A DNA stretch of 64,000 nucleotides from an uncultured bacterium (GTDB lineage: Bacteria; Actinomycetota; Acidimicrobiia; Spongiisociales; UBA5794), in the NCBI GenBank assembly GCA_963801165.1, contig CAWDDT010000011.1:416001-480000 (forward strand). The letters are read 5' to 3'. Positions 1 through 64,000 of the stretch are shown one piece after another (the first letter of the stretch is position 1; each line of letters opens with the position of its first letter). Position numbers and translations under genes: made by a program. The notes under the pieces are model-generated. The model ran no database searches. It saw only the letters and a list, made by a program, of their open reading frames with translations, and had not been told where the DNA came from.

Positions 1-1529
1 AGCGAGCGCCCTGATCCGGTTGCCGCCTCGCCTCCGATGGTCCCGGCGACGTCCTGCCCGGCGTAAGTCCCGGCGAGCCCGAACGGGTCGCCGGTCACTG
101 TGAACGAGGCCGACGAGCCGTATGCGCTGTGGTCCAGCTGTATGTAGTCGGTACCGGAAACATTCGTCTCGGTGGCCGACACCTTGGTGATGCCCGCGTC
201 CTGGAGGGCGTCATTGATCGCGGACACCGCGTCGGTAATCGTCATGCCTGTCGTGACGGCCACATTGACCGTCGTCGAACCCACCGTGATCTGAAACGTG
301 GAGTCCGAGCCGGGCACAACGTACGCCGACGACATCGCCTGTGCCTGGGTGGCCGCTTGGGTCACGACAACTTCGTAGCTTCCGGCGATGGTCGCGTCAC
401 TGGAGGCAACAAAGCTCGCCCTGGTATCCGCCGATTCGCCTCCCTGGACCAGCAAGTCGAGCACTGCGCTGTAGTCGGTCTCGAGGGCATCTCGTAGCTT
501 GGACTCGTCGAGATCGAACGTCCCGTCCCGGTTGAGCGAGATACCGACCGACGAGGCTACGGGATATGCGGAGCCGCTCTTCAAGGTGGATGAGATCGCC
601 GTGCGGAGATTGATGGCAAGCGAGCGAGCGGTACTGTTGCCGACCAGCGGCCCCCCCGTGTTCGTGTCGGGCGAGTACTTGGTGGCGCTGGCAATGGTGC
701 CGAGCGCTGCGTTGACCGCATCGACGAGAGCCTTGATCGCGGACGCGGTCCCGTCGATATCTCGCTGGGTCGAGATGCTCACCGCACCGGTTGTCGTCGC
801 CTTGAGCTTGATGGTCGCCCCGGAGATGAGATCGTTGATGGTGTTGGAAGAGCGAGAAAGGGTAATTGCGCCGGCTCCCGACCCGAGGGTCAGGTGGGCA
901 TCCACTCCCTGTTGCAGGATATCCATCGTGCCCAGCGACGCAACGGTGCTCGAGATCGTAAACACGTTGTCTTCGCCTGTGGTGTCGGCGGAGAGGACGA
1001 GCTTGTAGCTCGTGCCGTCAACCGACACGACGGATGCCGAGACACCCGACCCGAGGGCGTTGATGCCGGCGGCGGCACCGGCGAGCGTTGTCTCAGAAGT
1101 CGCGGTCATCGTGTAGTCGGCACCGCCGATGGTGACCGTGAAGTCGCCAGCTCCGATCAAGGCGTCCGCTCCTGAGAAGCTGGTGTTGGAGACGACCTGG
1201 TGGTTCGTCGCAAGCTGGTCGACGGTGAACGACGTGGTCCCGGCCGCCGGTGTTCCGGTAACGGACACGGAGACGGCGCTCTCGTTTGAGGAGGTCGCCA
1301 GCGCCAGCTTGTTGAAGTCCGAGACGGAGTCAAGGCCGTCGAGGGCAGAGCGGATGGCCGAGTACTTGGTGTTGATGAGTTGCCAGGCGTTGTCCTCGAG
1401 CTGGTGACTCTGTTTCCTGGTCTGCAGCTGGTCGATCGGGGTTCGCTCGACCTTCAGGATGCTGTCGATGATGGAGTTGGTGTCCAGCCCGGAGGCCAGG
1501 CCCCCTATGTTGAAGAGCGGAACTGCCAT
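1..1529 (-). CDS. fliD: Flagellar filament cap protein FliD (3' end outside window)
   Basis: Hand translation from ATG 1529: MAVPLFNIGGLASGLDTNSIIDSILKVERTPIDQLQ, the FliD N-terminal GLASGLD motif. Absent from the ORF track, consistent with a frame running off the window edge. Lies downstream of a flagellin. Confidence 0.93.
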   Translation of the reverse strand, partial: MAVPLFNIGGLASGLDTNSIIDSILKVERTPIDQLQTRKQSHQLEDNAWQLINTKYSAIRSALDGLDSVSDFNKLALATSSNESAVSVSVTGTPAAGTTSFTVDQLATNHQVVSNTSFSGADALIGAGDFTVTIGGADYTMTATSETTLAGAAAGINALGSGVSASVVSVDGTSYKLVLSADTTGEDNVFTISSTVASLGTMDILQQGVDAHLTLGSGAGAITLSRSSNTINDLISGATIKLKATTTGAVSISTQRDIDGTASAIKALVDAVNAALGTIASATKYSPDTNTGGPLVGNSTARSLAINLRTAISSTLKSGSAYPVASSVGISLNRDGTFDLDESKLRDALETDYSAVLDLLVQGGESADTRASFVASSDATIAGSYEVVVTQAATQAQAMSSAYVVPGSDSTFQITVGSTTVNVAVTTGMTITDAVSAINDALQDAGITKVSATETNVSGTDYIQLDHSAYGSSASFTVTGDPFGLAGTYAGQDVAGTIGGEAATGSGRS

Positions 1530-1569
1530 CTGTTGCTCTTTCCAGTCTGCTTGCTTGTCTGCCCTGGTT

Positions 1570-1597
1570 GAGGGGGCGGCCCGAAGACCACCCCCTC
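1570..1597 (-). terminator. GC-rich hairpin between flagellin 1 and fliD
   Basis: gagggggcggcc-cgaa-gaccaccccctc imperfect inverted repeat. Confidence 0.45.
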
Positions 1598-1598
1598 T

Positions 1599-1625
1599 CT
1601 GTCGGTCATTTCCCTACTTGCGAAA
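1599..1625 (-). promoter_or_regulatory. Possible sigma28 promoter for fliD
   Basis: TTTC-N15-ACCGACAG on minus strand; weaker match than the others. Confidence 0.35.
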
Positions 1626-1759
1626 GGAGGGAAAGGACACTGTTCGTGTTGGTGTCGGCCCTTGTGCTGTTCAATTCCAGTTCAGGCTCGACGGCGTGGT
1701 ACACAACGATGGTGTCCGGCCTGCGACCCTTTACGGCGATCAAACAGCACCCTCCTGGC

Positions 1760-2596
1760 TCACTGGAGGAGTTGGAGGACTGATGCCGGGACCTGGTTGG
1801 CCTGGGCAAGCATCGCAGTGCCCGCCTGAACCATGATCTGATGCCGGGTGAACGACACCATCTCTTCAGCCATGTCGGTGTCACGAACCCGGGACTCGGA
1901 AGCCGACAGGTTCTCAACAGCGACACTCAGGTTCGCCACCGTGTGCTCCAGACGGTTCTGGGTAGCACCAAGAGTCGACCTGGTCGAGGACACTGCGTCG
2001 ATCGCATTGTCGATGACCGTGATCGCCGCATTGGCGCCGGTACCAACATTCACCGAAGCCAGGTTGATCGCCGATCCATCGTTGAAGATTCCGGCAGACC
2101 CTGTCGTGTCGACGCTCAGGTTCGTGGTGATCTTCAGGGTCTGGCTGGCGCCGGAACCGACATGGAATGTCAGGTTGGTCGTGCTGTAGTCGGCAAATAC
2201 GGACTTGCCTGCGAATGTGCTGTTGGTGCCGATCGAGGTGATCTCTGCCAGCAGCTGGGTCACCTCGGCCTGCTGGGCAGTACCGTCGGTGGTTGCAGTG
2301 TTGGCCGCATCAACAGCCAACTCACGCATACGCTGCAGGATCGAATGCACCTCATTGAGAGCACCCTCAGCGGTCTGGACAAAACTCACACCATCTTGAG
2401 CGTTCCGGATCGCCTGACGGGAACCCGAGATCTCCGCACGGAGCGACTCAGACTTCGCCAACCCGGCCGCATCATCAGCAGCACGATTGATCCGGAAACC
2501 CGAAGACAGCTTCTCGAGCGACTTACTCAACTGAGCATTGGTCGTGGAAAGATTGCGGTATGCGTTGTATGCCGCAATGTTCTGATTAATACGCAC
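1760..2596 (-). CDS. fliC: Flagellin (copy 1)
   Basis: MRINQNIAAYNAYRNL...LSSGFRINRAADDAAGLA and C-terminal SRVRDTDMAEEM...AQANQVP; short 278 aa type. Confidence 0.98.
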   Translation of the reverse strand: MRINQNIAAYNAYRNLSTTNAQLSKSLEKLSSGFRINRAADDAAGLAKSESLRAEISGSRQAIRNAQDGVSFVQTAEGALNEVHSILQRMRELAVDAANTATTDGTAQQAEVTQLLAEITSIGTNSTFAGKSVFADYSTTNLTFHVGSGASQTLKITTNLSVDTTGSAGIFNDGSAINLASVNVGTGANAAITVIDNAIDAVSSTRSTLGATQNRLEHTVANLSVAVENLSASESRVRDTDMAEEMVSFTRHQIMVQAGTAMLAQANQVPASVLQLLQ

Positions 2597-2715
2597 TTCG
2601 TGTACCTCCTTGTAGGGCGGTGCGTCACTTCGTCAACATCCATGTCAACGTTTCAGAAGGACCAGTCGACCAGACACCCCATGGCGTAAGCGATTAACCA
2701 CCGAAAAACCCGGCG
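2205..2715. repeat. 511-bp inverted repeat arm (partner 58842-59352): promoter, leader and 5' half of flagellin
   Basis: Reverse complement matches 58842-59352 at both ends and in all segments compared by eye; lengths are equal. Confidence 0.9.
2663..2689 (-). promoter_or_regulatory. sigma28-type promoter of flagellin 1 (degenerate -10)
   Basis: TTAC-N15-GTCGACTG, in nearly the same position relative to the leader as GCCGATAG in flagellin 3. Confidence 0.6.
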
Positions 2716-2730
2716 CAAACCGGGTCTTCG

Positions 2731-4059
2731 TCAGGTCGCGACGTGCGCCCACATCTCGTCGGAGGCAACCACCGCATCACGGAAGATTGCGGCCAGCTGA
2801 CCGTCGTCGATCCCGGGGCACCGAGCATTCTCCCAGTCCCCACGCTCGTATGCGATGACGCCGGCGAGCGTCGCCCCCATGATCCCGCTCTGGTTGACGA
2901 TGGCGTTGCGGGTGTCGTCGGACAGGGGAAGGGCCACGAGCGCCGTTTCCATCGACACGTCGAGCAGGGCATCGAGCACACTGAACAGGCCGACCGTATA
3001 GAACGTGTCGCTGTCGCCCCGGCCCGAGATCGAGGCAACGAGCTCGCACATCCTGGCTCGCACAAGAGCTGTGATCGTCAGCTCCTTTGGCTTCCTGGCG
3101 ATCTGGGCCAGGTTGATGAGGCTTACCCAGCTTCCGATCTGCCTCGTCCCCAGTAGGACTATGGCATCCTTGATCGACTCGACGTGTCGGGGCAGCGAGT
3201 AGTAGGCGGAGTTGACGATCCTGAGCAGTTTGTAGCTGAGAGCGACATCCCGCTGGATGATCGCAGCGAGGTTCTCGATCGCGACATCGGGGTTCTGCAT
3301 CTGCGAGACCAGCTCGAGGGTGAAGATCTGGCTCGGCAACACGGCGGTTCGCTTCAGAACCTGCGGCCGGCTCAGGAAGAGACCCTGGAAGAAGTCGAAG
3401 TCGAGCTCGCGGCACCGGCGCAGCTCGGCGTAGTTCTGGACGTTCTCGGCGACGAGTTGGACCCCGAAGGTCTTCAGCCAACCAACCTCGGCGACGAGCC
3501 GACCGTGTTCGAATGCCTGGATATCGATCTTGACGAGATCGGCAACGGGAAGTAGCGGCCGCAGCTTCTTGAAGGAGATCCAGTCCCTGAGCGCGATGCT
3601 GTATCCCTGGCTGCGTAGCCGGTGTAAGGCGGTCACGAGCAGATCGTCGACATTGGCGGTCTCGACCACCTCGACTATGACTCGCTCAGGTGGGAGAAGG
3701 GTCGGGATGCCTTCGAGAATCAGATCGCGAGTGAGACTGATGAGGGCTCGCCGCCCCCCGAGGATGTCCTCGAGGTCGAAGTCGGTGAAGGTGTTGAGAA
3801 TCGCATCCGACGTTGCCCTATTCTCGTCACCGGCGACGGCCTCAGCGTGATCGAAGGCGCCGCGCAATAGGATCTCGTAGCCAACAACATCCAGCCGCCG
3901 GTCGAACAGCGGCTGTCTGCCGATAAATGTCTCTCGAGGATTGAGGGCGTAAGCGGCTCGCGCCGCGAGCGCGGCGCTTCCACTTCTCCTCTTTGTCCGC
4001 TCGCGATGGAGATTTGCTTTGGCGCGATTGGCCGCTGTCGAAGAGCTCACAATGCTCAA
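2731..4059 (-). CDS. EAL + HDOD domain protein (YuxH/PdeH-like); true start uncertain, likely downstream of 4059
   Basis: FIGRQPLFD...GYEILLR, VKID, FFQG, then HDOD (DVALSYKLLRIVNSAYYSL...AIVLLG, FYTVGLFSVLDALL). Confidence 0.88.
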   Translation of the reverse strand: MSIVSSSTAANRAKANLHRERTKRRSGSAALAARAAYALNPRETFIGRQPLFDRRLDVVGYEILLRGAFDHAEAVAGDENRATSDAILNTFTDFDLEDILGGRRALISLTRDLILEGIPTLLPPERVIVEVVETANVDDLLVTALHRLRSQGYSIALRDWISFKKLRPLLPVADLVKIDIQAFEHGRLVAEVGWLKTFGVQLVAENVQNYAELRRCRELDFDFFQGLFLSRPQVLKRTAVLPSQIFTLELVSQMQNPDVAIENLAAIIQRDVALSYKLLRIVNSAYYSLPRHVESIKDAIVLLGTRQIGSWVSLINLAQIARKPKELTITALVRARMCELVASISGRGDSDTFYTVGLFSVLDALLDVSMETALVALPLSDDTRNAIVNQSGIMGATLAGVIAYERGDWENARCPGIDDGQLAAIFRDAVVASDEMWAHVAT

Positions 4060-4084
4060 GTCGGCAGGTGTTGCGTCCAGTCAA
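4058..4084 (-). promoter_or_regulatory. sigma28-type promoter for EAL/HDOD gene
   Basis: TTGA-N15-GCCGACTT. Confidence 0.65.
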
Positions 4085-4114
4085 CCGGTGTGTTCCGGGC
4101 TACCGGCAAACCTA

Positions 4115-4140
4115 GAGCGGCGGCCCGAAGGCCGCCGCTC
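4115..4140 (-). terminator. Terminator hairpin after flagellin 2 (duplicated after flagellin 3 near 5191-5216)
   Basis: gagcggcggcc-cgaa-ggccgccgctc perfect 11-bp stem. Confidence 0.7.
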
Positions 4141-4200
4141 GTTGTGTGTGGGACCGTCCGTCCTACGAGACATGACTGGCAATCTATGCCAGCGTCTGGC

Positions 4201-5052
4201 TCACTGGAGGAGTTGGAGGACCGATGCCGGGACCTGGTTGGCCTGGGCAAGCATCGCAGTGCCCGCCTGAACCATGATCTGATGCCGGGTGAACGACACC
4301 ATCTCTTCAGCCATGTCGGTGTCACGAACCCGGGACTCGGAAGCCGACAGGTTCTCAACAGCGACACTCAGGTTCGCCACCGTGTGCTCCAGACGGTTCT
4401 GGGTAGCACCAAGAGTCGACCTGGTCGAGGACACTGCGTCGATCCACTGGTCTATGTAGCCGATCTCACCCTCGGAGCCGCCCTGTAGGTTGATGCCCGG
4501 AAGGTTGATGAGGCCATCGAAGATGCCCCCATCGATCATATCGGGAGCGGTCCCGACATTGAGCCGCAAGTCGTCGGTGATGTCCAGCGTTTGGCCTGCA
4601 CCGGAACCGACCTGGAACGTCAAGGCAGCGCCCGTGCCGCTGTAGTCGGCGAACACCGACTTGCCGGCGAAGGTGCTGTTGGCGCCGATCGCGGAAATCT
4701 CCGCGACGAGCTCGTCGACCTCGGCCTGCTGGGCGGCACCATCGGTGGTAGCGGTGTTGGCCGCATCAACAGCCAACTCACGCATCCGCTGCAAAATGGC
4801 ATGCACCTCATTGAGAGCACCCTCAGCAGTCTGCACAAAACTCACACCATCCTGGGCATTCCGAATCGCCTGCCGCGAACCCGAAATCTCCGCACGCAGC
4901 GACTCAGACTTCGCCAACCCGGCCGCATCATCAGCAGCACGATTGATCCGAAAACCCGAAGACAGCTTCTCGAGCGACTTACTCAACTGAGCATTGGTCG
5001 TGGAAAGATTGCGGTATGCGTTATACGCCGCAATGTTCTGATTAATACGCAC
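4201..5052 (-). CDS. fliC: Flagellin (copy 2)
   Basis: Same conserved termini as copy 1 with a distinct central region. Confidence 0.98.
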   Translation of the reverse strand: MRINQNIAAYNAYRNLSTTNAQLSKSLEKLSSGFRINRAADDAAGLAKSESLRAEISGSRQAIRNAQDGVSFVQTAEGALNEVHAILQRMRELAVDAANTATTDGAAQQAEVDELVAEISAIGANSTFAGKSVFADYSGTGAALTFQVGSGAGQTLDITDDLRLNVGTAPDMIDGGIFDGLINLPGINLQGGSEGEIGYIDQWIDAVSSTRSTLGATQNRLEHTVANLSVAVENLSASESRVRDTDMAEEMVSFTRHQIMVQAGTAMLAQANQVPASVLQLLQ

Positions 5053-5117
5053 CTCATGTACCTCCTTGTAGGGCAGTGCGTCTCACTTCGTCAACATCCA
5101 TGTCAACGCTTCTCTTC

Positions 5118-5144
5118 TAGTCGGCCGTCCCCGCCTATCGTCAA
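5118..5144 (-). promoter_or_regulatory. sigma28-type promoter of flagellin 2
   Basis: TTGA-N15-GCCGACTA. Confidence 0.7.
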
Positions 5145-5277
5145 GTGAATCGCCGCCACGTTGGCGCATTCTCTGCGACCGGCAAACCTAGAGCGGCGGC
5201 CCTGGGGCCGCCGCTCGTTGTGTGTAGGGACCGTCCGTCCTACGAGACATGACTGGCAATCTATGCCAGCGTCTGGC

Positions 5278-6111
5278 TCACTGGAGGAGTTGGAGGACCG
5301 ATGCCGGGACCTGGTTGGCCTGGGCAAGCATCGCAGTGCCCGCCTGAACCATGATCTGATGCCGGGTGAACGACACCATCTCTTCAGCCATGTCGGTGTC
5401 ACGAACCCGGGACTCGGAAGCCGACAGGTTCTCAACAGCGACACTCAGGTTCGCCACCGTGTGCTCCAGACGGTTCTGGGTAGCACCAAGAGTCGACCGG
5501 ACACTGGAAACGTCGCCGATCGCATTGTCGATGGCCGTGATCGCGGCATCGGCATCGGACGACACGTCGACCGAACCGATCGCATGACCGTTGAAGATGC
5601 CATTCGTGCCGGCAACATTGAGCTGAAGATCGCTCGTGATCTTGAGCGTCTGGTCAGCGCCGGAACCGACATGGAACGTCAGCGCGCCACCCGATGCGGC
5701 ATAGTCCTTGAATACACTGTTACCTGCGAATGTGCTGTTGGAACCGATCGCGGTGATCTCCGATAGCAGCTGGGACACCTCGGCCTGCTGGGCAGTACCG
5801 TCGGTGGTTGCAGTGTTGGCCGCATCAACAGCCAACTCACGCATACGCTGCAGGATCGAATGCACCTCATTGAGAGCACCCTCAGCGGTCTGGACAAAAC
5901 TCACACCATCTTGAGCGTTCCGGATCGCCTGACGGGAACCCGAGATCTCCGCACGGAGCGACTCAGACTTCGCCAACCCGGCCGCATCATCAGCAGCACG
6001 ATTGATCCGGAAACCCGAAGACAGCTTCTCGAGCGACTTACTCAACTGAGCATTGGTCGTGGAAAGATTGCGGTATGCGTTGTATGCCGCAATGTTCTGA
6101 TTAATACGCAC
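5278..6111 (-). CDS. fliC: Flagellin (copy 3)
   Basis: Flagellin N/C motifs, 277 aa. Confidence 0.98.
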   Translation of the reverse strand: MRINQNIAAYNAYRNLSTTNAQLSKSLEKLSSGFRINRAADDAAGLAKSESLRAEISGSRQAIRNAQDGVSFVQTAEGALNEVHSILQRMRELAVDAANTATTDGTAQQAEVSQLLSEITAIGSNSTFAGNSVFKDYAASGGALTFHVGSGADQTLKITSDLQLNVAGTNGIFNGHAIGSVDVSSDADAAITAIDNAIGDVSSVRSTLGATQNRLEHTVANLSVAVENLSASESRVRDTDMAEEMVSFTRHQIMVQAGTAMLAQANQVPASVLQLLQ

Positions 6112-6176
6112 TTCGTGTACCTCCTTGTAGGGCGGTGCGTGACTTCGTCAACATCCATGTCAACGTTTCACCACCA

Positions 6177-6203
6177 CTATCGGCACACGCGGCCACCGTA
6201 TTA
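6177..6203 (-). promoter_or_regulatory. sigma28 promoter of flagellin 3 (near consensus)
   Basis: TAAT-N15-GCCGATAG vs canonical TAAA-N15-GCCGATAA. Confidence 0.85.
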
Positions 6204-6320
6204 GGCAACGCTCAGTGACTATTTCGCGAATGGTCATCAAGGCTAGACAGCCTTGATCCGATTCCATCGCATCACAGCAGGCATCGTCCGGGTGGGACGG
6301 TGGTTGGAGGCCAGAACACG

Positions 6321-7181
6321 ATGAACAGCCGAGATGCCGAGCATGACACCAACCAACTGGTGAGAGACCATCTCGATCTGGTTGGGCGCACCGTCGCCAA
6401 GGTTTCCGCTCGCTATCCGCGACACGTCGACCGGGAAGAACTGTGGAACGCCGGTGCGCTTGGCCTGGTGGAGGCGGCACGCCGTTACAAGCCCGACTCG
6501 GGAATCCCATTCGAGCGCTTCGCCGCAATCAGGATCCGTGGTGCGATCATCGATTCGACCCGGACGCGGGATTGGGCTTCTCGCTCGGTGCGCCGGCGCA
6601 ACCGCGAGGTCGAGGAGACCAGCTCCGCACTGCGCGACGAAACCGGACGCGACCCCGATCGGGAGACGCTGGCTAATGCCCTCGGCGTCACCATGCAAGA
6701 GCTCGAGAAAACCCAGGCGCAATCGGCGGCCTCGATGCTTCTCTATCTCGATCACCAGAGGCCCGACGACAACGTCTCTCTCCGTGACATGATCGTCGAC
6801 GAAGACACGACCGTGCAGCCGGAAGCCGCCCTGGAGCACCGCGAGATGCTCGGTACTCTTCGCAGCGCGGTCACGGGCCTGCCCGCGACGCACGCCGAGG
6901 TCATCAAGCGCTACTACTTCGACGGCGAGATGCTTCAGGATATCGCCAAGGATCTCGGGGTCACCCAGGCCAGGGTGTCGCAGATCCGCTCCGAGGCCCT
7001 CACCTCGTTGCGCGCCTGGTTCGGTACCCTCTACGAGGGCACCCCTGAGGTCAGCGACGACGCCGCCGGCAAGAGGGCCCGCGCCGCCTACGTGGCACAG
7101 CTCTCCACCGAAACCAACTGGCGCAGCCGGCTCGACGCCGCAGACGACGATCCCGGCCTTGCCTTGATTCTCAACGGCTAG
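6321..7181 (+). CDS. fliA: RNA polymerase sigma factor, FliA/WhiG (sigma28) family
   Basis: GALGLVEAARRY..FERFAAIRIRGAIIDSTR..DWASRSVR and region 4 IAKDLGVTQARVSQIRSEAL; GGAGG SD before ATG 6321. Confidence 0.92.
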   Translation: MNSRDAEHDTNQLVRDHLDLVGRTVAKVSARYPRHVDREELWNAGALGLVEAARRYKPDSGIPFERFAAIRIRGAIIDSTRTRDWASRSVRRRNREVEETSSALRDETGRDPDRETLANALGVTMQELEKTQAQSAASMLLYLDHQRPDDNVSLRDMIVDEDTTVQPEAALEHREMLGTLRSAVTGLPATHAEVIKRYYFDGEMLQDIAKDLGVTQARVSQIRSEALTSLRAWFGTLYEGTPEVSDDAAGKRARAAYVAQLSTETNWRSRLDAADDDPGLALILNG

Positions 7182-7650
7182 ATCCCCCCGACGACGACCT
7201 TTTACTTCTCTCCCTCCTCCCTCCTAAAGGGTCGTCGTCGCGCCTGAGGTCACTCCCGTCTACTGGTCGCTCTCTGGTTAGCCGACGCACTCGAGGGCGT
7301 CTCAATTCGGCGTCTGGATTCATGGCCATGACCAACTCGGTCGCTGACATGGGCAACGGGTCGGTCTCGGGGTCGGGCTTCTCCCGGAGCACCATCAGAG
7401 CCTCGGGAAGATCCGGGTGATTCTCCGCCAACCATTGGTTGAACGAACCGAGCACAGGAACGTAGCCATCCATCTCTCCGGCAACCCCTGGGACTCGATG
7501 GCGCTGATGAAGTCGTCGGTGAACAGGTTCACCTGCCAGTTGGCTTCCAGCAACCCGGAGCCCAGCGCTCCGGCGGCTTGCAGAATCCGATTGGTGTTGG
7601 GGGTCGGGGTTGGCGACCACGCAGGTCTGGGACCGCTGAGTAGCCGGCAG
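7171..7650 (-). pseudogene. Probable frameshifted or remnant hypothetical gene
   Basis: Coding-like frame ..ILQAAGALGSGLLEANWQVNLFTDDFISAIESQGLPE switches at a GAGAGA run (7473-7478) to ..MDGYVPVLGSFNQWLAENHPD. Confidence 0.35.
7189..7240. terminator. Long stem-loop after fliA with C/T-rich loop
   Basis: cgacgacgaccttt ... aaagggtcgtcgtcg flanking acttctctccctcctccctcct. Confidence 0.5.
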
Positions 7651-7724
7651 GATTAGCCGCGTCGTGGTTCGACGCTCTCAACGAAGACCGGCAACTCGTT
7701 TGCCCGCTCGTGCTCTGAGACCAT

Positions 7725-7788
7725 GTCCCTCTCGTGTGGCGTCCCTCTCGTGTGGCGTCCCTCTCGTGTGGCGTCCCTCTCGTGTGGC
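7725..7788. repeat. Perfect tandem repeat, 4 x 16 bp (gtccctctcgtgtggc)
   Basis: Read directly; no spacers. Confidence 0.95.
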
Positions 7789-7974
7789 TTCACCCATCAG
7801 TGCCGCGACGAGCTCGAGCGGATGACAGGGAAGCTGAGATTGGGGGGACGAGTGAAACGCGCTCTCGCCGGCTGTGGATCTACCAACTGGGAGTCCGCAG
7901 AGATACCGGCGGCTTCGCCGCAGGCACCCCTTACCGCCAGAGCACTGGCTGAGTTTGGCACGAGGTCGAACGCA

Positions 7975-8022
7975 AATCTCAAGGAAGCTGAATCTCAAGG
8001 AAGCTGAATCTCAACGAAGCTG
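7975..8022. repeat. Tandem repeat, 3 x 16 bp (aatctcaaggaagctg; third copy has 1 mismatch)
   Basis: Read directly. Confidence 0.92.
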
Positions 8023-8039
8023 AGGCAGGGACTAGCGAT

Positions 8040-8273
8040 CTATTGATGGATGGTGGCTACCGGGGTCGAGCGGTTGCGCATCTCGGCTGCGCTCACCAGG
8101 ACCGAGGCACGGAACTCGATGATCCGATCGGCGACGACCTCGGGATCGTCGGCAACGACGATGCGCCTGCCGTCGACCAGGGTCAACACCGTGTCGGGTG
8201 TCGCCTCGATCGACTCGATGAGGTCGGCATTGAGGAACATCGGCTCACCTCGAAGTCGATGCACGGCGATCAT
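8040..8273 (-). CDS. flbD: Flagellar FlbD/SwrD family protein (copy 1)
   Basis: MIAVHRLRGEPMFLNADLIESIEATPDTVLTLVDGRRIVV. Confidence 0.88.
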   Translation of the reverse strand: MIAVHRLRGEPMFLNADLIESIEATPDTVLTLVDGRRIVVADDPEVVADRIIEFRASVLVSAAEMRNRSTPVATIHQ

Positions 8274-8321
8274 TTCGTCGTCTCCTTGCCGGGCTGGGTG
8301 CAGCCCTCTAGCTTGTGCCTA

Positions 8322-8348
8322 CTGTCGGCCGGTCCCCCGTGGGATTAA
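8322..8348 (-). promoter_or_regulatory. sigma28-type promoter for flbD1
   Basis: TTAA-N15-GCCGACAG. Confidence 0.7.
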
Positions 8349-8396
8349 CCGCCAACCCTGGTCGGGGCCCCGTCACGGCGGGGCCCGTCATTGAAA

Positions 8397-9623
8397 CTAC
8401 CGCTTGATATTCACCAGATCGGCCAACACCTCGTCGGAGGCGGTGATCACCCGGCTGTTGGCCTGGAAACCGCGCTGGGCGATGATCAGGTTGGTGAACT
8501 CCTGCGCCAGATCGACGTTGCTCATCTCGAGAGCACCCGAGGCAAGCGTCCCGCGGTTGCCGTTGCCCGGCGCACCAATGAGTGGTTGACCGGAGTTCAC
8601 GGACGCCTCAAAGCGGGTCTCGCCGGACCGGATCAGACCGGACGGGTTGTTGAAGGTTGCGGTGGCGATCATGGCCAACACCTTCGTCTCACCGTTGGAG
8701 AACTGGCCGCTGATCGTGCCGTTGGCCGCAATGGCGAAGTCGGTGAGGAAGCCAATGGCATTGCCGTTCTGGTCGACGCTCTCTGCGCTCGAGTTGCCAC
8801 CGAACTGAACCAGCGGCGAGTTGCTGTCGAGTACCAAGTCGAGACCGAGCGGCGAGGCGCCCGGAGGCGTGTAGCCGCTGACCGCGATCGTGCCGGTGCT
8901 GGTCAGCTCGCCGTTGGAGTCAAAAGTCACCGAGGTCGAGCCAAGCGTGAGGTTGGTGCCGTTCATCGACGCCGATACGTCCCACGTGTTCGCTGAGGTC
9001 TTCTCGAATTGGACCATCAGCTCCTGGGGCTCACCGAGTGAGTCGTAGACCACGATCGAGGTGGTGTGGGTGTCCCCGATCACGGCATCGGCCGACAGGT
9101 TGCCCCCGACGTGCACGGTCGAGGTCTCGACGGGCTCGATCACCTGGGCGAGAGGCAGCTTGATCGACTGAACGGCGGTCTGGGTCTCGACGCTGCCGTC
9201 GGCGGCGGCGAGCCAACCCTGGACGAGCTGGCCACCCGGCGCCACCAGGTTGCCGGACTCGTCCCAGCGGAACGTTCCGGCCCGGGTGAACTGCCGTCCG
9301 GAAGCGGCCTCGAGGACGAAGAAGCCGTCGCCCTCGATGGCAATGTCCGTAGGACGGCCGGTGATCTGAATGGCACCCTGAGTGAAGACGCCATCGATGG
9401 AAGCGACCTGGACACCGAGCCCGATCTGGAGGGGGTTGGTACCGCCGGACTCGACACCGGCACCAGCCGGGCCCTGCAGCGTTTGCGCCATCGCCTCACC
9501 GAAGGTGATTTGGGCGCTCTTGAATCCTGCCGTGTTGACATTGGCGATGTTGTTGCCCACCACGTCCATCATGGTTTGGTGGGAACGAAGACCGGATACA
9601 CCGGCAAACATCGAACGCATCAT
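8397..9623 (-). CDS. flgE: Flagellar hook protein FlgE
   Basis: MRSMFAGVSGL..GNNIANVNTAGFK, FTRAGTF, GALEMSNVDLAQEFTNLIIAQRGFQANSR; 408 aa. Confidence 0.95.
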   Translation of the reverse strand: MMRSMFAGVSGLRSHQTMMDVVGNNIANVNTAGFKSAQITFGEAMAQTLQGPAGAGVESGGTNPLQIGLGVQVASIDGVFTQGAIQITGRPTDIAIEGDGFFVLEAASGRQFTRAGTFRWDESGNLVAPGGQLVQGWLAAADGSVETQTAVQSIKLPLAQVIEPVETSTVHVGGNLSADAVIGDTHTTSIVVYDSLGEPQELMVQFEKTSANTWDVSASMNGTNLTLGSTSVTFDSNGELTSTGTIAVSGYTPPGASPLGLDLVLDSNSPLVQFGGNSSAESVDQNGNAIGFLTDFAIAANGTISGQFSNGETKVLAMIATATFNNPSGLIRSGETRFEASVNSGQPLIGAPGNGNRGTLASGALEMSNVDLAQEFTNLIIAQRGFQANSRVITASDEVLADLVNIKR

Positions 9624-9760
9624 GTTGCATCACCCCTAGTGTGATGTCACTCCGTCCGTAGATGGCTGAGCCACCACATCCGTGGGCGGCGTCTGTTTGC
9701 AAGCGCAGCAGCCGGTCACCGCTGGAGTCGCGCCCCGGGCACAACGTCGCTCGCCAAACA

Positions 9761-9787
9761 CCGTCGGCGAAGCCACCCCGGGGTTAA
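9761..9787 (-). promoter_or_regulatory. sigma28-type promoter for flgE
   Basis: TTAA-N15-GCCGACGG. Confidence 0.75.
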
Positions 9788-9802
9788 GCAGTGTCGGGAG
9801 AA

Positions 9803-10423
9803 TCAGGAGGAGCTGGCGTGGCGAATGACCGGAGTGCCCGGCACCGCCGTGGCGCGGGCCTCGATCAGCCGGTTCATCACCTCGGGGGGGTCCACACGGG
9901 CAGCGGTGCTGCAGAGCACGACGGTGAAAGCGGGAACGAGAAAGAACTCTTCGCCGTCGTCGAGCGTCAGTGGTGTCGAGTCGAGCGCCCTCTCGATCCG
10001 GGCCACCACGGGAGCGACCCCGTCGTCGGACATCATCGGCATGACCGACACGAACCCGTCTTCATCGATCCGACCAACCGTATCGAGCTGACGGACCGCG
10101 GCGCCCACGAGCGAGCCGGCGTGGCGCATGGCTTCTTCGAGTGCCCGCCGCCCCCGCTCCGCGGAGATGCGAGGGAACGCAGGGAAACCGACGTGCATCA
10201 ATCCGAAAGCCTCACCCGAACGCGAGTACCGGGCTGCCGCTTTCTGTAACTGGGCGGCTATCCCGTTGCTGTTCGGCAGCCCGGTGACGATGTCGGTCGA
10301 CGTGAGCATGTCGAGCTGAAGCCGGAGCACACCGTTGTCGGCTTCGGCCTCTTCCAGCCTCGCCTCGAGGTGCGCGATACGCTCCTCGGCGCCTTCACCT
10401 TTCGTGGTGCCACCCGGGTTCAT
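9803..10423 (-). CDS. Degenerate GGDEF-domain protein with N-terminal coiled coil
   Basis: TDIVTGLPN motif; RQLD-TVGRI-DEDGF where RxxD-xxxRx-GGDEF is expected; start chosen at ATG 10423 with GGAG SD. Confidence 0.75.
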   Translation of the reverse strand: MNPGGTTKGEGAEERIAHLEARLEEAEADNGVLRLQLDMLTSTDIVTGLPNSNGIAAQLQKAAARYSRSGEAFGLMHVGFPAFPRISAERGRRALEEAMRHAGSLVGAAVRQLDTVGRIDEDGFVSVMPMMSDDGVAPVVARIERALDSTPLTLDDGEEFFLVPAFTVVLCSTAARVDPPEVMNRLIEARATAVPGTPVIRHASSS

Positions 10424-10469
10424 CAGCTCCCCAATCCGTTGGCTGAAAGTTACCAGTGCGATAGCCGTA

Positions 10470-10497
10470 CATTCGGCACCGCGATCGCCCACCTTGA
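10470..10497 (-). promoter_or_regulatory. sigma28-type promoter for GGDEF-like gene
   Basis: TCAA-N16-GCCGAATG. Confidence 0.55.
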
Positions 10498-10544
10498 GCA
10501 TATCGGACGGCGGTTCCCAGGCTCAAAGAAACCCCCGCCGACAC

Positions 10545-10571
10545 TTAACCGACGGCCCCTTCCGCCGACTG
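10545..10571 (+). promoter_or_regulatory. sigma28-type promoter for flgN-flgK-flgL-fliW-csrA
   Basis: TTAA-N15-GCCGACTG. Confidence 0.75.
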
Positions 10572-10579
10572 GTTTTCCA

Positions 10580-11080
10580 ATGGCTACATCAACCGGATTC
10601 ACCCACATGTCCGAGCTGGCAGACACCCTGTGGTACGAGCGGGGCCTGCTCGAGTACCTGCTGTTCAAGCTGGTGTCGGCCAACCTCGTGCTGATCGCCG
10701 ACGATCGCCGCTTCGTAGGACCGGCCATTGCCGAGGTGGAAGCAGTGATGAAGGAGATACGGCGAGCCGAGGAGCAACGCAGCCTGGTTGTTGCGAAGGT
10801 AGCCGAGGAGTACGACGTACCGCACCGCGCGGTAGGGCTCGCCTTTCTCGCCGAAAACGCCCCCGCCTCGCTCCGAGCCGTCTTCGAGGATCACATGACC
10901 CGTTTCATGGATCTCGTCAATGAGATCGAAACCCTCACCAAGGCGAACCAGCGTCTGGCCAGGGTCGCCCTCGACGGCATCCGGGGGACCCTCGGGTTCG
11001 CCGGCGGTGACATCTACGACGCGGCCGGAAGGGCCACCAGGACTCCCGACCATCCGCTCCGAGTGGACCAGGTGCTCTGA
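10580..11080 (+). CDS. flgN: Flagellar export chaperone FlgN (actinobacterial type; start 10580 or 10607)
   Basis: ELADTLWYERGLLEYLLFKL..LVL..R..EVE pattern; immediately upstream of flgK. Confidence 0.8.
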   Translation: MATSTGFTHMSELADTLWYERGLLEYLLFKLVSANLVLIADDRRFVGPAIAEVEAVMKEIRRAEEQRSLVVAKVAEEYDVPHRAVGLAFLAENAPASLRAVFEDHMTRFMDLVNEIETLTKANQRLARVALDGIRGTLGFAGGDIYDAAGRATRTPDHPLRVDQVL

Positions 11081-12447
11081 TGAGTGACTTCATATCGCTA
11101 TACACGGCATTCAGCGGTTTGACCGCCGCTCAGGCTGGTATCGATACAGCGTCAAATAACGTGGCCAACGCCTCGAACCCCGGCTACACCCGACAGCAGG
11201 TCGACCTCGTCAGCCGAGACCCCTATTACCGCCGCTACGGGGTGGTGGGCCAGGGCGTCGATGTCGCCGGCATCACCCGTGCCCGGGTCGCAGGTCTCGA
11301 TGCCCAGGTCCGGCTGTCTTCGAGCGCCCAGGGGCGTCTCGACACCCTTGCCGACCTGCTCGCCGGTACCGAATCGGTGATGGGGGAACCGAACTCCGGG
11401 ATAACCTCGTCGATGACCGGCCTGTGGAGTGCCCTCGACGAGCTACAGCTCGATCCTCCCAACGCCTCCGCCCGACAACACGTGATCTCGGCGCTCGGCG
11501 ACGTTGCCAGGACCATCAACAGCGTATCCGACAAGTGGAAGATCGAGGAGACCACGGCTTCCGATTCACTCTCCAGCTACGTCGACAAGACAAACGACAT
11601 GCTGCGAGACCTCGCCGATCTCAACAAGCAGATCCTCAACGCCGGTGCGTTTCGGGGTGATCCAAACGCTCTCCTCGACCAACGCGATGACCTCCTCGAC
11701 AAGCTCGCCGGGCTCGCAGGCGTCTCTGTCACCATCGCCGACAACGGTGCGGCCCGGGTCAGCCTGAACGGGCTGGCGCTGGTGTCCGACACGGTGGTTA
11801 GCCCGCTCTCGTACAACGAGACGACCCACGAGATAAGCCATTCCTCGGGAGCCGTCGTCAAAGCGGGTGGGGATCTGGCCGGCTACCAGAGCTACCTCCA
11901 GACCGAGCTTCCCCGGTTTGTCGACGCCCTCAATTCATTCGCCAAGGACCTCGCCAACGCGCTGAACGCCCAGCACGCCGCCGGGTATACCCCGGATGGG
12001 TCGTCGGGCGGCGACCTCCTCGGCTTTGCCGTAGGGGACGAAGCGGCCACCTTGACCGTGGCCGTCTCGAACGCCTCCGAGATCGCGGCCGCGGGCTCCG
12101 GCGCCCCGGTCGCCGACTACGACGGCTTGAACGCCGAGGCGCTTTCCCAGCTCAGACAGACTCTGAGTGCAGCCGGCGGCACGACCAATCTCGACGACTC
12201 ACTCCGCGACGTGATATCGCTTGTCGGGGAGATGACGGCGGCGGCTGCCACGGGGGCAAGGAGCCAAGCCGCCCTCACCAGCGCCGCAGAGAACTCGCGG
12301 ATGCAGGCACACGGTGTCTCGATCGACGAGGAGATGGTGAATCTGATCACCTACCAGCGTGCCTACGAAGCCGCCGCCAGGGTGATGACGGCGGTCGACC
12401 AGAACCTCGACACATTGATCAACCGGACCGGCATGGTGGGGAGGTAG
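11080..12447 (+). CDS. flgK: Hook-associated protein FlgK
   Basis: SNNVANASNPGYTRQ, NALLDQRD, GVSIDEEMVNLITYQRAYEAAARV. Confidence 0.95.
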   Translation: MSDFISLYTAFSGLTAAQAGIDTASNNVANASNPGYTRQQVDLVSRDPYYRRYGVVGQGVDVAGITRARVAGLDAQVRLSSSAQGRLDTLADLLAGTESVMGEPNSGITSSMTGLWSALDELQLDPPNASARQHVISALGDVARTINSVSDKWKIEETTASDSLSSYVDKTNDMLRDLADLNKQILNAGAFRGDPNALLDQRDDLLDKLAGLAGVSVTIADNGAARVSLNGLALVSDTVVSPLSYNETTHEISHSSGAVVKAGGDLAGYQSYLQTELPRFVDALNSFAKDLANALNAQHAAGYTPDGSSGGDLLGFAVGDEAATLTVAVSNASEIAAAGSGAPVADYDGLNAEALSQLRQTLSAAGGTTNLDDSLRDVISLVGEMTAAAATGARSQAALTSAAENSRMQAHGVSIDEEMVNLITYQRAYEAAARVMTAVDQNLDTLINRTGMVGR

Positions 12448-12449
12448 CC

Positions 12450-13334
12450 ATGCGTGTAACCCACCTCGGAGCACACCAGGCAGCCCTTGAAAGGCTCGGC
12501 AGCCGGCTGTCCGAATACACGGCAACCCAGGACCGGCTTTCCACGGGCAAGAAACTGACCCGATCCTCCGACGACCCAATCGGCATGAACCGGGCGCTCG
12601 AGCTGAGGGCGACTCTCGCCGCCCGGCAGCAAGAGACCCGCAACGCCGACGACGGCAAGATGTGGCTGGACCTCGCCGACACCACTCTCCAGGACGTGGT
12701 CACCCAGATCCAGCGAGCGCGCGAGCTGGCGGTGCGCGGCTCGACCTCAGTGGGGCCACAGGAACGGGAGGCGATCGCCCTGGAGGTGAGTCACCTCCGC
12801 GACGACATCGTCTCGCTGGCCAACGCGAAGCACCAGGGCCGCGGCCTGTTCTCCGGGTTCAGTTCGGGTGATGCTGTCCAGAAGATCGCAGGCAACTGGA
12901 CGTACACCGGAGACACCGGTCAGATCAATCGCCGGGTCGGGGAGAACGAGGTCGTCACGGTGAACGTCACCGGCGACGTAGCCCTCGGATTCTCGGCAGG
13001 CGACGATATCTTCACGGTGCTCGACAACCTCGAGGCGTCGTTGTATGCGAACGACACAACGGGAATCGAGACCTCTATCGCCGACCTCGATTCGAGCCTG
13101 GACACGGTGCTCGGCGGTCTTGGGACGATCGGCGCCCGCACCAACCAGGTGGAAGCCGCGCTCGGACGCACCCAGCACGACATCCAGTCGATCACCGACC
13201 AGCTCTCCTCGATCGAGGACGTAGACATAGCAGAAGCGGTCATGGACCTGCAGCTTCAGAAAACCGCATACGAGGCTGCGCTGGCGGCGTTCTCGCAGTC
13301 ATCGCGGACCTCACTGCTCGACTTCCTCTACTAG
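12450..13334 (+). CDS. flgL: Hook-associated protein FlgL
   Basis: LSTGKKLTRSSDDP, IEDVDIAEAV, SLLDFL. Confidence 0.94.
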   Translation: MRVTHLGAHQAALERLGSRLSEYTATQDRLSTGKKLTRSSDDPIGMNRALELRATLAARQQETRNADDGKMWLDLADTTLQDVVTQIQRARELAVRGSTSVGPQEREAIALEVSHLRDDIVSLANAKHQGRGLFSGFSSGDAVQKIAGNWTYTGDTGQINRRVGENEVVTVNVTGDVALGFSAGDDIFTVLDNLEASLYANDTTGIETSIADLDSSLDTVLGGLGTIGARTNQVEAALGRTQHDIQSITDQLSSIEDVDIAEAVMDLQLQKTAYEAALAAFSQSSRTSLLDFLY

Positions 13335-13397
13335 ACGTCTCCGCCTACAGCGTGGGACTAACTCGTTGTTTCGAGTTGCCGGATTAACCTATCCCCA

Positions 13398-13832
13398 ATG
13401 ACCGACGAGCCGACAAGAGATCAGAGAGAGCACAAAGCGGTTCTCGAGAAGGCGCTGCACTTCCCCGACGGCCTGCCCGGTCTGCCGGATCTCGAGAATT
13501 TCGTCATCGTCGAGCTGCGGGAGGACGGGGCTTTCCAACAGCTGCAGAGCCTCGACAACATCGATGTGTCGATAGTCGTGTGTGTACCCTGGCTCTTCTT
13601 TCCAGACTACGCCCCGGCGCTTTCCGACATCGAGCAGGCCGAGCTCGGGCTGGAGAAGCCCGACGAGGCCATACTGTTCGTACCGGTTTCGATCGATCCG
13701 GACAGCCACCAGATCTTCCTCAACTTGCTGGGCCCGTTTGTCGTCAACTCGAGAACCCACAAGGGTCGGCAACTGGTGCTGACCGGGACCAGCTACACGA
13801 CACGGACGCCGATCGAACTGCCGGGGACCTGA
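13398..13832 (+). CDS. fliW: Flagellar assembly factor FliW (CsrA antagonist)
   Basis: FPDGLPG, LQSLD, PWLFFPDY, NLLGPFVVN..GRQLVL. Confidence 0.92.
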   Translation: MTDEPTRDQREHKAVLEKALHFPDGLPGLPDLENFVIVELREDGAFQQLQSLDNIDVSIVVCVPWLFFPDYAPALSDIEQAELGLEKPDEAILFVPVSIDPDSHQIFLNLLGPFVVNSRTHKGRQLVLTGTSYTTRTPIELPGT

Positions 13833-14059
13833 TGCTTGTACTGACACGAAGGCCAGGGGAATCGATCATCGTCGGCGAGAACATCGTGGTGACGGTCATC
13901 GAGATCAAGGGCGGCCAGGTACGTATCGGGATCGACGCCCCGCGTGAGGTGGACGTCTACCGCGAGGAGATTTACGAGCAGGTCAAGCAGGAGAACCTGT
14001 CGGCAATCGCCAACGCCGAGCAGATCCGGCGCGCGGTCCAGGATCCTTCCACGCCGTAG
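13832..14059 (+). CDS. csrA: Carbon storage regulator CsrA
   Basis: MLVLTRRPGESIIVGENIVVTVIEIKGGQVRIGIDAPREVDVYREEIY; ATG overlaps the fliW stop. Confidence 0.97.
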   Translation: MLVLTRRPGESIIVGENIVVTVIEIKGGQVRIGIDAPREVDVYREEIYEQVKQENLSAIANAEQIRRAVQDPSTP

Positions 14060-14125
14060 CGCTGACGGCGGGCCAACACGAAACCCACCGTCGGTAGAGT
14101 TCGAGTTGTCCACCCAGGAGGTTCC

Positions 14126-14809
14126 ATGCGCAAGGCGCTGTCTGTAGCTTCTCTGGCGATCGCGTTGACACTGCTCGGCTCGGGCATCGCGTTCGCCGCG
14201 CACCAGTTCACCGACGTCCCCGACGGTCACGTGTTCCACAGCGATATCTCGTGGCTGGCCGATCACGGGATCACCAAGGGCTGTAACCCGCCGGGCAACG
14301 ACGAATACTGCCCCGATGATGCCGTCACCCGTGGGCAGATGGCGGCGTTCTTGCACCGGTTCGGTGACATCGACATCTCGACCACCATCGCCATCGACCA
14401 GTTCGGTTTCACCCCGGTTCGCGACAACCACACTTTCCTCGACTACGACTACCAGGCGGCGGGGAATCTCGGTCGATACTCGACAGACATTCTCGGGGCA
14501 TCCGTCCCGGTTCCCGACGGGGCGACAATCACCGGGCTCTCGGCAACGTTTTGCGACTCGACATCCATGGACGACTACGTCGCCCGGCTCCTCCGCCGAC
14601 CAGACCCAGCCGTTAGCGCGCCTGCCGAGGTTCTGGCTGAGGTGAGCAGCTCGGGCGCAGACTGTGCGATGACGGTGTCGACAACATCGATCAACGACCC
14701 GGAGGTCGACACCTCCGCCTATTCGTACGCCATTTTGATCACCAGCGCCACCGGGAACGTCAACATCCGCCGGGCAACGGTCACCTACGACATGCCGCTC
14801 GTGCCGTAG
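14126..14809 (+). CDS. Secreted protein with S-layer homology (SLH) domain
   Basis: Signal peptide, then FTDVPDGHVFHSDISWLADHGITKGCNPP..YCPDDAVTRGQMAAFLHR. Confidence 0.85.
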   Translation: MRKALSVASLAIALTLLGSGIAFAAHQFTDVPDGHVFHSDISWLADHGITKGCNPPGNDEYCPDDAVTRGQMAAFLHRFGDIDISTTIAIDQFGFTPVRDNHTFLDYDYQAAGNLGRYSTDILGASVPVPDGATITGLSATFCDSTSMDDYVARLLRRPDPAVSAPAEVLAEVSSSGADCAMTVSTTSINDPEVDTSAYSYAILITSATGNVNIRRATVTYDMPLVP

Positions 14810-14818
14810 GCGTGGGTG

Positions 14819-15343
14819 CTACGCGTTGTAGTCGAAGAAAGACGACGATGTCGCCGGGGGCGTAGTGAGTCCGATGGCGTCATAGCCGGAACGACCGAAG
14901 GCCGTAGGTTCGACGCGATCGATCGCCCTGGTGATATTGTCGATCCTCTCGACCACCATGCGCGAGCCCAACTCCTGCAGCTCCTTGATCTCGTCCATCG
15001 TGGCGACCATGCGCCGCTTGAGGCCCTCGAGTGGCGCAACCGCCAGGTCGGGGGCATATGCGATGAGCTGGGTGAGGGTCAGGCTGTCGTTGGCGAGCCC
15101 GAGGGCGGCGGTGACATCGCCGACCAGCATCGACCTGGCCACCTCGAGGGCACCGAGGTCGTCACGGATGGCATCGATCTCGTCGAAGATCTTGGGAAGA
15201 AACCGGGACTCGTCGGCTCGGGCCAGCATCTCCGCCTGCGTCAGCTTGAAGGTCAGCCGCTCCAGAATCGACAACTCGCGATTGAGTACGCCGACGAGAG
15301 CGATGTAGCGCTCATTGATGAGGAGTTTCACTGAGGTTGCCAT
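14819..15343 (-). CDS. Second FlgN-like export chaperone
   Basis: LNRELSILERLTFKLTQAEMLARADESRF parallels the flgN N-terminus; C-terminal GYDAIG..FFDYNA. Confidence 0.65.
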   Translation of the reverse strand: MATSVKLLINERYIALVGVLNRELSILERLTFKLTQAEMLARADESRFLPKIFDEIDAIRDDLGALEVARSMLVGDVTAALGLANDSLTLTQLIAYAPDLAVAPLEGLKRRMVATMDEIKELQELGSRMVVERIDNITRAIDRVEPTAFGRSGYDAIGLTTPPATSSSFFDYNA

Positions 15344-15382
15344 GGCATGCTCCGCACGCTCAACTTCCGGCCGTCTTCGATC

Positions 15383-15409
15383 CTGTCGGCACCCGATCGA
15401 GCCGAATAA
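15383..15409 (-). promoter_or_regulatory. sigma28-type promoter for second flgN-like gene
   Basis: TTAT-N15-GCCGACAG. Confidence 0.65.
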
Positions 15410-15730
15410 GGACTGTCGTGGCGCTTAGGCAGGCGCCCGATCGGTCGACAGGATGGGGGTCCACCCGCACGGAGGCGGGCAGCGAGGTACAAGGAGGTAC
15501 GTCCCGCAAGGACCCGTTGTCCATCAGGCTGCTGCCGTCCGTCTTCACAGACGGAGTTTCGGAGTCCTCAGCGGCTCCATCCGTCTTCAACCGCCAACCG
15601 TGACGACGCCCGGCGGCAGCCGGCAACGGACATGGTGCCGGGGTAAGCGATGGTCCCCTCACACCGCCGTTGGTGGATCGTTGAGCCCCGGCACCAAGAA
15701 ACCCTCGCCGGATCAGCCCTTCTGCCCTGC

Positions 15731-15967
15731 TCAGTCGTTTGCCCGTCGTTGCGGGCGCTCCGCTCCCTGACGCTCCATGGAACCGGCCATCGCAGACAGC
15801 CCGATCCTTCCGATCAGTCTGACCACGACCACAGCACCAAACGTCATCCCCGCCCTGATGGCCGCGTCGACGATATCCAGATCCCCCGAAGCGACGCCGT
15901 AGGCGATGAGCCCGATGGCGATCAGACCCAGCATGGCCGCGAGCCGGTTGATCGGATTGCCGCTCAT
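15731..15967 (-). CDS. Small two-TM membrane protein, unknown function
   Basis: Two hydrophobic stretches; start overlaps the upstream stop (ATGA). Confidence 0.6.
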   Translation of the reverse strand: MSGNPINRLAAMLGLIAIGLIAYGVASGDLDIVDAAIRAGMTFGAVVVVRLIGRIGLSAMAGSMERQGAERPQRRAND

Positions 15968-17220
15968 CGGCGCCCCACCATCCGCCGCACGGCGAGCGCA
16001 ACGTCAGTCGGCTGTGCCCGCACCATCGACGACACGAACCCGTCGACGGTCCCATATCCGAGGGTGGCGCCGAGAGTGAACGCCAAATACAACGCATCCG
16101 CGACGGCCGTCTCGCCGACCCAGGAGACCGCTACGGGCTCGCCGATCAACAGATCCTGCCATCGCTCGTCGCCGATAACCAGATGGATGCCCCGGCCGCC
16201 CCGCACAAACTCCAACCACTGCCGGTCGGCGGGTGTGTCGTCCACCATCGCACAGAACGAGCCGGCATATGGAGCCATGTCCCCGGACCGGATCAGGGGC
16301 AGACCGAGCGGCTCGGCAAGACGCTCGGCGTGCGGCCCGACCACGATGACGTCGCCTTCGGGCAGCGGCCCGCAGTGGGGCGCCACGGTAGCGGCGATGC
16401 GGTCGATCCAACCCATGTCGTCATTCCCGTCGAGATCGGTGACCGCGGCGATGATCGGGGCGGGGAGACCGAGCCTGAGCAGAGCCGTGGTGCTCCAAGC
16501 GATCCGGCCCATGCCATGGGGAGCGTCGATCGGCTCCGCGGTACGCCACCAACCGGTGTCGCCATCTGCCACCGTCATGTCCTGGTCGGGTGCCGTCTCC
16601 CGCTCATCAACCGGGGCCGGCTCCGCGTAATCCTCTCCCGCGGCCTCCGTGACCTCCACGGCGAGCAATGCCGGGAAGACCACAGCCGGCGTCTCGACCT
16701 CGGGATCTGTAGGTGCGACCTCGGATTGCCGAGCGTCTTCGGCAGGCTCGGGATCGGTGACTGCCAGCAGCGCCGGGCCCACGACGACGGGCTCCGGGAC
16801 CTCGTCGGCAAACGGGGGCACGAAATGCACTTCGGGTGCGCTGTCCTCGAGCGGCTCGGGGGCAGGCAGGGCGGCAACGCCGCCGTCCTCGTCCGCTACC
16901 GCCAGCTCACGCTGTAGCACCGTCCGGAAGTCGGAGTCTTCGGCGTCGGCGCTCTGCGCCATCCGCTCCAACACGTCGGCGATCCCTCCACCCTGAGGCC
17001 GGGAAGGCGGGCGAAACTGTGCCGGAGCCGCGGTGCGCCGCCGCCTGGCGGTCAGCTGCACCATCTCCTTGGCAAAGAATCCACCCACTCCACCGCGGTG
17101 TACCTTCTGGGCCCGCATGATCTCGGCATCCTCGCCAAACTGGGCAGAGATCTCGGCAAGGGCATCTTCGACGGTCGGGGCTTCGACCGTCACCTGGTCG
17201 GGGTTGGCTGATTCAAGCAT
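15964..17220 (-). CDS. FlhF-like protein lacking a recognisable GTPase P-loop
   Basis: N-terminus VEAPTVEDALAEISAQFGEDAEIMRAQKVHRGGVGGFFAKEMVQLTA resembles the FlhF N-terminus; directly after flhA; acidic Pro-rich linker. Confidence 0.6.
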   Translation of the reverse strand: MLESANPDQVTVEAPTVEDALAEISAQFGEDAEIMRAQKVHRGGVGGFFAKEMVQLTARRRRTAAPAQFRPPSRPQGGGIADVLERMAQSADAEDSDFRTVLQRELAVADEDGGVAALPAPEPLEDSAPEVHFVPPFADEVPEPVVVGPALLAVTDPEPAEDARQSEVAPTDPEVETPAVVFPALLAVEVTEAAGEDYAEPAPVDERETAPDQDMTVADGDTGWWRTAEPIDAPHGMGRIAWSTTALLRLGLPAPIIAAVTDLDGNDDMGWIDRIAATVAPHCGPLPEGDVIVVGPHAERLAEPLGLPLIRSGDMAPYAGSFCAMVDDTPADRQWLEFVRGGRGIHLVIGDERWQDLLIGEPVAVSWVGETAVADALYLAFTLGATLGYGTVDGFVSSMVRAQPTDVALAVRRMVGRR

Positions 17221-19258
17221 TTGCTAACGCTGCTCCTATGACTCCGATTGGTTCGAGTTCGATATCTGGGGGAAGTTCGGGGTAAGCGAGAGCCGGTACG
17301 TCGAGTCCCATGCCGCGGAGGCTCTTGGTGAGCGGTCCACGCAGGGCCTGACCGACGACCAGCGCACACGGCTTCTGGGCCCTCGCCGCTGCTCCGGCGA
17401 GGTGGTCGACGTCGATACGCACGACGTCGAGCTTGGAGGGGTCCATCACGAGGAATATCTGCCCGTCGACCTCCCGCAAGGACTCGTGCATACCGGCTTC
17501 GAGGCTGGGGGCAAGGGTCATCACTGCGAGGTGTCCCTCCGGGGCAATCCTGGCGACGATCGAGCGACCGACCGCCACCCGGGCAGCGGAGGCCAATTGC
17601 TCGGCCGACTTCGTCTCGCGGGCACGGTTGGAGATGACCTCGACGATCGGCCCAAGGTCTCGAATCGAGACCCGGTCCTCGAGCAGCTTCCTCAGCACGC
17701 CGTGGAGCAGACCGAGCGGGAGGACCTCGGTCGATACCTCGTTGGCCAGGATCGGCTCGTCGTATCGAAGGCCGTCGACAAGGGCCTGGACGTCCTGCCG
17801 GCTCAGCAGCGAGGCGGCATTGGATCTGACCACCTCGGCCAGGTGGGTGACGATGACCGAGGAGCGGTCCACAGCGGTTGCACCGGTAGCGGCTGCGGCC
17901 GCTCGGGCCGAATCCGCCACCCAGAATGCCTTGAGCCCGAACACCGGCTCTACCGTCTCCGTTCCTCCCATGGCGCGCAGCTCCTCGCCGTCGCCGAGCG
18001 GAAGCGCCAGGATCTGATCTTGCGGTGCGGTCCCCCGCCCTACCTCGGTGCCGCGCAGCACGATGCTGTAGGTCGCAGGCGGGAGCGACACGTCGTCCCG
18101 CGTTCGGACGAACGGCATCACAACCCCGAGCTCGAGAGCGATCTGGCGGCGCAGCGACTTGACCCGATCGAGCAGGTCGCCCTTCTTGCCCGGATCTATG
18201 AGATCGAGGATGTCATAGGAGAGACGCAGCTCGAGCGGCTCGACTCGCATCTCCCCCATGAGCGCCTCGGGGGCATCGGGGTCGAACGCGACCGAAAGCG
18301 TCGCGTCGGCCTCGCTTGGCTCGATAGCGTCGAGAGCTGCCCGCCTGCTGCTGGCGAAGATGAGAATGCCGGCGAAAGCGAAGAACGGGATCTTGGGAAG
18401 ACCGGGCAACATGCCGAGACCCGCTACCGAGATGCCGGCAAAACGCATGGCTCTGGCGTTGCCAAACAGCTGGCTGCCGATCTCGGAACCGATGTCCTTC
18501 TCCGAACCTACCCTGGTCACGAGCAGGCCGGTAGAGATAGAAATCAGCAAAGCGGGAATCTGGCTCACCAGACCGTCACCAACCGAGAGCAACGAGAACG
18601 TGCTGACGGCCTCCGAGAAATTCATCCCGAGGACGCCCATCCCGACGGCCAGTCCGCCGAACAGGTTGATGACGACGATAACGATGCTGGCGATAGCATC
18701 GCCCTTGACGAACTTGGCGGCACCATCCATCGCCCCGTAGAAGTCTGCCTCGGTGGCGATGCGCTTGCGTTGAGCTCTCGCCTGGGTTTCGTCGATCAGA
18801 CCCGCACCCAGGTCGGCGTCGATGGCCATCTGCTTGCCGGGCATTGCGTCCAACGTGAACCTCGCCGCCACCTCGGCGACACGGGTGGCACCGTTGGTGA
18901 TGACAACGAACTGGATGACGATCAGGATCAGGAACACGACCAGACCGACGATCACCGAACTGCCGATCACGAAATTGCCAAAGGTGTCGATGACCTTCCC
19001 CGCGTTGCCGTCGAGGAGGATGAGCCTGGTCGAGGAGACATTGAGGGCCAGCCGGGTCAGCGTCGTCACCAGCAAGAGCGACGGGAACACCGAGAAATCG
19101 AGGCTGTCCGAGAGAAGGATGACACCGAGCAGCACGAGAACGGAGATCGTGATGTTGGCCGCCAGCATCGTGTCGAGCACCGTGGCCGAGATGGGAATGA
19201 TCATCATCAGGATCACCCCGATGAGGGTCATGGGAACGACAACCGAGGAGCGCTTCAT
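17213..19258 (-). CDS. flhA: Flagellar export gate FlhA
   Basis: RVAEVAARFTLDAMPGKQMAIDADL, FYGAMDGAAKFVKGDA. Confidence 0.98.
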   Translation of the reverse strand: MKRSSVVVPMTLIGVILMMIIPISATVLDTMLAANITISVLVLLGVILLSDSLDFSVFPSLLLVTTLTRLALNVSSTRLILLDGNAGKVIDTFGNFVIGSSVIVGLVVFLILIVIQFVVITNGATRVAEVAARFTLDAMPGKQMAIDADLGAGLIDETQARAQRKRIATEADFYGAMDGAAKFVKGDAIASIVIVVINLFGGLAVGMGVLGMNFSEAVSTFSLLSVGDGLVSQIPALLISISTGLLVTRVGSEKDIGSEIGSQLFGNARAMRFAGISVAGLGMLPGLPKIPFFAFAGILIFASSRRAALDAIEPSEADATLSVAFDPDAPEALMGEMRVEPLELRLSYDILDLIDPGKKGDLLDRVKSLRRQIALELGVVMPFVRTRDDVSLPPATYSIVLRGTEVGRGTAPQDQILALPLGDGEELRAMGGTETVEPVFGLKAFWVADSARAAAAATGATAVDRSSVIVTHLAEVVRSNAASLLSRQDVQALVDGLRYDEPILANEVSTEVLPLGLLHGVLRKLLEDRVSIRDLGPIVEVISNRARETKSAEQLASAARVAVGRSIVARIAPEGHLAVMTLAPSLEAGMHESLREVDGQIFLVMDPSKLDVVRIDVDHLAGAAARAQKPCALVVGQALRGPLTKSLRGMGLDVPALAYPELPPDIELEPIGVIGAALANA

Positions 19259-20301
19259 GCGACCTTCCTTCGGGGCCGGCGCCTATAGGCGACCGCAAGC
19301 ACGGCGGCCACCGCCTCGAACAGGTTCGCCGGGACGAACCCACCCAGCTTGACCCGCCGGTAGAGCGTCCGCGCCAGGGGCTTGTTCTCGACGAGGGGAA
19401 CACCGTTACGGCGGGCTTCGGCGCGGATCTTGGCGGCGATTCTGTTGGCGCCCTTGGCTACGATCCGGGGCGACGGCTCATCGGGTTCGTACTTCAGGGC
19501 GATGGCCAGCCGGGTCGGGTTGGTGATCACGACATCGGCGTTGGCCACATCGAAGATCATCCGGTTCCGGCTCATCTCCCGGGCACGCTGCCTCCGGGCC
19601 GACCGGACCATCGGGTCACCCTCAGACCGCTTGAACTCCTCCCGCATCTCCTGCTTGGTCATCTTCATCTCTTTGTTGTGACGGACGCGGGTGACGGCGT
19701 AGTCGGCACCGGCGATGACGACGGCAAGGCCGGCGGCCCGCAGCACGATGGCCCACACCTGGTCTCCGGTAAAAGAGATAGCGTCGATAATCCCCAGCGG
19801 CTCGCCGAGACGGTCCATCCAGGCCATCAGGGGCCCCCAGATGAATGCGACCAACAGCCCTACCTTGCCCACAGCCTTGACCAGCTCCCACATGAACACG
19901 GATGCCTTGAACCGGTTGAGGCCCTTCTTGAGGGAGAGGTTGGAGAGCTTGGGCTTTGCGGCCTTGGGGGCGATAGTGAACCCGACCTGGGCGACACCAC
20001 CGGCGATCCCAAAGACCACGGCGGCGACCAGGAACGGGACCAGCCCGACCAGGAGCATCGCCAGGACGTCCCCCTGGAGCTGTGGCTGAATCGTCCCCGT
20101 ACCGGCGACGGATAGGATGGAACGAACCCGCTCCGTTATGGCGCCGGCGGCGGGAGGGGCCATGAAACGGATGGCCAGGACGAGCATGATCATCGAGAGC
20201 GCAACGCCGACTTCCTGGGACTTGGCGACGCGACCCTCTTGGCGGGCATCCCGCTTACGTCGCTCTGACGGCTTTTCTGTCTTGTCCTGAGAACGGCTCA
20301 C
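19255..20301 (-). CDS. flhB: Flagellar export switch FlhB
   Basis: KTEKPSERRKRDARQEGRVAKSQE, KMTKQEMREEFKRSEGDP, NPTR autocleavage-site variant; GTG start 20301. Confidence 0.95.
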   Translation of the reverse strand: MSRSQDKTEKPSERRKRDARQEGRVAKSQEVGVALSMIMLVLAIRFMAPPAAGAITERVRSILSVAGTGTIQPQLQGDVLAMLLVGLVPFLVAAVVFGIAGGVAQVGFTIAPKAAKPKLSNLSLKKGLNRFKASVFMWELVKAVGKVGLLVAFIWGPLMAWMDRLGEPLGIIDAISFTGDQVWAIVLRAAGLAVVIAGADYAVTRVRHNKEMKMTKQEMREEFKRSEGDPMVRSARRQRAREMSRNRMIFDVANADVVITNPTRLAIALKYEPDEPSPRIVAKGANRIAAKIRAEARRNGVPLVENKPLARTLYRRVKLGGFVPANLFEAVAAVLAVAYRRRPRRKVA

Positions 20302-20367
20302 GCACGACTCCGGTAGTCGGTTCAGCCATTCCATTGGCAACGAAGCCGATCCTTCGGCCTTGTGACC

Positions 20368-20394
20368 CTGTCGGCGGGTGCGGAGACGACGTAA
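20368..20394 (-). promoter_or_regulatory. sigma28-type promoter for flhB-flhA operon
   Basis: TTAC-N15-GCCGACAG. Confidence 0.7.
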
Positions 20395-20531
20395 GGGGGT
20401 TGTGCGACGGGCGACAGACTCGGGACATTGGTCCCTAGCCACCGGCCGGCAGCCGAAGCAGAATGGATTCTCTGCTCGAGTCTGCGCCTCGGCAGCGGAG
20501 GGAAGATACCGGCTCACAAAGGAGTAGGCGG

Positions 20532-21629
20532 ATGGCCATTGAGGTTCGCAAGGTCGTGCTCGAGAGCGTCAGCGATGCATCTGGTCTGGCGGCTCTGATC
20601 GATGAGGGCGTCTTTGACGCCGACGGGGTGATCGCCGTCGTCGGCAAGACCGAAGGCAACGGCGGCGTGAACGACTTCACCCGCATCCTGGCCGACCAGG
20701 CGTTTCGCAAGGTCCTCATGGACAGGGGCACCCGCACCGAGGCGGAGGTGAAGGAGATCCCGATGGTCTGGTCGGGCGGCACCGACGGGATACTCTGCCC
20801 GCACGCCACGGTTTTTGCCCGGGTCACTACCGACGAGCCGGCAGGCGACGAGCCCCGGCTTGCCGTCGGGTACGCCATGAGCGACGTGATCCTTCCAGAG
20901 GACATCGGCCGCCCGGCGATGGTCGCCAAGGTGGCCGAGGGTGTCCGGAGAGCGATGAAGAAAGCCGGCATCGAAGACCCGGCCGATGTGCACTACGTCC
21001 AGACGAAGACCCCTTTGCTGGTGATGGAGACGATCAACGACGCCAAGTCGCGGGGAATGACCGTGTACACCGAGGATCCGCTCGAATCGATGAATGTGTC
21101 AAACGGCACCTCGGCACTCGGCATCGCGGTAGCGCTCAGTGAGATCGACATGCCTACCGCCGACCAGATCGGGCACGACCTCAGCCTGTACTCGTCTGTG
21201 GCCTCGTGCTCCTCGGGTGTCGAGCTGGATCAGGCACAGACGGTCGTCGTCGGCAACGTGCGCGGTGCCGGAGGTCGCTACCGCATCGGCCACGACGTGA
21301 TGCGGGATGCCCTCGACTTCGAAGGCGTGTACCGCGCCATTCGGTCCGCCGGTCTCGATCTGCCGGAGCGGGCGAGAGCCGAGGACCTGGACGGCAGGCT
21401 GGTCAACGTCTTCGCCAAATGCGAGGCGGACCCGACGTCCCGGTTGCGCGGACGGCGCCAGGTGTCGCTGGACGACTCGGATGTTCACCACCACCGGCAC
21501 ATCAAGGGCGCCGTCGGCGGTGTAATCGGCGCCGCGGTGGATGACGCCGCCGTATTCGTGTCTGTCGCCGCCCTGCACCAGGGCCCGAGCGGCGGAGGGC
21601 CGGTAGCGGCCATCGTCGACGTGGGATAG
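20532..21629 (+). CDS. bar: Barbiturase (cyanuric acid hydrolase/barbiturase ring-opening amidohydrolase family, barbiturase subgroup)
   Basis: [40 protein letters not shown](G), [34 protein letters not shown]; barbiturase-type N/K/SV residues rather than AtzD R/R/SG. Confidence 0.9.
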
Positions 21630-21631
21630 GG

Positions 21632-22471
21632 ATGATCTGTCCCGAGACGGCTGAAGTCGAGCGATCCCCGGTGCCCGTACGGGTGCCGGGGGTCGCGAGC
21701 ACGGCGATCCACGGTCTTCTCACAGGTATGGGAGCCGAGGCGACGGTGCTCGGCAGCTCCAGCCAGGCGGCGTGGCTACAAGCGGGCAGACGAGTTGTGG
21801 TGATCTCGACCGGTGACGGCGCCCGCCTCCCCAACAGCATCCGCCTCGCAGCAAAGTATGGAGACGAGGTGCTGCGGCGGATTGCCTCCGAAACCCGGGT
21901 ACTGGTCGGGCACGGCATGATCATGGTCGATGGCATCGCCGTTACGGCAACCAGGTGGTGGGACCCCCGTCCCGCACTTCCCACGTTCACCAGCGACACG
22001 TTGACAGCTCGCCTCCGGGGTCTTCCTGCCGGAGTTCCCGGCATCGACACGGCGTCGCTGCGGCTGGCTCTCGAAGTGGGCTCAGCGGGAGGGGTCCTGC
22101 ACTCGGCGCGTTCGCTACTCGGCAGAGGACCGGGCCTCACGCCCGAAGGAGACGACGTCCTGGCCGGTACACTGGCAGCAACCCGATTGCTCGGAGAGGC
22201 ACTCGGGCGAGAGAACAGCGTCGCCATGATTGCCGGCGTCTCGCCGCCTCTGGCCGAGCTCGCCGCACTACGAACGACCGCGTTCTCGGCGGCGCTCATC
22301 GAGATGGCGATGCAGGGCCAGGTGGTCGAGTCTGCGGGAGTGCTGTTGCGGGCGCTCGCCGGTCGCGGCGATGTCGCCGCCGCCCACCTCGGTTTGATCC
22401 GACTTGGGCACACATCCGGACCTGCCCTCGCTGCAGGCATCGTCTTGGGAGCACGTTCGCTAGTCAAATAG
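21632..22471 (+). CDS. DUF2877 protein (YlbF/AllH-like)
   Basis: LLGRGPGLTPEGDDVLAG and LGHTSG motifs. Confidence 0.85.
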   Translation: MICPETAEVERSPVPVRVPGVASTAIHGLLTGMGAEATVLGSSSQAAWLQAGRRVVVISTGDGARLPNSIRLAAKYGDEVLRRIASETRVLVGHGMIMVDGIAVTATRWWDPRPALPTFTSDTLTARLRGLPAGVPGIDTASLRLALEVGSAGGVLHSARSLLGRGPGLTPEGDDVLAGTLAATRLLGEALGRENSVAMIAGVSPPLAELAALRTTAFSAALIEMAMQGQVVESAGVLLRALAGRGDVAAAHLGLIRLGHTSGPALAAGIVLGARSLVK

Positions 22472-22490
22472 GCGTCAACGGAGGTTGGTG

Positions 22491-23921
22491 ATGGTTTCTC
22501 GAGTGGAGATACACCCCGGGCGGTACCACGACTCGGTTCGCCTGATGCAGGCGAGCAAGACACTCCAGAGTGTGCCGGGTGTAACGGACGCCCTCGTAGC
22601 GATGGCGACCGAGCTCAACCTGGCTCTACTCGCCGAGATGGGCTTCGATCTGACGCTCACAGCAGACGCCGGCCCCAACGATCTCGTGCTTGCCGTGAGG
22701 GCCGACAACGAGGAGGCGATCGCCGCCGCGAACCATGCCCTCGATGAAACTCTCAGCAGCAGGGCGGCGCCCGACGGAAGCCTCGACGCGCCTTCTCCAA
22801 AGAGGATCGGGTCGGCGGCAGATCTGAATGGGGCGAACATCGTGCTGCTATCGGTGCCGGGCGAACACGCCTTCGTCGAGGCAGCCGAGGCTCTCGACAC
22901 CGGACGCCACGTGATGATCTTCAGCGACAACGTGCCGCTGGAGCAGGAGCTCGTCCTGAAGAGACGCGGCGTGGAGCGCAAGCTGCTTGTGATGGGACCC
23001 GACTGCGGAACCGCCATCGTCCACGGACTCGGCCTGGGCTTCGCCAACGCCGTGCAACCGGGACCGGTCGGGATAGTCGGTGCCTCGGGGACGGGCATCC
23101 AACAGGTTTGCTGTCTCCTCGATGATGCGGGGGTCGGGGTCCGCCATGCGCTGGGGACGGGCAGCCACGATCTATCGGAGGAGATCGGCGGGCTCGCCAC
23201 TCTCCAGGCTCTGGCCGCCCTCGACGCCGACCCGTCAGTTGCGGTCATCGCGGTCATCTCCAAGCCGCCCGCTGCCACCGTTGCCGACAGGGTTCGAGCT
23301 GCGGCCGCCGGCTGCTCGAAACCGACCGTCATCATCTTCATGGGCGAAAGCACGCTAGAGGATGGCACCACGAAGATCCTGGATCGACTCGAGAAGCCTC
23401 CCGCCACCTACAGCACGTGGCCCACCGACCAGGATGGACATCGCCCCGGTACGGTGCGCGGGTTGTTCTCGGGCGGCACCCTGCGCGACGAAGCCCGTTT
23501 TGCGGCGACGCCCGGTCTCGGCGCCATAGGAAAGCACGAGGGCGAGACCGGCCATTGTTTCATCGACTACGGCGACGACGAGTACACGAGAGGGCGGGCG
23601 CATCCAATGATCGACCAGACGGTGCGTATCGATCGGCTGCGGGCAGCCACCGCCGATCCGTCGGTCGGGGTGATTCTCATCGACGTGGTCCTCGGCTACG
23701 GAGCCAACGCCGATCCGGCGCCTGAACTGGTCCCGGCGATCCAGCAGGCCGTCGCCGCCGGAGCGGCGGTCGTCATCTCCCTCTGCGGCACCGGCCGGGA
23801 CCCGCAGAATCGGGACCGGCAGGCAGAGATGCTCCAGGCGGCCGGTGCTTCCGTGTTGGTGTGCAACGCCGCGGCGGCCCGCGAGGCAGCCCGGCTGGCA
23901 ACGATAGGGAGTCAAGCATGA
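22491..23921 (+). CDS. fdrA: FdrA-family acyl-CoA synthetase-like protein (AllF-like)
   Basis: YHDSVRLM, LSVPGEHA, VMIFSDNV, VMGPDCGTA, GIVGASGTGIQ, RGLFSGGTL, IDYGDDEYTRGRAHPMID. Confidence 0.9.
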   Translation: MVSRVEIHPGRYHDSVRLMQASKTLQSVPGVTDALVAMATELNLALLAEMGFDLTLTADAGPNDLVLAVRADNEEAIAAANHALDETLSSRAAPDGSLDAPSPKRIGSAADLNGANIVLLSVPGEHAFVEAAEALDTGRHVMIFSDNVPLEQELVLKRRGVERKLLVMGPDCGTAIVHGLGLGFANAVQPGPVGIVGASGTGIQQVCCLLDDAGVGVRHALGTGSHDLSEEIGGLATLQALAALDADPSVAVIAVISKPPAATVADRVRAAAAGCSKPTVIIFMGESTLEDGTTKILDRLEKPPATYSTWPTDQDGHRPGTVRGLFSGGTLRDEARFAATPGLGAIGKHEGETGHCFIDYGDDEYTRGRAHPMIDQTVRIDRLRAATADPSVGVILIDVVLGYGANADPAPELVPAIQQAVAAGAAVVISLCGTGRDPQNRDRQAEMLQAAGASVLVCNAAAAREAARLATIGSQA

Positions 23922-25336
23922 CCGACCTCAACGAGCTCCTCGACACCGAGCCACGCGTGGCGACCGCGGGTGCGGACATGCTTGCCGACTCGATCGAGCA
24001 GCAAGGATCCGCCGTTTCCCGCGCCGACTGGCGCCCCCCGGTTCCCGGCACGGAAGCCGCGCTGGCCGATCTCGCCGCCGACGGGCGGATAGCCGAGGCC
24101 AACCGGACCGCCGTCGACCGCATGCTGGCAGTCCGCCCGCACCTGGCGGATGTCCGAACGGCACGGGAAGTGTTCCCCGACATGTCGGGCCGGACCCTGT
24201 TCCATGCCGGACCTCCGATCGACTGGGCTCGTGCCTCCGGCCCGATGCGCGGAGCAATCATCGGTGCGATGCTCTACGAAGGCTGGGCCGATGACGCGGA
24301 CGACGCCGCCACCCGGGCCGCTCACAACGAGGTCGAGCTCTCCCCGTGTCACCACCATGGCGCCGTGGGTCCGATGGCGGGCGTGGTCTCCCCGTCGATG
24401 CCGATCGCGGTCATCGAGGATGGAGCCGGTGCCGGAGTCTCGTACGCAACGCTGAACGAGGGTCTCGGCAAGGTCCTCCGCTACGGAGCGTTCGCTCCCG
24501 AGGTGATCGACCGGCTGCGATGGATGGATCGGGTACTCGGACCGGTGGTCGCCGCCGTGCTTCACGACCACGGTCCCGTCGATCTCCGATCGCTGATAGC
24601 CCAGGCTCTGCAGATGGGCGACGATGGGCACAACCGCAACCGCGCCGTCACCTCGCTGTTTCTTCGCGAAATCGGGGCCACTCTCGTCGCCGGCGCCGAT
24701 GCCACCGTCGACCAACGGCGCGAGGTGTTCGAGTTCATCAACAACAACGACCATTTCATGCTCAACCTGGTGATGGCCGCGGGCAAGCTCGCAGCCGATG
24801 CGGCTTCCGGCGTCCCCGCCTCGAGCCTCGTCACCGCCATGGCGCGCAACGGGACCGACTTCGGGATACGGTTGTCCGGAACGGGTGACCGCTGGTTCGT
24901 CGCACCGGCACCTCCCGTGGTCGGGCTCTACCTGGGCGGATACACCGAGGAGGACGCCAGCCCGGACATCGGTGACTCAACCATCACCGAGACGGTCGGG
25001 ATCGGTGGGTTCGCCATGGCCGCGGCACCCGCGATCGTCGGGTTCGTCGGCGGCACCGCCGCCGGTGCGGTACGGCGCACCCTCGCCATGTACGAGATCA
25101 CGGTGACCGAGCACCCGGCGTACCAGATCCCCATGCTCGAGTTCCGCGGCACACCCACCGGCATCGACGCCGCCAGGGTGGTCCGCACCGGTGTCGTGCC
25201 GCAGATCAACACCGGCATCGCCGGCAAGGTGCCGGGAACCGGCATGGTTGGCGCCGGCCTCGTCGAAGCCCCGATGCAGTGCTTCGCCGATGCCGTGCAG
25301 GCGCTGGCCGGAACGATCACAAGTCTGTCTACGTAG
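23918..25336 (+). CDS. DUF1116 protein (YlbE/AllG-like)
   Basis: HAGPPI, PCHHHGAVGPMAGVVSPSM, LNEGLGKVLRYGA, QMGDDGHNRN, DIGDSTITET. Confidence 0.88.
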   Translation: MTDLNELLDTEPRVATAGADMLADSIEQQGSAVSRADWRPPVPGTEAALADLAADGRIAEANRTAVDRMLAVRPHLADVRTAREVFPDMSGRTLFHAGPPIDWARASGPMRGAIIGAMLYEGWADDADDAATRAAHNEVELSPCHHHGAVGPMAGVVSPSMPIAVIEDGAGAGVSYATLNEGLGKVLRYGAFAPEVIDRLRWMDRVLGPVVAAVLHDHGPVDLRSLIAQALQMGDDGHNRNRAVTSLFLREIGATLVAGADATVDQRREVFEFINNNDHFMLNLVMAAGKLAADAASGVPASSLVTAMARNGTDFGIRLSGTGDRWFVAPAPPVVGLYLGGYTEEDASPDIGDSTITETVGIGGFAMAAAPAIVGFVGGTAAGAVRRTLAMYEITVTEHPAYQIPMLEFRGTPTGIDAARVVRTGVVPQINTGIAGKVPGTGMVGAGLVEAPMQCFADAVQALAGTITSLST

Positions 25337-25374
25337 CCCGGTATACAATTTGTCAAAGATGGAGGAGGTTGGCT

Positions 25375-26259
25375 TTGGTCATCGCCAAGGATTTCGAGTA
25401 CCACCGCCCCACGACGCTGCAAGAGGCGTCGCAGCTTCTCGCCGACCACCCCGGCACGGCCCGAGTTCTCGCCGGAGGCACGGATCTGATCGCCTGGCTG
25501 CGCGACGGCGCGGTCGACCCCGACCTCGTGGTCGACATCAAATCCATCCCGGATCTGCACGACCTCAGCCTCGATGGCGACACGTTGCACATCGGGTCGT
25601 TGGTCACTTTCACCGATCTCATCCGCTCCGAGCTCATCGAGGCACGCGCACCTCTGTTCGCAGAGATGGCAGAGACCGTGGCTTCTCCCGGTATCCGCAA
25701 CCGGGCCACGTTGGTCGGCAATATCTGCTCGGCCATCCCATCTTGTGATGCCGGACCGGTGCTGCTGGCTTACGACACTACGGTCCACCTCGCAGGACCC
25801 GGCGGCACCAGAAGCGTCGGCATCAACCAGTGGTTCACGGGCCCGCGCCGAACCGTACGAAGTGACGACGAGATCGTTACGCATCTCACTGTCGCCGTAC
25901 CCACCCACGGTGGCGCCTACGTCAAGCTGATGCGTTACGCAGGTGAGGATCTCGCCCAGGCGGCCGTAGGCATCGTCGTGCTGCGCGGTGACGAGTACCG
26001 GGTGGCGTTTGGCGCGGTCGCCCCCACCCCGATCCGGTCGGCCCGGATCGAAGACGTACTTCGTGGAAGGCCACTCAGCGACGATCTCATCGCGGAGGCG
26101 GCTGCCATGGTCAAGGACGAGATCAGCCCGATCACCGACATAAGGGCAACCGCCACCTACCGCATCCGGATGACGGAGGTCATGCTGGAGCGTGGTCTTC
26201 CGGTGGCGAGAGACAGGCTCGATGGAAAAGGACCAGCGTACGGCACACGACTCATCTGA
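25375..26259 (+). CDS. Molybdenum hydroxylase FAD-binding subunit (XdhB/CoxM family)
   Basis: FEYHRPTTLQEA, VLAGGTDL, IRNRATLVGNIC, PITDIRAT; GGAGGAGG SD. Confidence 0.92.
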   Translation: MVIAKDFEYHRPTTLQEASQLLADHPGTARVLAGGTDLIAWLRDGAVDPDLVVDIKSIPDLHDLSLDGDTLHIGSLVTFTDLIRSELIEARAPLFAEMAETVASPGIRNRATLVGNICSAIPSCDAGPVLLAYDTTVHLAGPGGTRSVGINQWFTGPRRTVRSDDEIVTHLTVAVPTHGGAYVKLMRYAGEDLAQAAVGIVVLRGDEYRVAFGAVAPTPIRSARIEDVLRGRPLSDDLIAEAAAMVKDEISPITDIRATATYRIRMTEVMLERGLPVARDRLDGKGPAYGTRLI

Positions 26260-26290
26260 GACCCGATCGAGATGGGGTGAGAGGACAGCA

Positions 26291-26779
26291 ATGGAGTTAA
26301 CGATCAATGTCAACGGAGAGCGCTGGGACATCGATGTCGCCCCCAACGATGTGCTTCTCGACGTCCTCCGCGAGAGGGTCGGTGTCAAGAGCCCCAAGAT
26401 CGGATGCGAGCGTGGGGACTGTGGATCGTGCACCATCCTTCTCGACGGAACCACTGTCCGCAGCTGTCTCGTGCTGGCGATCGAAGTCGACGGTCATGGG
26501 ATAACCACCGTCGAAGGTATCGGCCATGACGAGCTCAGCCACTTACAGAATCTGCTGCTCCAAAACAACTCGTTCCAGTGTGGGTTCTGCGCACCGGGTA
26601 TCGTGCTGGCGGCCACCGAGCTGCTCGACAACAACCCGAACCCGACCCGACATGACGTTCAGGAGGCTCTTGCCGGCAACCTGTGCCGGTGCACCGGATA
26701 CGAACCGATAATCGAAGCGGTCTTGAGGGCGGGTCATCCCGTTGAATCGGGGGCCGACTTGCAGGGAGGTACCACGTGA
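26291..26779 (+). CDS. Molybdenum hydroxylase 2Fe-2S subunit (CoxS family)
   Basis: GCERGDCGSCT..SC and FQCGFCAPG..GNLCRCTGY. Confidence 0.95.
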   Translation: MELTINVNGERWDIDVAPNDVLLDVLRERVGVKSPKIGCERGDCGSCTILLDGTTVRSCLVLAIEVDGHGITTVEGIGHDELSHLQNLLLQNNSFQCGFCAPGIVLAATELLDNNPNPTRHDVQEALAGNLCRCTGYEPIIEAVLRAGHPVESGADLQGGTT

Positions 26780-29154
26780 CCACGACATATCCGTTCGAAG
26801 CCGACGCACCCGTCAAAGAGCTGCAATCAGTCGGCACCGGGGCGATCCGCATCGACGGTCTGGAGAAGATCAGCGGCGCCGCTCAGTTCGTCGACGACAT
26901 CGACTTCGGCCCCGGGTTGCTGCACGCAGCCATCCTGGAGAGCCCGCACGCTCATGCCCGCATCGTCTCGATAGACACAGCTAAGGCTGAGAACGCTCCG
27001 GGCGTGGTGAAAGTCGTGACCGGCAAGGACTTCCCGTACAAGTTCGGCATGTACATGGAGGACCGCTACATCTTCGCCCAGGATCACGTCCGGTTTGCCG
27101 GCGAGCAGGTCGCCGGTGTAATCGCCCGTTCCCATCGGCAAGCCGTCCAGGCGCTCGAGCTGATCGACGTCGAGTACGACGTGCTGACACCGCTGTTCGA
27201 TCCCAAGGAGGCGGTGGCAGACGGAGCAGATCTAATCCACCCGGATCTCGGCAACTACACCCATGTGCCCTGGTTCTTCCCGACTGCGAACACCAACATC
27301 GCCCACTGGCGCAAGGTCCGCAAAGGCGATACCGAGAAGGCGTTTGCCGAGGCGGACTTCGTCCTGGCCGACACTTACCGGGTTCCCCGTTACGCCCACT
27401 GCGCCATCGAGCCGCACGTCACGGTAAGCAAGCTCGACCATGCCGGCAGGTTGACCGTTTGGACCGCATCGCAATCGCCGCATACCCAGCGGCACCTCTT
27501 CGCCGAGGCACTTGCCCCCCTCGGGTTCACCCACAAAGACGTCAGGGTGATCACCCCGTACATCGGTGGCGGCTTCGGCGGCAAGGCCGGGGTCTCGATG
27601 GAGATCATGGGGGCGGCCATGGCCACCCTGGTCAAGGGCCGGCCGATCAAGATGCGTTGGACGCGGGAACAGGAGTTCTACAACACCTACCAGCGCCAGG
27701 GCGTCATCGCCGAGTTGAAGGTCGGCGTCATGAACGACGGCACCATCACCGCGGTCGAGCACAAGCTCTACTGGGACGCAGGCGCTTACGTCGAATACGG
27801 CGCAAACGTGGTCAACGCCGCCGGTCTTTCGGCGAGCGGTCCCTACCGGGTGCCCAACATCACCAACGACTCGCTGTGCGTCTACACCAACCTGCCGCCC
27901 GGTGGGCCGTACCGCGGCTTCGGGTACTCGGAGTTCCACTTCGGTCTCGAATCGCACATGGACCGCATCGCCGAGGCGATCGGGATGGACCCGGTGGAGT
28001 TCCGCAAGAAGAACGCCATAGAGGAGGGCGACGAGCTCGCCTACGGCGCCCATATGAACCCGTCGGGTCTCATCGAGGCGATCGACAAGGTTGCTGCCGC
28101 CATCGAATGGGGCGTCCCGGAGGAATCGGCTAACCCGAACACAGTGATGGGCAAGGGAATCGCGTGCTTCTGGAAGGCGCCGGCGATGCCGCCAAACGCC
28201 TCGTCTGCCTCGTTTCTCAAGTTCAACGAAGACGGCAGCATCAACATCAGCGTGTCCGGCATGGAGCTAGGGCAGGGCTACCTGACCGTGATGGCCCAGA
28301 TCGCTTCGGAGATCCTCACCGTTCCGGTGGCGAAGATCAGGGTCGAGACACCCGATACCGACCGCAACCCGTACGAATGGCAGACGGTCGCCTCCCACGT
28401 CACGTGGAGCTCGGGGCTCGCTGTCGAGAAGGCAGCGGTGGAGGCGCGGGCGAAGATCTTCGAGGTGATCCACGAGGCCTACGGCTACGAGGACGACTCG
28501 CTGTACCTGGAGGACGAGAGTGTCCGCTGCACGACCGACCCGGGGTTCGCCAAACCACTACGTGAATTCGTCATCGACGGCATCCAGACCGACGACGGCA
28601 CCTGGAGGGGCGGACCGATCATCGCCAGCGGAAAGTTCATGCCCGATTTCACAAACGCCAACAGCGATCCCGAGACCGGGCAAGGCGGACATCCCAACGT
28701 CCATTACACGGTCGGCACCTGCGGGGTGGTGCTCGAGATCGACAAGGACACCGGGCGGATCTGGGTACGCAAAGCGGCACTCGCGGTCGACGCCGGTCGT
28801 GCCATCAACCCGGACCTTGTCAAAGGGCAGATCGTCGGCGGTCTGGTGCAAGGCCTCGCCACCGTGCTCTATGAGGACATGCGCTTCGACGAGAACGGCA
28901 AGATGCTGAATCCGACGTTCACCGACTACAAGATCCCGACGGCCTTCGACATCCCGGACGAGATCGTACCGATCATCGTCGAGGTGCCCCAGCCCGACGG
29001 CCCGTTCGGAGCCCGCGGGGTCGGCGAGCACACCATGATCGCCGCAGCCCCTGCGATCGCCAACGCGGTCTACAACGCTCTGGGAACCCGTATCACGTCG
29101 ATGCCGGTCACCCAGGAGAAGATTGCAATGTCGCTACTCGAGAAGAGGAGTTGA
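26776..29154 (+). CDS. Molybdenum hydroxylase Mo-binding subunit (xanthine dehydrogenase family; candidate uracil/thymine dehydrogenase)
   Basis: SPHAHARI, GGGFGGK, YRGFG, ELGQG, AINPDLVKGQIVGG, GPFGARGVGE. Confidence 0.93.
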   Translation: MTTTYPFEADAPVKELQSVGTGAIRIDGLEKISGAAQFVDDIDFGPGLLHAAILESPHAHARIVSIDTAKAENAPGVVKVVTGKDFPYKFGMYMEDRYIFAQDHVRFAGEQVAGVIARSHRQAVQALELIDVEYDVLTPLFDPKEAVADGADLIHPDLGNYTHVPWFFPTANTNIAHWRKVRKGDTEKAFAEADFVLADTYRVPRYAHCAIEPHVTVSKLDHAGRLTVWTASQSPHTQRHLFAEALAPLGFTHKDVRVITPYIGGGFGGKAGVSMEIMGAAMATLVKGRPIKMRWTREQEFYNTYQRQGVIAELKVGVMNDGTITAVEHKLYWDAGAYVEYGANVVNAAGLSASGPYRVPNITNDSLCVYTNLPPGGPYRGFGYSEFHFGLESHMDRIAEAIGMDPVEFRKKNAIEEGDELAYGAHMNPSGLIEAIDKVAAAIEWGVPEESANPNTVMGKGIACFWKAPAMPPNASSASFLKFNEDGSINISVSGMELGQGYLTVMAQIASEILTVPVAKIRVETPDTDRNPYEWQTVASHVTWSSGLAVEKAAVEARAKIFEVIHEAYGYEDDSLYLEDESVRCTTDPGFAKPLREFVIDGIQTDDGTWRGGPIIASGKFMPDFTNANSDPETGQGGHPNVHYTVGTCGVVLEIDKDTGRIWVRKAALAVDAGRAINPDLVKGQIVGGLVQGLATVLYEDMRFDENGKMLNPTFTDYKIPTAFDIPDEIVPIIVEVPQPDGPFGARGVGEHTMIAAAPAIANAVYNALGTRITSMPVTQEKIAMSLLEKRS

Positions 29155-29160
29155 GCGCAC

Positions 29161-29919
29161 ATGTCTGTTGATCTGGAGAAGATCCTGCGGCCGGTCGAGC
29201 ATCCGATGACGCCGTACGATCCCAAATACATGATGCTCGCCAGCGGTGAGGCGGTGGTGGTCCGGCAGGTGTTCCGGGACGAGATCCCCGATCTCCTCAA
29301 GCACGTCGAGCCGCTGATCCATGTAGAGCGCGACTTCTACGACGTTGTGGCGGCCCGCGTCTACGCCGAGCTGCTCGGCTACTACAGATACCGGTTCCAA
29401 GACCAGTACGTGCTGGCACTCCAGGTCGACGGCGAGCTGGCTGCCATCGTCAACGGGCGCCAGATCAACCCCAAGCTGGGTCTGTCGCTGCACACGCTGG
29501 CAATGCGGCGCGGGCTACGGGTGGGCGCGCACGGGTTCGCCGCCAAGATGGAGTATCACATCGACACTCTCGGTCACGACGAGGTTCTCGTCGTTGCCGA
29601 GTCCCCGATCGGATTCAGGCGCTGGATGCTCGAGTACGAGTTGGAGAAGCGCTTCGACACTCCCCATGAGCTCGGTGGCGTCCCATCGTGGGCGCTCACC
29701 CGTGAGCTGTTCAACAGGGCCCGTTCCAAGCTGGTTGTGGGGAGACGCCCGGTGCCTCCCGACATCCTCGGCAAGGCAATGGAGAAGATCCTGCCGCCGT
29801 CGGATCCGCCGACACCGCCGCTCGATCCGATGGCCGCCACGAGGGCGCTGTACGACCCGACCGGTACGGCCCTCGTCCAGCAGCGCTGGGAGATGGAGAA
29901 AGGGATGGAGCATGCGTGA
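29161..29919 (+). CDS. Uncharacterised GNAT-fold-like protein
   Basis: VLALQVDGELAAIV beta strand and RRGLRVG motif-A-like segment; tightly linked in the operon. Confidence 0.55.
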   Translation: MSVDLEKILRPVEHPMTPYDPKYMMLASGEAVVVRQVFRDEIPDLLKHVEPLIHVERDFYDVVAARVYAELLGYYRYRFQDQYVLALQVDGELAAIVNGRQINPKLGLSLHTLAMRRGLRVGAHGFAAKMEYHIDTLGHDEVLVVAESPIGFRRWMLEYELEKRFDTPHELGGVPSWALTRELFNRARSKLVVGRRPVPPDILGKAMEKILPPSDPPTPPLDPMAATRALYDPTGTALVQQRWEMEKGMEHA

Positions 29920-31087
29920 CGTGTACGTAGCCGGGATCGGCATCACCACCTTCACCCGGCTCGAGTACCCGTTGACGGAGATCGCCGCCTACGCCTCGAT
30001 GATGGCTCTCCGGGATGCCGGCGTCACCGAGGTCGACCAGATCTACGTCGCCAATATGGGAGCGGCGAGGATAAACCATCAGACCGCACTTGCCAGTGCC
30101 GTGGCCGACAGCCTCAGCCTGCTTCCGGCGGGCGCCGCCTCTATCGAGAACGGCCCTGCGTCCGGTGCTGCCGCCATCAAGGCCGGCTTCCAGGCGGTTG
30201 CGTCGGGGATGGACGACGTCGTGCTGGTGGCCGGGGCGGAGCGGATGCGCGAGGTCAACAACCTCGAGGCAACCGATTTTGTCGCCACCCTCACCCATCC
30301 GATCACCGAGTACATCTACGGGGTGACCCTGCCGGCGCACGCCGCCATGTTCGCCCGGCTCTACATGGACAGATACGGTGTCACCGAACGGCATCTCGCC
30401 ATGGTCGGCGTCAAGAACCAGAACGCCGCTCTCAACAATCAGTGGGCTCATCTGCAACAGGCGATCACGCTCGAGGGCATCCTCGACTCGCCAGAGGCGA
30501 TGACCAACAACCCGTACGTTGCCGAGCCGTTGCGCTTCTTCGATGCCTGCCCGGTCTCCGATGGCGGGGCAGCTCTTGTGCTGGTCTCCGAGGAGAAGGC
30601 TCGGGAGTTGGGCCGGCCCATGATCCGCATCACAGGGATCGGGCAGGCAACCGACACGCACGCCGTCTTCGAGCGGGAGGAGCCGACAGATCTGCTCGCA
30701 GTTCGCCTGGCGGCAAATGCCGCCTACGAGATGGCGGGCGTCGGCCCCGAGGACATCGACGTCGCGGAATTGCACGACGCTTTCACCATCCTCGAGATCG
30801 CCGAGAGCGAGGAGGTCGGCTTCTTCCCCAAGGGCGAGGGACACCTGGCGTTGGAGAAGGGCGACACCGCGCTCGGCGGCAAGATCCCGATCAACGTCGG
30901 CGGCGGGCTCAAGGGCCGCGGCCACCCGGTGGGGGCAACCGGCGTCGCCCAGGCATGGGAGATCGTCACCCAACTGCGTGGTGACGGCGGCAAGCGTCAG
31001 GTAGAGGGCGCCAGGACCGGGCTGACCCTCAACTTCGGCGGATTCGGCAACAACGTCGTCTGCCTGATTTTCCAGAGGGAGGACTGA
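29912..31087 (+). CDS. SCP2/archaeal-type thiolase-family protein lacking the nucleophilic Cys
   Basis: IENGPASG (normally ENACASG), CPVSDGGAA, ELHDAFTILE, GGLKGRGHPVGATG. Confidence 0.9.
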   Translation: MRDVYVAGIGITTFTRLEYPLTEIAAYASMMALRDAGVTEVDQIYVANMGAARINHQTALASAVADSLSLLPAGAASIENGPASGAAAIKAGFQAVASGMDDVVLVAGAERMREVNNLEATDFVATLTHPITEYIYGVTLPAHAAMFARLYMDRYGVTERHLAMVGVKNQNAALNNQWAHLQQAITLEGILDSPEAMTNNPYVAEPLRFFDACPVSDGGAALVLVSEEKARELGRPMIRITGIGQATDTHAVFEREEPTDLLAVRLAANAAYEMAGVGPEDIDVAELHDAFTILEIAESEEVGFFPKGEGHLALEKGDTALGGKIPINVGGGLKGRGHPVGATGVAQAWEIVTQLRGDGGKRQVEGARTGLTLNFGGFGNNVVCLIFQRED

Positions 31088-31434
31088 TGGCTCGCGAGAT
31101 CTACGCATACAAGTGTCGGCGGTGCGGGACTTTGCACTACCCGATGCGCATGGTGTGCAAGGGCTGCAAGCAGAACGACTTCTTCGAGTTCGACGCGGTG
31201 CCGCTGCCGAAGACCGGCAAGCTGGTCACCTTCACTACGGTGTACAACCTGCCGGCACAGTACGAGGTACCCACGCTCGGGCTGGGCGTAGTCGAACTCG
31301 AGAACGGGATGCGCATGCTGGGACAGATCGAGATCGACAACCCCAAGATCGGGATGCCGGTCAAGGGGGCGGTCAGAATCGTCCGCCGTGAGGCATACGA
31401 CAACTATTACGGGATGGTCTTCTCCGCGGCGTGA
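31087..31434 (+). CDS. DUF35 Zn-ribbon/OB-fold protein (thiolase partner)
   Basis: KCRRCG..YPMRMVCKGC, GKLVTFTTV, GVVELENG. Confidence 0.9.
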   Translation: MAREIYAYKCRRCGTLHYPMRMVCKGCKQNDFFEFDAVPLPKTGKLVTFTTVYNLPAQYEVPTLGLGVVELENGMRMLGQIEIDNPKIGMPVKGAVRIVRREAYDNYYGMVFSAA

Positions 31435-31532
31435 CCGGCGGCTCGGTACCAAAGACGCCGTCCTGCTTCCGGCGTATCTGAGGCCGGTGTCCCGGCACCA
31501 TATACGCAGGAACCAGACGTGGTCGTGACCCT

Positions 31533-32297
31533 CTACATCATGCCCCGCAACGCGGTGCGGAAGGTGTCCTGGACGATGTGGAGCACACCGTCCATCGTCT
31601 CGGGGACGAGCAAAAGGACTGCGCCGACGCTGGCGAACGCGGCGAACAGCTTGATCGGCAGGCCGATGAGGAACACGTTGGACTGCGGGGCGAACCGGGC
31701 GGCGATGCCGAGGACGACCTCCGCAATGAACAGAGCAGCCAGCGCCGGCATCGCCATCTCGACCGCCCCGATGAGCATGCGGCCCATCAGGTCGAGAGCG
31801 ACGTCGGCGAGCCCGCCCGACAAGGCGATAGTCCCCGTGATCGGCACGGCGTCGAAGCTGAGGCGGAGACCGGCTACGAGCAGATGGTCACCGCCGAGCA
31901 CTAGAAACAGGGTCACCGCCATCACGTTGAAGATCCGGCCGAAGATGGTGACCCGGTCATTGGACATCGGGTCGAAGACCTGCGCCACGCTCAAGCTCGA
32001 GGTGAAGTCGATCAACGCTCCTCCAACCGTGAACAGGTAGAAGATGAGCCCGGTCAGGAAGCCCAGGGTCAGTCCGACCACGGCGTTGGTGAACCCGGCG
32101 GTGAGCAGCACCGCGACATCACCGGAGCCGGCGACCGGGGAGGCGAAAGTGAGACCGAGCGCCAACACGAGAGCGGTCCGCCCCAGCTTCGGGATGGGCT
32201 TGAAGATCGGGGAAACGATGACGAAACCAACAACACGGATCCCGGCGAGCAGCATCCCCGCCACCCAGTCGGCATTGACCACGAGGTCGATGTTCAT
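31533..32297 (-). CDS. fliR: Flagellar export protein FliR
   Basis: Polytopic; VFDPMS, LFLVLGGDHLL, ARFAPQSNVFLIGLPIK. Confidence 0.92.
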   Translation of the reverse strand: MNIDLVVNADWVAGMLLAGIRVVGFVIVSPIFKPIPKLGRTALVLALGLTFASPVAGSGDVAVLLTAGFTNAVVGLTLGFLTGLIFYLFTVGGALIDFTSSLSVAQVFDPMSNDRVTIFGRIFNVMAVTLFLVLGGDHLLVAGLRLSFDAVPITGTIALSGGLADVALDLMGRMLIGAVEMAMPALAALFIAEVVLGIAARFAPQSNVFLIGLPIKLFAAFASVGAVLLLVPETMDGVLHIVQDTFRTALRGMM

Positions 32298-32301
32298 GGC
32301 G

Positions 32302-32571
32302 CTAGCCCGAAATCGTCGGGATGAGCGACCAGAGCGAGATGACCCACGCCGTCAGGGTGTGGATCATCCACTGACCCGAGAACAGCACGATGAGCCCCAT
32401 CACCACCAGCTTGGGGACAAATGTGAGCGTCATCTCCTGGATCTGAGTGATCGTCTGCAGCAGCGACACGGCAACGCCGACGAACAGGGCCGCCATGAGC
32501 ATCGGGCCGGCGATTGTTGCCGCGATCCGGAACGCGTTGCTGACGATCTCGATGACCTGGGCATCGGTCAT
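32302..32571 (-). CDS. fliQ: Flagellar export protein FliQ
   Basis: SLLQTITQIQEMTLTFVPKL. Confidence 0.96.
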   Translation of the reverse strand: MTDAQVIEIVSNAFRIAATIAGPMLMAALFVGVAVSLLQTITQIQEMTLTFVPKLVVMGLIVLFSGQWMIHTLTAWVISLWSLIPTISG

Positions 32572-33449
32572 CAGAGGGCCCCCCGCACTGATTGCACCAC
32601 CGATCCGATCAGCAACGCCCAGCCGTCGACGAGAACGAACAGCAGCAACTTGAGGGGTAACGAGATGAAGACGGGTGGCAGCATCACCATGCCCATTGAC
32701 ATGAGAACGGCGGCCACGATCAGGTCGATGACGAGGAACGGCACGAAGATCACGAAGCCGATGATGAAGGCGGTGCGCAGCTCGGAGATTATGTACGCCG
32801 GGATCAGCGTGCTGGCCGGCACGTCCGCCTCGGTCTCCGGCTGCGGCTGGCCGGACATGTCCATGAAGAGCCTCAGATCATCTTCCCGAGTCTGCGACAG
32901 CATGAAGTCCCGGAAGGGCGCATAGCCCGCCGACACCGCTTCTGCCTGCCCGATCTCGCCATGGAGTAGAGGTTGGATGGCAACATCGTTCACCTCGCTG
33001 AAGACCGGTCCCATGACAAAGATCGTGAGGAACATCGCAAGCCCGATGAGAACCTGTGACGGCGGGATCGTCTGCACCCCGATGGCGTTCCTGGTGAGAC
33101 CGAGAACGATGATGAACCTGGTGAACGACGTCATCAGGAGCAGGATGCTGGGAGCTACCGCACCGACGGTAAGCAGCAGGATGATGATGACGGTGTTCGA
33201 GAGCGTGCCGCTGTCGGACTCGACCTTGAGCGAGATGTCGGGGATGTCCTCGACCCGGGGCACCTCGACAAGAGGGGTGGCCGTTGTGGGTGTGGTCGCG
33301 CTGGCATCGGGCGTCGTGGTCGTCGTCACGACGGTCGTTGCCGTCGCAGGCTCCGAGAACGGGGCTGGCTGCTGGGCAGCGGCCGAGCCGGTCACGATGC
33401 CGACAACCAGGACTGCAGCTACAACGAGAGCTCTACTTACGGCCCGCAC
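32571..33449 (-). CDS. fliP: Flagellar export protein FliP
   Basis: LMTSFTRFIIVL, IPAYIISELRTAF, MGMVMLPP..SLPLKLLLFVLVDGW. Confidence 0.97.
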   Translation of the reverse strand: MRAVSRALVVAAVLVVGIVTGSAAAQQPAPFSEPATATTVVTTTTTPDASATTPTTATPLVEVPRVEDIPDISLKVESDSGTLSNTVIIILLLTVGAVAPSILLLMTSFTRFIIVLGLTRNAIGVQTIPPSQVLIGLAMFLTIFVMGPVFSEVNDVAIQPLLHGEIGQAEAVSAGYAPFRDFMLSQTREDDLRLFMDMSGQPQPETEADVPASTLIPAYIISELRTAFIIGFVIFVPFLVIDLIVAAVLMSMGMVMLPPVFISLPLKLLLFVLVDGWALLIGSVVQSVRGAL

Positions 33450-33834
33450 CGAACGACCTCCACGGCGACTGAGCCGGACCGCGAACTGTCATCAGTTGCA
33501 GTCGGCGAATCAGGCCAATCCGTGGCTGTTCGGTCATTCCATTCATGGGGCTGTCTGCGGGGTCCGTCGCCGGATCTGCAACCACCTCTGGCAATGCGGG
33601 GAGCTCAGAGATGAGGCCGACACCGGACTCGCCGGCGCCGACGAGAAAACGCTGATCGTCAACCTCGACTACCGCGATCCAGGTGCTCTTGCCGAGGGCG
33701 GTCTTGTCGGTGATGCGCAGCCGGTTCGGCCGGCCCTTCTGCGACCTGCGCACATACCACCACAAGACAACGGGGATGGCGACCACCACAGCAAAGCCGG
33801 GGAGAATGTCGGTTATGACGTTGACGGCGATCAT
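33433..33834 (-). CDS. fliO: Flagellar protein FliO
   Basis: TM helix then LRITDKTALGKSTWIAVVEVDDQRFLVG; between fliN and fliP. Confidence 0.82.
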   Translation of the reverse strand: MIAVNVITDILPGFAVVVAIPVVLWWYVRRSQKGRPNRLRITDKTALGKSTWIAVVEVDDQRFLVGAGESGVGLISELPALPEVVADPATDPADSPMNGMTEQPRIGLIRRLQLMTVRGPAQSPWRSFGAGRK

Positions 33835-34241
33835 TCTTCGGTCTCACAGACCTTCGTGATCCTGACACCGAGTTGCTTGCCGACAACGACGATGTCGCCG
33901 CGAGCGATCATCGCTCCGTTGACAAGCACGTCTACCGCGTCCCCGGCTTCCCGGTCGAGTTCGAAGACGCTGCCGCGGGTCATCGAGACGAGTTTCTCCA
34001 CCTGCGCGGTGCCGCGGGCGATCTCGACGCTGACCCGAGTGGGGACATCCGAGAGGATCTCGATGTCGTGGCGGGCGGGCACTACGCCCGCCCGGTCGAG
34101 GTTCGGTAGGTTGGCCGGAGCCACACTCGGCCCCCCCATGGATGGCTCATCGACCGGAATAGAGCCTCCCAGGAGGGAGCCGACTGTGGCCTCGGCGATT
34201 GCTGCGTCTCGATTGGCTGTACCGCTGGGAATAGCCACCAA
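33831..34241 (-). CDS. fliN: Motor switch protein FliN
   Basis: ILSDVPTRVSVEI..GSVFELDREAGDAVDVLVNGAMIARGDIVVV..GVRIT. Confidence 0.88.
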   Translation of the reverse strand: MVAIPSGTANRDAAIAEATVGSLLGGSIPVDEPSMGGPSVAPANLPNLDRAGVVPARHDIEILSDVPTRVSVEIARGTAQVEKLVSMTRGSVFELDREAGDAVDVLVNGAMIARGDIVVVGKQLGVRITKVCETEE

Positions 34242-34298
34242 CGTACCTCCGTGATTTCCGGTCTGGATCGGGCCGCTGTATCTGCGGCTGCAGCCATT

Positions 34299-34325
34299 CC
34301 GTCGGCCGGATCAGGTACCAATCAA
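34299..34325 (-). promoter_or_regulatory. sigma28-type promoter for fliNOPQR
   Basis: TTGA-N15-GCCGACGG. Confidence 0.72.
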
Positions 34326-34339
34326 GGGTTCGTCTCGAA

Positions 34340-34361
34340 CCTGATCGCCGAAGGCGATCAG
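34340..34361 (-). terminator. Hairpin after fliL
   Basis: cctgatcgc-cgaag-gcgatcagg. Confidence 0.55.
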
Positions 34362-34365
34362 GCCA

Positions 34366-34830
34366 CTACTGAACGAGCACTTCGGTGACCACGACTCGCA
34401 GTACCTCACCTTCGGTGAAGACGCGCAATGCGGCAGCGGTGAGTTGATCCCGCAGATTGTCGAGCGCCCCGGCGCCCAGCATCTCATCGACGGTCAGGCC
34501 CGACACCTCGCCGAGCACCGCATCCTTGAGGATCGGCACCCTGTCCCCGATGACGGTGGTATCGCCGCCCTCGGGAAGCACAACGGCGAACCGGATCTTG
34601 GCGTAGTGAACGGGGTCACCGGCCAGCGTGACAGTCATCTCGTCCATTTCGATGACCGGACCCTCCGCCGGGACCGTCGTCGTGGTCATGTCGGCTTCCG
34701 GATCGCCACCGCCGCCACCGCTGAAGAACAGGAAGTATGCAGCTGCGAGCAACACAATCACTCCACCTACGATCCCGATCAGCTTGCCTTTGCCCTTCTT
34801 GGGCTCTTCGATGATTTCCTGGTCAACCAT
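34366..34830 (-). CDS. fliL: Flagellar basal body protein FliL
   Basis: KKGKGK + TM, VTLAG..HY, ILKDAVL, VVVTEVLVQ C-terminus. Confidence 0.85.
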   Translation of the reverse strand: MVDQEIIEEPKKGKGKLIGIVGGVIVLLAAAYFLFFSGGGGGDPEADMTTTTVPAEGPVIEMDEMTVTLAGDPVHYAKIRFAVVLPEGGDTTVIGDRVPILKDAVLGEVSGLTVDEMLGAGALDNLRDQLTAAALRVFTEGEVLRVVVTEVLVQ

Positions 34831-35698
34831 TGGTGTCACCTCTGTCAACGACGACGACTAGCTCGACACGTCGGTTGGCCGCCTTGCCTTCGTCTGTTTC
34901 GTTACTTGCCCTCGGGCGGAACTCCCCGTAGCCGGTTGCAGCCAGCCGGGCAGGGTCGATTCCGTCCCATCCGGTCAGAGCCTTGAGCACCGCCAGGGCT
35001 CGATCCGTCGATAGATTCCAGTTGTCGTAGCCGTTCCTGTTGAGCGGCACGGTGTCTGTGTGACCCTCGACGAGGATCTCGTTGTCGAAAGTGACAAGTG
35101 TCGGCGCCACCGCAGCGATGATCGCGTCGCCGTTCTCACCGAACTCGGCCGATCCGCTCGCAAACAGCACGTGATCTGTCGCGATGGCGATCACCAGACC
35201 GCGAGCGGTTATCTCGAAGTCGACTGCCCCGACCAGCCCGGCGTCTTCGAGCGCCACGGAGATAGCGTCACGCACTCGGATCAGCTGCTCATCGTTCACG
35301 ATGACGTTGCCGTCGGTTTCGGACACACCAGACCCCGGGTCGGGGTCGGTGTTCTCGTTCGGCGGCTGGACCGTGGTCTGCGTCGTGTGGTTGCTTGTGT
35401 TCACATCCGGAAGACCATCGAGCAGGGCGGGAGCGCCAAATGTCTCGAAGTTGGTTGTCCCGTCACCCAACTCGGCGCCGACAAGCCCGGTGCTGGCGTT
35501 GAGCAAGCCCTCCGATACCGCCGGGTTGTGGAAAGGGTCGGCGAGACCGGACACGAACATCTGGAACTTCTGCTGGTCGACCTGCGAGATTGCATACAGC
35601 ATCACGAAGAACGCCAGCAGCAGAGTGACTACATCGCCATAGGTGGTCAACCAACGCAGCTCGTTTGGCTCTTCAACCTTCTTGCGCTCGCGTGCCAT
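34823..35698 (-). CDS. motB: Stator protein MotB
   Basis: RWLTTYGDVVTLLLAFFVMLY; OmpA-like EGHTD..NWNLSTDRA..NRRVE. Confidence 0.96.
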   Translation of the reverse strand: MARERKKVEEPNELRWLTTYGDVVTLLLAFFVMLYAISQVDQQKFQMFVSGLADPFHNPAVSEGLLNASTGLVGAELGDGTTNFETFGAPALLDGLPDVNTSNHTTQTTVQPPNENTDPDPGSGVSETDGNVIVNDEQLIRVRDAISVALEDAGLVGAVDFEITARGLVIAIATDHVLFASGSAEFGENGDAIIAAVAPTLVTFDNEILVEGHTDTVPLNRNGYDNWNLSTDRALAVLKALTGWDGIDPARLAATGYGEFRPRASNETDEGKAANRRVELVVVVDRGDTNG

Positions 35699-36489
35699 CA
35701 GGCTGCCTTCCCGGATACACGCTTCGAGCGCTCGTGATGCCCGAGCCGCTGGCTGGGGTTGATGTAGGCCTCGAGCCGTTCCACGACCATGCGGGGGCTC
35801 GCTCCCCCTTGCACGGCGAGGATGCCGTCCATGACCAGGTCCTTCTGTGCCATCTCCAGGTCATGGAGACGCTGCAGCTTCATGGCGATGGGGAGAAAGA
35901 CGAGGTTGGCGAAGACGACACCGTATAGCGTGGTGAGCAGGGCTAGCGACATGCCGATACCGAGCTGCTCTGGATCGGAGAGGTTGCCCAGCATGTTGAT
36001 CAAACCGACGACGGTGCCGAGCATGCCCATCGTCGGGGCATAGCCACCCATCGCCTTGAGAAACGAGATGACCGGAGCGTGTCGCTCTTCGAGGGCTGCC
36101 AACTCGATCTCCATCACCTCGCGCACCAGATCTCCGTCGACACCGTCAACCACCTGCTGCAACCCGAGCTTCATGAAGAGATCGTCGAGCGTCTCCAACT
36201 GCTCCTCCAGGGCGAGCACACCCTCCTTCCTGGCGATCTCGGCGAACTTCATCAGGCGGTCGATGGCATCGCTCGGATCGGGCTCCTTGCCGGTGAACGA
36301 CAGCAGAATGCCCTTGGGCACAGGTTTGATGTCCTTCAGCTGAAAACCGGTGAAGGACACACCGACGGTGCCCAAGATCACCAGCACGAGCGACGAAGGG
36401 CCGATGAGAGCCCCGAACGAGTTGCCATCCATGATGGTGGAGATCACGATCGCCATGATGGCGACGATGATGCCCCCGTAGGTGGTCAT
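35698..36489 (-). CDS. motA: Stator protein MotA
   Basis: ARKEGVLALE, GGYAPTMGMLGTVVGLI, ALLTTLYG. Confidence 0.96.
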   Translation of the reverse strand: MTTYGGIIVAIMAIVISTIMDGNSFGALIGPSSLVLVILGTVGVSFTGFQLKDIKPVPKGILLSFTGKEPDPSDAIDRLMKFAEIARKEGVLALEEQLETLDDLFMKLGLQQVVDGVDGDLVREVMEIELAALEERHAPVISFLKAMGGYAPTMGMLGTVVGLINMLGNLSDPEQLGIGMSLALLTTLYGVVFANLVFLPIAMKLQRLHDLEMAQKDLVMDGILAVQGGASPRMVVERLEAYINPSQRLGHHERSKRVSGKAA

Positions 36490-36491
36490 CG

Positions 36492-36737
36492 CTACTCCCC
36501 CTCACCGTCGATTGCAAACAACTTGGCGCGGCCACGAGGTTGCTTGTTGTGGGCGGCGGCGAGGACGGAAGCACGGATCCGCTCGATCCTGGCGACGAGA
36601 TGGTCGGGCACATCTACAACAACCATGCGTCGCCCACCGGCGAGAACTATGACCGTGTCGGGTGTCTCTTCGATCGCCTCGATGAGGTTGGCGTTGAGAA
36701 GCACCGTGTGGCCCGCAATAGGCGTCACCGGAATCAT
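36492..36737 (-). CDS. flbD: FlbD/SwrD family protein (copy 2)
   Basis: LLNANLIEAIEETPDTVIVLAGGRRMVV. Confidence 0.85.
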   Translation of the reverse strand: MIPVTPIAGHTVLLNANLIEAIEETPDTVIVLAGGRRMVVVDVPDHLVARIERIRASVLAAAHNKQPRGRAKLFAIDGEGE

Positions 36738-36802
36738 TGAGTCGCACCTCCTTGTGCATACCTGCCCGAATCCGTTTGGGCCGATTCAATTCCGTTGTCT
36801 TA

Positions 36803-36829
36803 CTGTCGGGAGCCGCGGCTCCCGCTTAA
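36803..36829 (-). promoter_or_regulatory. sigma28-type promoter for flbD2-motAB-fliL, overlapping an 18-bp palindrome
   Basis: TTAA-N15-CCCGACAG; the spacer lies within cgggagccgcggctcccg. Confidence 0.6.
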
Positions 36830-36896
36830 TGACCATTTCGGGATCGAGGTCAGAAGAAATCGCGCCCTCGACACACCGTGCGCTGGTCCCCGGGAC

Positions 36897-37313
36897 TCAC
36901 CCGGAATGCGCGGGGGCCCTGACCTCGATCACGTTGGCGAGCGGGATCTTGATGCCGGAGTCGAGCTCCAGAATGGGCCCGTCTGCGGTGAAGCGGACTG
37001 TGTCGACAACGCCGGTGACGGCGTCACCGGCCACGGAGTAGGCGCTCACCTCTTTGCCGACCGTGCCCATCGCCAATGTGGTTTGCTGGAAGCCCAGCAG
37101 AGCCTGATTCGTCTCGGAGATCGCCTTGAGGGTCTCGACCGTCGTGAACTGGGCTGTCTGCTGCAACATGGCGCTGGCGTCTGTCGGAGAAAGCGGATTC
37201 TGGTAGCGCATCTGGGCAACGAGCAACTTGAGGAACGCGTCGCTGTCGAGTTGCCCGAGCGATGAGGAGACCGAAGTCGTCTGATCGCTTGCTCCCGTTA
37301 CGGGTTCAATCAT
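36897..37313 (-). CDS. flgD: Hook capping protein FlgD
   Basis: LDSDAFLKLLVAQMRYQNPLSP..QTAQFTTVE. Confidence 0.93.
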   Translation of the reverse strand: MIEPVTGASDQTTSVSSSLGQLDSDAFLKLLVAQMRYQNPLSPTDASAMLQQTAQFTTVETLKAISETNQALLGFQQTTLAMGTVGKEVSAYSVAGDAVTGVVDTVRFTADGPILELDSGIKIPLANVIEVRAPAHSG

Positions 37314-37324
37314 GATATCTCTCC

Positions 37325-38731
37325 TCAGATCCTGAGGTCGTTGTCGGCGGGCCGGGCGTAGCTGGGACGGGAACGGCGGGGCAGATCGGGCACTTTCTCG
37401 TACTGCTGATTGCCGCCCCGTCGGCGACCGTCTCCCGTCATCACGAAACCCCTGTCGGCGAGAACACCCTCTAGCTCGCTCAGGAACGGCTGCAAACCGC
37501 CAACCTGCGCAGAGGACGATGCGGGAACGACGTGGACTTCTGCACCACTGCGCACCGAGACTACGAGACGCAGTCCATCTATCTCCGGGATGTCGACGAT
37601 CATGGTCCGTGGCGGCGGCTGGGTTGATTGCATCTCGACCGCACGGAGGACGCGCTCGGCGAGCGCGGTGTGCTGGATCGGGATCGCCTGCTCGCCAAAG
37701 TTGCTCACGGTGGGGATAGGCCCGGACGTCGTCTCCGGGCTCAGCGAGGGCATCGTGGCTCCAGTGTGAGTTGTGGCAGGCTCGAGTCGCACTCTGGTGT
37801 CGCGGACCTGCACCGGGGTGCCTTCGGTCACCGCAACCCCCGCGCTCTGCAGCGCAACGGTTCGCTCTCCGGCGAGCCCGACGGCAGGGGGCGGGACGGA
37901 ACTCGCCGCGGCCATGTGAACGCTGTCGTGGTTGACCGCGACCGGCTGCTCACCGGCGTCCCCGTGGTCCGGGAGACGGGGTTTCGACACATGGTTCGGC
38001 GAGATCGGCACAAACCCGGTTTCGACGTCGTCGCGGACGGGCTCCGTCCCGGCGGCACCACCTTCGACTGGCGGCCCGGCAAGCAGGTCCGGGTCACTCA
38101 CCACCGGCGCCACGGACTCCGCCGGAGTGGGCACCGGCTGGACCGGTCCCCCCTTCTCTGGTGTCGCCGGCTCGGCGACCACCGGAACCATGGTCTGCCC
38201 GACCTCCGGCGCTGCCGACGCGCTGTCGAGGGTGTCTGCCGGCTGGACCCCGGCGCCGGTCTGCTCGGTGTCATTCGAGACAGGGGCCGCATCGGCCGCT
38301 ACGACCGCAGGGACCACAACCGCAAGGATCGCACTGTCGCCACCATCGTCGGTCGGTCGCTCGGGCAGCCCCGGTTTCACAGCCACCGGAGCCGTTCCGT
38401 CACCGTTGACCGGATCAGCCTGGTCGACCGAATCACCGGTGCCGGGTCGGGCCAGGACAAATGGGCTCGGTGCGCCGGACGCAGCCACCATACCTTCCAC
38501 GCCAACCCGGCGGGCGGGAGCGGTATCGGCATTTCCTTCACTATCGCCGGCAGTCTGTTCCCCACCGCCGGCGTCGCCGTTGCGGCCGGCAAACAGGTCG
38601 CCCATCGACTGCGGCACAAGACCCAGGGTCTGTGCGAGCATCTCGCCAAAGGTCATGTCACCGTGCTGCGCGTTGGCCGGAGCCGGCGACGAAGACAGGG
38701 GCAGCAGGTTGTTCTGCGGTTCGATCATCAC
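37325..38731 (-). CDS. fliK: Probable hook-length control protein FliK
   Basis: Long Pro/Ala low-complexity protein with a compact C-terminal domain, immediately upstream of flgD. Confidence 0.6.
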   Translation of the reverse strand: MMIEPQNNLLPLSSSPAPANAQHGDMTFGEMLAQTLGLVPQSMGDLFAGRNGDAGGGEQTAGDSEGNADTAPARRVGVEGMVAASGAPSPFVLARPGTGDSVDQADPVNGDGTAPVAVKPGLPERPTDDGGDSAILAVVVPAVVAADAAPVSNDTEQTGAGVQPADTLDSASAAPEVGQTMVPVVAEPATPEKGGPVQPVPTPAESVAPVVSDPDLLAGPPVEGGAAGTEPVRDDVETGFVPISPNHVSKPRLPDHGDAGEQPVAVNHDSVHMAAASSVPPPAVGLAGERTVALQSAGVAVTEGTPVQVRDTRVRLEPATTHTGATMPSLSPETTSGPIPTVSNFGEQAIPIQHTALAERVLRAVEMQSTQPPPRTMIVDIPEIDGLRLVVSVRSGAEVHVVPASSSAQVGGLQPFLSELEGVLADRGFVMTGDGRRRGGNQQYEKVPDLPRRSRPSYARPADNDLRI

Positions 38732-39414
38732 GCGACGCCTCCGAGTTGTCTGTAGTAGTCGAGAACCCGGGGCACATACGCCCGAGTCTCAGCAATATTG
38801 GGTATTCCACCGGCTTGGCGAACCCGGCCCGGTCCTGCGTTGTAGGCAGCGAGACCCAGGTCGATGGAGCCGAATTCCTTGATGGTCCAGGCCAGATACC
38901 GGGCACCACCGTCGAGATTCTGTGCGGCATCCTCGGGATCCACCCCGAGCCCTTGTGCGGTTGCCGGCATGAGCTGGGCGAGCCCGGTCGCACCCGACGG
39001 CGAGACGGCCGCAGCATCGAAACCGGACTCCTGCCACACCAGGGCCGCTAGCAGCCGCGGGTCGATGCCTGCGTCGGTGGCAGCGCACTCGATCTGGTCG
39101 GCCCACTGTTGCCCTGCGGCGGGAAGCAGACCCCGCCAGTAGTTTGTAGCGCCGGTGAGAACCGATCCGGACCTGGTGATGATGGGCGTTCCCAGGATGC
39201 CGATCGGCACCGCCGTCGTGGTGGTCGCCGGGTTTGCCAACGGAGCAACGGCGAACGTGTCCGGGCTGGATGTCTCCACCTGGGCTGCCGCGAGAGTCTC
39301 GGCAAAGCTGGCCCTGGTGGACCCGCTGCTGTGCGAGGTGGCAAGGTTGTGCCGGAAGTGGCTCTGGATCTCCCCGATCCGGCTGCCCGCAGCGAACAAC
39401 GAGGACACCGTCAT
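38728..39414 (-). CDS. Lytic transglycosylase (SLT domain)
   Basis: ALVWQESGF..AVSPSGATGLAQLMPATA, LAAYNAGPG, ETRAYV. Confidence 0.92.
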   Translation of the reverse strand: MTVSSLFAAGSRIGEIQSHFRHNLATSHSSGSTRASFAETLAAAQVETSSPDTFAVAPLANPATTTTAVPIGILGTPIITRSGSVLTGATNYWRGLLPAAGQQWADQIECAATDAGIDPRLLAALVWQESGFDAAAVSPSGATGLAQLMPATAQGLGVDPEDAAQNLDGGARYLAWTIKEFGSIDLGLAAYNAGPGRVRQAGGIPNIAETRAYVPRVLDYYRQLGGVA

Positions 39415-39848
39415 ACGAGACCATCTCCCATCCTCGTGTGCATCATGCCCGCGAGGTCGTCCAGCGCCTTCTCAGCCGCCTTGGCCGCTTGCTGGACGGT
39501 CTCCTGCTTCTTCTTCTCGTCGAGGCGCTCGGCAGCATCGAGGTCGGCCGCGGCGCGGCGCCAAGCCTCAGACTTGGCGTGTACCGCACGCTCGGATTGC
39601 GCCACGACTTGAGTGGCCGCGGTGAGCATCTCGTAGGACCCCAAACCACGCAACTGCAGGGAGCGCAGTTGCGCCGAACTCAGGATGTCCTCGGGCCGGA
39701 GCGTCTCCCGATGCCTCTCCTTCAGCTCCTCGAGTTTCCGGCGAGCTTGCTCGTGAGCCTGCCGGGTAGTGGCCAACGACGCCCGCGCCTGCTTCTCGTC
39801 GATGGCGCGGAGCCGGGACAGCACATTGAATGGGTTTCGCTTCATCAT
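39411..39848 (-). CDS. fliJ: Flagellar export chaperone FliJ
   Basis: Coiled coil VLSRLRAIDEKQARASLA..ERLDEK..KALDDLA; follows fliI. Confidence 0.78.
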   Translation of the reverse strand: MMKRNPFNVLSRLRAIDEKQARASLATTRQAHEQARRKLEELKERHRETLRPEDILSSAQLRSLQLRGLGSYEMLTAATQVVAQSERAVHAKSEAWRRAAADLDAAERLDEKKKQETVQQAAKAAEKALDDLAGMMHTRMGDGLV

Positions 39849-41164
39849 GTGGTCGCTCCGAGCTGCGGTCGGAGGGCCTCGAACTGGGCCCAGGCGTCCT
39901 CGAAGGCGACAATCTCTTCTGACTTCTGCCGCAGGAACTCGACCAGGGCGGGCTTGGCCGCGAGTCCCCGGTCCGCCGCCGGGTTCGTGCCGGGTACATA
40001 GGCGCCGACCTCGACGAGATCGCGCACCTCCTCGGCGGCGGCAAGCGCATCCTGAGCCGCGGTCACCAGAGCGCGCCGCTCGGCCGATACCAGGCGGGGG
40101 GCGAGACGAGACAGGGACGCCAACGGATCGATAGCAGGGTACCGACCCGAGATTGCGATGCGACGGTCGAGAACGACATGGCCGTCGAGGATGGAGCGGG
40201 CCGTGTCGGCGATCGGATCGTTCATGTCGTCGCCCTCGACCAGGACGCTGTAGTAGCCGGTGATCGTGCCCTGCGCCCGCGGCCCGGCGCGCTCGAGCAG
40301 CCGCGCCATCAACGAGAACACCGATGGGGTGTACCCACGTGCCGTCGGGGGCTCGCCGGCGGCGAGACCGATCTCGCGCTGCGCCATGGCAAGCCGGGTG
40401 AGCGAGTCCATGAGCAGCAGAACATCGTTGCCCCGGTCGGCGAACCACTCGGCGATCCGGGTGGCCAGCAGGGAGGCGCGGAGCCGCATCAGGGCAGGCT
40501 GGTCACTCGTGGCGACAACGACGATTGACCGTGCCATCCCGTCGGGCCCCAGTTCGTCCTCGATGAACTCACGCACCTCACGTCCGCGCTCCCCGATCAG
40601 AGCGAGGACGGCAACATCGGCACCGGTGCCGCGCGCCATCATTCCGAGCAGCGTCGACTTGCCGACACCCGACCCGCCGAAGATCCCGATCCTCTGTCCT
40701 TTGCCGGTCGTGCAGAACGTGTCGAGCACCCGGATCCCCGTCGGGAGCGGCTGGGCGATTCTCATTCTCTCGAGCGGCGAGGGTGCCGGGGCCACGACGT
40801 CGGTGGGCTCGCCCTCCAGCGCGGGTCCGTTGTCGAGGGGGCGACCGAGACCATCGATGACCCGGCCGATCAGCGACTCGGTCATCTGCATCGAGAGACC
40901 GGCCCGATCGGTGGTGGCAACATCACCCTTACCGATGCCGGACACCTCACCGTATGGCAGTACCCGGGCACCTTCGGGGGTCAGTGCGATCACCTCGGCC
41001 TGACGAACCGCGTCGTAGGTCCGGATCGCCAACGAGTCGCCGATCTTCAAGCGGAGTCCTCGCACCTCGAGCTCATGGGTAGTTACCCGGGCTACCCGAC
41101 CGGAGACACGCCAGGGCGACACTCCTTCGAGCTGGTCGAGCCGGGCACGGAGCAGAGCGGTCAC
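39845..41164 (-). CDS. fliI: Flagellar export ATPase FliI
   Basis: GGSGVGKST, ALIGERGREVREF, LLMDSLTRLAMAQREIGL. Confidence 0.97.
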   Translation of the reverse strand: MTALLRARLDQLEGVSPWRVSGRVARVTTHELEVRGLRLKIGDSLAIRTYDAVRQAEVIALTPEGARVLPYGEVSGIGKGDVATTDRAGLSMQMTESLIGRVIDGLGRPLDNGPALEGEPTDVVAPAPSPLERMRIAQPLPTGIRVLDTFCTTGKGQRIGIFGGSGVGKSTLLGMMARGTGADVAVLALIGERGREVREFIEDELGPDGMARSIVVVATSDQPALMRLRASLLATRIAEWFADRGNDVLLLMDSLTRLAMAQREIGLAAGEPPTARGYTPSVFSLMARLLERAGPRAQGTITGYYSVLVEGDDMNDPIADTARSILDGHVVLDRRIAISGRYPAIDPLASLSRLAPRLVSAERRALVTAAQDALAAAEEVRDLVEVGAYVPGTNPAADRGLAAKPALVEFLRQKSEEIVAFEDAWAQFEALRPQLGATT

Positions 41165-41712
41165 AGCAGCACCTCGCGAGCGATCTGAAGCGCCGCCTCC
41201 CTGGTCAGGTCGGCAGAGGACCAGCGGCCCCCGATACGAGCCTCCCCCGGGCGCAGGGACGGGTCTCGCTGGATCGTCACTCCGGCGGGCAGAGCCACAA
41301 CACCCGATACCGAGTCCCAGTCCTGGGGATGGATTGCAACAACTATGTCTTCATCATCGAGGTTGGTGATCGCGTCCCGGATCCGGGCCCCCAGCGCTCC
41401 CCCGTCATCAGGCGGCAACTGGCCGACTGCGAACTCTGCGATCTCGAGCGCCACCCCGATCGTTTGATCGATATCGTTCGCACGCAGCTCACCGAGCAGC
41501 CGCACGGCATCGCGGAGGGCGGCATCGACGCGGGTGACGGCCCCCTCCATGTCGGATCGGCCGGCGGCGAAACCTTCGCGACGGCCGGCTTCGAACGCCT
41601 CGGCGCGAACGGCGTCGAGCAGCTCGGCGGTGGCGTCGTCGACAAACTGGCGCCCCTGGACGCTGTAGGCGGACGGTGCGGAAACGGACGGATTGCGGAT
41701 GACCCTATTCAA
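41161..41712 (-). CDS. fliH: Flagellar assembly protein FliH
   Basis: AFEAGRREGFAAG repeats, IHPQD, DPSLRPG; between fliG and fliI. Confidence 0.82.
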   Translation of the reverse strand: MNRVIRNPSVSAPSAYSVQGRQFVDDATAELLDAVRAEAFEAGRREGFAAGRSDMEGAVTRVDAALRDAVRLLGELRANDIDQTIGVALEIAEFAVGQLPPDDGGALGARIRDAITNLDDEDIVVAIHPQDWDSVSGVVALPAGVTIQRDPSLRPGEARIGGRWSSADLTREAALQIAREVLL

Positions 41713-42709
41713 TGAGCTCGTTCTCCTCGCCGCGGGAAATCACGATTTCCCCGGCCTCTTCGAGCTGGCGAACGGCGCCGATCACCTTGGTGCGCGCCAA
41801 ATCGACGTCGGTTCGGCGCACCGGGCCGAGCAGCTCGATCTCCTCGAGCAGACTCTCCTTCGCCCGCGTCGACATGTTGCGCATGATTGCGTCGGAGAGC
41901 TCGTCGTTGGCCCCTTTCATCGCCAGCGCCAGCTCCTGAGTGCTGACGTCCTGGAGGACCCGTTGGATCGATCGGTCGTCGAGAGTGACGATGTCATCGA
42001 ACACGAACATGAGAGCCCGCACCTCATCGGCGAGCTCCTCGTCGATGTCGCGGAGACGCTCCAGCACCGCTCGTTCGGTGGCGCGATCGGAGTTGTTGAG
42101 GACGTTGGCCAATTCCTTGACGCCGCCACGGGCGACCCCGGTTTCATCGGCGGCAACGGGACCGAGACGCCGCCTGAGCACGCTCTCGACCGATCGGATG
42201 ACCTCGCCGCTTATTCTCCCCATCTTCCCGACCCGAACGGCGACCTCGGCCTGGAAGTCCTCGTTGAACCTCTTGAGAACGGTGGCCGCATACGCCGCGG
42301 GCTGATGGGCGAGGATGACGGCAACGGTCTGCGGATGCTCCCCGCCGAGGACGTCGCCAAGCTGCTCGGCGTCGATCTGACGCACAAAGCCGAACGGCAC
42401 CGCCTCGAGATCGTTCATCATCCGCTCCAGCACCTGCGGCCCCTGCGTGCTGTTCCAATGCGACAGCATGTCACGGGCATAGTCAACACCGCCGGAAGCG
42501 AACACGTCGTTCGACTTCGTAGCGTCGTAGACCTCCTGGAACACGGCATCGATTACTTCCGGGCGCAGCCTGCCGATCTTGGCTACCTCTGTGGCGAGCT
42601 GCTCGACCTCTTGCTCGGTCAGGTGGTCCAGCATGCCCGATGCCGCCGTCGAACCGACGGCGACCACCAGGGCCGCGGCCTTCTGCTCGGGACGCAGTGA
42701 CGTACTCAT
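41705..42709 (-). CDS. fliG: Motor switch protein FliG
   Basis: QKAAAL, GGVDYA, EHPQTVAVIL, MFVFDDI, NMSTRA. Confidence 0.97.
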   Translation of the reverse strand: MSTSLRPEQKAAALVVAVGSTAASGMLDHLTEQEVEQLATEVAKIGRLRPEVIDAVFQEVYDATKSNDVFASGGVDYARDMLSHWNSTQGPQVLERMMNDLEAVPFGFVRQIDAEQLGDVLGGEHPQTVAVILAHQPAAYAATVLKRFNEDFQAEVAVRVGKMGRISGEVIRSVESVLRRRLGPVAADETGVARGGVKELANVLNNSDRATERAVLERLRDIDEELADEVRALMFVFDDIVTLDDRSIQRVLQDVSTQELALAMKGANDELSDAIMRNMSTRAKESLLEEIELLGPVRRTDVDLARTKVIGAVRQLEEAGEIVISRGEENELIE

Positions 42710-44217
42710 CGCCGGTCGGCCAACCAGCTTCGCAATAGCACCGCGATCTCCTCGGGTTGCCGCTGCACCAGGTTCATCACCTCAGGATGGATGCTGACGC
42801 CGCCATCGGTCTCGCCGGCGGGCACTGTCCCACCACCCAGGGCAGGCTGCACCACCTCGAGCGCTGCAACCCGCGATTTCTTGGAGGAGCCACGGGCCAT
42901 CATCAGCAAGGCACCCATCACGACGAGGAGTACTACCCCTCCGATGACCTGCGGGAGCATCGCCATTACATCCGTCGACGCCGCCGCAGGCGCCGTAGTG
43001 TCCTCGGTGACAACCTCGGGGGCCGGGAACGCGATGGTGGAGACCGAGATGGTGTCGCCTCGGGTCTGGTCGAGACCTACTGCGGCCGCCACCAGCGACT
43101 TGATCTCGTCGGAGGAGGGGATGGTGGTGCCGGTGAGAGAGCCGTCGTCCATCACGACTGCAACGGAGAGTTGTTCCACCTTGCCCGGCGCAGTGATCTC
43201 GTGGGAAATGACGTTGTCGACACCGTATTCGCGGACGACCTCGCTCCTGTCGTAGGTGTAATCGCCGTTTGAGTCGACCGTGATCTGCTGACCGTCGGTG
43301 CCCAGGGTCCCCCCGGACGGCGCCCCGGATCCCGCGTAGTTCTCGTCGACCGTCGATTCACGCAGAGCGACGGCGCCGTCCTGGGCGTAGGTTTGGGTGT
43401 CAACCGACTGCTCGTCGAAGTCGAGCCGGGCTCTGACCACCACCGAAGCAGCGTCCGAACCGACCACCGCCGTAAGCAGGTTCATGACATCGGTGGTCAG
43501 CGCCGACTCGAAGTCATGGGTCATCCGCAGGTTGCGGTTGCTGACGGCGCTGTCCTGGGCGATCTCACCTGCGGCGTGCAGGACGGTGCCATCCACGTTG
43601 GCCACCGTTACGTTGTCGGCATCGAGCCCTTCGACCCCGGAGGCGACGAGGAAGGTGACGGTCTCGGTGCCGAGCTCGCTCAAAGGTGTTGACGTCTCGA
43701 GCAGCACGGAGGCGGTCACCGGCTCCGCGGCGTCGGCGAACAGGGACTTCTCCGGGATGACCAGGTGGACGGTGGCTGCCGTGATGTCATCCATCGCCAA
43801 CAGCGTCTTTGCCATCTCACCCTCGAGGGCACGCTGGTAGTCCACCCGCTGGCGGAAGTCGGACACGTTGAGACCCTGGTCGTCGAGGATCGAGTAGCCC
43901 TCGGGCACGGCGCCATTCTGGACACCGGCGGTGGCCAGAGCGGCGCGGACCGTGTAGACCTCGGACTTGGGCACGAGGACGCGGGAACCGCCGCCCTCGA
44001 TCTCGTATGGCACACCTTGCCGATCCAGCTCGTCGACGACCGTGGAGAGAGTCGAATCGTCGAGGTTCGAGTAGAGGACGGTGTACGAGGGTGTGCTCAC
44101 CCATTTGAAGAACAGGAATGCCGCCATCACCAAAACGACACCGGCGATGCCAATGACTACCTGGTGGGCGAGTGGCAGCGAGACAAGCATGTCTCCGAGG
44201 CGGTTGCGACGCTCCAT
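42706..44217 (-). CDS. fliF: MS-ring protein FliF
   Basis: YTVLYSNL, YQRALEGEMAKT, VHLVIP..TASV, LLRSWL C-terminus. Confidence 0.95.
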   Translation of the reverse strand: MERRNRLGDMLVSLPLAHQVVIGIAGVVLVMAAFLFFKWVSTPSYTVLYSNLDDSTLSTVVDELDRQGVPYEIEGGGSRVLVPKSEVYTVRAALATAGVQNGAVPEGYSILDDQGLNVSDFRQRVDYQRALEGEMAKTLLAMDDITAATVHLVIPEKSLFADAAEPVTASVLLETSTPLSELGTETVTFLVASGVEGLDADNVTVANVDGTVLHAAGEIAQDSAVSNRNLRMTHDFESALTTDVMNLLTAVVGSDAASVVVRARLDFDEQSVDTQTYAQDGAVALRESTVDENYAGSGAPSGGTLGTDGQQITVDSNGDYTYDRSEVVREYGVDNVISHEITAPGKVEQLSVAVVMDDGSLTGTTIPSSDEIKSLVAAAVGLDQTRGDTISVSTIAFPAPEVVTEDTTAPAAASTDVMAMLPQVIGGVVLLVVMGALLMMARGSSKKSRVAALEVVQPALGGGTVPAGETDGGVSIHPEVMNLVQRQPEEIAVLLRSWLADRR

Positions 44218-44218
44218 T

Positions 44219-44530
44219 TCAGATCTGCATCCTCATGATCTCTTGGTAGGCCTCGATGGCCTTGTTCCGAACCTGTACCAGCAGGTCAACGCTGAGCTGA
44301 GCCTTCGTCATCGACGTCATCAGCTCCTGGACGGAGGCATCGCCGCCGGTTGCGATGTTCTGTGCGATGGAATCGGCGCCGAACTCGGCATCCGAAACCG
44401 ACTGCAGTGCCGAGGCGATCTTGTCACCGAATCCGTCCGCTGCAGTGGGGGCTGTCGGCTGCTGGGCAGCGGCTACGCCCGGGGTTCCGGCAACGCCGGA
44501 GATGGGAGGCAACATCATCCTATTGTCCAA
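44219..44530 (-). CDS. fliE: Basal-body protein FliE
   Basis: VQVRNKAIEAYQEIMRMQI. Confidence 0.95.
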   Translation of the reverse strand: MDNRMMLPPISGVAGTPGVAAAQQPTAPTAADGFGDKIASALQSVSDAEFGADSIAQNIATGGDASVQELMTSMTKAQLSVDLLVQVRNKAIEAYQEIMRMQI

Positions 44531-44924
44531 TCCTGAGTGCGGCCTGGTAGGTCTCCTCGTTGGTCTTGATGACCTGGAGATTCATCTGGTAACTCCGCTG
44601 GGCGGCGATCATGTCCGTCATCTCCTTGGAGAGATCCACAACCGGGCGAACCACATAGCCTTCTTCGTTGGCGAGCGGGTTGTCCGGATCGAAAACCACC
44701 ATCGGGTCGCCGTCTGAATCGAGGATCTCCACAGCGCGGGCACCTTCACCGACGCCATCACCGTCGAGCACCTCCTCAGCGTGGATCAGCTTCGCCCGGA
44801 ACGGCTCCTCGTCTGCCGAGCGAATCGTGTTGATGTTGGCGATGTTGTGAGCGATCGCCTGGAGCCAGAGCTGAGAAACGTCGGCTCCGCTGCGTGCGAT
44901 GTCGATTGCGTCGAAGGCACCCAC
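44520..44924 (-). CDS. flgC: Rod protein FlgC
   Basis: FDAIDIARSG..AHNIANINT, DPDNPLANEEGYV, VDLSKEMTDMIAAQRSYQMN; GTG start. Confidence 0.93.
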   Translation of the reverse strand: MGAFDAIDIARSGADVSQLWLQAIAHNIANINTIRSADEEPFRAKLIHAEEVLDGDGVGEGARAVEILDSDGDPMVVFDPDNPLANEEGYVVRPVVDLSKEMTDMIAAQRSYQMNLQVIKTNEETYQAALRIGQ

Positions 44925-45280
44925 TACGAGGTCCTCCCAATCGCCGAGCGCAGCATCCCGGCTTTGAAGTTGAAAGCCTCGACCATTGCCTGTTGGAGCA
45001 GATTGGTCTGCATCATCTCGACGACCTCGTTCTCGAGGCTCACGTTGTTGCCGATGGCATCGCCCGGGGCGCCGGTACCGGCAATGTCGGGATCCTGGAT
45101 CCGCTCCACCCGGTCGCCGGCGAGAGCCCGCCGCAGCTGGTCCTCGAAGGAGACCCGTGAAGCTTTGAACCCGGGGACTTCGGAGTTGGCAACGTTGTTG
45201 GCGGTGACTTCGGCTCTGGTGTTGAGCGCATCCATGGCGTATTCGATTGCCGCCATCGTCTGGTCGGAGATCGGTACCAT
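44924..45280 (-). CDS. flgB: Rod protein FlgB
   Basis: RAEVTANNVANSEVPGFKA..VSFE, GNNVSLENE. Confidence 0.92.
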   Translation of the reverse strand: MVPISDQTMAAIEYAMDALNTRAEVTANNVANSEVPGFKASRVSFEDQLRRALAGDRVERIQDPDIAGTGAPGDAIGNNVSLENEVVEMMQTNLLQQAMVEAFNFKAGMLRSAIGRTS

Positions 45281-45307
45281 GTCGCCTTTCCTTCTCGTAG
45301 ACGCGAA

Positions 45308-45359
45308 AGGGAAGAACGCAGGTGCGTTCTTCCCTGAATGCTTCGCGAGATCCATCTCG
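45308..45359 (-). promoter_or_regulatory. Structured flgB leader: GGA-loop hairpin followed by a 13-bp perfect stem
   Basis: Minus strand CGAGA-UGGA-UCUCG, then AGGGAAGAACGCA-CC-UGCGUUCUUCCCU-UUC. Confidence 0.55.
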
Positions 45360-45378
45360 TCTAAGTTGTTGTGCAACC

Positions 45379-45424
45379 CCGTCGGCCGGGTCGCTCACCG
45401 CATAAGGGCTAATACCGCATAAGG
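45379..45424 (-). promoter_or_regulatory. sigma28-type promoter for flgB operon with 11-bp direct repeat
   Basis: TTAT-N15-GCCGACGG (45379-45405); accgcataagg at 45397-45407 and 45414-45424. Confidence 0.65.
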
Positions 45425-45459
45425 TCTAGTGAGGAGATAGCCGCCCCTGTCGAGGCTTC

Positions 45460-45729
45460 CTACCCCGTGTGGTGCGGGCTCTTCTCGACGACGGCGATGG
45501 CGGCAACGACCGCAACCGCGACCCTTGCTCTCTCCTTGGCCTTCTCGGCGTCGATTCGTTTCAGGATCCGTCCCATATCTGACGACGAGTAGCCGGGGTG
45601 CAGTTTCGACAAGGTGAGGGCTATCACGTCGTCGCGGCACGGCCCGCAGGTCTGGATATGGTCGTGGCCGGTCAAGAGGCGGTCGACTGTCGCCGGGACT
45701 ATCTGCTCTAGATCGTTGGTTACTGACAT
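45460..45729 (-). CDS. ComFB-family protein
   Basis: N.LE..V, TCGPCRDDVIALTLSKLHPGY, VVEKSPHH. Confidence 0.82.
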   Translation of the reverse strand: MSVTNDLEQIVPATVDRLLTGHDHIQTCGPCRDDVIALTLSKLHPGYSSSDMGRILKRIDAEKAKERARVAVAVVAAIAVVEKSPHHTG

Positions 45730-45814
45730 TGAAATCACCTCGTGGTGCGATGGTGCCGGCATGACGCCCGGCACCCCGGGTTGTTGCGAGACTGGAGGAA
45801 ACTCCACACCTTCT

Positions 45815-46282
45815 CTAGGCCTTTCCCGAATGCGAGCTGAAAGCCCCGTCATCGAACCGAAGCGAGGCACGGCGGGCACTCGTGCCCCCCACGCACGATG
45901 CGTCGGGCCGGAAACCGTGCTTGCGGAGGAGTTGGATCGCGAGATCGGTGTTGCGCTCTCCGATGCCTGCCGACTCGGAGTTGCCGCCGAACGTGAACAT
46001 CTGGGCACCCCCTACCACCCATGCCTTGCACCGTATCTTGGCGATTCCGGCTTCTGCCAGCTTATCCAGAAGGAACGGGACGGCCGTCTCCACGTACTTG
46101 CCCGGCTGATCGGGCACCTCCCCGGCCCGTGGCTGAGCGAGCAAGGAGTGGGCGGCGACGGCGAATTTCCCCGGCATGGCGATAAAGATCCCGGCGCAGC
46201 TGCCGAGACCGATCATCTCGATCACGTCACCGGGATCGGTGGCGACCGCGGTCTGCCCGATGCTCACAACATATCTCGCCAT
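45815..46282 (-). CDS. cheD: Chemoreceptor deamidase CheD
   Basis: GLGSCAGI, AHSLL, KYVETAV, GGAQMF, IGERN. Confidence 0.92.
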   Translation of the reverse strand: MARYVVSIGQTAVATDPGDVIEMIGLGSCAGIFIAMPGKFAVAAHSLLAQPRAGEVPDQPGKYVETAVPFLLDKLAEAGIAKIRCKAWVVGGAQMFTFGGNSESAGIGERNTDLAIQLLRKHGFRPDASCVGGTSARRASLRFDDGAFSSHSGKA

Positions 46283-46845
46283 CAGACAAGGGACTCCACA
46301 TGTCGCAGCGACGATGGACCGGGGAAGTAGACGAGCTCGGCAGGAGCACGCCCGTCATTGAGACGGAGCCAGCAGCGCACCAGCGTGTAGGGCTCGGTGT
46401 CGGACGCCATCGCCAGCACGGTCTCCATGATCGCCGCCCGGCTGCCACTTGCGGTCGCCGGGGGCTCGTAGTGGCCCTGTAGTCCGAACATCGAGCCGAT
46501 AGCCTCGAGGAAGCGGGCGGCAAAGATGTTGCCGATCTCTCCTATGGCCGCCGCTTCGAGCTCAAGAGGAGCGCCCAGAGCCGCAAGGTAGGGGGCGGGG
46601 TCTTCGATGAAGAGCGTGATCACACCGTCGAGATCCCCGCTGCACGCGAGAAGCACCACAGCTGTGTTCGGGCTCCGACCACTAATCAGCAGCTCGCAGG
46701 CAGTAGGTAGGTCGACCTGGTAGGCGACCGGCGGGTCGAGGGTCACCTGTGAGTGCAGGAACCCGGCAAGCGCGGTGGCGGCGTTCCCGGTCCCGATGTT
46801 TGCTATCTCGCTGTAGGCCTCGAGATACCGATCTTGAGCCACCAT
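46282..46845 (-). CDS. cheC: CheY-P phosphatase CheC
   Basis: SEIANIGTGNAATAL and GEIGNI motifs. Confidence 0.9.
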   Translation of the reverse strand: MVAQDRYLEAYSEIANIGTGNAATALAGFLHSQVTLDPPVAYQVDLPTACELLISGRSPNTAVVLLACSGDLDGVITLFIEDPAPYLAALGAPLELEAAAIGEIGNIFAARFLEAIGSMFGLQGHYEPPATASGSRAAIMETVLAMASDTEPYTLVRCWLRLNDGRAPAELVYFPGPSSLRHVESLV

Positions 46846-46904
46846 TTGTGATTCTCCTCGATTGAGTCCGGCACGTCGGTCAGGAAATGAGCCGGCTCTG
46901 CACC

Positions 46905-46931
46905 CTGTCGGCCGGTGCCCAAATAGGGAAA
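46905..46931 (-). promoter_or_regulatory. sigma28-type promoter for cheC-cheD
   Basis: TTTC-N15-GCCGACAG. Confidence 0.5.
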
Positions 46932-47016
46932 GTGGAATCTTCCGCCACCTCGACGGTCAAGGCAATCCGATCGCAGAGAGCCGCACCATTGCATAGGGGT
47001 GCGCGCGTTGGTCTGC

Positions 47017-47043
47017 TTTAGCGTTCCAACCAACGGCCGACTT
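47017..47043 (+). promoter_or_regulatory. sigma28-type promoter for fliM-fliY-che operon
   Basis: TTTA-N15-GCCGACTT. Confidence 0.65.
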
Positions 47044-47063
47044 TGAGCAGGTAGTCGCAACCA

Positions 47064-48008
47064 GTGAAGGCGCCTGTGCCCCAGAAAACCCTCAGTCAGA
47101 GTCAAATCGACGCACTCATCGCTGCCGCGGGCAGAAAGGTCGAGCCCTACGACTATCACGTCGGCAAGGCGTTCGACAGCGGAACCGTTGCCGAGATCTC
47201 GTCGCTTCACAAAGCGTTCGCCACAGAGCTCGCCGCACGACTCACCGCGCTGCTACAAGTGCCTGTCCTGGTCGAGGATCAGGGAATCGATCAGGCCCGG
47301 TTCGAGTCCTACGTAAATGCTCTGCCCAGCCCGACCATGGTCGGTGTCATCTCTTTGCGCCCCGGCGACTACATGGCCGTCACCGATATCGCCAACCATC
47401 TCGGCTTCGCCATGCTCGACGTGCTGCTCGGCGGGACCGGTCGACCGGCAGGCTTCCGCGCCTTCACAGATCTGGAAGCCATCCTCCTCGGCGAGATCAT
47501 CGAAAAGATCGGCTGGGCCGTACGTGCGGCCTTCGAGACTCACATCGTGTTCGAGCCGTCGGTCGCAGAGATCCAGTCCCGACCAGCGATAGGCCACGTG
47601 TCGGTTGCCTCCGACTCTGTCCTCATCCAATCGTTTCGGGTACGGCTCGACGCCCCATACGCCAGTGAGGGAATCCTCAGCATCTGCTACCCCCGCAGGC
47701 TTCTCGAGGCCATCCTCGAGAATCGCCCCGGTAGGGAACGGGCCGAGGACGATGGGACGACCAACGGAGCAACTGCCAACAAGGTCGAGGAAGCACCAGT
47801 CCATCTGAGTGCTCGAATCAACGGAGCCACCCTCACGCTCAGTGAGCTGTCGCTCCTCCAGCCGGGCGACGTAGTCGTGCTCGGGAACCCCGTCGACGAG
47901 CCGGCCATGGTCTCCGCCGGCGGCGTCAAATTGTTCACAGGCGAGGTTGGCCGTCACAACGGCCACGTCGCCCTCCGTATCGGCAAATGGATGCGCAATG
48001 ACCACTGA
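47064..48008 (+). CDS. fliM: Motor switch protein FliM
   Basis: LSQSQIDALI CheY-binding peptide, YVNALPSPT, DVLLGGTG..FTDLE, LQPGDVV. Confidence 0.9.
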   Translation: MKAPVPQKTLSQSQIDALIAAAGRKVEPYDYHVGKAFDSGTVAEISSLHKAFATELAARLTALLQVPVLVEDQGIDQARFESYVNALPSPTMVGVISLRPGDYMAVTDIANHLGFAMLDVLLGGTGRPAGFRAFTDLEAILLGEIIEKIGWAVRAAFETHIVFEPSVAEIQSRPAIGHVSVASDSVLIQSFRVRLDAPYASEGILSICYPRRLLEAILENRPGRERAEDDGTTNGATANKVEEAPVHLSARINGATLTLSELSLLQPGDVVVLGNPVDEPAMVSAGGVKLFTGEVGRHNGHVALRIGKWMRNDH

Positions 48009-48906
48009 AATCAATCAGCAAGCGACGCCCGGTCTCGCAGGCGCGGCGGCAGCCATGATCGGGGGTTCCGCCAAGAACCTCGGCCAGCTGCTCGGAGTGC
48101 CTGTTGAGTTCACACTGCTCGAGATCGGCGACGCCAAGACTCATGTACCGGAAATCATCGAGGAGGGCGTGCACCTCAGCGTCGACTTCACCGGGGCCCT
48201 CTCCGGCGACTCGTGGCTGGTCGTGTCTTCGGAGGACGCCAAGACCATCGTCAGGATCATGACCAAGGGCATGGGCGTCAACGAGGAGGACCTGTTGGGC
48301 GAGCTGGGCATGTCGGCCTTGTCGGAGGCGATGAACCAGCTGATGGCCGGAGCCGCCACCGCGCTCAGCGACGGGCTGGGTGAACGTATCGACATCTCCC
48401 CGCCGACGATCTCGACCAACCCGGAACCTACAGAGGACGAGGGCGATGCGATTGTCGTCACCTACCAGGGCGAAATCGGCGGGCAGGCCCGGTCCAAGGT
48501 CTACTGGAAGATCGACCGCGAGCTCGCCGCGAGCCTCGGCACTCGCTGGCTCGCCTCTACAGCCGAGGAGCCGCCGGCTGCGGTGACCGAACAGCCCGCG
48601 ACACCGGCGGCGCCGACTCCGGCCGTCGCTCAGACCGCTCCGACCGCCTCGGTCGCACCGCTGGGTGGGGGCGTCCTCGGCTCTGTCGAGCTGGACATAG
48701 CCGTCGAGCTCGGAAACGTCTCGATGACCATCGGCCAGCTTCTCCGGATGGGAGAAGGCAGCGTCGTGACCCTCAACCAATCTGTCGGAGACAACGTCGT
48801 CATGCTCGCCAACGGCACCCGCGTGGCGAGTGGGGAAGTCGTCATTGTCGACGGCACTCTTGGGTTCCGCGTCGCGGAGCTCATCACGGAAGCCAAAGGA
48901 GCGTAA
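47998..48906 (+). CDS. fliY: FliY-like switch protein (CheC-like + FliN domains)
   Basis: SALSEAMNQLMAGAATALS..IDISPP plus C-terminal FliN/SpoA domain. Confidence 0.82.
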   Translation: MTTEINQQATPGLAGAAAAMIGGSAKNLGQLLGVPVEFTLLEIGDAKTHVPEIIEEGVHLSVDFTGALSGDSWLVVSSEDAKTIVRIMTKGMGVNEEDLLGELGMSALSEAMNQLMAGAATALSDGLGERIDISPPTISTNPEPTEDEGDAIVVTYQGEIGGQARSKVYWKIDRELAASLGTRWLASTAEEPPAAVTEQPATPAAPTPAVAQTAPTASVAPLGGGVLGSVELDIAVELGNVSMTIGQLLRMGEGSVVTLNQSVGDNVVMLANGTRVASGEVVIVDGTLGFRVAELITEAKGA

Positions 48907-48912
48907 CGGGAC

Positions 48913-49272
48913 ATGGCAAGGATAATGATCGTCGACGACAACGCATTCATGCGTAGCACGATAAAGGGGGTGTTGACCCAGGCAGGCTTCGATATCGCCG
49001 CGGAAGCGACGGATGGAGCCGAGGCGGTCAGCACCTACGCGACAGCACAGCCTGATCTCGTCACCATGGACATCACAATGCCCAACATGGACGGGGTCGA
49101 AGCCCTCAAAGAGCTGCTCAAGGCAGACCCCGGAGCCAAGGTAGTGATGGTTTCTGCGATGGGCCAGGAGTCGCTGGTTGTCGAAGCAGTCACCGCAGGC
49201 GCAGTCGATTTTGTCATCAAGCCGTTCGAGCCGGATCGTGTCGTCGACGCGATCAACAAAGCCCTGGCTTGA
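48913..49272 (+). CDS. cheY: Chemotaxis response regulator CheY
   Basis: IVDDNAFMR, PDLVTMDITMP, SAMGQ, FVIKPF (Bacillus-type). Confidence 0.93.
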   Translation: MARIMIVDDNAFMRSTIKGVLTQAGFDIAAEATDGAEAVSTYATAQPDLVTMDITMPNMDGVEALKELLKADPGAKVVMVSAMGQESLVVEAVTAGAVDFVIKPFEPDRVVDAINKALA

Positions 49273-49781
49273 GCGTCATTCAAATGGAGGAAACAATGCA
49301 AGCGATTGAGAAGCAGGATCAACTGCAGCTCGTTGCCTTCCGGCTCGGGGCCGAGGAGTACGCGATCCCGATCGAGATGGTGGAGAGCATCATCAAGCTC
49401 GGACCGTTGACCAGTGTCCCCGGCTCGCCGTCATATGTGCGCGGCGTCATGAACCTGCGGGGACGCATCATGTCTGTCATCGACCTCCGGCACCGTTTCG
49501 GAATGCCCTCCGAAGCGGATCAGCCGGATGGCCGGATCCTCGTTGTCCAGTACGGCGACACGACCATCGGGTTGCTCGTCGACAGTGTCTCGGAGGTGTT
49601 CAACCTGGACGAGATGGAGTTCCAGCCGCCGCCACCGGAACTGGGCAACGGTGCCGTCGGCGGAGTCGACGGGATTGTACATGCCGGCAACCGGCTGATC
49701 GTCCTGCTCAACGTGGAATCCATTCTCCGCTCCACCGCGGACATCGAGTCCGCGGGTGATATGGCGACCACCACGTCATGA
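49269..49781 (+). CDS. cheW: Coupling protein CheW
   Basis: LVAFRLGAEEYAIPI, VPGSPSYVRGVMNLRG, GLLVDSVSEV. Confidence 0.94.
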   Translation: MSVIQMEETMQAIEKQDQLQLVAFRLGAEEYAIPIEMVESIIKLGPLTSVPGSPSYVRGVMNLRGRIMSVIDLRHRFGMPSEADQPDGRILVVQYGDTTIGLLVDSVSEVFNLDEMEFQPPPPELGNGAVGGVDGIVHAGNRLIVLLNVESILRSTADIESAGDMATTTS

Positions 49782-50827
49782 ACACGACGAGCCGTGTTGT
49801 AGTTGTCGACGACTCTGCCATGATGCGGCAGACGGTATCTGACGCCCTCACCGCCATACGCGGTGTTGAGATCGTGGCCGTTGCGGCCAGCGGTCCCGAA
49901 GCCGTCAGAGTCATCGCCGAGTACAAGCCCGATATCGTTTCCCTCGATATCGAGCTTCCCGGACTGAATGGTCTCGGGGTCCTCCAAAAGACGATGCAAG
50001 ACAATCCGACACGGGTCGTTCTGGTGTCTGCTCACACCACGGCAGGTGCGGAAACAACGATCGAGGGGCTCGCCCTCGGTGCGCTCGACTTTGTGCCGAA
50101 GCCGAGCGCTACGGAAGGCATCGACGTCTTCCGGGTTCGGCTGCGAAGAACGTTCCGGGCGGCTCTTGCCGCCAAGCTCCCTCAGCCGGCCTCGGCGACG
50201 CGAGCGCCGATCGTCGGCGAAATCGCACCCCTGCGACCTACGTCGCTCGCCGTGATCGCTTCCTCGACAGGAGGACCACAGGCGCTCCATGACTTCTTCT
50301 CGGCGTTCACCAGGACGCCCCCGTTCCCTATCGCTGTTGTCCAGCACATGCCTCCCACGTTCACGGCGAAGATGGCTGAGCGTCTCGATCGAATCGGCGT
50401 TGTCGCAGTTGCCGAGGCGCAAGACGGTGATCGTCTCGAGCGGGGCAGGGCGCTGATCGCTCCCGGTCACGCTCACCTGGAGATCCATGGGGACCGGGTC
50501 AGGTTGAGCGACAGCCCGCCTGTGGGTGGTCTCCGCCCCCGCGCCGACATCGCCATGACCACGGCCGTTGAGCACTACGGCGAGCACATGATCGCAATGG
50601 TGATGACCGGGATGGGCACCGACGGGCTGATCGGTTGCCGCGACGTCAAGCGCTCCGGTGGCCAGATCATCGCCCAGGATGGCCCTTCCTCGACCGTGGA
50701 CGGCATGCCGCGCGCCATCCGCAACGCCGGTATCGCCGATCGGATCGGCCCACCCCATGTCATGGCCAGGATCCTCGAGGCGACTCCGGCAGAGCCGAGA
50801 CGCCTCGCCCCGGCGGAAAGGCTGTGA
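49778..50827 (+). CDS. cheB: Methylesterase CheB
   Basis: Receiver domain plus SSTGGPQAL, VQHMP, MTGMGTDG. Confidence 0.95.
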   Translation: MNTTSRVVVVDDSAMMRQTVSDALTAIRGVEIVAVAASGPEAVRVIAEYKPDIVSLDIELPGLNGLGVLQKTMQDNPTRVVLVSAHTTAGAETTIEGLALGALDFVPKPSATEGIDVFRVRLRRTFRAALAAKLPQPASATRAPIVGEIAPLRPTSLAVIASSTGGPQALHDFFSAFTRTPPFPIAVVQHMPPTFTAKMAERLDRIGVVAVAEAQDGDRLERGRALIAPGHAHLEIHGDRVRLSDSPPVGGLRPRADIAMTTAVEHYGEHMIAMVMTGMGTDGLIGCRDVKRSGGQIIAQDGPSSTVDGMPRAIRNAGIADRIGPPHVMARILEATPAEPRRLAPAERL

Positions 50828-50828
50828 T

Positions 50829-51611
50829 GTGAACACCCTAGAGGCAGTGCGCACCATCATGAGCCGGTACGAGTCACTCGAGATCGGGGGGATTCGCGAT
50901 GCCCAGCTCGAACGTCGCATCTCGAGCTTCATGCGTCGGTCGGCTATCGGCGACGAGGCAGAGCTGCTCGCCGGTCTGCGGCGCGACCCCGCGCTACGGG
51001 CTCGCATGATCGACGCACTGACGATCAACGTCACCTCCGTTTACCGGAATGCCTCCGCGTGGGACCTCCTCCGCAAGGAGTTCCTCCCCGGGATGGGACA
51101 CCGCGTCAAGATGTGGAGTGCCGGTGCATCGACGGGTGCCGAGGCGTACTCGATGGCGATCGTCGCCAAGGAGAACGGGCAGACCGCCGACATAACCGCG
51201 ACCGACATCGACCAGCGCAGCCTCGACAAGGCAGTCCTCGGTCGGTACTCGAAACAAGAACTCAACGAGGTGCCCACCGACATACGGGCGAAGTACTTCA
51301 CCGAGGACGATGACGAATGGGTCGTCGACCCTACTCTGCGCCGGTCGATCCGTTTCGCTAAACACGATCTCCTGGCCGAGCCCGCAGTTGGCAGTCGGTT
51401 TGACCTGATCGCTTGCCGGAACGTCGTTATCTACTTCAGCGCCGCCGCCCAGCGCGACCTCCATCGCAAACTGGCGGCTGCACTTCGCCCCGGCGGGGTG
51501 CTCTTCATCGGAGGGGCCGAGCGTGTCGCAGAACCGGAGGCGCTCGGCCTCGAAACAAAGCAACGACCCTTCTACGTGCGTAGGGAAGACATCAAGGCGG
51601 TAGCGGTATGA
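50829..51611 (+). CDS. cheR: Methyltransferase CheR
   Basis: LTINVTSVYRN, WSAGASTGAEAYS, ATDID, FDLIACRNVVIYF. Confidence 0.93.
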   Translation: MNTLEAVRTIMSRYESLEIGGIRDAQLERRISSFMRRSAIGDEAELLAGLRRDPALRARMIDALTINVTSVYRNASAWDLLRKEFLPGMGHRVKMWSAGASTGAEAYSMAIVAKENGQTADITATDIDQRSLDKAVLGRYSKQELNEVPTDIRAKYFTEDDDEWVVDPTLRRSIRFAKHDLLAEPAVGSRFDLIACRNVVIYFSAAAQRDLHRKLAAALRPGGVLFIGGAERVAEPEALGLETKQRPFYVRREDIKAVAV

Positions 51612-53590
51612 ACACGGAATATCTCGATCAATTCGTCGAGGAAGCTCGAGAGAACGCCGAGGAGCTCGTCGCCGGTCTCCTCAGGCTCGAGAATGAGGAG
51701 GGCGACGCGGTCGTCGCCACTATCGCCGAGCTCTTCCGCTATGCCCACAACATCAAAGGTATGGCCGCGACCGTCGGCATCGACGCCATGACCATCGTGT
51801 CGCATCGGATGGAGGATCTACTCGAGCACTACCGGCAAGGCGGTGGGAGCCCGACACCCGAAGAGACAGATCTTCTGCTGTCGGGCTGCGACGTCCTCTC
51901 CGCCATGGTCGATGAAGCGGCGGCAGGGACGAATCCTGAGATGCCGGTGGCGTTGATCGGCCAGTTCGACGGACACGCCGCAGCCCTCAACGGTGCCGGC
52001 ACCAAGCCGGAGAAGGACACACCGGCTCCCGAAGAAGCGGAGAACCCGTCGGCACCGGCGACAGCCGATCCGGCGTCGTCAGGACAGCCGACGCATCGCC
52101 TCACAGTGAAGCTTGCCGACGATTGCCAACTGCCCGGGGCCCGAGCCGCCATGGTCATGCGTACGGCCTCAGCGGCGGGAAAGGTCGAGGCAACAGCCCC
52201 GTCTCACGAGGAGATCATCTCCGGTGGGATCAAAGAGTTCAGCCTGGACATGAGCGGCGTCGCCGACGTCGCTGCCCTCCTGACCCGGATCGCCGGCATT
52301 GCCGACGTGTCCGAAGTGACCGAGCAGCCGCTGGCGCCAAAGCCGCAAAAGGCCGCCGAGACCACATCGGCGCAGCGGGCCACGGTTCGTGTGGAGATCG
52401 AACGTCTCGACGCGTTGATGGATCTCGTCAGCGAGCTCGTTATCGCTCGTGGACAGCTGGAACAACAGGTCGGGCTGTCCGGTGACCGCCAGATCCACGA
52501 ATCGGTGGCCGGTACGGCACGTTTGATCTCGGACCTCCAGGCGCTGGTAGCGAAGGTGCGCATGGTCACTCTCGAGTCGACGTTCCGGCGGATGAACCGT
52601 CTCGTACGCGACACGGCACGAACGCTGGGCAAGAAGATCAACTTCGAGATGACCGGCGCTGAGACCGAACTCGACAGACGCATGGTCGACGAGCTGAGCG
52701 ACCCTCTCGTCCACCTGCTCCGCAATGCCGCCGACCACGGCGTCGAGACATCGAAGGAACAGCGCCTTGCCGCCGGCAAGCCGGAGGCGGGCACAATGCG
52801 TCTGGCGGCGTATCACGAAGGCAACCAGGTCGTGATCGAGGTCAGCGACGACGGTCCCGGGATCAACACCGAGAGGGTGTGCGCCAAAGCCGTTGAGAAA
52901 GGAATCATCGGAGCAGATGACGTTGGCGCTCTCACCCATGCCCAGAAGCTCGATCTGGTGTTCGCACCGGGTCTGTCAACACGGACCGAAGCGAGCACCA
53001 TCTCGGGCCGGGGCGTCGGCATGGATGTTGTCCGCTCATCAGTCAATCGTCTCGGCGGATCGGTAAGCGTCGAATCGAACAACGGTCAAGGAAGCATCTT
53101 CCGGCTACGGCTGCCGATGTCCCTAGCTGTTCTCGAAGCCTTGCTCGTGACGGTGGGCAACGAAACGTGGGCCGTGCCGCTCGCGCACATCGTCGAGACC
53201 ATCGTCATCGGCAAGGACGACCTCCGCTGGGTACAGGGAGATCCCGTCATCACTCTGCGAGGAGCGACCATTCCGGTGATCCCGGGAAGCTGCCAGCTCT
53301 CCGGTGAATCCACGATGCGCACCCCAACACCGGCCATCGTCTACCAGTACCAGGGCAGGCGCTGTGCGCTCACCGTCGACCAGCTCCTCACCCAGACCGA
53401 GGTCGTCGTCAAGCCGTTGCCCGGCTCGCTCGACGCCTCCCACGTCTCAGGGGTAACCATCCTCGGCGACGGAACGGTCGGGCTGATCCTCGATCTGGAC
53501 AGCATTACCGCTGCGTACACGGCGCGAGATCGGTCGACGCGCATCAGCGTTGTCGACGAAGAAGAGCTAGTTCTGACCGGCGAGGTGTGA
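51608..53590 (+). CDS. cheA: Chemotaxis kinase CheA
   Basis: FRYAHNIKG (Hpt), HLLRNAADHG, SGRGVGMDVV, CheW-like P5 domain. Confidence 0.97.
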   Translation: MNTEYLDQFVEEARENAEELVAGLLRLENEEGDAVVATIAELFRYAHNIKGMAATVGIDAMTIVSHRMEDLLEHYRQGGGSPTPEETDLLLSGCDVLSAMVDEAAAGTNPEMPVALIGQFDGHAAALNGAGTKPEKDTPAPEEAENPSAPATADPASSGQPTHRLTVKLADDCQLPGARAAMVMRTASAAGKVEATAPSHEEIISGGIKEFSLDMSGVADVAALLTRIAGIADVSEVTEQPLAPKPQKAAETTSAQRATVRVEIERLDALMDLVSELVIARGQLEQQVGLSGDRQIHESVAGTARLISDLQALVAKVRMVTLESTFRRMNRLVRDTARTLGKKINFEMTGAETELDRRMVDELSDPLVHLLRNAADHGVETSKEQRLAAGKPEAGTMRLAAYHEGNQVVIEVSDDGPGINTERVCAKAVEKGIIGADDVGALTHAQKLDLVFAPGLSTRTEASTISGRGVGMDVVRSSVNRLGGSVSVESNNGQGSIFRLRLPMSLAVLEALLVTVGNETWAVPLAHIVETIVIGKDDLRWVQGDPVITLRGATIPVIPGSCQLSGESTMRTPTPAIVYQYQGRRCALTVDQLLTQTEVVVKPLPGSLDASHVSGVTILGDGTVGLILDLDSITAAYTARDRSTRISVVDEEELVLTGEV

Positions 53591-53591
53591 T

Positions 53592-55059
53592 GTGACCACG
53601 ATGACGGAGGCTCCCCCGGAGAAGGCGGCGGACACGTCCGCGGCGCCGGCGAGCGCGACTACGTCATCGCCGTCACGCAACAACGGGCTCCTGGTGGCTC
53701 TCGGTGTCAACGAAGCTGCACTACAGCGAGCCCGAGACACCAGCGGGTTCGAAGTGAGTACCGATGCTGCGGAGCTACAAGCCGCCACGCTCGTGGCGAT
53801 CTCCACACGGATGGGACGGGGGAAGGCCCCGCGGATACCGGAGGACATCGACCGCGAGGTTACGCCTGTGGTGGTCATCTGCCATCCCGGTGGTGAGGAG
53901 ACCGCCGTCGAGCTGATGCGCCAGGGCTGCTCCGGCGTCATTGCCGAAGGCAACGAGAGAGCCCTCGGCTCATTCGTGGACCCGGACCAACACACCGACG
54001 TCCTCATGGATGGCTACCTGGAGCAGCTCGAGAAGACACGCGGGAGGCAGCACCCGCCGCCGCGATCCGGTGACCAACCTTCCGGAAGTAGCGTCGTTCG
54101 AGATGCGGCTCGGCGAGTTCATCGAGGCCGGGACTCCGCCCAACGTGATGATGATGCAGATCACCAACCTGGACCACGCCCGAGACCGCACGGACTCGAG
54201 GGCGATCAACCTGCTCCGGCGCCGCCTGGCGAGCTTCTACAACGATGCGGCGCAGCGGTACTCCTGCGAGGTGTTCAGCCTCGGGCAATCGACGTTTGCG
54301 GTACTCGACGGGAAACAGCTACTTGTCAGCCCGGAGCGCTTTGCCCACGAGCTGATCCAGATGACCGAGGCTTTCCGTCCCGCCGGAATCAAGCTGAAGC
54401 TTGCGGTTGGCGCCGTCATCGCCAGCGCCGAGAGCGAAGTGATGGCAATCCGCGACCAGGCGGAACAGGCCGTTGTCGCTGCGGCGCAGGCCGACGGGAG
54501 CTCGTATGTAACCGCCGACCAGGTGACGGTCCTGCTGGCCGCTATTACCGAATACTCGGTTGCTCAGCTTCTCGTGGGTATCGTCGACAGCCTGGTTCCC
54601 GGTCCTCCCGGACACAGCAACCGGGTGACCGAGCTCGCCTCCGACCTCGCCAGAGAGCTCGGGTATCAAGGCCGCGAGCTCAACAACCTGCGATTGGCAG
54701 CACTCCTACACGAGGTGGGGCGGCTCCCGCTCGGCGACGAAGATCCGGTCACCGACGAGACCCACCCGGAACGAGGCGCCCGCTACGTGCTTGCGTCTGC
54801 GGGCCCTGAGATCGCTGACGCGATCCGGTATCAAGCCGAGCGATGGGATGGGGCCGGCCCGGCCGCGCTCGTCGAAGACGACATCCCGCTTTCGGCCCGG
54901 ATCATCGCCATCGCCGAGGCGACCGACGACCTCCTTTACCCACCGTCCGGTCAGCCCGTGGCGCCAAACGAGCTGATCGAGAAGCTCGAGGCGGAGTCCG
55001 GGTCGCGATTCGACCCCAACCTGGTGAACACGGCGGTGCGTCTGTTCGGCGGGATGTAG
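53592..55059 (+). pseudogene. Frameshifted signalling protein: receiver-like + degenerate GGDEF + degenerate HD-GYP
   Basis: Frame of 53592 is coding-like up to LEQLEKTR; the +1 frame continues GGSTRRRDPVTNLP..HSNRV..ALLHEVG..ERWDG..IPLSARIIAIA..FDP. Deleting one G at 54042-54044 fuses them. Confidence 0.7.
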
Positions 55060-55165
55060 CGGCCTCAAACGTCGATGAGGCCGGAGTCCCCTCCGTGAAT
55101 CTGCACCGGTGGACTGCGCATCTGGTGTGCGGTCTTGACATCATCTACGCCGACCTGGAGGACTG

Positions 55166-56251
55166 ATGACCACCACCTCATCATCCGATGAGGTCACGGT
55201 CGATGCGCTACAGCAGAAGATCTTCCTGCTCGAACAGGGGCTGAAGCAGTCGGCGCATCTCAGGGAGCTGTGGACGAACGCGGTCCGCGAGCTGAAGGCC
55301 ACCAGGGCTGAGCTGAGGAGATCCCTGGAGCGTTTGACCGAAGCCCACGAGCAGCTGGAGCAGAAGAGTGTCTCCTTGGAGAGGCTCAACCAGCATCTCA
55401 GTGAGGAGATGGAGCTTCGGGAGAGAATGGAGACCGAGCTGCGGCTGGCGCAGAAACTCGAATCGATCGGACAGCTCGCCGCGGGCCTTGCGCACGAGAT
55501 CAACACGCCCATTCAGTACATCGGGGACAACACCAGATACCTCGGCACCGACTTCGACGCGTGTCTGGCACTCTTCGACCAGCTCCGACCGATCCTCGAC
55601 GAGAATGCCGACCCCGCCATCCTCCTCGACAGGGCAAGACAGATCGTGGAGACCGAGGACCTCGCCGGACTGGCCGAAGATGTCCCCGACGCCCTGACCG
55701 AGACTCTCGAAGGCATCGAACAGGTGGCCGAGATCGTCAGCTCCATGAAGGAGTTCTCGCACCACGGGACCCAGGGCAAGACACCCGTTGACATCAACCG
55801 CGCCCTGCAGGTCACCGCCACAGTCGCTCGCAGCGAATGGAAAGACGTCGCGGAGATCGAATGGCAGCTTGCGGAGCTGCCCGACGTCTACGCCGTGGGG
55901 GCGGAGCTGAACCAGGTGTTCCTCAATCTCCTCGTGAACGCCGCCCAGGCCGTAGCGGAAGCGGCAAAGAAGAGAACCAGCCCGCCGGGTGTCATCAAGA
56001 TCACCACCGCTGTTGCCGCAGGCGGAGTCTCCGTCGAGGTGACCGACAACGGCATCGGCGTTCCCGATGACGTCAAGGAGCACATATTCGATCTCTTCTT
56101 CTCCACGAAGGATGTAGGCGTCGGGACGGGCCAGGGGTTGTCGATTGCACGCTCGATCGTCGTCGACCGCCACAACGGGACGATTGACATGGTCTCCGAG
56201 CCCGGCGTCGAGACGAGCTTCGTGATATGGCTACCGATAGGCTGCGGGTAG
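55166..56251 (+). CDS. Cytoplasmic histidine kinase (coiled coil + HisKA + HATPase)
   Basis: QKLESIGQLAAGLAHEINTP, QVFLNLLVNAAQA, DNGIG, FFSTK, GTGQGL. Confidence 0.93.
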   Translation: MTTTSSSDEVTVDALQQKIFLLEQGLKQSAHLRELWTNAVRELKATRAELRRSLERLTEAHEQLEQKSVSLERLNQHLSEEMELRERMETELRLAQKLESIGQLAAGLAHEINTPIQYIGDNTRYLGTDFDACLALFDQLRPILDENADPAILLDRARQIVETEDLAGLAEDVPDALTETLEGIEQVAEIVSSMKEFSHHGTQGKTPVDINRALQVTATVARSEWKDVAEIEWQLAELPDVYAVGAELNQVFLNLLVNAAQAVAEAAKKRTSPPGVIKITTAVAAGGVSVEVTDNGIGVPDDVKEHIFDLFFSTKDVGVGTGQGLSIARSIVVDRHNGTIDMVSEPGVETSFVIWLPIGCG

Positions 56252-56278
56252 CCACGGGCTACGACCGAACCGACATCC

Positions 56279-56545
56279 TCAGATCGTCGGGTCGAGGAGA
56301 CAGCGCACATAGAGCGCCTCGATCGCGTCGAGGTGCATCTCCGCGACACCGTCTGCGCTCAAAGCGTCGCGCAACGCCGTCATGCCGTCCGACCCGGGCA
56401 CTTCGCCCCGGATGGCGGCGTAGGCCGTCTCCATGAGATCGGGAGCGCACGACGAGGACACCAGACGCTGCGAGACTTGATCGTTTATCGAACGCATCCG
56501 CTCGGAGATGCGTCGCAACTGGGCGAGGTTCTCACTGGATCCCAT
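56279..56545 (-). CDS. Small hypothetical protein
   Basis: GAAGGAGG SD before ATG 56545; helical 88 aa product. Confidence 0.55.
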   Translation of the reverse strand: MGSSENLAQLRRISERMRSINDQVSQRLVSSSCAPDLMETAYAAIRGEVPGSDGMTALRDALSADGVAEMHLDAIEALYVRCLLDPTI

Positions 56546-56570
56546 CGGGTTCCTCCTTCCGGTGGAAACC

Positions 56571-57917
56571 CTATCGCAACGGTCGCGACCACGTTGTGTC
56601 GAATGACCAGCCGTTGGGGGAAATTGCCCCGGCGACTCCGGATCTGAAGAGATCGGCCACCGCGCCATCGAGTGCGACCAGAACCGCTTCGGCGACCGCT
56701 CCCGGGTTGGCATCGAGCCAGCGCACAACCTCGGAGGCGAGCACGGCGGTGGCCTCCGGCACGGGATAACCGTAGATTCCGGCGGAGATGGCAGGAAAAG
56801 CAATCGTCCGCGCGTCGATGGCCCGGGCCGCGTCGAGCGCACCCGATACTGCTGCCCGCAGCATGCCCTCATTGTCTTGACCCGACCGATATATCGGCCC
56901 GGCGACGTGGACGACGTGAGCGGCGGGTAATGCGCCTGCCCCGGTGACAGCTGCGCCGCCAACGGATAGCGGCCCGTGCTCACGCACCCATCGCGTCGAC
57001 TCGGTTTGGATCGCCGCACCCCCCGCCCGCACGATCGCACCGGCAACACCACCACCGTGCTGGAGGTGAGTGTTGGCGGCATTGACAATGACGTCGACGT
57101 TCTGCCGGGTGAGGTCCCCAACGATCACCCGGATACTCCCCTGTGCCCCGATCATCACCCAGCCGGGACCCGCCTCGATCCCGACCAGAGTCCCGACCTG
57201 ATCACGAAACGACGTGACATTGCCGGTGGTGAGGAACTCAACCGATGCACCAGTCGCGGGCTCACCAACCATCCGCAACACCTGTCGGGCAACCGCGGGA
57301 GCGGGATCGACCACCGTTATGTCGGGACCGGCGACTGCGGCAATGGCATCGAGCACAAACGGGTAGTGCGTGCAGCCGAGCACGAGAGTGTCGACGCCTG
57401 CTTTGCGCAATGGCGTGACGTAGCGGGCAACGAGGGCCCGTGTCTCTTCGGCGTCGCCCCCCAGCTGCTCGATGGCGCCGGCCAATCCCGGACAGGCCTG
57501 CTCGATGACTGTGGCCCCGTTGGCGTGGCGGTCAAGGACCGATGCGTACAGCTCTCCCTGAAAGGTGGCGTCTGTGGCCAACACACCGATGACCCCACGG
57601 CGACTCTGCGTCGCGGCCGGCTTCACGGCCGGCTCCATGCCGACGAAGCGCACAGCGGGAAACACTTCCCGCAGGTGATGAAGCGCCGCGGCGGAGGCGC
57701 TGTTACACGCGACGACCACCACATCGCAGTCGCGCCCGACCAGATACGAGGATATCGCTACAGCACGGTCTCGGACTTCCGTCAGACTTCGCTCACCATA
57801 CGGAGCCATGGCCTGGTCGGCGACGTAGATCAACGGATGCCCGGGAGCGAGCTTCAGGAACTCGTTGAGGACCGACAGACCGCCAACGCCGGAATCGAAT
57901 ACACCTACTCGTCCCAT
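56571..57917 (-). CDS. murI: Glutamate racemase fused to a C-terminal macrodomain
   Basis: GVFDSGVGGLSV, VACNSAS, LGCTHYP, then GDLT..VDVIVNAAN..GGGVAGAI..VHVAGP..AFPAISAGIYGYP in one frame. Confidence 0.9.
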   Translation of the reverse strand: MGRVGVFDSGVGGLSVLNEFLKLAPGHPLIYVADQAMAPYGERSLTEVRDRAVAISSYLVGRDCDVVVVACNSASAAALHHLREVFPAVRFVGMEPAVKPAATQSRRGVIGVLATDATFQGELYASVLDRHANGATVIEQACPGLAGAIEQLGGDAEETRALVARYVTPLRKAGVDTLVLGCTHYPFVLDAIAAVAGPDITVVDPAPAVARQVLRMVGEPATGASVEFLTTGNVTSFRDQVGTLVGIEAGPGWVMIGAQGSIRVIVGDLTRQNVDVIVNAANTHLQHGGGVAGAIVRAGGAAIQTESTRWVREHGPLSVGGAAVTGAGALPAAHVVHVAGPIYRSGQDNEGMLRAAVSGALDAARAIDARTIAFPAISAGIYGYPVPEATAVLASEVVRWLDANPGAVAEAVLVALDGAVADLFRSGVAGAISPNGWSFDTTWSRPLR

Positions 57918-58013
57918 CTCGCAGGTGACGATAGCGCCTGACCCTCCGGGTCAGGTTCGAGTTTGCTACGCAAACTCGGCCTCGTGGCTCGGGTCAGGCG
58001 TTATCCTCGCCGG

Positions 58014-58838
58014 ATGCGTATCGGGTATCAGGGCGAGCCTCATTCGTATAGCCACCGGGCCGTCGGAGAGATCTTTCCCGACAGCGAGCCCGTCGGCTAT
58101 CCCAGTTTCGTCGCGGCTTTCGACGCCCTCGACGACGGATCGGCAGACCGGCTGGTGATGCCCGTAGAGAACTCGACCACCGGCAGTGTGTTGCCGGTGC
58201 TGGATCGGCTCGCCGGTGCAGAAGGGCGGGGCCCCGTCTCCATTCGGCGCGAGCATCTCGTCGAGATCAGACACGCCCTGCTCGCGTTGCCGGGAGCCGG
58301 GCTCGAAAAGATTCGCTATGTGAAGTCGCATCCAGAAGCACTCGCTCAAGCGGAGCGCACTCTGGCCGGTCTTGGCATTCGCCCGGTACCGCGGCACGAC
58401 ACCGCAGGAGCGGTACGCGAGGTTGCCGGCGACGGCAACCCGGAGGTGGCTGCCCTCGGCCCGCCGGAAGCGGGACCTCCGCATGGTTTGGAGGTTCTCC
58501 GCACCGATGTGATGGATCGGGACCACAACACGACGAGATTCTTTGTCCTGGCGAAGGGCGCCACCGAAGTAGACCCCGATGATGACAAGACCACGATCAT
58601 GTTCGTCACCGCCCACCGGCCCGGGGCCCTCGCCCTGGCGCTCACCGAGCTCGGCCTGCGTGGCGCCAACCTCACGCGCATAGAGTCGCGTCCGAACGAT
58701 GAGGCATGGAGCTACAGGTTCTTTGTCGATCTGATCCATCCTGCTGGCCCCGAAGGTCTGCGCCAGGTCATCGAGCCGCAGCCCGCCACGCTCACCCGCC
58801 TCCTGGTTCTCGGGTCATACCAGGCGCGCCAGATCTGA
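58014..58838 (+). CDS. pheA: Prephenate dehydratase
   Basis: YQGEPHSYS, MPVENSTTGSV, SHPEALAQ, NTTRF, ACT domain NLTRIESRP..YRFFVD. Confidence 0.92.
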   Translation: MRIGYQGEPHSYSHRAVGEIFPDSEPVGYPSFVAAFDALDDGSADRLVMPVENSTTGSVLPVLDRLAGAEGRGPVSIRREHLVEIRHALLALPGAGLEKIRYVKSHPEALAQAERTLAGLGIRPVPRHDTAGAVREVAGDGNPEVAALGPPEAGPPHGLEVLRTDVMDRDHNTTRFFVLAKGATEVDPDDDKTTIMFVTAHRPGALALALTELGLRGANLTRIESRPNDEAWSYRFFVDLIHPAGPEGLRQVIEPQPATLTRLLVLGSYQARQI

Positions 58839-58841
58839 ACA

Positions 58842-59352
58842 CGCCGGGTTTTTCGGTGGTTAATCGCTTACGCCATGGGGTGTCTGGTCGACTGGTCCTT
58901 CTGAAACGTTGACATGGATGTTGACGAAGTGACGCACCGCCCTACAAGGAGGTACACGAAGTGCGTATTAATCAGAACATTGCGGCATACAACGCATACC
59001 GCAATCTTTCCACGACCAATGCTCAGTTGAGTAAGTCGCTCGAGAAGCTGTCTTCGGGTTTCCGGATCAATCGTGCTGCTGATGATGCGGCCGGGTTGGC
59101 GAAGTCTGAGTCGCTCCGTGCGGAGATCTCGGGTTCCCGTCAGGCGATCCGGAACGCTCAAGATGGTGTGAGTTTTGTCCAGACCGCTGAGGGTGCTCTC
59201 AATGAGGTGCATTCGATCCTGCAGCGTATGCGTGAGTTGGCTGTTGATGCGGCCAACACTGCAACCACCGACGGTACTGCCCAGCAGGCCGAGGTGACCC
59301 AGCTGCTGGCAGAGATCACCTCGATCGGCACCAACAGCACATTCGCAGGCAA
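58842..59352. repeat. 511-bp inverted repeat arm (partner 2205-2715)
   Basis: Matches the reverse complement of 2205-2715. Confidence 0.9.
58907..58954 (+). promoter_or_regulatory. Two CsrA-binding sites in flagellin leader (shared by all four copies)
   Basis: Hairpin CGUUGACAU-GG-AUGUUGACG (ACAUGGAUGU) and UACAAGGAGGUA overlapping the SD; consensus RUACARGGAUGU. Confidence 0.75.
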
Positions 59353-59779
59353 CAGTGTCTTCCAGGACTACTCGTCGGGTACCGCGCTGACGTTCCATGT
59401 CGGTTCCGGCGCCGGCCAGACGCTGGAGATCAGCGAGAACCTCGCCTTGTCCTCGAGCGACGTGTTCGGCACCAACCTGTCCACCGTCAGCGTCTCGTCC
59501 GATGCCAATGCGGCGATCACGGCCATCGACAATGCGATCGACGCAGTGTCCTCGACCAGGTCGACTCTTGGTGCTACCCAGAACCGTCTGGAGCACACGG
59601 TGGCGAACCTGAGTGTCGCTGTTGAGAACCTGTCGGCTTCCGAGTCCCGGGTTCGTGACACCGACATGGCTGAAGAGATGGTGTCGTTCACCCGGCATCA
59701 GATCATGGTTCAGGCGGGCACTGCGATGCTTGCCCAGGCCAACCAGGTCCCGGCATCGGTCCTCCAACTCCTCCAGTGA
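58961..59779 (+). CDS. fliC: Flagellin (copy 4)
   Basis: Flagellin N/C motifs, 272 aa. Confidence 0.98.
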   Translation: MRINQNIAAYNAYRNLSTTNAQLSKSLEKLSSGFRINRAADDAAGLAKSESLRAEISGSRQAIRNAQDGVSFVQTAEGALNEVHSILQRMRELAVDAANTATTDGTAQQAEVTQLLAEITSIGTNSTFAGNSVFQDYSSGTALTFHVGSGAGQTLEISENLALSSSDVFGTNLSTVSVSSDANAAITAIDNAIDAVSSTRSTLGATQNRLEHTVANLSVAVENLSASESRVRDTDMAEEMVSFTRHQIMVQAGTAMLAQANQVPASVLQLLQ

Positions 59780-59804
59780 GCTAGGACCCCCTCAGGTTGT
59801 ACGG

Positions 59805-59833
59805 AAAGGGGGCGGCACCGCCGCCCCCTTTTT
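59805..59833 (+). terminator. Intrinsic terminator after flagellin 4
   Basis: aaagggggcggc-acc-gccgccccc-ttttt. Confidence 0.85.
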
Positions 59834-59834
59834 C

Positions 59835-59861
59835 TTGATTGAGACGAGGTGGTGCCGACGG
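59835..59861 (+). promoter_or_regulatory. sigma28-type promoter for glycosyltransferase
   Basis: TTGA-N15-GCCGACGG. Confidence 0.7.
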
Positions 59862-59892
59862 AAAGAGGGCGTAGTCCCGAAGGGAGCCCTCA

Positions 59893-61917
59893 ATGCATGT
59901 CGTCATCCTGGCCTACGGCCCGCACCAGGTGACCAAGCACGCGGTGCGTCGCGCCCGCAAGCTGGCCGGCAGCGGCAGTCAGGTGATTGCCGTCGCCGCA
60001 TCACCGGTTGGGTCAGAAGCCGTCGCCTCGCTTCCCGGTGCCACCACCGTGGTCGGTTACGGAGGTTCTGCGCTCCGCACCGCGCTCACCCAACTTCCTC
60101 ATGAGCCGACGCTGCTCATCCACGACGACGTCGTCATCACCACCAGGGGTGTCGTCGCTCTGGAACGAGCTCTCGCCGACGGCGGCCGCTACGCCGTTCC
60201 CTTCACCAATGATCCAGGAATGGACAATTTCATCGGCTCTCTCCCCGCCGACAAAGAGGCGGAGCGGACTCTCGACCGGATGCGCGTTCCCGCCGAGGCC
60301 CGGACCGTCAACCATGTGCGACCCACCTGCGTCGCCGGAGCCGCCACCGACCTCATCGAGCTCCTCGAACACCCATTGGTCGATCCCTTTGCATCGATCG
60401 ATACGCCCCAACTCGAGTTCACCGTCGCCGGAAACGCGGTCGCCTCGCACGCGACACGTTGTATCCACAGGCTCGTGGCCGATACGGTGACAAGTGGACC
60501 GCTGCTGGTAGCCGCCCTGATCGTACGTGACGAGGAGGAGATGCTCCCGGAGTGCCTGTCGTCACTCGACGCGGTATGCGACCGGGTCGAGATCTGCGAC
60601 ACAGGCAGTACCGATCGCACGATCGAGATCGCACGGACGGCAGGCGCTGGCGTCATCGAGCGCCCGTGGGCCAACGACTTCGGTGCCGCTCGCAACGAAG
60701 TCCTCGGGCGATGCCGCGACGCCGGCTACGTGCTGTGGATCGACGCCGACGAGCGGCTGATCTGCCCCGACCCTGTGCAGACCCGCCGCTACCTGGCAAC
60801 CTATGCCGCCGAGCATCGGTCCTTCAATGTCGAGATCACCAACCGCGAGGCCGACGGTACCGAGCTCTACCGGTTCACCGCGGTACGCATCTTCCATGGC
60901 TCCGGAACGGAGTTCCGGGGTGCCCTTCACGAGGCCGTTCATCTAGCGGGCGATTCCCAGCCCCTCAACGGGCATGTCCTCAACCACGTCGGGATAGACC
61001 ACCTCGGATACGCCAAAGCTGTCGTCGCCGAGCGCAACAAAGCGCAAAGAAACCTCGAGATCGCCGAAGCCCAACACGAGGCGGACGGCGACGCACGGTC
61101 CGCGGTGCACCTCGCCCGATCGCTGAGCTACGCAGACGAGTCGCCGGAGAGGGCGATCGCCCTGCTCGAGGAGAGCCTCTCTGACATGCACAACCCGGCT
61201 ACGGCTGCACAGATCAAGGCTCTGATCGCCGACCGCCACCTCCAGTTGGGTGACAATCGCAAAGCCTTCGACATGGCACGCGAGGCACTCGCTCTCCTGC
61301 CCGGCGACGATACGGCGTTGGGCATGCTCGCCAAGGCGAGCGAGCGGCTGGGCAATCCGGCGGAACTCATCGCGGTCGCCGAGCAGTTCGGCAACCCCGA
61401 GACCGACCTCCACCTCGTGACCATCGAGCACAACCGGCTGGTCTTCCGCGACCAGCTGGTGAGCGCGTACGCCCGGGTCGGCCGGGCGGAGGAGGCCGTC
61501 GCCAACGCATTCGACCTTCTGGAGCACGATCCGGCAGCGCTCGGCAACTGGCCCGACTTGATCGCATGCCTCAGCACCCAATTCGGCGAAGCCGCACTCG
61601 AGTTGATCACCCCGCTCGCTCTCATGGACACCGTCGGTGGATTCCTCGAGCCCATCATCAAGACCTACGCCTCCGCCGCCGTTGCCGGCTTCTGTGTCGC
61701 CTACGCGAGCCGGGGTGGGGCGATCGCCGACGCAACCCGGGTCGGTCTGCTCGCTGCGGCTATGGCCGGCGACGACTCCTCATTCGAGACGCTGGCAGCC
61801 AAGGCAAGCGACCTCGACCCGTTCGTGCGGGTTGGTCTCGCCGACAAGATCGCCGCCACCGGCCGCCCCGACCTGGCAGAGAAGCTCCGAGCCCAACCGG
61901 TCGTGCTCAAGCTGTAG
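59893..61917 (+). CDS. GT2 glycosyltransferase with TPR-like C-terminus (candidate flagellin glycosyltransferase)
   Basis: LIVRDEEEMLPECL, DTGSTDRT, WANDFGAARN, WIDADE, HLGY; helical repeats after. Confidence 0.85.
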   Translation: MHVVILAYGPHQVTKHAVRRARKLAGSGSQVIAVAASPVGSEAVASLPGATTVVGYGGSALRTALTQLPHEPTLLIHDDVVITTRGVVALERALADGGRYAVPFTNDPGMDNFIGSLPADKEAERTLDRMRVPAEARTVNHVRPTCVAGAATDLIELLEHPLVDPFASIDTPQLEFTVAGNAVASHATRCIHRLVADTVTSGPLLVAALIVRDEEEMLPECLSSLDAVCDRVEICDTGSTDRTIEIARTAGAGVIERPWANDFGAARNEVLGRCRDAGYVLWIDADERLICPDPVQTRRYLATYAAEHRSFNVEITNREADGTELYRFTAVRIFHGSGTEFRGALHEAVHLAGDSQPLNGHVLNHVGIDHLGYAKAVVAERNKAQRNLEIAEAQHEADGDARSAVHLARSLSYADESPERAIALLEESLSDMHNPATAAQIKALIADRHLQLGDNRKAFDMAREALALLPGDDTALGMLAKASERLGNPAELIAVAEQFGNPETDLHLVTIEHNRLVFRDQLVSAYARVGRAEEAVANAFDLLEHDPAALGNWPDLIACLSTQFGEAALELITPLALMDTVGGFLEPIIKTYASAAVAGFCVAYASRGGAIADATRVGLLAAAMAGDDSSFETLAAKASDLDPFVRVGLADKIAATGRPDLAEKLRAQPVVLKL

Positions 61918-62010
61918 CAGCGTCGGGAGCAGCGTATTCGCCTCCAGGGGAGATGACCTCGAGCCAGATCGGCGTACGGACCACTATACATCGAGTGTAT
62001 AGGTGCCCTC

Positions 62011-62541
62011 ATGTCCACTTCGTACGCTCTGCTCGGGATCCTGGGCCGCCGGCCCAGTTATGGCTACGACCTGAAGCGCGGCTACGACACGCTTTATGGC
62101 AGAGAGAAGCCCCTTGCCTTCGGGCAGGTTTACGCCACCCTGTCCCGACTGCTCCGGGATCAGAAAATCTCCGAACAGGGCACGAGGCAGGGCGGCGGGC
62201 CGGAACGAAAGCTGTACGCCATCACCGACGTGGGCCGCAACGACGTCGAGGCGTGGCTTGCCACCCCGGAGGACGTCCACCCGAACGCGCAGACGGTGCT
62301 GTTCATCAAGGTCGTCACCGCGATCCTCCTCGACAAGCTGCCCGACGAGTACCTGGACACCCAACGCGCCTCTCACCTGGATCGGATGCGCGAGCTCACC
62401 AAGACGCGCCGCCAGGGTGATCTCGCTCAAGCTTTGCGGGCCGACTACGCCCTCTTCCACCTCGAGGCCGATCTGAGGTGGATCGACTTGACCGTCGCCC
62501 GATTGGGGCGCCTAAAACAGGAGATACGGAATGCCGGTTAG
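62011..62541 (+). CDS. PadR-family transcriptional regulator
   Basis: LLGILGRRPSYGYDLK, GQVYATLSRL, RKLYAITDVG, HLEADLRWID. Confidence 0.92.
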   Translation: MSTSYALLGILGRRPSYGYDLKRGYDTLYGREKPLAFGQVYATLSRLLRDQKISEQGTRQGGGPERKLYAITDVGRNDVEAWLATPEDVHPNAQTVLFIKVVTAILLDKLPDEYLDTQRASHLDRMRELTKTRRQGDLAQALRADYALFHLEADLRWIDLTVARLGRLKQEIRNAG

Positions 62542-63226
62542 GGGCAGCATCATCGAAGCCTTGAACGTGGCCAAGGCCTTCGGCGCCACGCCGGCACTGC
62601 GGGGGGCCAGCCTGGATGTGGCCCCGGGCGAGATCCTGGCAATCATGGGGCCGAGCGGCTAGGGCAAGTCGACATTGCTGCACTGCCTGGCCGGCGTATT
62701 CACTCCCGACAGCGGCGAGATCTGGTTTGACGGAAGGCGTCTCGACACTCTCGACGAGGCGGCGCGCACGGTCCTGCGGAGAACGGCTTTCGGCTTCGTC
62801 TTCCAATTCGGCCAGCTGGTTCCTGAGCTGACCGCAGCGGACAATGTGGCCTTGCCCCTTCTCTTCAACAACGCAGGCCGCAAGAAGGCGTACCAGGTTG
62901 CGGAGTCGTGGCTCTACCGGCTCGACCTCGATGGCTTTGAGGAGCACCGGACGGGCGAATTATCCGGCGGTCAGGCGCAAAGGGTCGCCTTAGCCCGAGC
63001 CCTCGCCGTACGACCGAGGGTCATCTTCGCCGACGAGCCGACCGGCTCGCTCGACTCGCTCGCAGGAGAGAAGGTCATGGATATGCTCGTAGACCTGGTG
63101 CGATCCGAGGGGACGACCGTGGTGCTCGTAACCCACGATCCCCGCGTCGCCGCCTATGCCGATCGCGAGGTCATCGTGCGAGACGGCAGGATCGTCACAC
63201 ACGAGAAGGAAGGGGTGCCTGAATGA
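62531..63226 (+). pseudogene. LolD/MacB-type ABC ATPase with in-frame TAG in Walker A
   Basis: IMGPSG*GKSTLL (TAG at 62660-62662), then GFVFQ, LSGGQAQRVALARAL, FADEPTG, VTHD. Confidence 0.8.
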
Positions 63227-64000
63227 TGGTGCGGCTCGGCCTACGCCTGACGCTCCGGAGTGGTCGTGAGGGCCTCGTCCGGCTTGTACTCACCGCCGTC
63301 GCGGTGGCCATCGGCGTGGCCGTCCTCCTTGCCGCGCTAGCAGAATTTCACGCCTTTCAGGCGACGAGCGGTCGGCCTTGCTGGGAATGCACGGAGGCGG
63401 CGAGGGGCACCTCCGATTCCACCCTGCTGTTGTGGAACTTCAGCGAGAACATATACCAGGGCAAGTTCATCGAAGAGCTCGATCTCGCCGCTTTGGGACC
63501 GGATGCGTCGCTTCCGCCTGGCCTGTCCCGGTTGCCTCGAGCCGGGGAGTACTACGCCTCTCCGGCTCTGGCCGAGCTGCTCGACACGGTGCCGAGCGAC
63601 CAGCTGGGCGATCGCTTCCCCGGCACGCGGGTCGGCCTAATCGGTGATCAAGCGCTGTCGGGCCCGGGCGCCCTGGTGATCATGATCGGGTACACACCGG
63701 ACGTGCTGACGGCTCGGCCGAGCACCATCCGGGTAGACCACATCGCTACCGCTCCGCAGACTCAGGGGACAACCAACCTGTACCGGATCGCGTTCGGGCT
63801 CGGCGCGATCGCGATCCTATTTCCCATCCTGATCCTCATCGGGACCGCCACGAGGCTGGCGGCGGCGCGGCGTGAGGAGCGGTACGCGGCAATGCGGCTA
63901 GTGGGTGCCACGCCCCGGCAGATCAATGTCATAGCCTCGGCGGACGCGGCCGTAAGCGCATTCGCAGGCACGATCCTCGGCATTTCGCTGTTCCAGAGCC
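63223..64000 (+). CDS. FtsX-like ABC permease (partial, runs off window)
   Basis: MVRLGLRLTLRSGREGLVRLVLTAVAVAIGV.. and RREERYAAMRLVGATPRQI. Confidence 0.85.
   Translation, partial: MMVRLGLRLTLRSGREGLVRLVLTAVAVAIGVAVLLAALAEFHAFQATSGRPCWECTEAARGTSDSTLLLWNFSENIYQGKFIEELDLAALGPDASLPPGLSRLPRAGEYYASPALAELLDTVPSDQLGDRFPGTRVGLIGDQALSGPGALVIMIGYTPDVLTARPSTIRVDHIATAPQTQGTTNLYRIAFGLGAIAILFPILILIGTATRLAAARREERYAAMRLVGATPRQINVIASADAAVSAFAGTILGISLFQS

Follow-up and report, generated by a model that had tools for sequence, protein, structure and literature searches.

The gene cluster described here can be understood, with somewhat better than even confidence on our side, as an oxidative pyrimidine catabolic route in which the last nitrogen-releasing step would be phosphorolytic. 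It was found in a stretch of 64,000 nucleotides (the window), and the proposal consists of five steps. A three-subunit Mo hydroxylase would oxidise uracil, and perhaps thymine too, to barbiturate, the ring of which would be opened by a barbiturase to give ureidomalonate (N-malonylurea), a step well supported by homology. [quoted passage not shown] A carbamate kinase, whose gene is part of such clusters in other lineages but stands on a different contig in the present genome, would then form ATP, NH3 and CO2 from carbamoyl phosphate and ADP. The fifth step is the weakest one and our best guess: a complex of GNAT-fold, thiolase-fold and DUF35 proteins might decarboxylate or otherwise convert the malonyl-type C3 remnant. 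If the proposal is true, ATP is gained from a pyrimidine, the ring-opened product being split by phosphate instead of water. A literature search found no paper describing a route with barbiturase and a phosphorolytic AllFGH, and such a pyrimidine route has probably not been described yet.

Organization of the gene cluster

The ORF list confirmed ten co-oriented reading frames on the + strand at 20532-31434 of the window (Table 1), closely spaced as the initial annotation had described; by their coordinates, neighbouring genes either adjoin each other or share a few bases. The gene families that it had named were matched by Pfam profiles, with the exception of the GNAT-like protein, the name of which is justified by fold. 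The same genes in the same order were found again in dozens of other genomes, therefore the arrangement is not due to chance. The product of bar has 365 amino acids when counted from the ATG at 20532, its reading frame being open from 20463; the allG frame opens at 23861, and translation probably begins with the ATG at 23918, which overlaps the fdrA stop. The true start of the FAD subunit is uncertain, the Pfam match beginning at residue 38 of the ORF. The whole cluster lies within a flagellar export operon.

Table 1. Genes of the cluster and its two flanks, with positions in the window.
Feature	Position	Strand	Basis and remarks
flhB	19255..20517	-	PF01312, E 4e-100; left flank, context only, outside the pathway
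bar, barbiturase	20532..21629	+	PF09663 (AtzD/barbiturase family), E 3.4e-142; Toblerone-fold ring-opening amidohydrolase
AllH-like subunit (DUF2877)	21632..22471	+	PF11392, E 1.6e-20
AllF/FdrA-like subunit	22485..23921	+	PF00549 and PF02629; domains CoA_binding and Ligase_CoA
AllG-like subunit (DUF1116)	23918..25336	+	PF06545, E 2.9e-91
FAD-binding subunit, Mo hydroxylase	25279..26259	+	PF00941 and PF03450
2x[2Fe-2S] subunit, Mo hydroxylase	26192..26779	+	PF01799 and PF00111; start uncertain
Molybdopterin subunit, Mo hydroxylase (type I)	26776..29154	+	PF02738, PF20256, PF01315
GNAT-fold protein, 252 aa	29161..29919	+	AlphaFold2 model and Foldseek
Thiolase-fold protein without nucleophilic Cys (Pro82)	29912..31087	+	PF22691 and PF00108
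DUF35 protein, zinc ribbon and OB fold	31087..31434	+	PF01796 and PF12172
fliR	31533..32297	-	PF01311, E 4.9e-46; right flank, context only

Barbiturase and the AllH/AllF/AllG-like trio

By homology the amidohydrolase is a barbiturase and not a cyanuric acid hydrolase, in agreement with its initial assignment. Its nearest structure in the PDB is the barbiturase 5hwe (E 6.4e-157), while the six cyanuric acid hydrolases found there match at E 6e-91 or weaker. In Peat 2013 (PMC3758960) five positions are named as barbiturase specificity residues, with the signature Asn/His/Lys/Val/Ala; all five are of the barbiturase type (NHKVA) in the window enzyme, and the pattern NHKV[A/G/S] is kept in 91 of the 92 loci examined.

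The three following proteins are clearly homologous to AllF, AllG and AllH of E. coli. The AllH-like one is 35% identical to YlbF/AllH over its C-terminal 125 residues; the AllF-like subunit, with a fold related to succinyl-CoA synthetase alpha, shares 41% identity with FdrA/AllF across 474 residues and reaches 418 bits with the FdrA model NF004760, slightly below the cut-off of 433; the AllG-like protein, the sole AllG of the genome, is 46% identical to YlbE/AllG. All AllG rows from barbiturase genomes fell into one clade of the tree (SH-aLRT 98), with the E. coli AllG outside. The purified E. coli complex is an oxamic transcarbamylase, characterised as a carbamoyltransferase on carbamoyl phosphate and oxamate according to PMC11326118.

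The linkage of these genes was surveyed in 80 loci with a barbiturase 71-92% identical to that of the window, 48 of which extend at least 6 kb after bar. Both fdrA and allG were present in 46 of these 48; one locus (L076) has neither, its AllG being on another contig. The order bar-allH-fdrA-allG is thus nearly universal. Furthermore, within a 401-genome sample of the phylum AllG occurred in all 16 barbiturase-clade genomes other than our own, against a background of 52/401. The neighbourhood, for which a survey had been suggested initially, is thus strongly conserved for barbiturase and the trio. The GNAT, thiolase-like and DUF35 genes travel with the type I Mo hydroxylase and not with bar.

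Carbamate kinase, permeases and urea

The initial remark that the window holds no carbamate kinase was correct, and the permease, too, is absent from the operon here. A search of the genome revealed a single carbamate kinase of the arcC class on another contig (C4:94724-95653); it is accompanied by an OTCase-family gene and two PLP enzymes, therefore it may serve another pathway. In other lineages carbamate kinase, nucleobase permease and Mo hydroxylase share the cluster with barbiturase. The kinase was detected in 15/80 barbiturase loci, usually directly after bar, and in each of the ten sampled genomes that have bar and allG within one 20-kb stretch; two genomes with the trio 28-44 kb away carry it immediately upstream of bar. 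The permeases of barbiturase clusters belong to the NCS2 nucleobase family, and those of the Nitriliruptorales-type clusters score higher as xanthine than as uracil permease. Urease alpha was not found in this 98%-complete genome, and no urea carboxylase was above cut-off.

The conserved link of bar with the trio, the kinase, permease and Mo hydroxylase within such clusters and the separate AllG clade support the proposed phosphorolysis of ureidomalonate. All computed evidence (residues, synteny, co-occurrence, kinase, permeases and Mo hydroxylases, AllG clade, no urease or urea carboxylase found) agrees with this half of what had been suggested initially, whereas the half concerning CoA finds no support in the form given.

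The Mo hydroxylase and the CoA-related block

The type I Mo hydroxylase is a candidate uracil/thymine dehydrogenase. Its FAD subunit is under every NCBIfam equivalog cut-off, its Mo subunit under those of the XDH, 4-HBCR, CODH and PaoC models, and the nearest PDB structure of the latter is the alpha subunit of 4-hydroxybenzoyl-CoA reductase (E 1.6e-99), not a nucleobase hydroxylase. Of the 40 loci with a flank of at least 9.9 kb, 31 have a Mo hydroxylase after allG, and two unrelated types (28-30% identical) occupy this site in different lineages.

The 252-aa protein gave no match in Pfam or NCBIfam. The top PDB matches of its AlphaFold2 model (pLDDT 86) are all GNAT acetyltransferases (Foldseek, best E 5.6e-6), therefore the GNAT-like name is right by fold; the protein belongs to a rare family absent from Pfam, with 172 representatives among 1.84 billion proteins. 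In the next protein the motif IENGPASG is aligned to IEAACASG of the thiolase 7yvy, and a Pro stands where the nucleophilic Cys is expected. This Pro82 is invariant in the window and all 24 related loci (25 close copies), as well as in 2 distant low-GC loci, and the HDAF and GHP motifs are kept. The name thiolase-like is thus appropriate for the fold, but the protein cannot act as a classical thiolase. The best PDB match of the DUF35 protein is 6esq_E (E 1.9e-13), the DUF35 subunit of the archaeal thiolase/HMGCS complex. When the GNAT-fold protein was modelled against the thiolase-like and DUF35 proteins the complex score was 0.75 (best of 3 controls 0.00), with three runs sharing at least 83% of contacts and a partner pLDDT of at least 80. 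The 0.75 mark was reached by 58/80 solved complexes and 2/110 mismatched pairs, counts that hold only roughly here since the prediction ran on alignments of our own. The three proteins are probably subunits of a single complex with a CoA site.

These three genes constitute one block, which moves together with the type I Mo hydroxylase and with a gene resembling uracil permease: at every locus with the type I Mo subunit GNAT is present too, and the best NCBIfam match of the gene after the block is uracil permease in 5/5 related genomes. The six-gene block stands directly after allG in 22 of the 40 full-length loci, upstream of bar in two (L038 and L039), and elsewhere in the genome in all five close relatives whose bar locus is without it; these five still have bar and AllHFG. 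Similar blocks, with a Mo subunit 67-71% identical, were recognized on low-GC metagenome contigs together with AllFGH genes and PF04199 hydrolases; barbiturase was not found in the stretch of contig seen, thus the block may serve a different substrate. The earlier idea that a thiolase feeds the carbon skeleton to CoA chemistry is therefore not supported in that form: the acyl-accepting Cys is replaced in all copies examined, and the behaviour of the block and of its distant relatives also weakens it.

Alternative readings of the cluster

The mobility of the block speaks for two unrelated modules standing side by side, an explanation that we find unlikely though still worth serious weight. Here bar and AllHFG would act on barbiturate-type ureides, and the Mo hydroxylase/GNAT/Cys-less thiolase-fold/DUF35 block with its permease would attack another heterocycle or an acyl-CoA and not feed barbiturase. 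Its separate or upstream location in some genomes, the low-GC relatives having their own AllFGH, and the CoA thioester substrate of the best solved Mo-subunit relative are in line with this. However, bar and the trio are retained wherever the block is separated, the block itself is coherent and frequently follows allG directly, the gene after it resembles most a uracil permease, and barbiturase needs a source of barbiturate, for which no other candidate hydroxylase is nearby. It is improbable that the trio attacks ureidomalonate at its other amide bond, using CoA alone or together with ATP, to give malonyl-CoA and urea, the former being decarboxylated to acetyl-CoA by the GNAT/thiolase-like/DUF35 proteins. 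The CoA_binding and CoA-ligase domains of FdrA, the CoA-related folds downstream and the classical products would fit, but the carbamoyltransferase activity of the purified E. coli homologue, the carbamate kinase embedded in bar clusters of other lineages and the lack of urease and urea carboxylase do not.

The homology of the trio to AllFGH, and the many Mo hydroxylase paralogues in the genome, which could include a xanthine dehydrogenase, would also allow an ordinary oxamate carbamoyltransferase acting on oxalurate from purine/allantoin breakdown, with the barbiturase neighbourhood being incidental. We consider this very unlikely, since no allC or allE homologue was found in the genome (tblastn, E 1e-10, 50% coverage), and both the synteny with bar and the separate AllG clade speak against it. 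That cyanuric acid is the substrate of the amidohydrolase, with the trio then phosphorolysing carboxybiuret or biuret, is hardly credible. The NCBIfam equivalog for cyanuric acid amidohydrolase (NF052395) does exceed its cut-off on the window enzyme (461 vs 360 bits), and in one genome of the sample (G086, locus L100) AllF and AllG stand next to an enzyme whose signature, RTRGG, is that of a cyanuric acid hydrolase; nevertheless, the window enzyme carries the barbiturase signature and is far closer to 5hwe, and in PMC3758960 barbiturate is reported as an inhibitor of AtzD, not a substrate, and cyanurate as an inhibitor of barbiturase.

Comparison with known systems

The cyanuric acid pathway, in which AtzD/TrzD is followed by biuret and allophanate hydrolases, shares the Toblerone fold of its first enzyme with the present cluster, but the specificity residues here are of the barbiturase type, and Pfam and NCBIfam detected no biuret or allophanate hydrolase genes in the operon. 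The pairing of a thiolase-fold subunit with a DUF35 zinc-ribbon/OB protein is the same as in the archaeal thiolase-HMGCS-DUF35 complex (6esq), the Ltp2-ChsH2(DUF35) aldolase (6ok1), BbsAB (7pxp) and PhlABC (5m3k), all of which were among the PDB matches. In the archaeal complex HMGCS docks on the thiolase/DUF35 pair, and for the present pair, too, docking of a third protein is predicted; this partner, however, has the GNAT fold and comes from an undescribed family instead of being an HMG-CoA synthase or KAS III-like protein, and an invariant Pro stands in for the nucleophilic Cys.

With the oxidative pyrimidine pathway of Rhodococcus erythropolis (uracil/thymine dehydrogenase, barbiturase, ureidomalonase) the cluster has in common the barbiturase family with its specificity residues and a three-subunit Mo/FAD/Fe-S hydroxylase available for the first step. 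To our knowledge neither the dehydrogenase nor the ureidomalonase of Rhodococcus has an assigned gene or sequence, and our searches found none. The classical work on Rhodococcus gave urea and malonate as products (as cited in PMC3758960), by hydrolysis, whereas an AllFGH-type phosphorolysis to carbamoyl phosphate and malonamate is proposed here, in a genome where no urease was found.

A further parallel is the E. coli oxamic transcarbamylase AllFGH with AllK: the same three subunit families are present, and a carbamate kinase is the neighbour there, likewise in many barbiturase clusters. The gene order is allH-allF-allG here and allF-allG-allH-allK in E. coli, and unlike the anaerobic allantoin branch of the latter there are no allantoin genes near the cluster. 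The chemistry would be parallel, an N-carbamoyl amide giving carbamoyl phosphate and an amide, but with an AllG of a separate clade and a proposed substrate one carbon longer.

Organization and genomic setting of the cluster

The cluster consists of ten + strand ORFs which abut one another or overlap by a few bases, and since Pfam and NCBIfam assigned them to the families listed in the table, the initial annotation of ten co-oriented genes of these families was confirmed. The genome, of which the window is part, has a size of 4.55 Mb and is 98% complete. Neighbouring genes of the related loci were mapped by tblastn with reference ORFs; as gene calling by GC3 gave noisy results at such a high G+C content, the neighbour calls depend only on Pfam and NCBIfam checks of chosen ORFs.

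Coordinates of the cluster, its flanks and related loci (G000, the genome of the window; other G, sampled genomes; C, contigs; L, related loci)
Feature	Location	Strand	Assignment	Basis
Window	G000:C11:416001-480000
Ten-gene cluster	window 20532-31434	+	catabolic cluster, 11 kb
bar (gene 1)	window 20532-21629	+	AtzD/TrzD/barbiturase-family amidohydrolase	Pfam, NCBIfam
allH (gene 2)	window 21632-22471	+	AllH (DUF2877)	Pfam, NCBIfam
fdrA/allF (gene 3)	window 22485-23921	+	FdrA/AllF (CoA_binding + Ligase_CoA)	Pfam, NCBIfam
allG (gene 4)	window 23918-25336	+	AllG (DUF1116)	Pfam, NCBIfam
Gene 5	window 25279-26259	+	FAD subunit, xanthine-dehydrogenase-family hydroxylase	Pfam, NCBIfam
Gene 6	window 26192-26779	+	2Fe-2S subunit, same hydroxylase	Pfam, NCBIfam
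Gene 7	window 26776-29154	+	molybdopterin subunit, same hydroxylase	Pfam, NCBIfam
Gene 8	window 29161-29919	+	252-aa protein, no family assigned	Pfam, NCBIfam
Gene 9	window 29912-31087	+	thiolase-fold protein	Pfam, NCBIfam
Gene 10	window 31087-31434	+	DUF35 protein	Pfam, NCBIfam
Left flank	window 17213-20517	-	flhA, flhB	Pfam
Right flank	window 31533-36489	-	fliR, with motB and motA beyond	Pfam
AllH paralogue	G000:C5:57898-58686
Permease copy	G000:C5:80780-82084
Carbamate kinase row	G000:C4:91000-97000 (L147 about 7000-12500)
Gene next after allG	L021 14652-15686		aminoglycoside/hydroxyurea kinase family	PF04655
Gene next after allG	L024 14770-15702		aminoglycoside/hydroxyurea kinase family	PF04655
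AllG-sister locus L101	G291:C3:660001-680000, 348-10714
RTRGG locus L100	G086:C6:98001-118000, about 5400-12000

The cluster stands opposite in strand to a flagellar export/motor group on both of its sides and looks like an insertion which splits fliR from flhBA; flhA, flhB or fliR were found beside none of the 80 related barbiturase loci. The junction of flhB and bar is bridged by the metagenome contigs X1 and X2, that of the DUF35 gene and fliR by X2 and X4, and these contigs derive from public metagenome runs of different studies, thus the placement inside the flagellar genes does not stem from an error in a single assembly, although the source sample may be among these runs. Near-identical DNA was present in soil and salt-marsh metagenome runs, with no RNA run among the listed holders of the stretch. 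A promoter and terminator scan of positions 20000-32500 gave 0 promoter-like sites and 3 terminator-like ones; shuffled sequence gave more, so that the scan carries no information. The closest barbiturase loci come from Acidimicrobiia metagenome-assembled genomes (among the 80 closest of at least 406 relatives), and the carriers of the cluster include Acidimicrobiia, Nitriliruptorales and Haliangium genomes.

Assignment of the amidohydrolase

Homology identifies the amidohydrolase as a barbiturase (EC 3.5.2.1; group VI of the Toblerone fold in Peat 2013), as had been proposed, and every testable feature of this family was found in it. The match to PF09663 covers profile positions 1-358 of 358 (E 3.4e-142), TIGR02714 gives 503 bits, and the best solved relative is the barbiturase 5hwe (525 bits, E 6.4e-157), compared with 205-308 bits for the cyanuric acid hydrolases 5t13, 6bum, 6dhj, 4bvq, 4nq3 and 5hy0. 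The specificity positions of the cyanuric acid hydrolase AtzD are Arg195, Thr321, Arg325, Gly345 and Gly346, and the equivalent residues of barbiturase are Asn, His, Lys, Val and Ser/Ala, according to Peat 2013 (PMC3758960). In the alignment to 5hwe and in the cross-locus comparison the window enzyme has N, H, K, V and A at the five sites, and NHKV followed by A, G or S was seen in 91/92 loci with a long match, the sole exception being L100, whose enzyme (46% identical to bar) carries the cyanuric acid signature RTRGG.

The bar product also passes the NCBIfam equivalog of cyanuric acid amidohydrolase, NF052395 (461, cut-off 360). Since a protein with the barbiturase signature exceeds this cut-off, we take the model to be blind to the difference between the two enzymes, and such genes will probably be named AtzD by automatic annotation. 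Despite this pass, the reading as a cyanuric acid hydrolase was rejected on account of the barbiturase signature together with the far closer match to 5hwe.

Linkage of barbiturase to the AllH/AllF/AllG trio

All three subunits of AllFGH (EC 2.1.3.5) were detected by Pfam, namely FdrA/AllF, DUF1116/AllG and DUF2877/AllH, with identities of 41% to FdrA, 46% to YlbE and 35% to YlbF of E. coli. The AllG of the window is the only one in its genome; the queries used found no second AllG or FdrA in the whole genome, and there is an AllH paralogue of 55% identity on contig C5. The allantoin/oxalurate context of the E. coli enzyme (allB, allC, allD, allE) was not found: allC and allE had no tblastn match in the genome, and allB and allD are represented by relatives of only ~30% identity on other contigs.

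Surveyed with a single genome for each species, the barbiturase has at least 406 relatives, of which the 80 closest (71-92% identity) were analysed with 10-kb flanks. Where at least 6 kb followed bar (48/80 loci), both fdrA and allG were present in 46/48; one of the remaining 2 had fdrA only, and the other, L076, had neither, its genome carrying AllG at the start of another contig. Among 401 sampled genomes of the phylum, 16 besides that of the window have a gene of the barbiturase clade (69-74% identity), and AllG was found in 16/16 of these, against a background of 52/401 genomes (unpublished genomes are counted: G268 in the former number, G268, G239, G174 and G018 in the latter). When bar and allG stand within one 20-kb stretch, bar, carbamate kinase, allH, fdrA and allG occur in 10/10 genomes, with allH undetected in G123. 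An NCS2 permease was found in 9/10 of these genomes, and Mo hydroxylase subunit genes follow in a different nine, the genome without them, G151, being at a contig end. In G097 and G165 the trio lies 28-44 kb from bar and is accompanied by a permease and a Mo hydroxylase, while carbamate kinase is directly upstream of bar. The co-occurrence that the initial annotation had proposed to survey was found for fdrA and allG (46/48 loci); the thiolase-like and DUF35 genes track one type of Mo hydroxylase, not bar. At L021 and L024, two close relatives in which the Mo block does not follow allG, the next gene belongs to a kinase family (see the table).

In a quick maximum-likelihood tree every AllG from barbiturase-carrying genomes fell into one clade (51 rows, SH-aLRT 98), 10 of the 51 rows being duplicates from binning. 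The window AllG lies outside the clade of E. coli AllG, which was placed elsewhere together with one actinobacterial sequence. The tree search (LG+G4) was a quick one, and several of its long branches were flagged; from L002-L081 it sampled only every third locus (numbers divisible by 3), to which nine named loci were added, and 12 genes entered it twice via binning. The sister group (L101, L113, L114, L119, L120) comes from clusters with a Mo hydroxylase. At L101, the sister-group locus with the intervening genes annotated, Mo hydroxylase subunits, hydantoinase/oxoprolinase A and B, fdrA and allG stand together, and no barbiturase was found in its genome, G291. At L100 the RTRGG Toblerone-fold enzyme adjoins AllF, AllG and a transporter gene with a weak resemblance to DcuC, which may be a parallel case with phosphorolysis of carboxybiuret or biuret. 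A 2025 paper (PMC12625717) notes allFGHK adjoining triuret/biuret genes in nitrifiers, and this fits a broader substrate range of AllFGH.

Carbamate kinase and the proposed fate of ureidomalonate

In accordance with the initial annotation, no carbamate kinase (allK) was found in the window as an operon partner, and the genome search that it had proposed gave a single copy, the only arcC-class gene of the genome, on contig C4. There the kinase gene is lined up with those of two PLP-dependent enzymes and of a carbamoyltransferase of the OTCase family, adjoined by a GntR/UTRA regulator. This row looks like another catabolic carbamoyltransferase cluster, and with such neighbours the kinase may serve another pathway, either in addition or exclusively. 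An NCBIfam check confirmed the identity of the kinase (carbamate kinase subfamily NF009007, 296-299 bits, cut-off 266). Carbamate kinase was found in 15/80 related loci.

The best reading of the linked bar and trio genes, drawn from their context, is that the trio would split ureidomalonate by phosphorolysis. Ureidomalonate is oxalurate plus one methylene, so the same bond could be split in the same way, and a carbamate kinase between bar and the trio would be sensible only if carbamoyl phosphate is produced. Oxalurate itself is disfavoured as the substrate by the lack of allC and allE in the genome. A urea-releasing ureidomalonase would bring little nitrogen to the cell, since neither urease alpha nor a urea carboxylase above cut-off was found in the 98%-complete genome.

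The Mo hydroxylase and its associated block

The family domains of the FAD, 2x[2Fe-2S] and molybdopterin subunits were all found by Pfam in the three hydroxylase ORFs. Among the NCBIfam equivalogs (XDH, 4-HBCR, CODH, PaoABC, glyceraldehyde DH) every match remained below its curated cut-off, e.g. 512 against 780 for XdhA and 481 against 995 for 4-HBCR alpha. The nearest solved relative of the Mo subunit is 4-hydroxybenzoyl-CoA reductase alpha (E 1.6e-99), with CO dehydrogenases and xanthine oxidoreductases ranking behind it. Ten paralogues of the large subunit are spread over seven contigs of the genome (tblastn).

Depending on the lineage, two unrelated types of Mo hydroxylase follow allG: of the 40 loci in which bar is followed by 9.9 kb or more, 22 have the type of the window (type I), 9 a type of 28-30% identity, and 9 none within the stretch covered. 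Five close relatives without type I at bar have the intact FAD-FeS-Mo-GNAT-thiolase-like-DUF35 block elsewhere in the genome, and a permease gene comes after it. The one permease copy scanned, that of L154, has uracil permease as its best NCBIfam match (345 bits, equivalog cut-off 477) and is above the cut-off of the NCS2 superfamily. A 71% identical copy of this permease lies in the genome of the window, 22 kb from the AllH paralogue. The permease after the block is the best evidence, although indirect, for a pyrimidine base as the substrate of type I.

This evidence has to be weighed against the possibility that the cluster unites two modules and that the block does not belong to the barbiturase pathway, which we consider rather unlikely. 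It would explain why the block moves with the type I hydroxylase and not with bar (there is no locus with type I but without the GNAT gene), and why clusters of the Nitriliruptorales type are entirely without it. It also agrees with the 26 loci retrieved from metagenomes with P0020, a distant member of the GNAT family. Several of these, of low GC (35-41% G+C), contain two GNAT paralogues, AllH, AllF and a Mo subunit 67-71% identical to that of the window, with AllG in L129 and thiolase-like and DUF35 genes in L142 and L146, and no barbiturase match in the stretch covered. In such loci the place of barbiturase would be taken by a hydrolase not homologous to it, or else the block would have another heterocycle as its substrate. 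GNAT relatives with AllH/AllF were seen in L124-L130, L142 and L146, all low-GC metagenome contigs, and in L140. L130, the low-GC locus that was annotated, carries PF04199 'cyclase'/arylformamidase-like hydrolases, a lipoate-protein-ligase-like gene and a DUF5714 (MbdU-like) gene, and L146 has a GntR regulator.

A predicted GNAT/thiolase-fold/DUF35 enzyme

The 252-aa protein has no Pfam match even at E 10 and no NCBIfam match, and its family is rare: a set of 1.84 billion proteins contains 172 representatives at E <= 0.001. The label 'GNAT-like' given to it earlier is nevertheless justified by the fold: the AF2 model (pLDDT 86, pTM 0.80) has 68 PDB matches at E <= 0.001, those listed being GNATs, and the nearest Atlas clusters are named N-acetyltransferase.

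The thiolase-fold protein has the N- and C-terminal thiolase domains PF00108 and PF22691, matches 7yvy at E 8.7e-79 and aligns to archaeal-type thiolases from end to end, retaining HDAF and GHP, with IENGPASG in place of IEAACASG. Pro82 is aligned to the nucleophilic Cys of 7yvy, and the Cys of the CxS motif is lacking. This Pro is invariant in the window, in 24/24 related loci, in two low-GC metagenome relatives (54% identity) and in the ten-sequence alignment A3, and it makes a thiolase acyl-enzyme impossible. The classical thiolase reading was thus rejected, and with Pro in all 25 + 2 sequences the originally suggested CoA chemistry is not supported as a thiolase reaction. Known thiolase-fold proteins without the nucleophilic Cys include aldolases (Ltp2) and decarboxylases (KS-CLF, trypanosomal SLP).

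For the DUF35 protein the closest match is its counterpart in the archaeal thiolase/HMG-CoA synthase complex. In complex prediction the GNAT protein against the pair of thiolase-like and DUF35 proteins scored 0.75 and the best of three controls 0.00; a score of 0.75 was reached by 58/80 solved complexes and 2/110 mismatched pairs, a calibration only roughly valid here because our own alignments were used. At least 83% of the contacts agreed between runs, with partner pLDDT of at least 80, and the predicted interface comprises the thiolase-like loop 177-201 and the region of the GNAT protein with the RGLRVGA loop. The thiolase/DUF35 part of the prediction may reproduce structures already known to the predictor, as such pairs have been solved, whereas we know of no solved complex with a GNAT as the third partner. 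The modelled assembly suggests that the three proteins probably form one enzyme, and our best guess is that it decarboxylates or converts a malonyl-type remnant at a CoA site.

Significance and relation to known systems

Biochemical knowledge of the oxidative pyrimidine pathway goes back to the 1950s, and to our knowledge no genes have been assigned to its first enzyme, uracil/thymine dehydrogenase, or to its last, ureidomalonase. In the full-text literature outside subscription journals and supplementary files, we found no paper joining barbiturase and AllFGH, none on a ureidomalonate carbamoyltransferase, and none with a gene assignment for ureidomalonase or uracil dehydrogenase. In the conserved cluster there are candidate genes for step one of the pathway, and for the last step it offers a proposed alternative chemistry that would conserve energy, and it points to an undescribed complex, so far predicted, of GNAT, Cys-less thiolase-fold and DUF35 proteins. 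If the phosphorolysis proposed here is true, the newly discovered AllFGH transcarbamylase family is extended beyond oxalurate, and pyrimidines join the substrates which give ATP via carbamoyl phosphate. Considering the range of carriers and the near-identical DNA in soil and salt-marsh metagenomes, the route may matter for nucleobase turnover in such habitats.

A much wider interpretation can be formulated, which taken as a whole appears improbable to us: enzymes of the AllFGH type would be general 'acyl-urea phosphorylases', each clade tuned to its own ureide, oxalurate in E. coli, ureidomalonate beside barbiturase, perhaps carboxybiuret beside cyanuric acid hydrolase, and other ureides beside hydantoinase A/B or PF04199 hydrolases. 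In the same interpretation, pyrimidine breakdown would lead to substrate-level phosphorylation, and a new CoA-dependent enzyme of GNAT, Cys-less thiolase-fold and DUF35 proteins would convert the malonamate or malonyl remnant to acetyl-CoA. If this were true, the whole uracil ring would yield ATP, nitrogen and carbon.

Compared with known systems, the cluster appears as a hybrid of the oxidative pyrimidine pathway of Rhodococcus and the AllFGH-AllK branch of E. coli. Its trio is homologous to the E. coli AllFGH, but it is not a member of the same clade and stands without the allantoin context.
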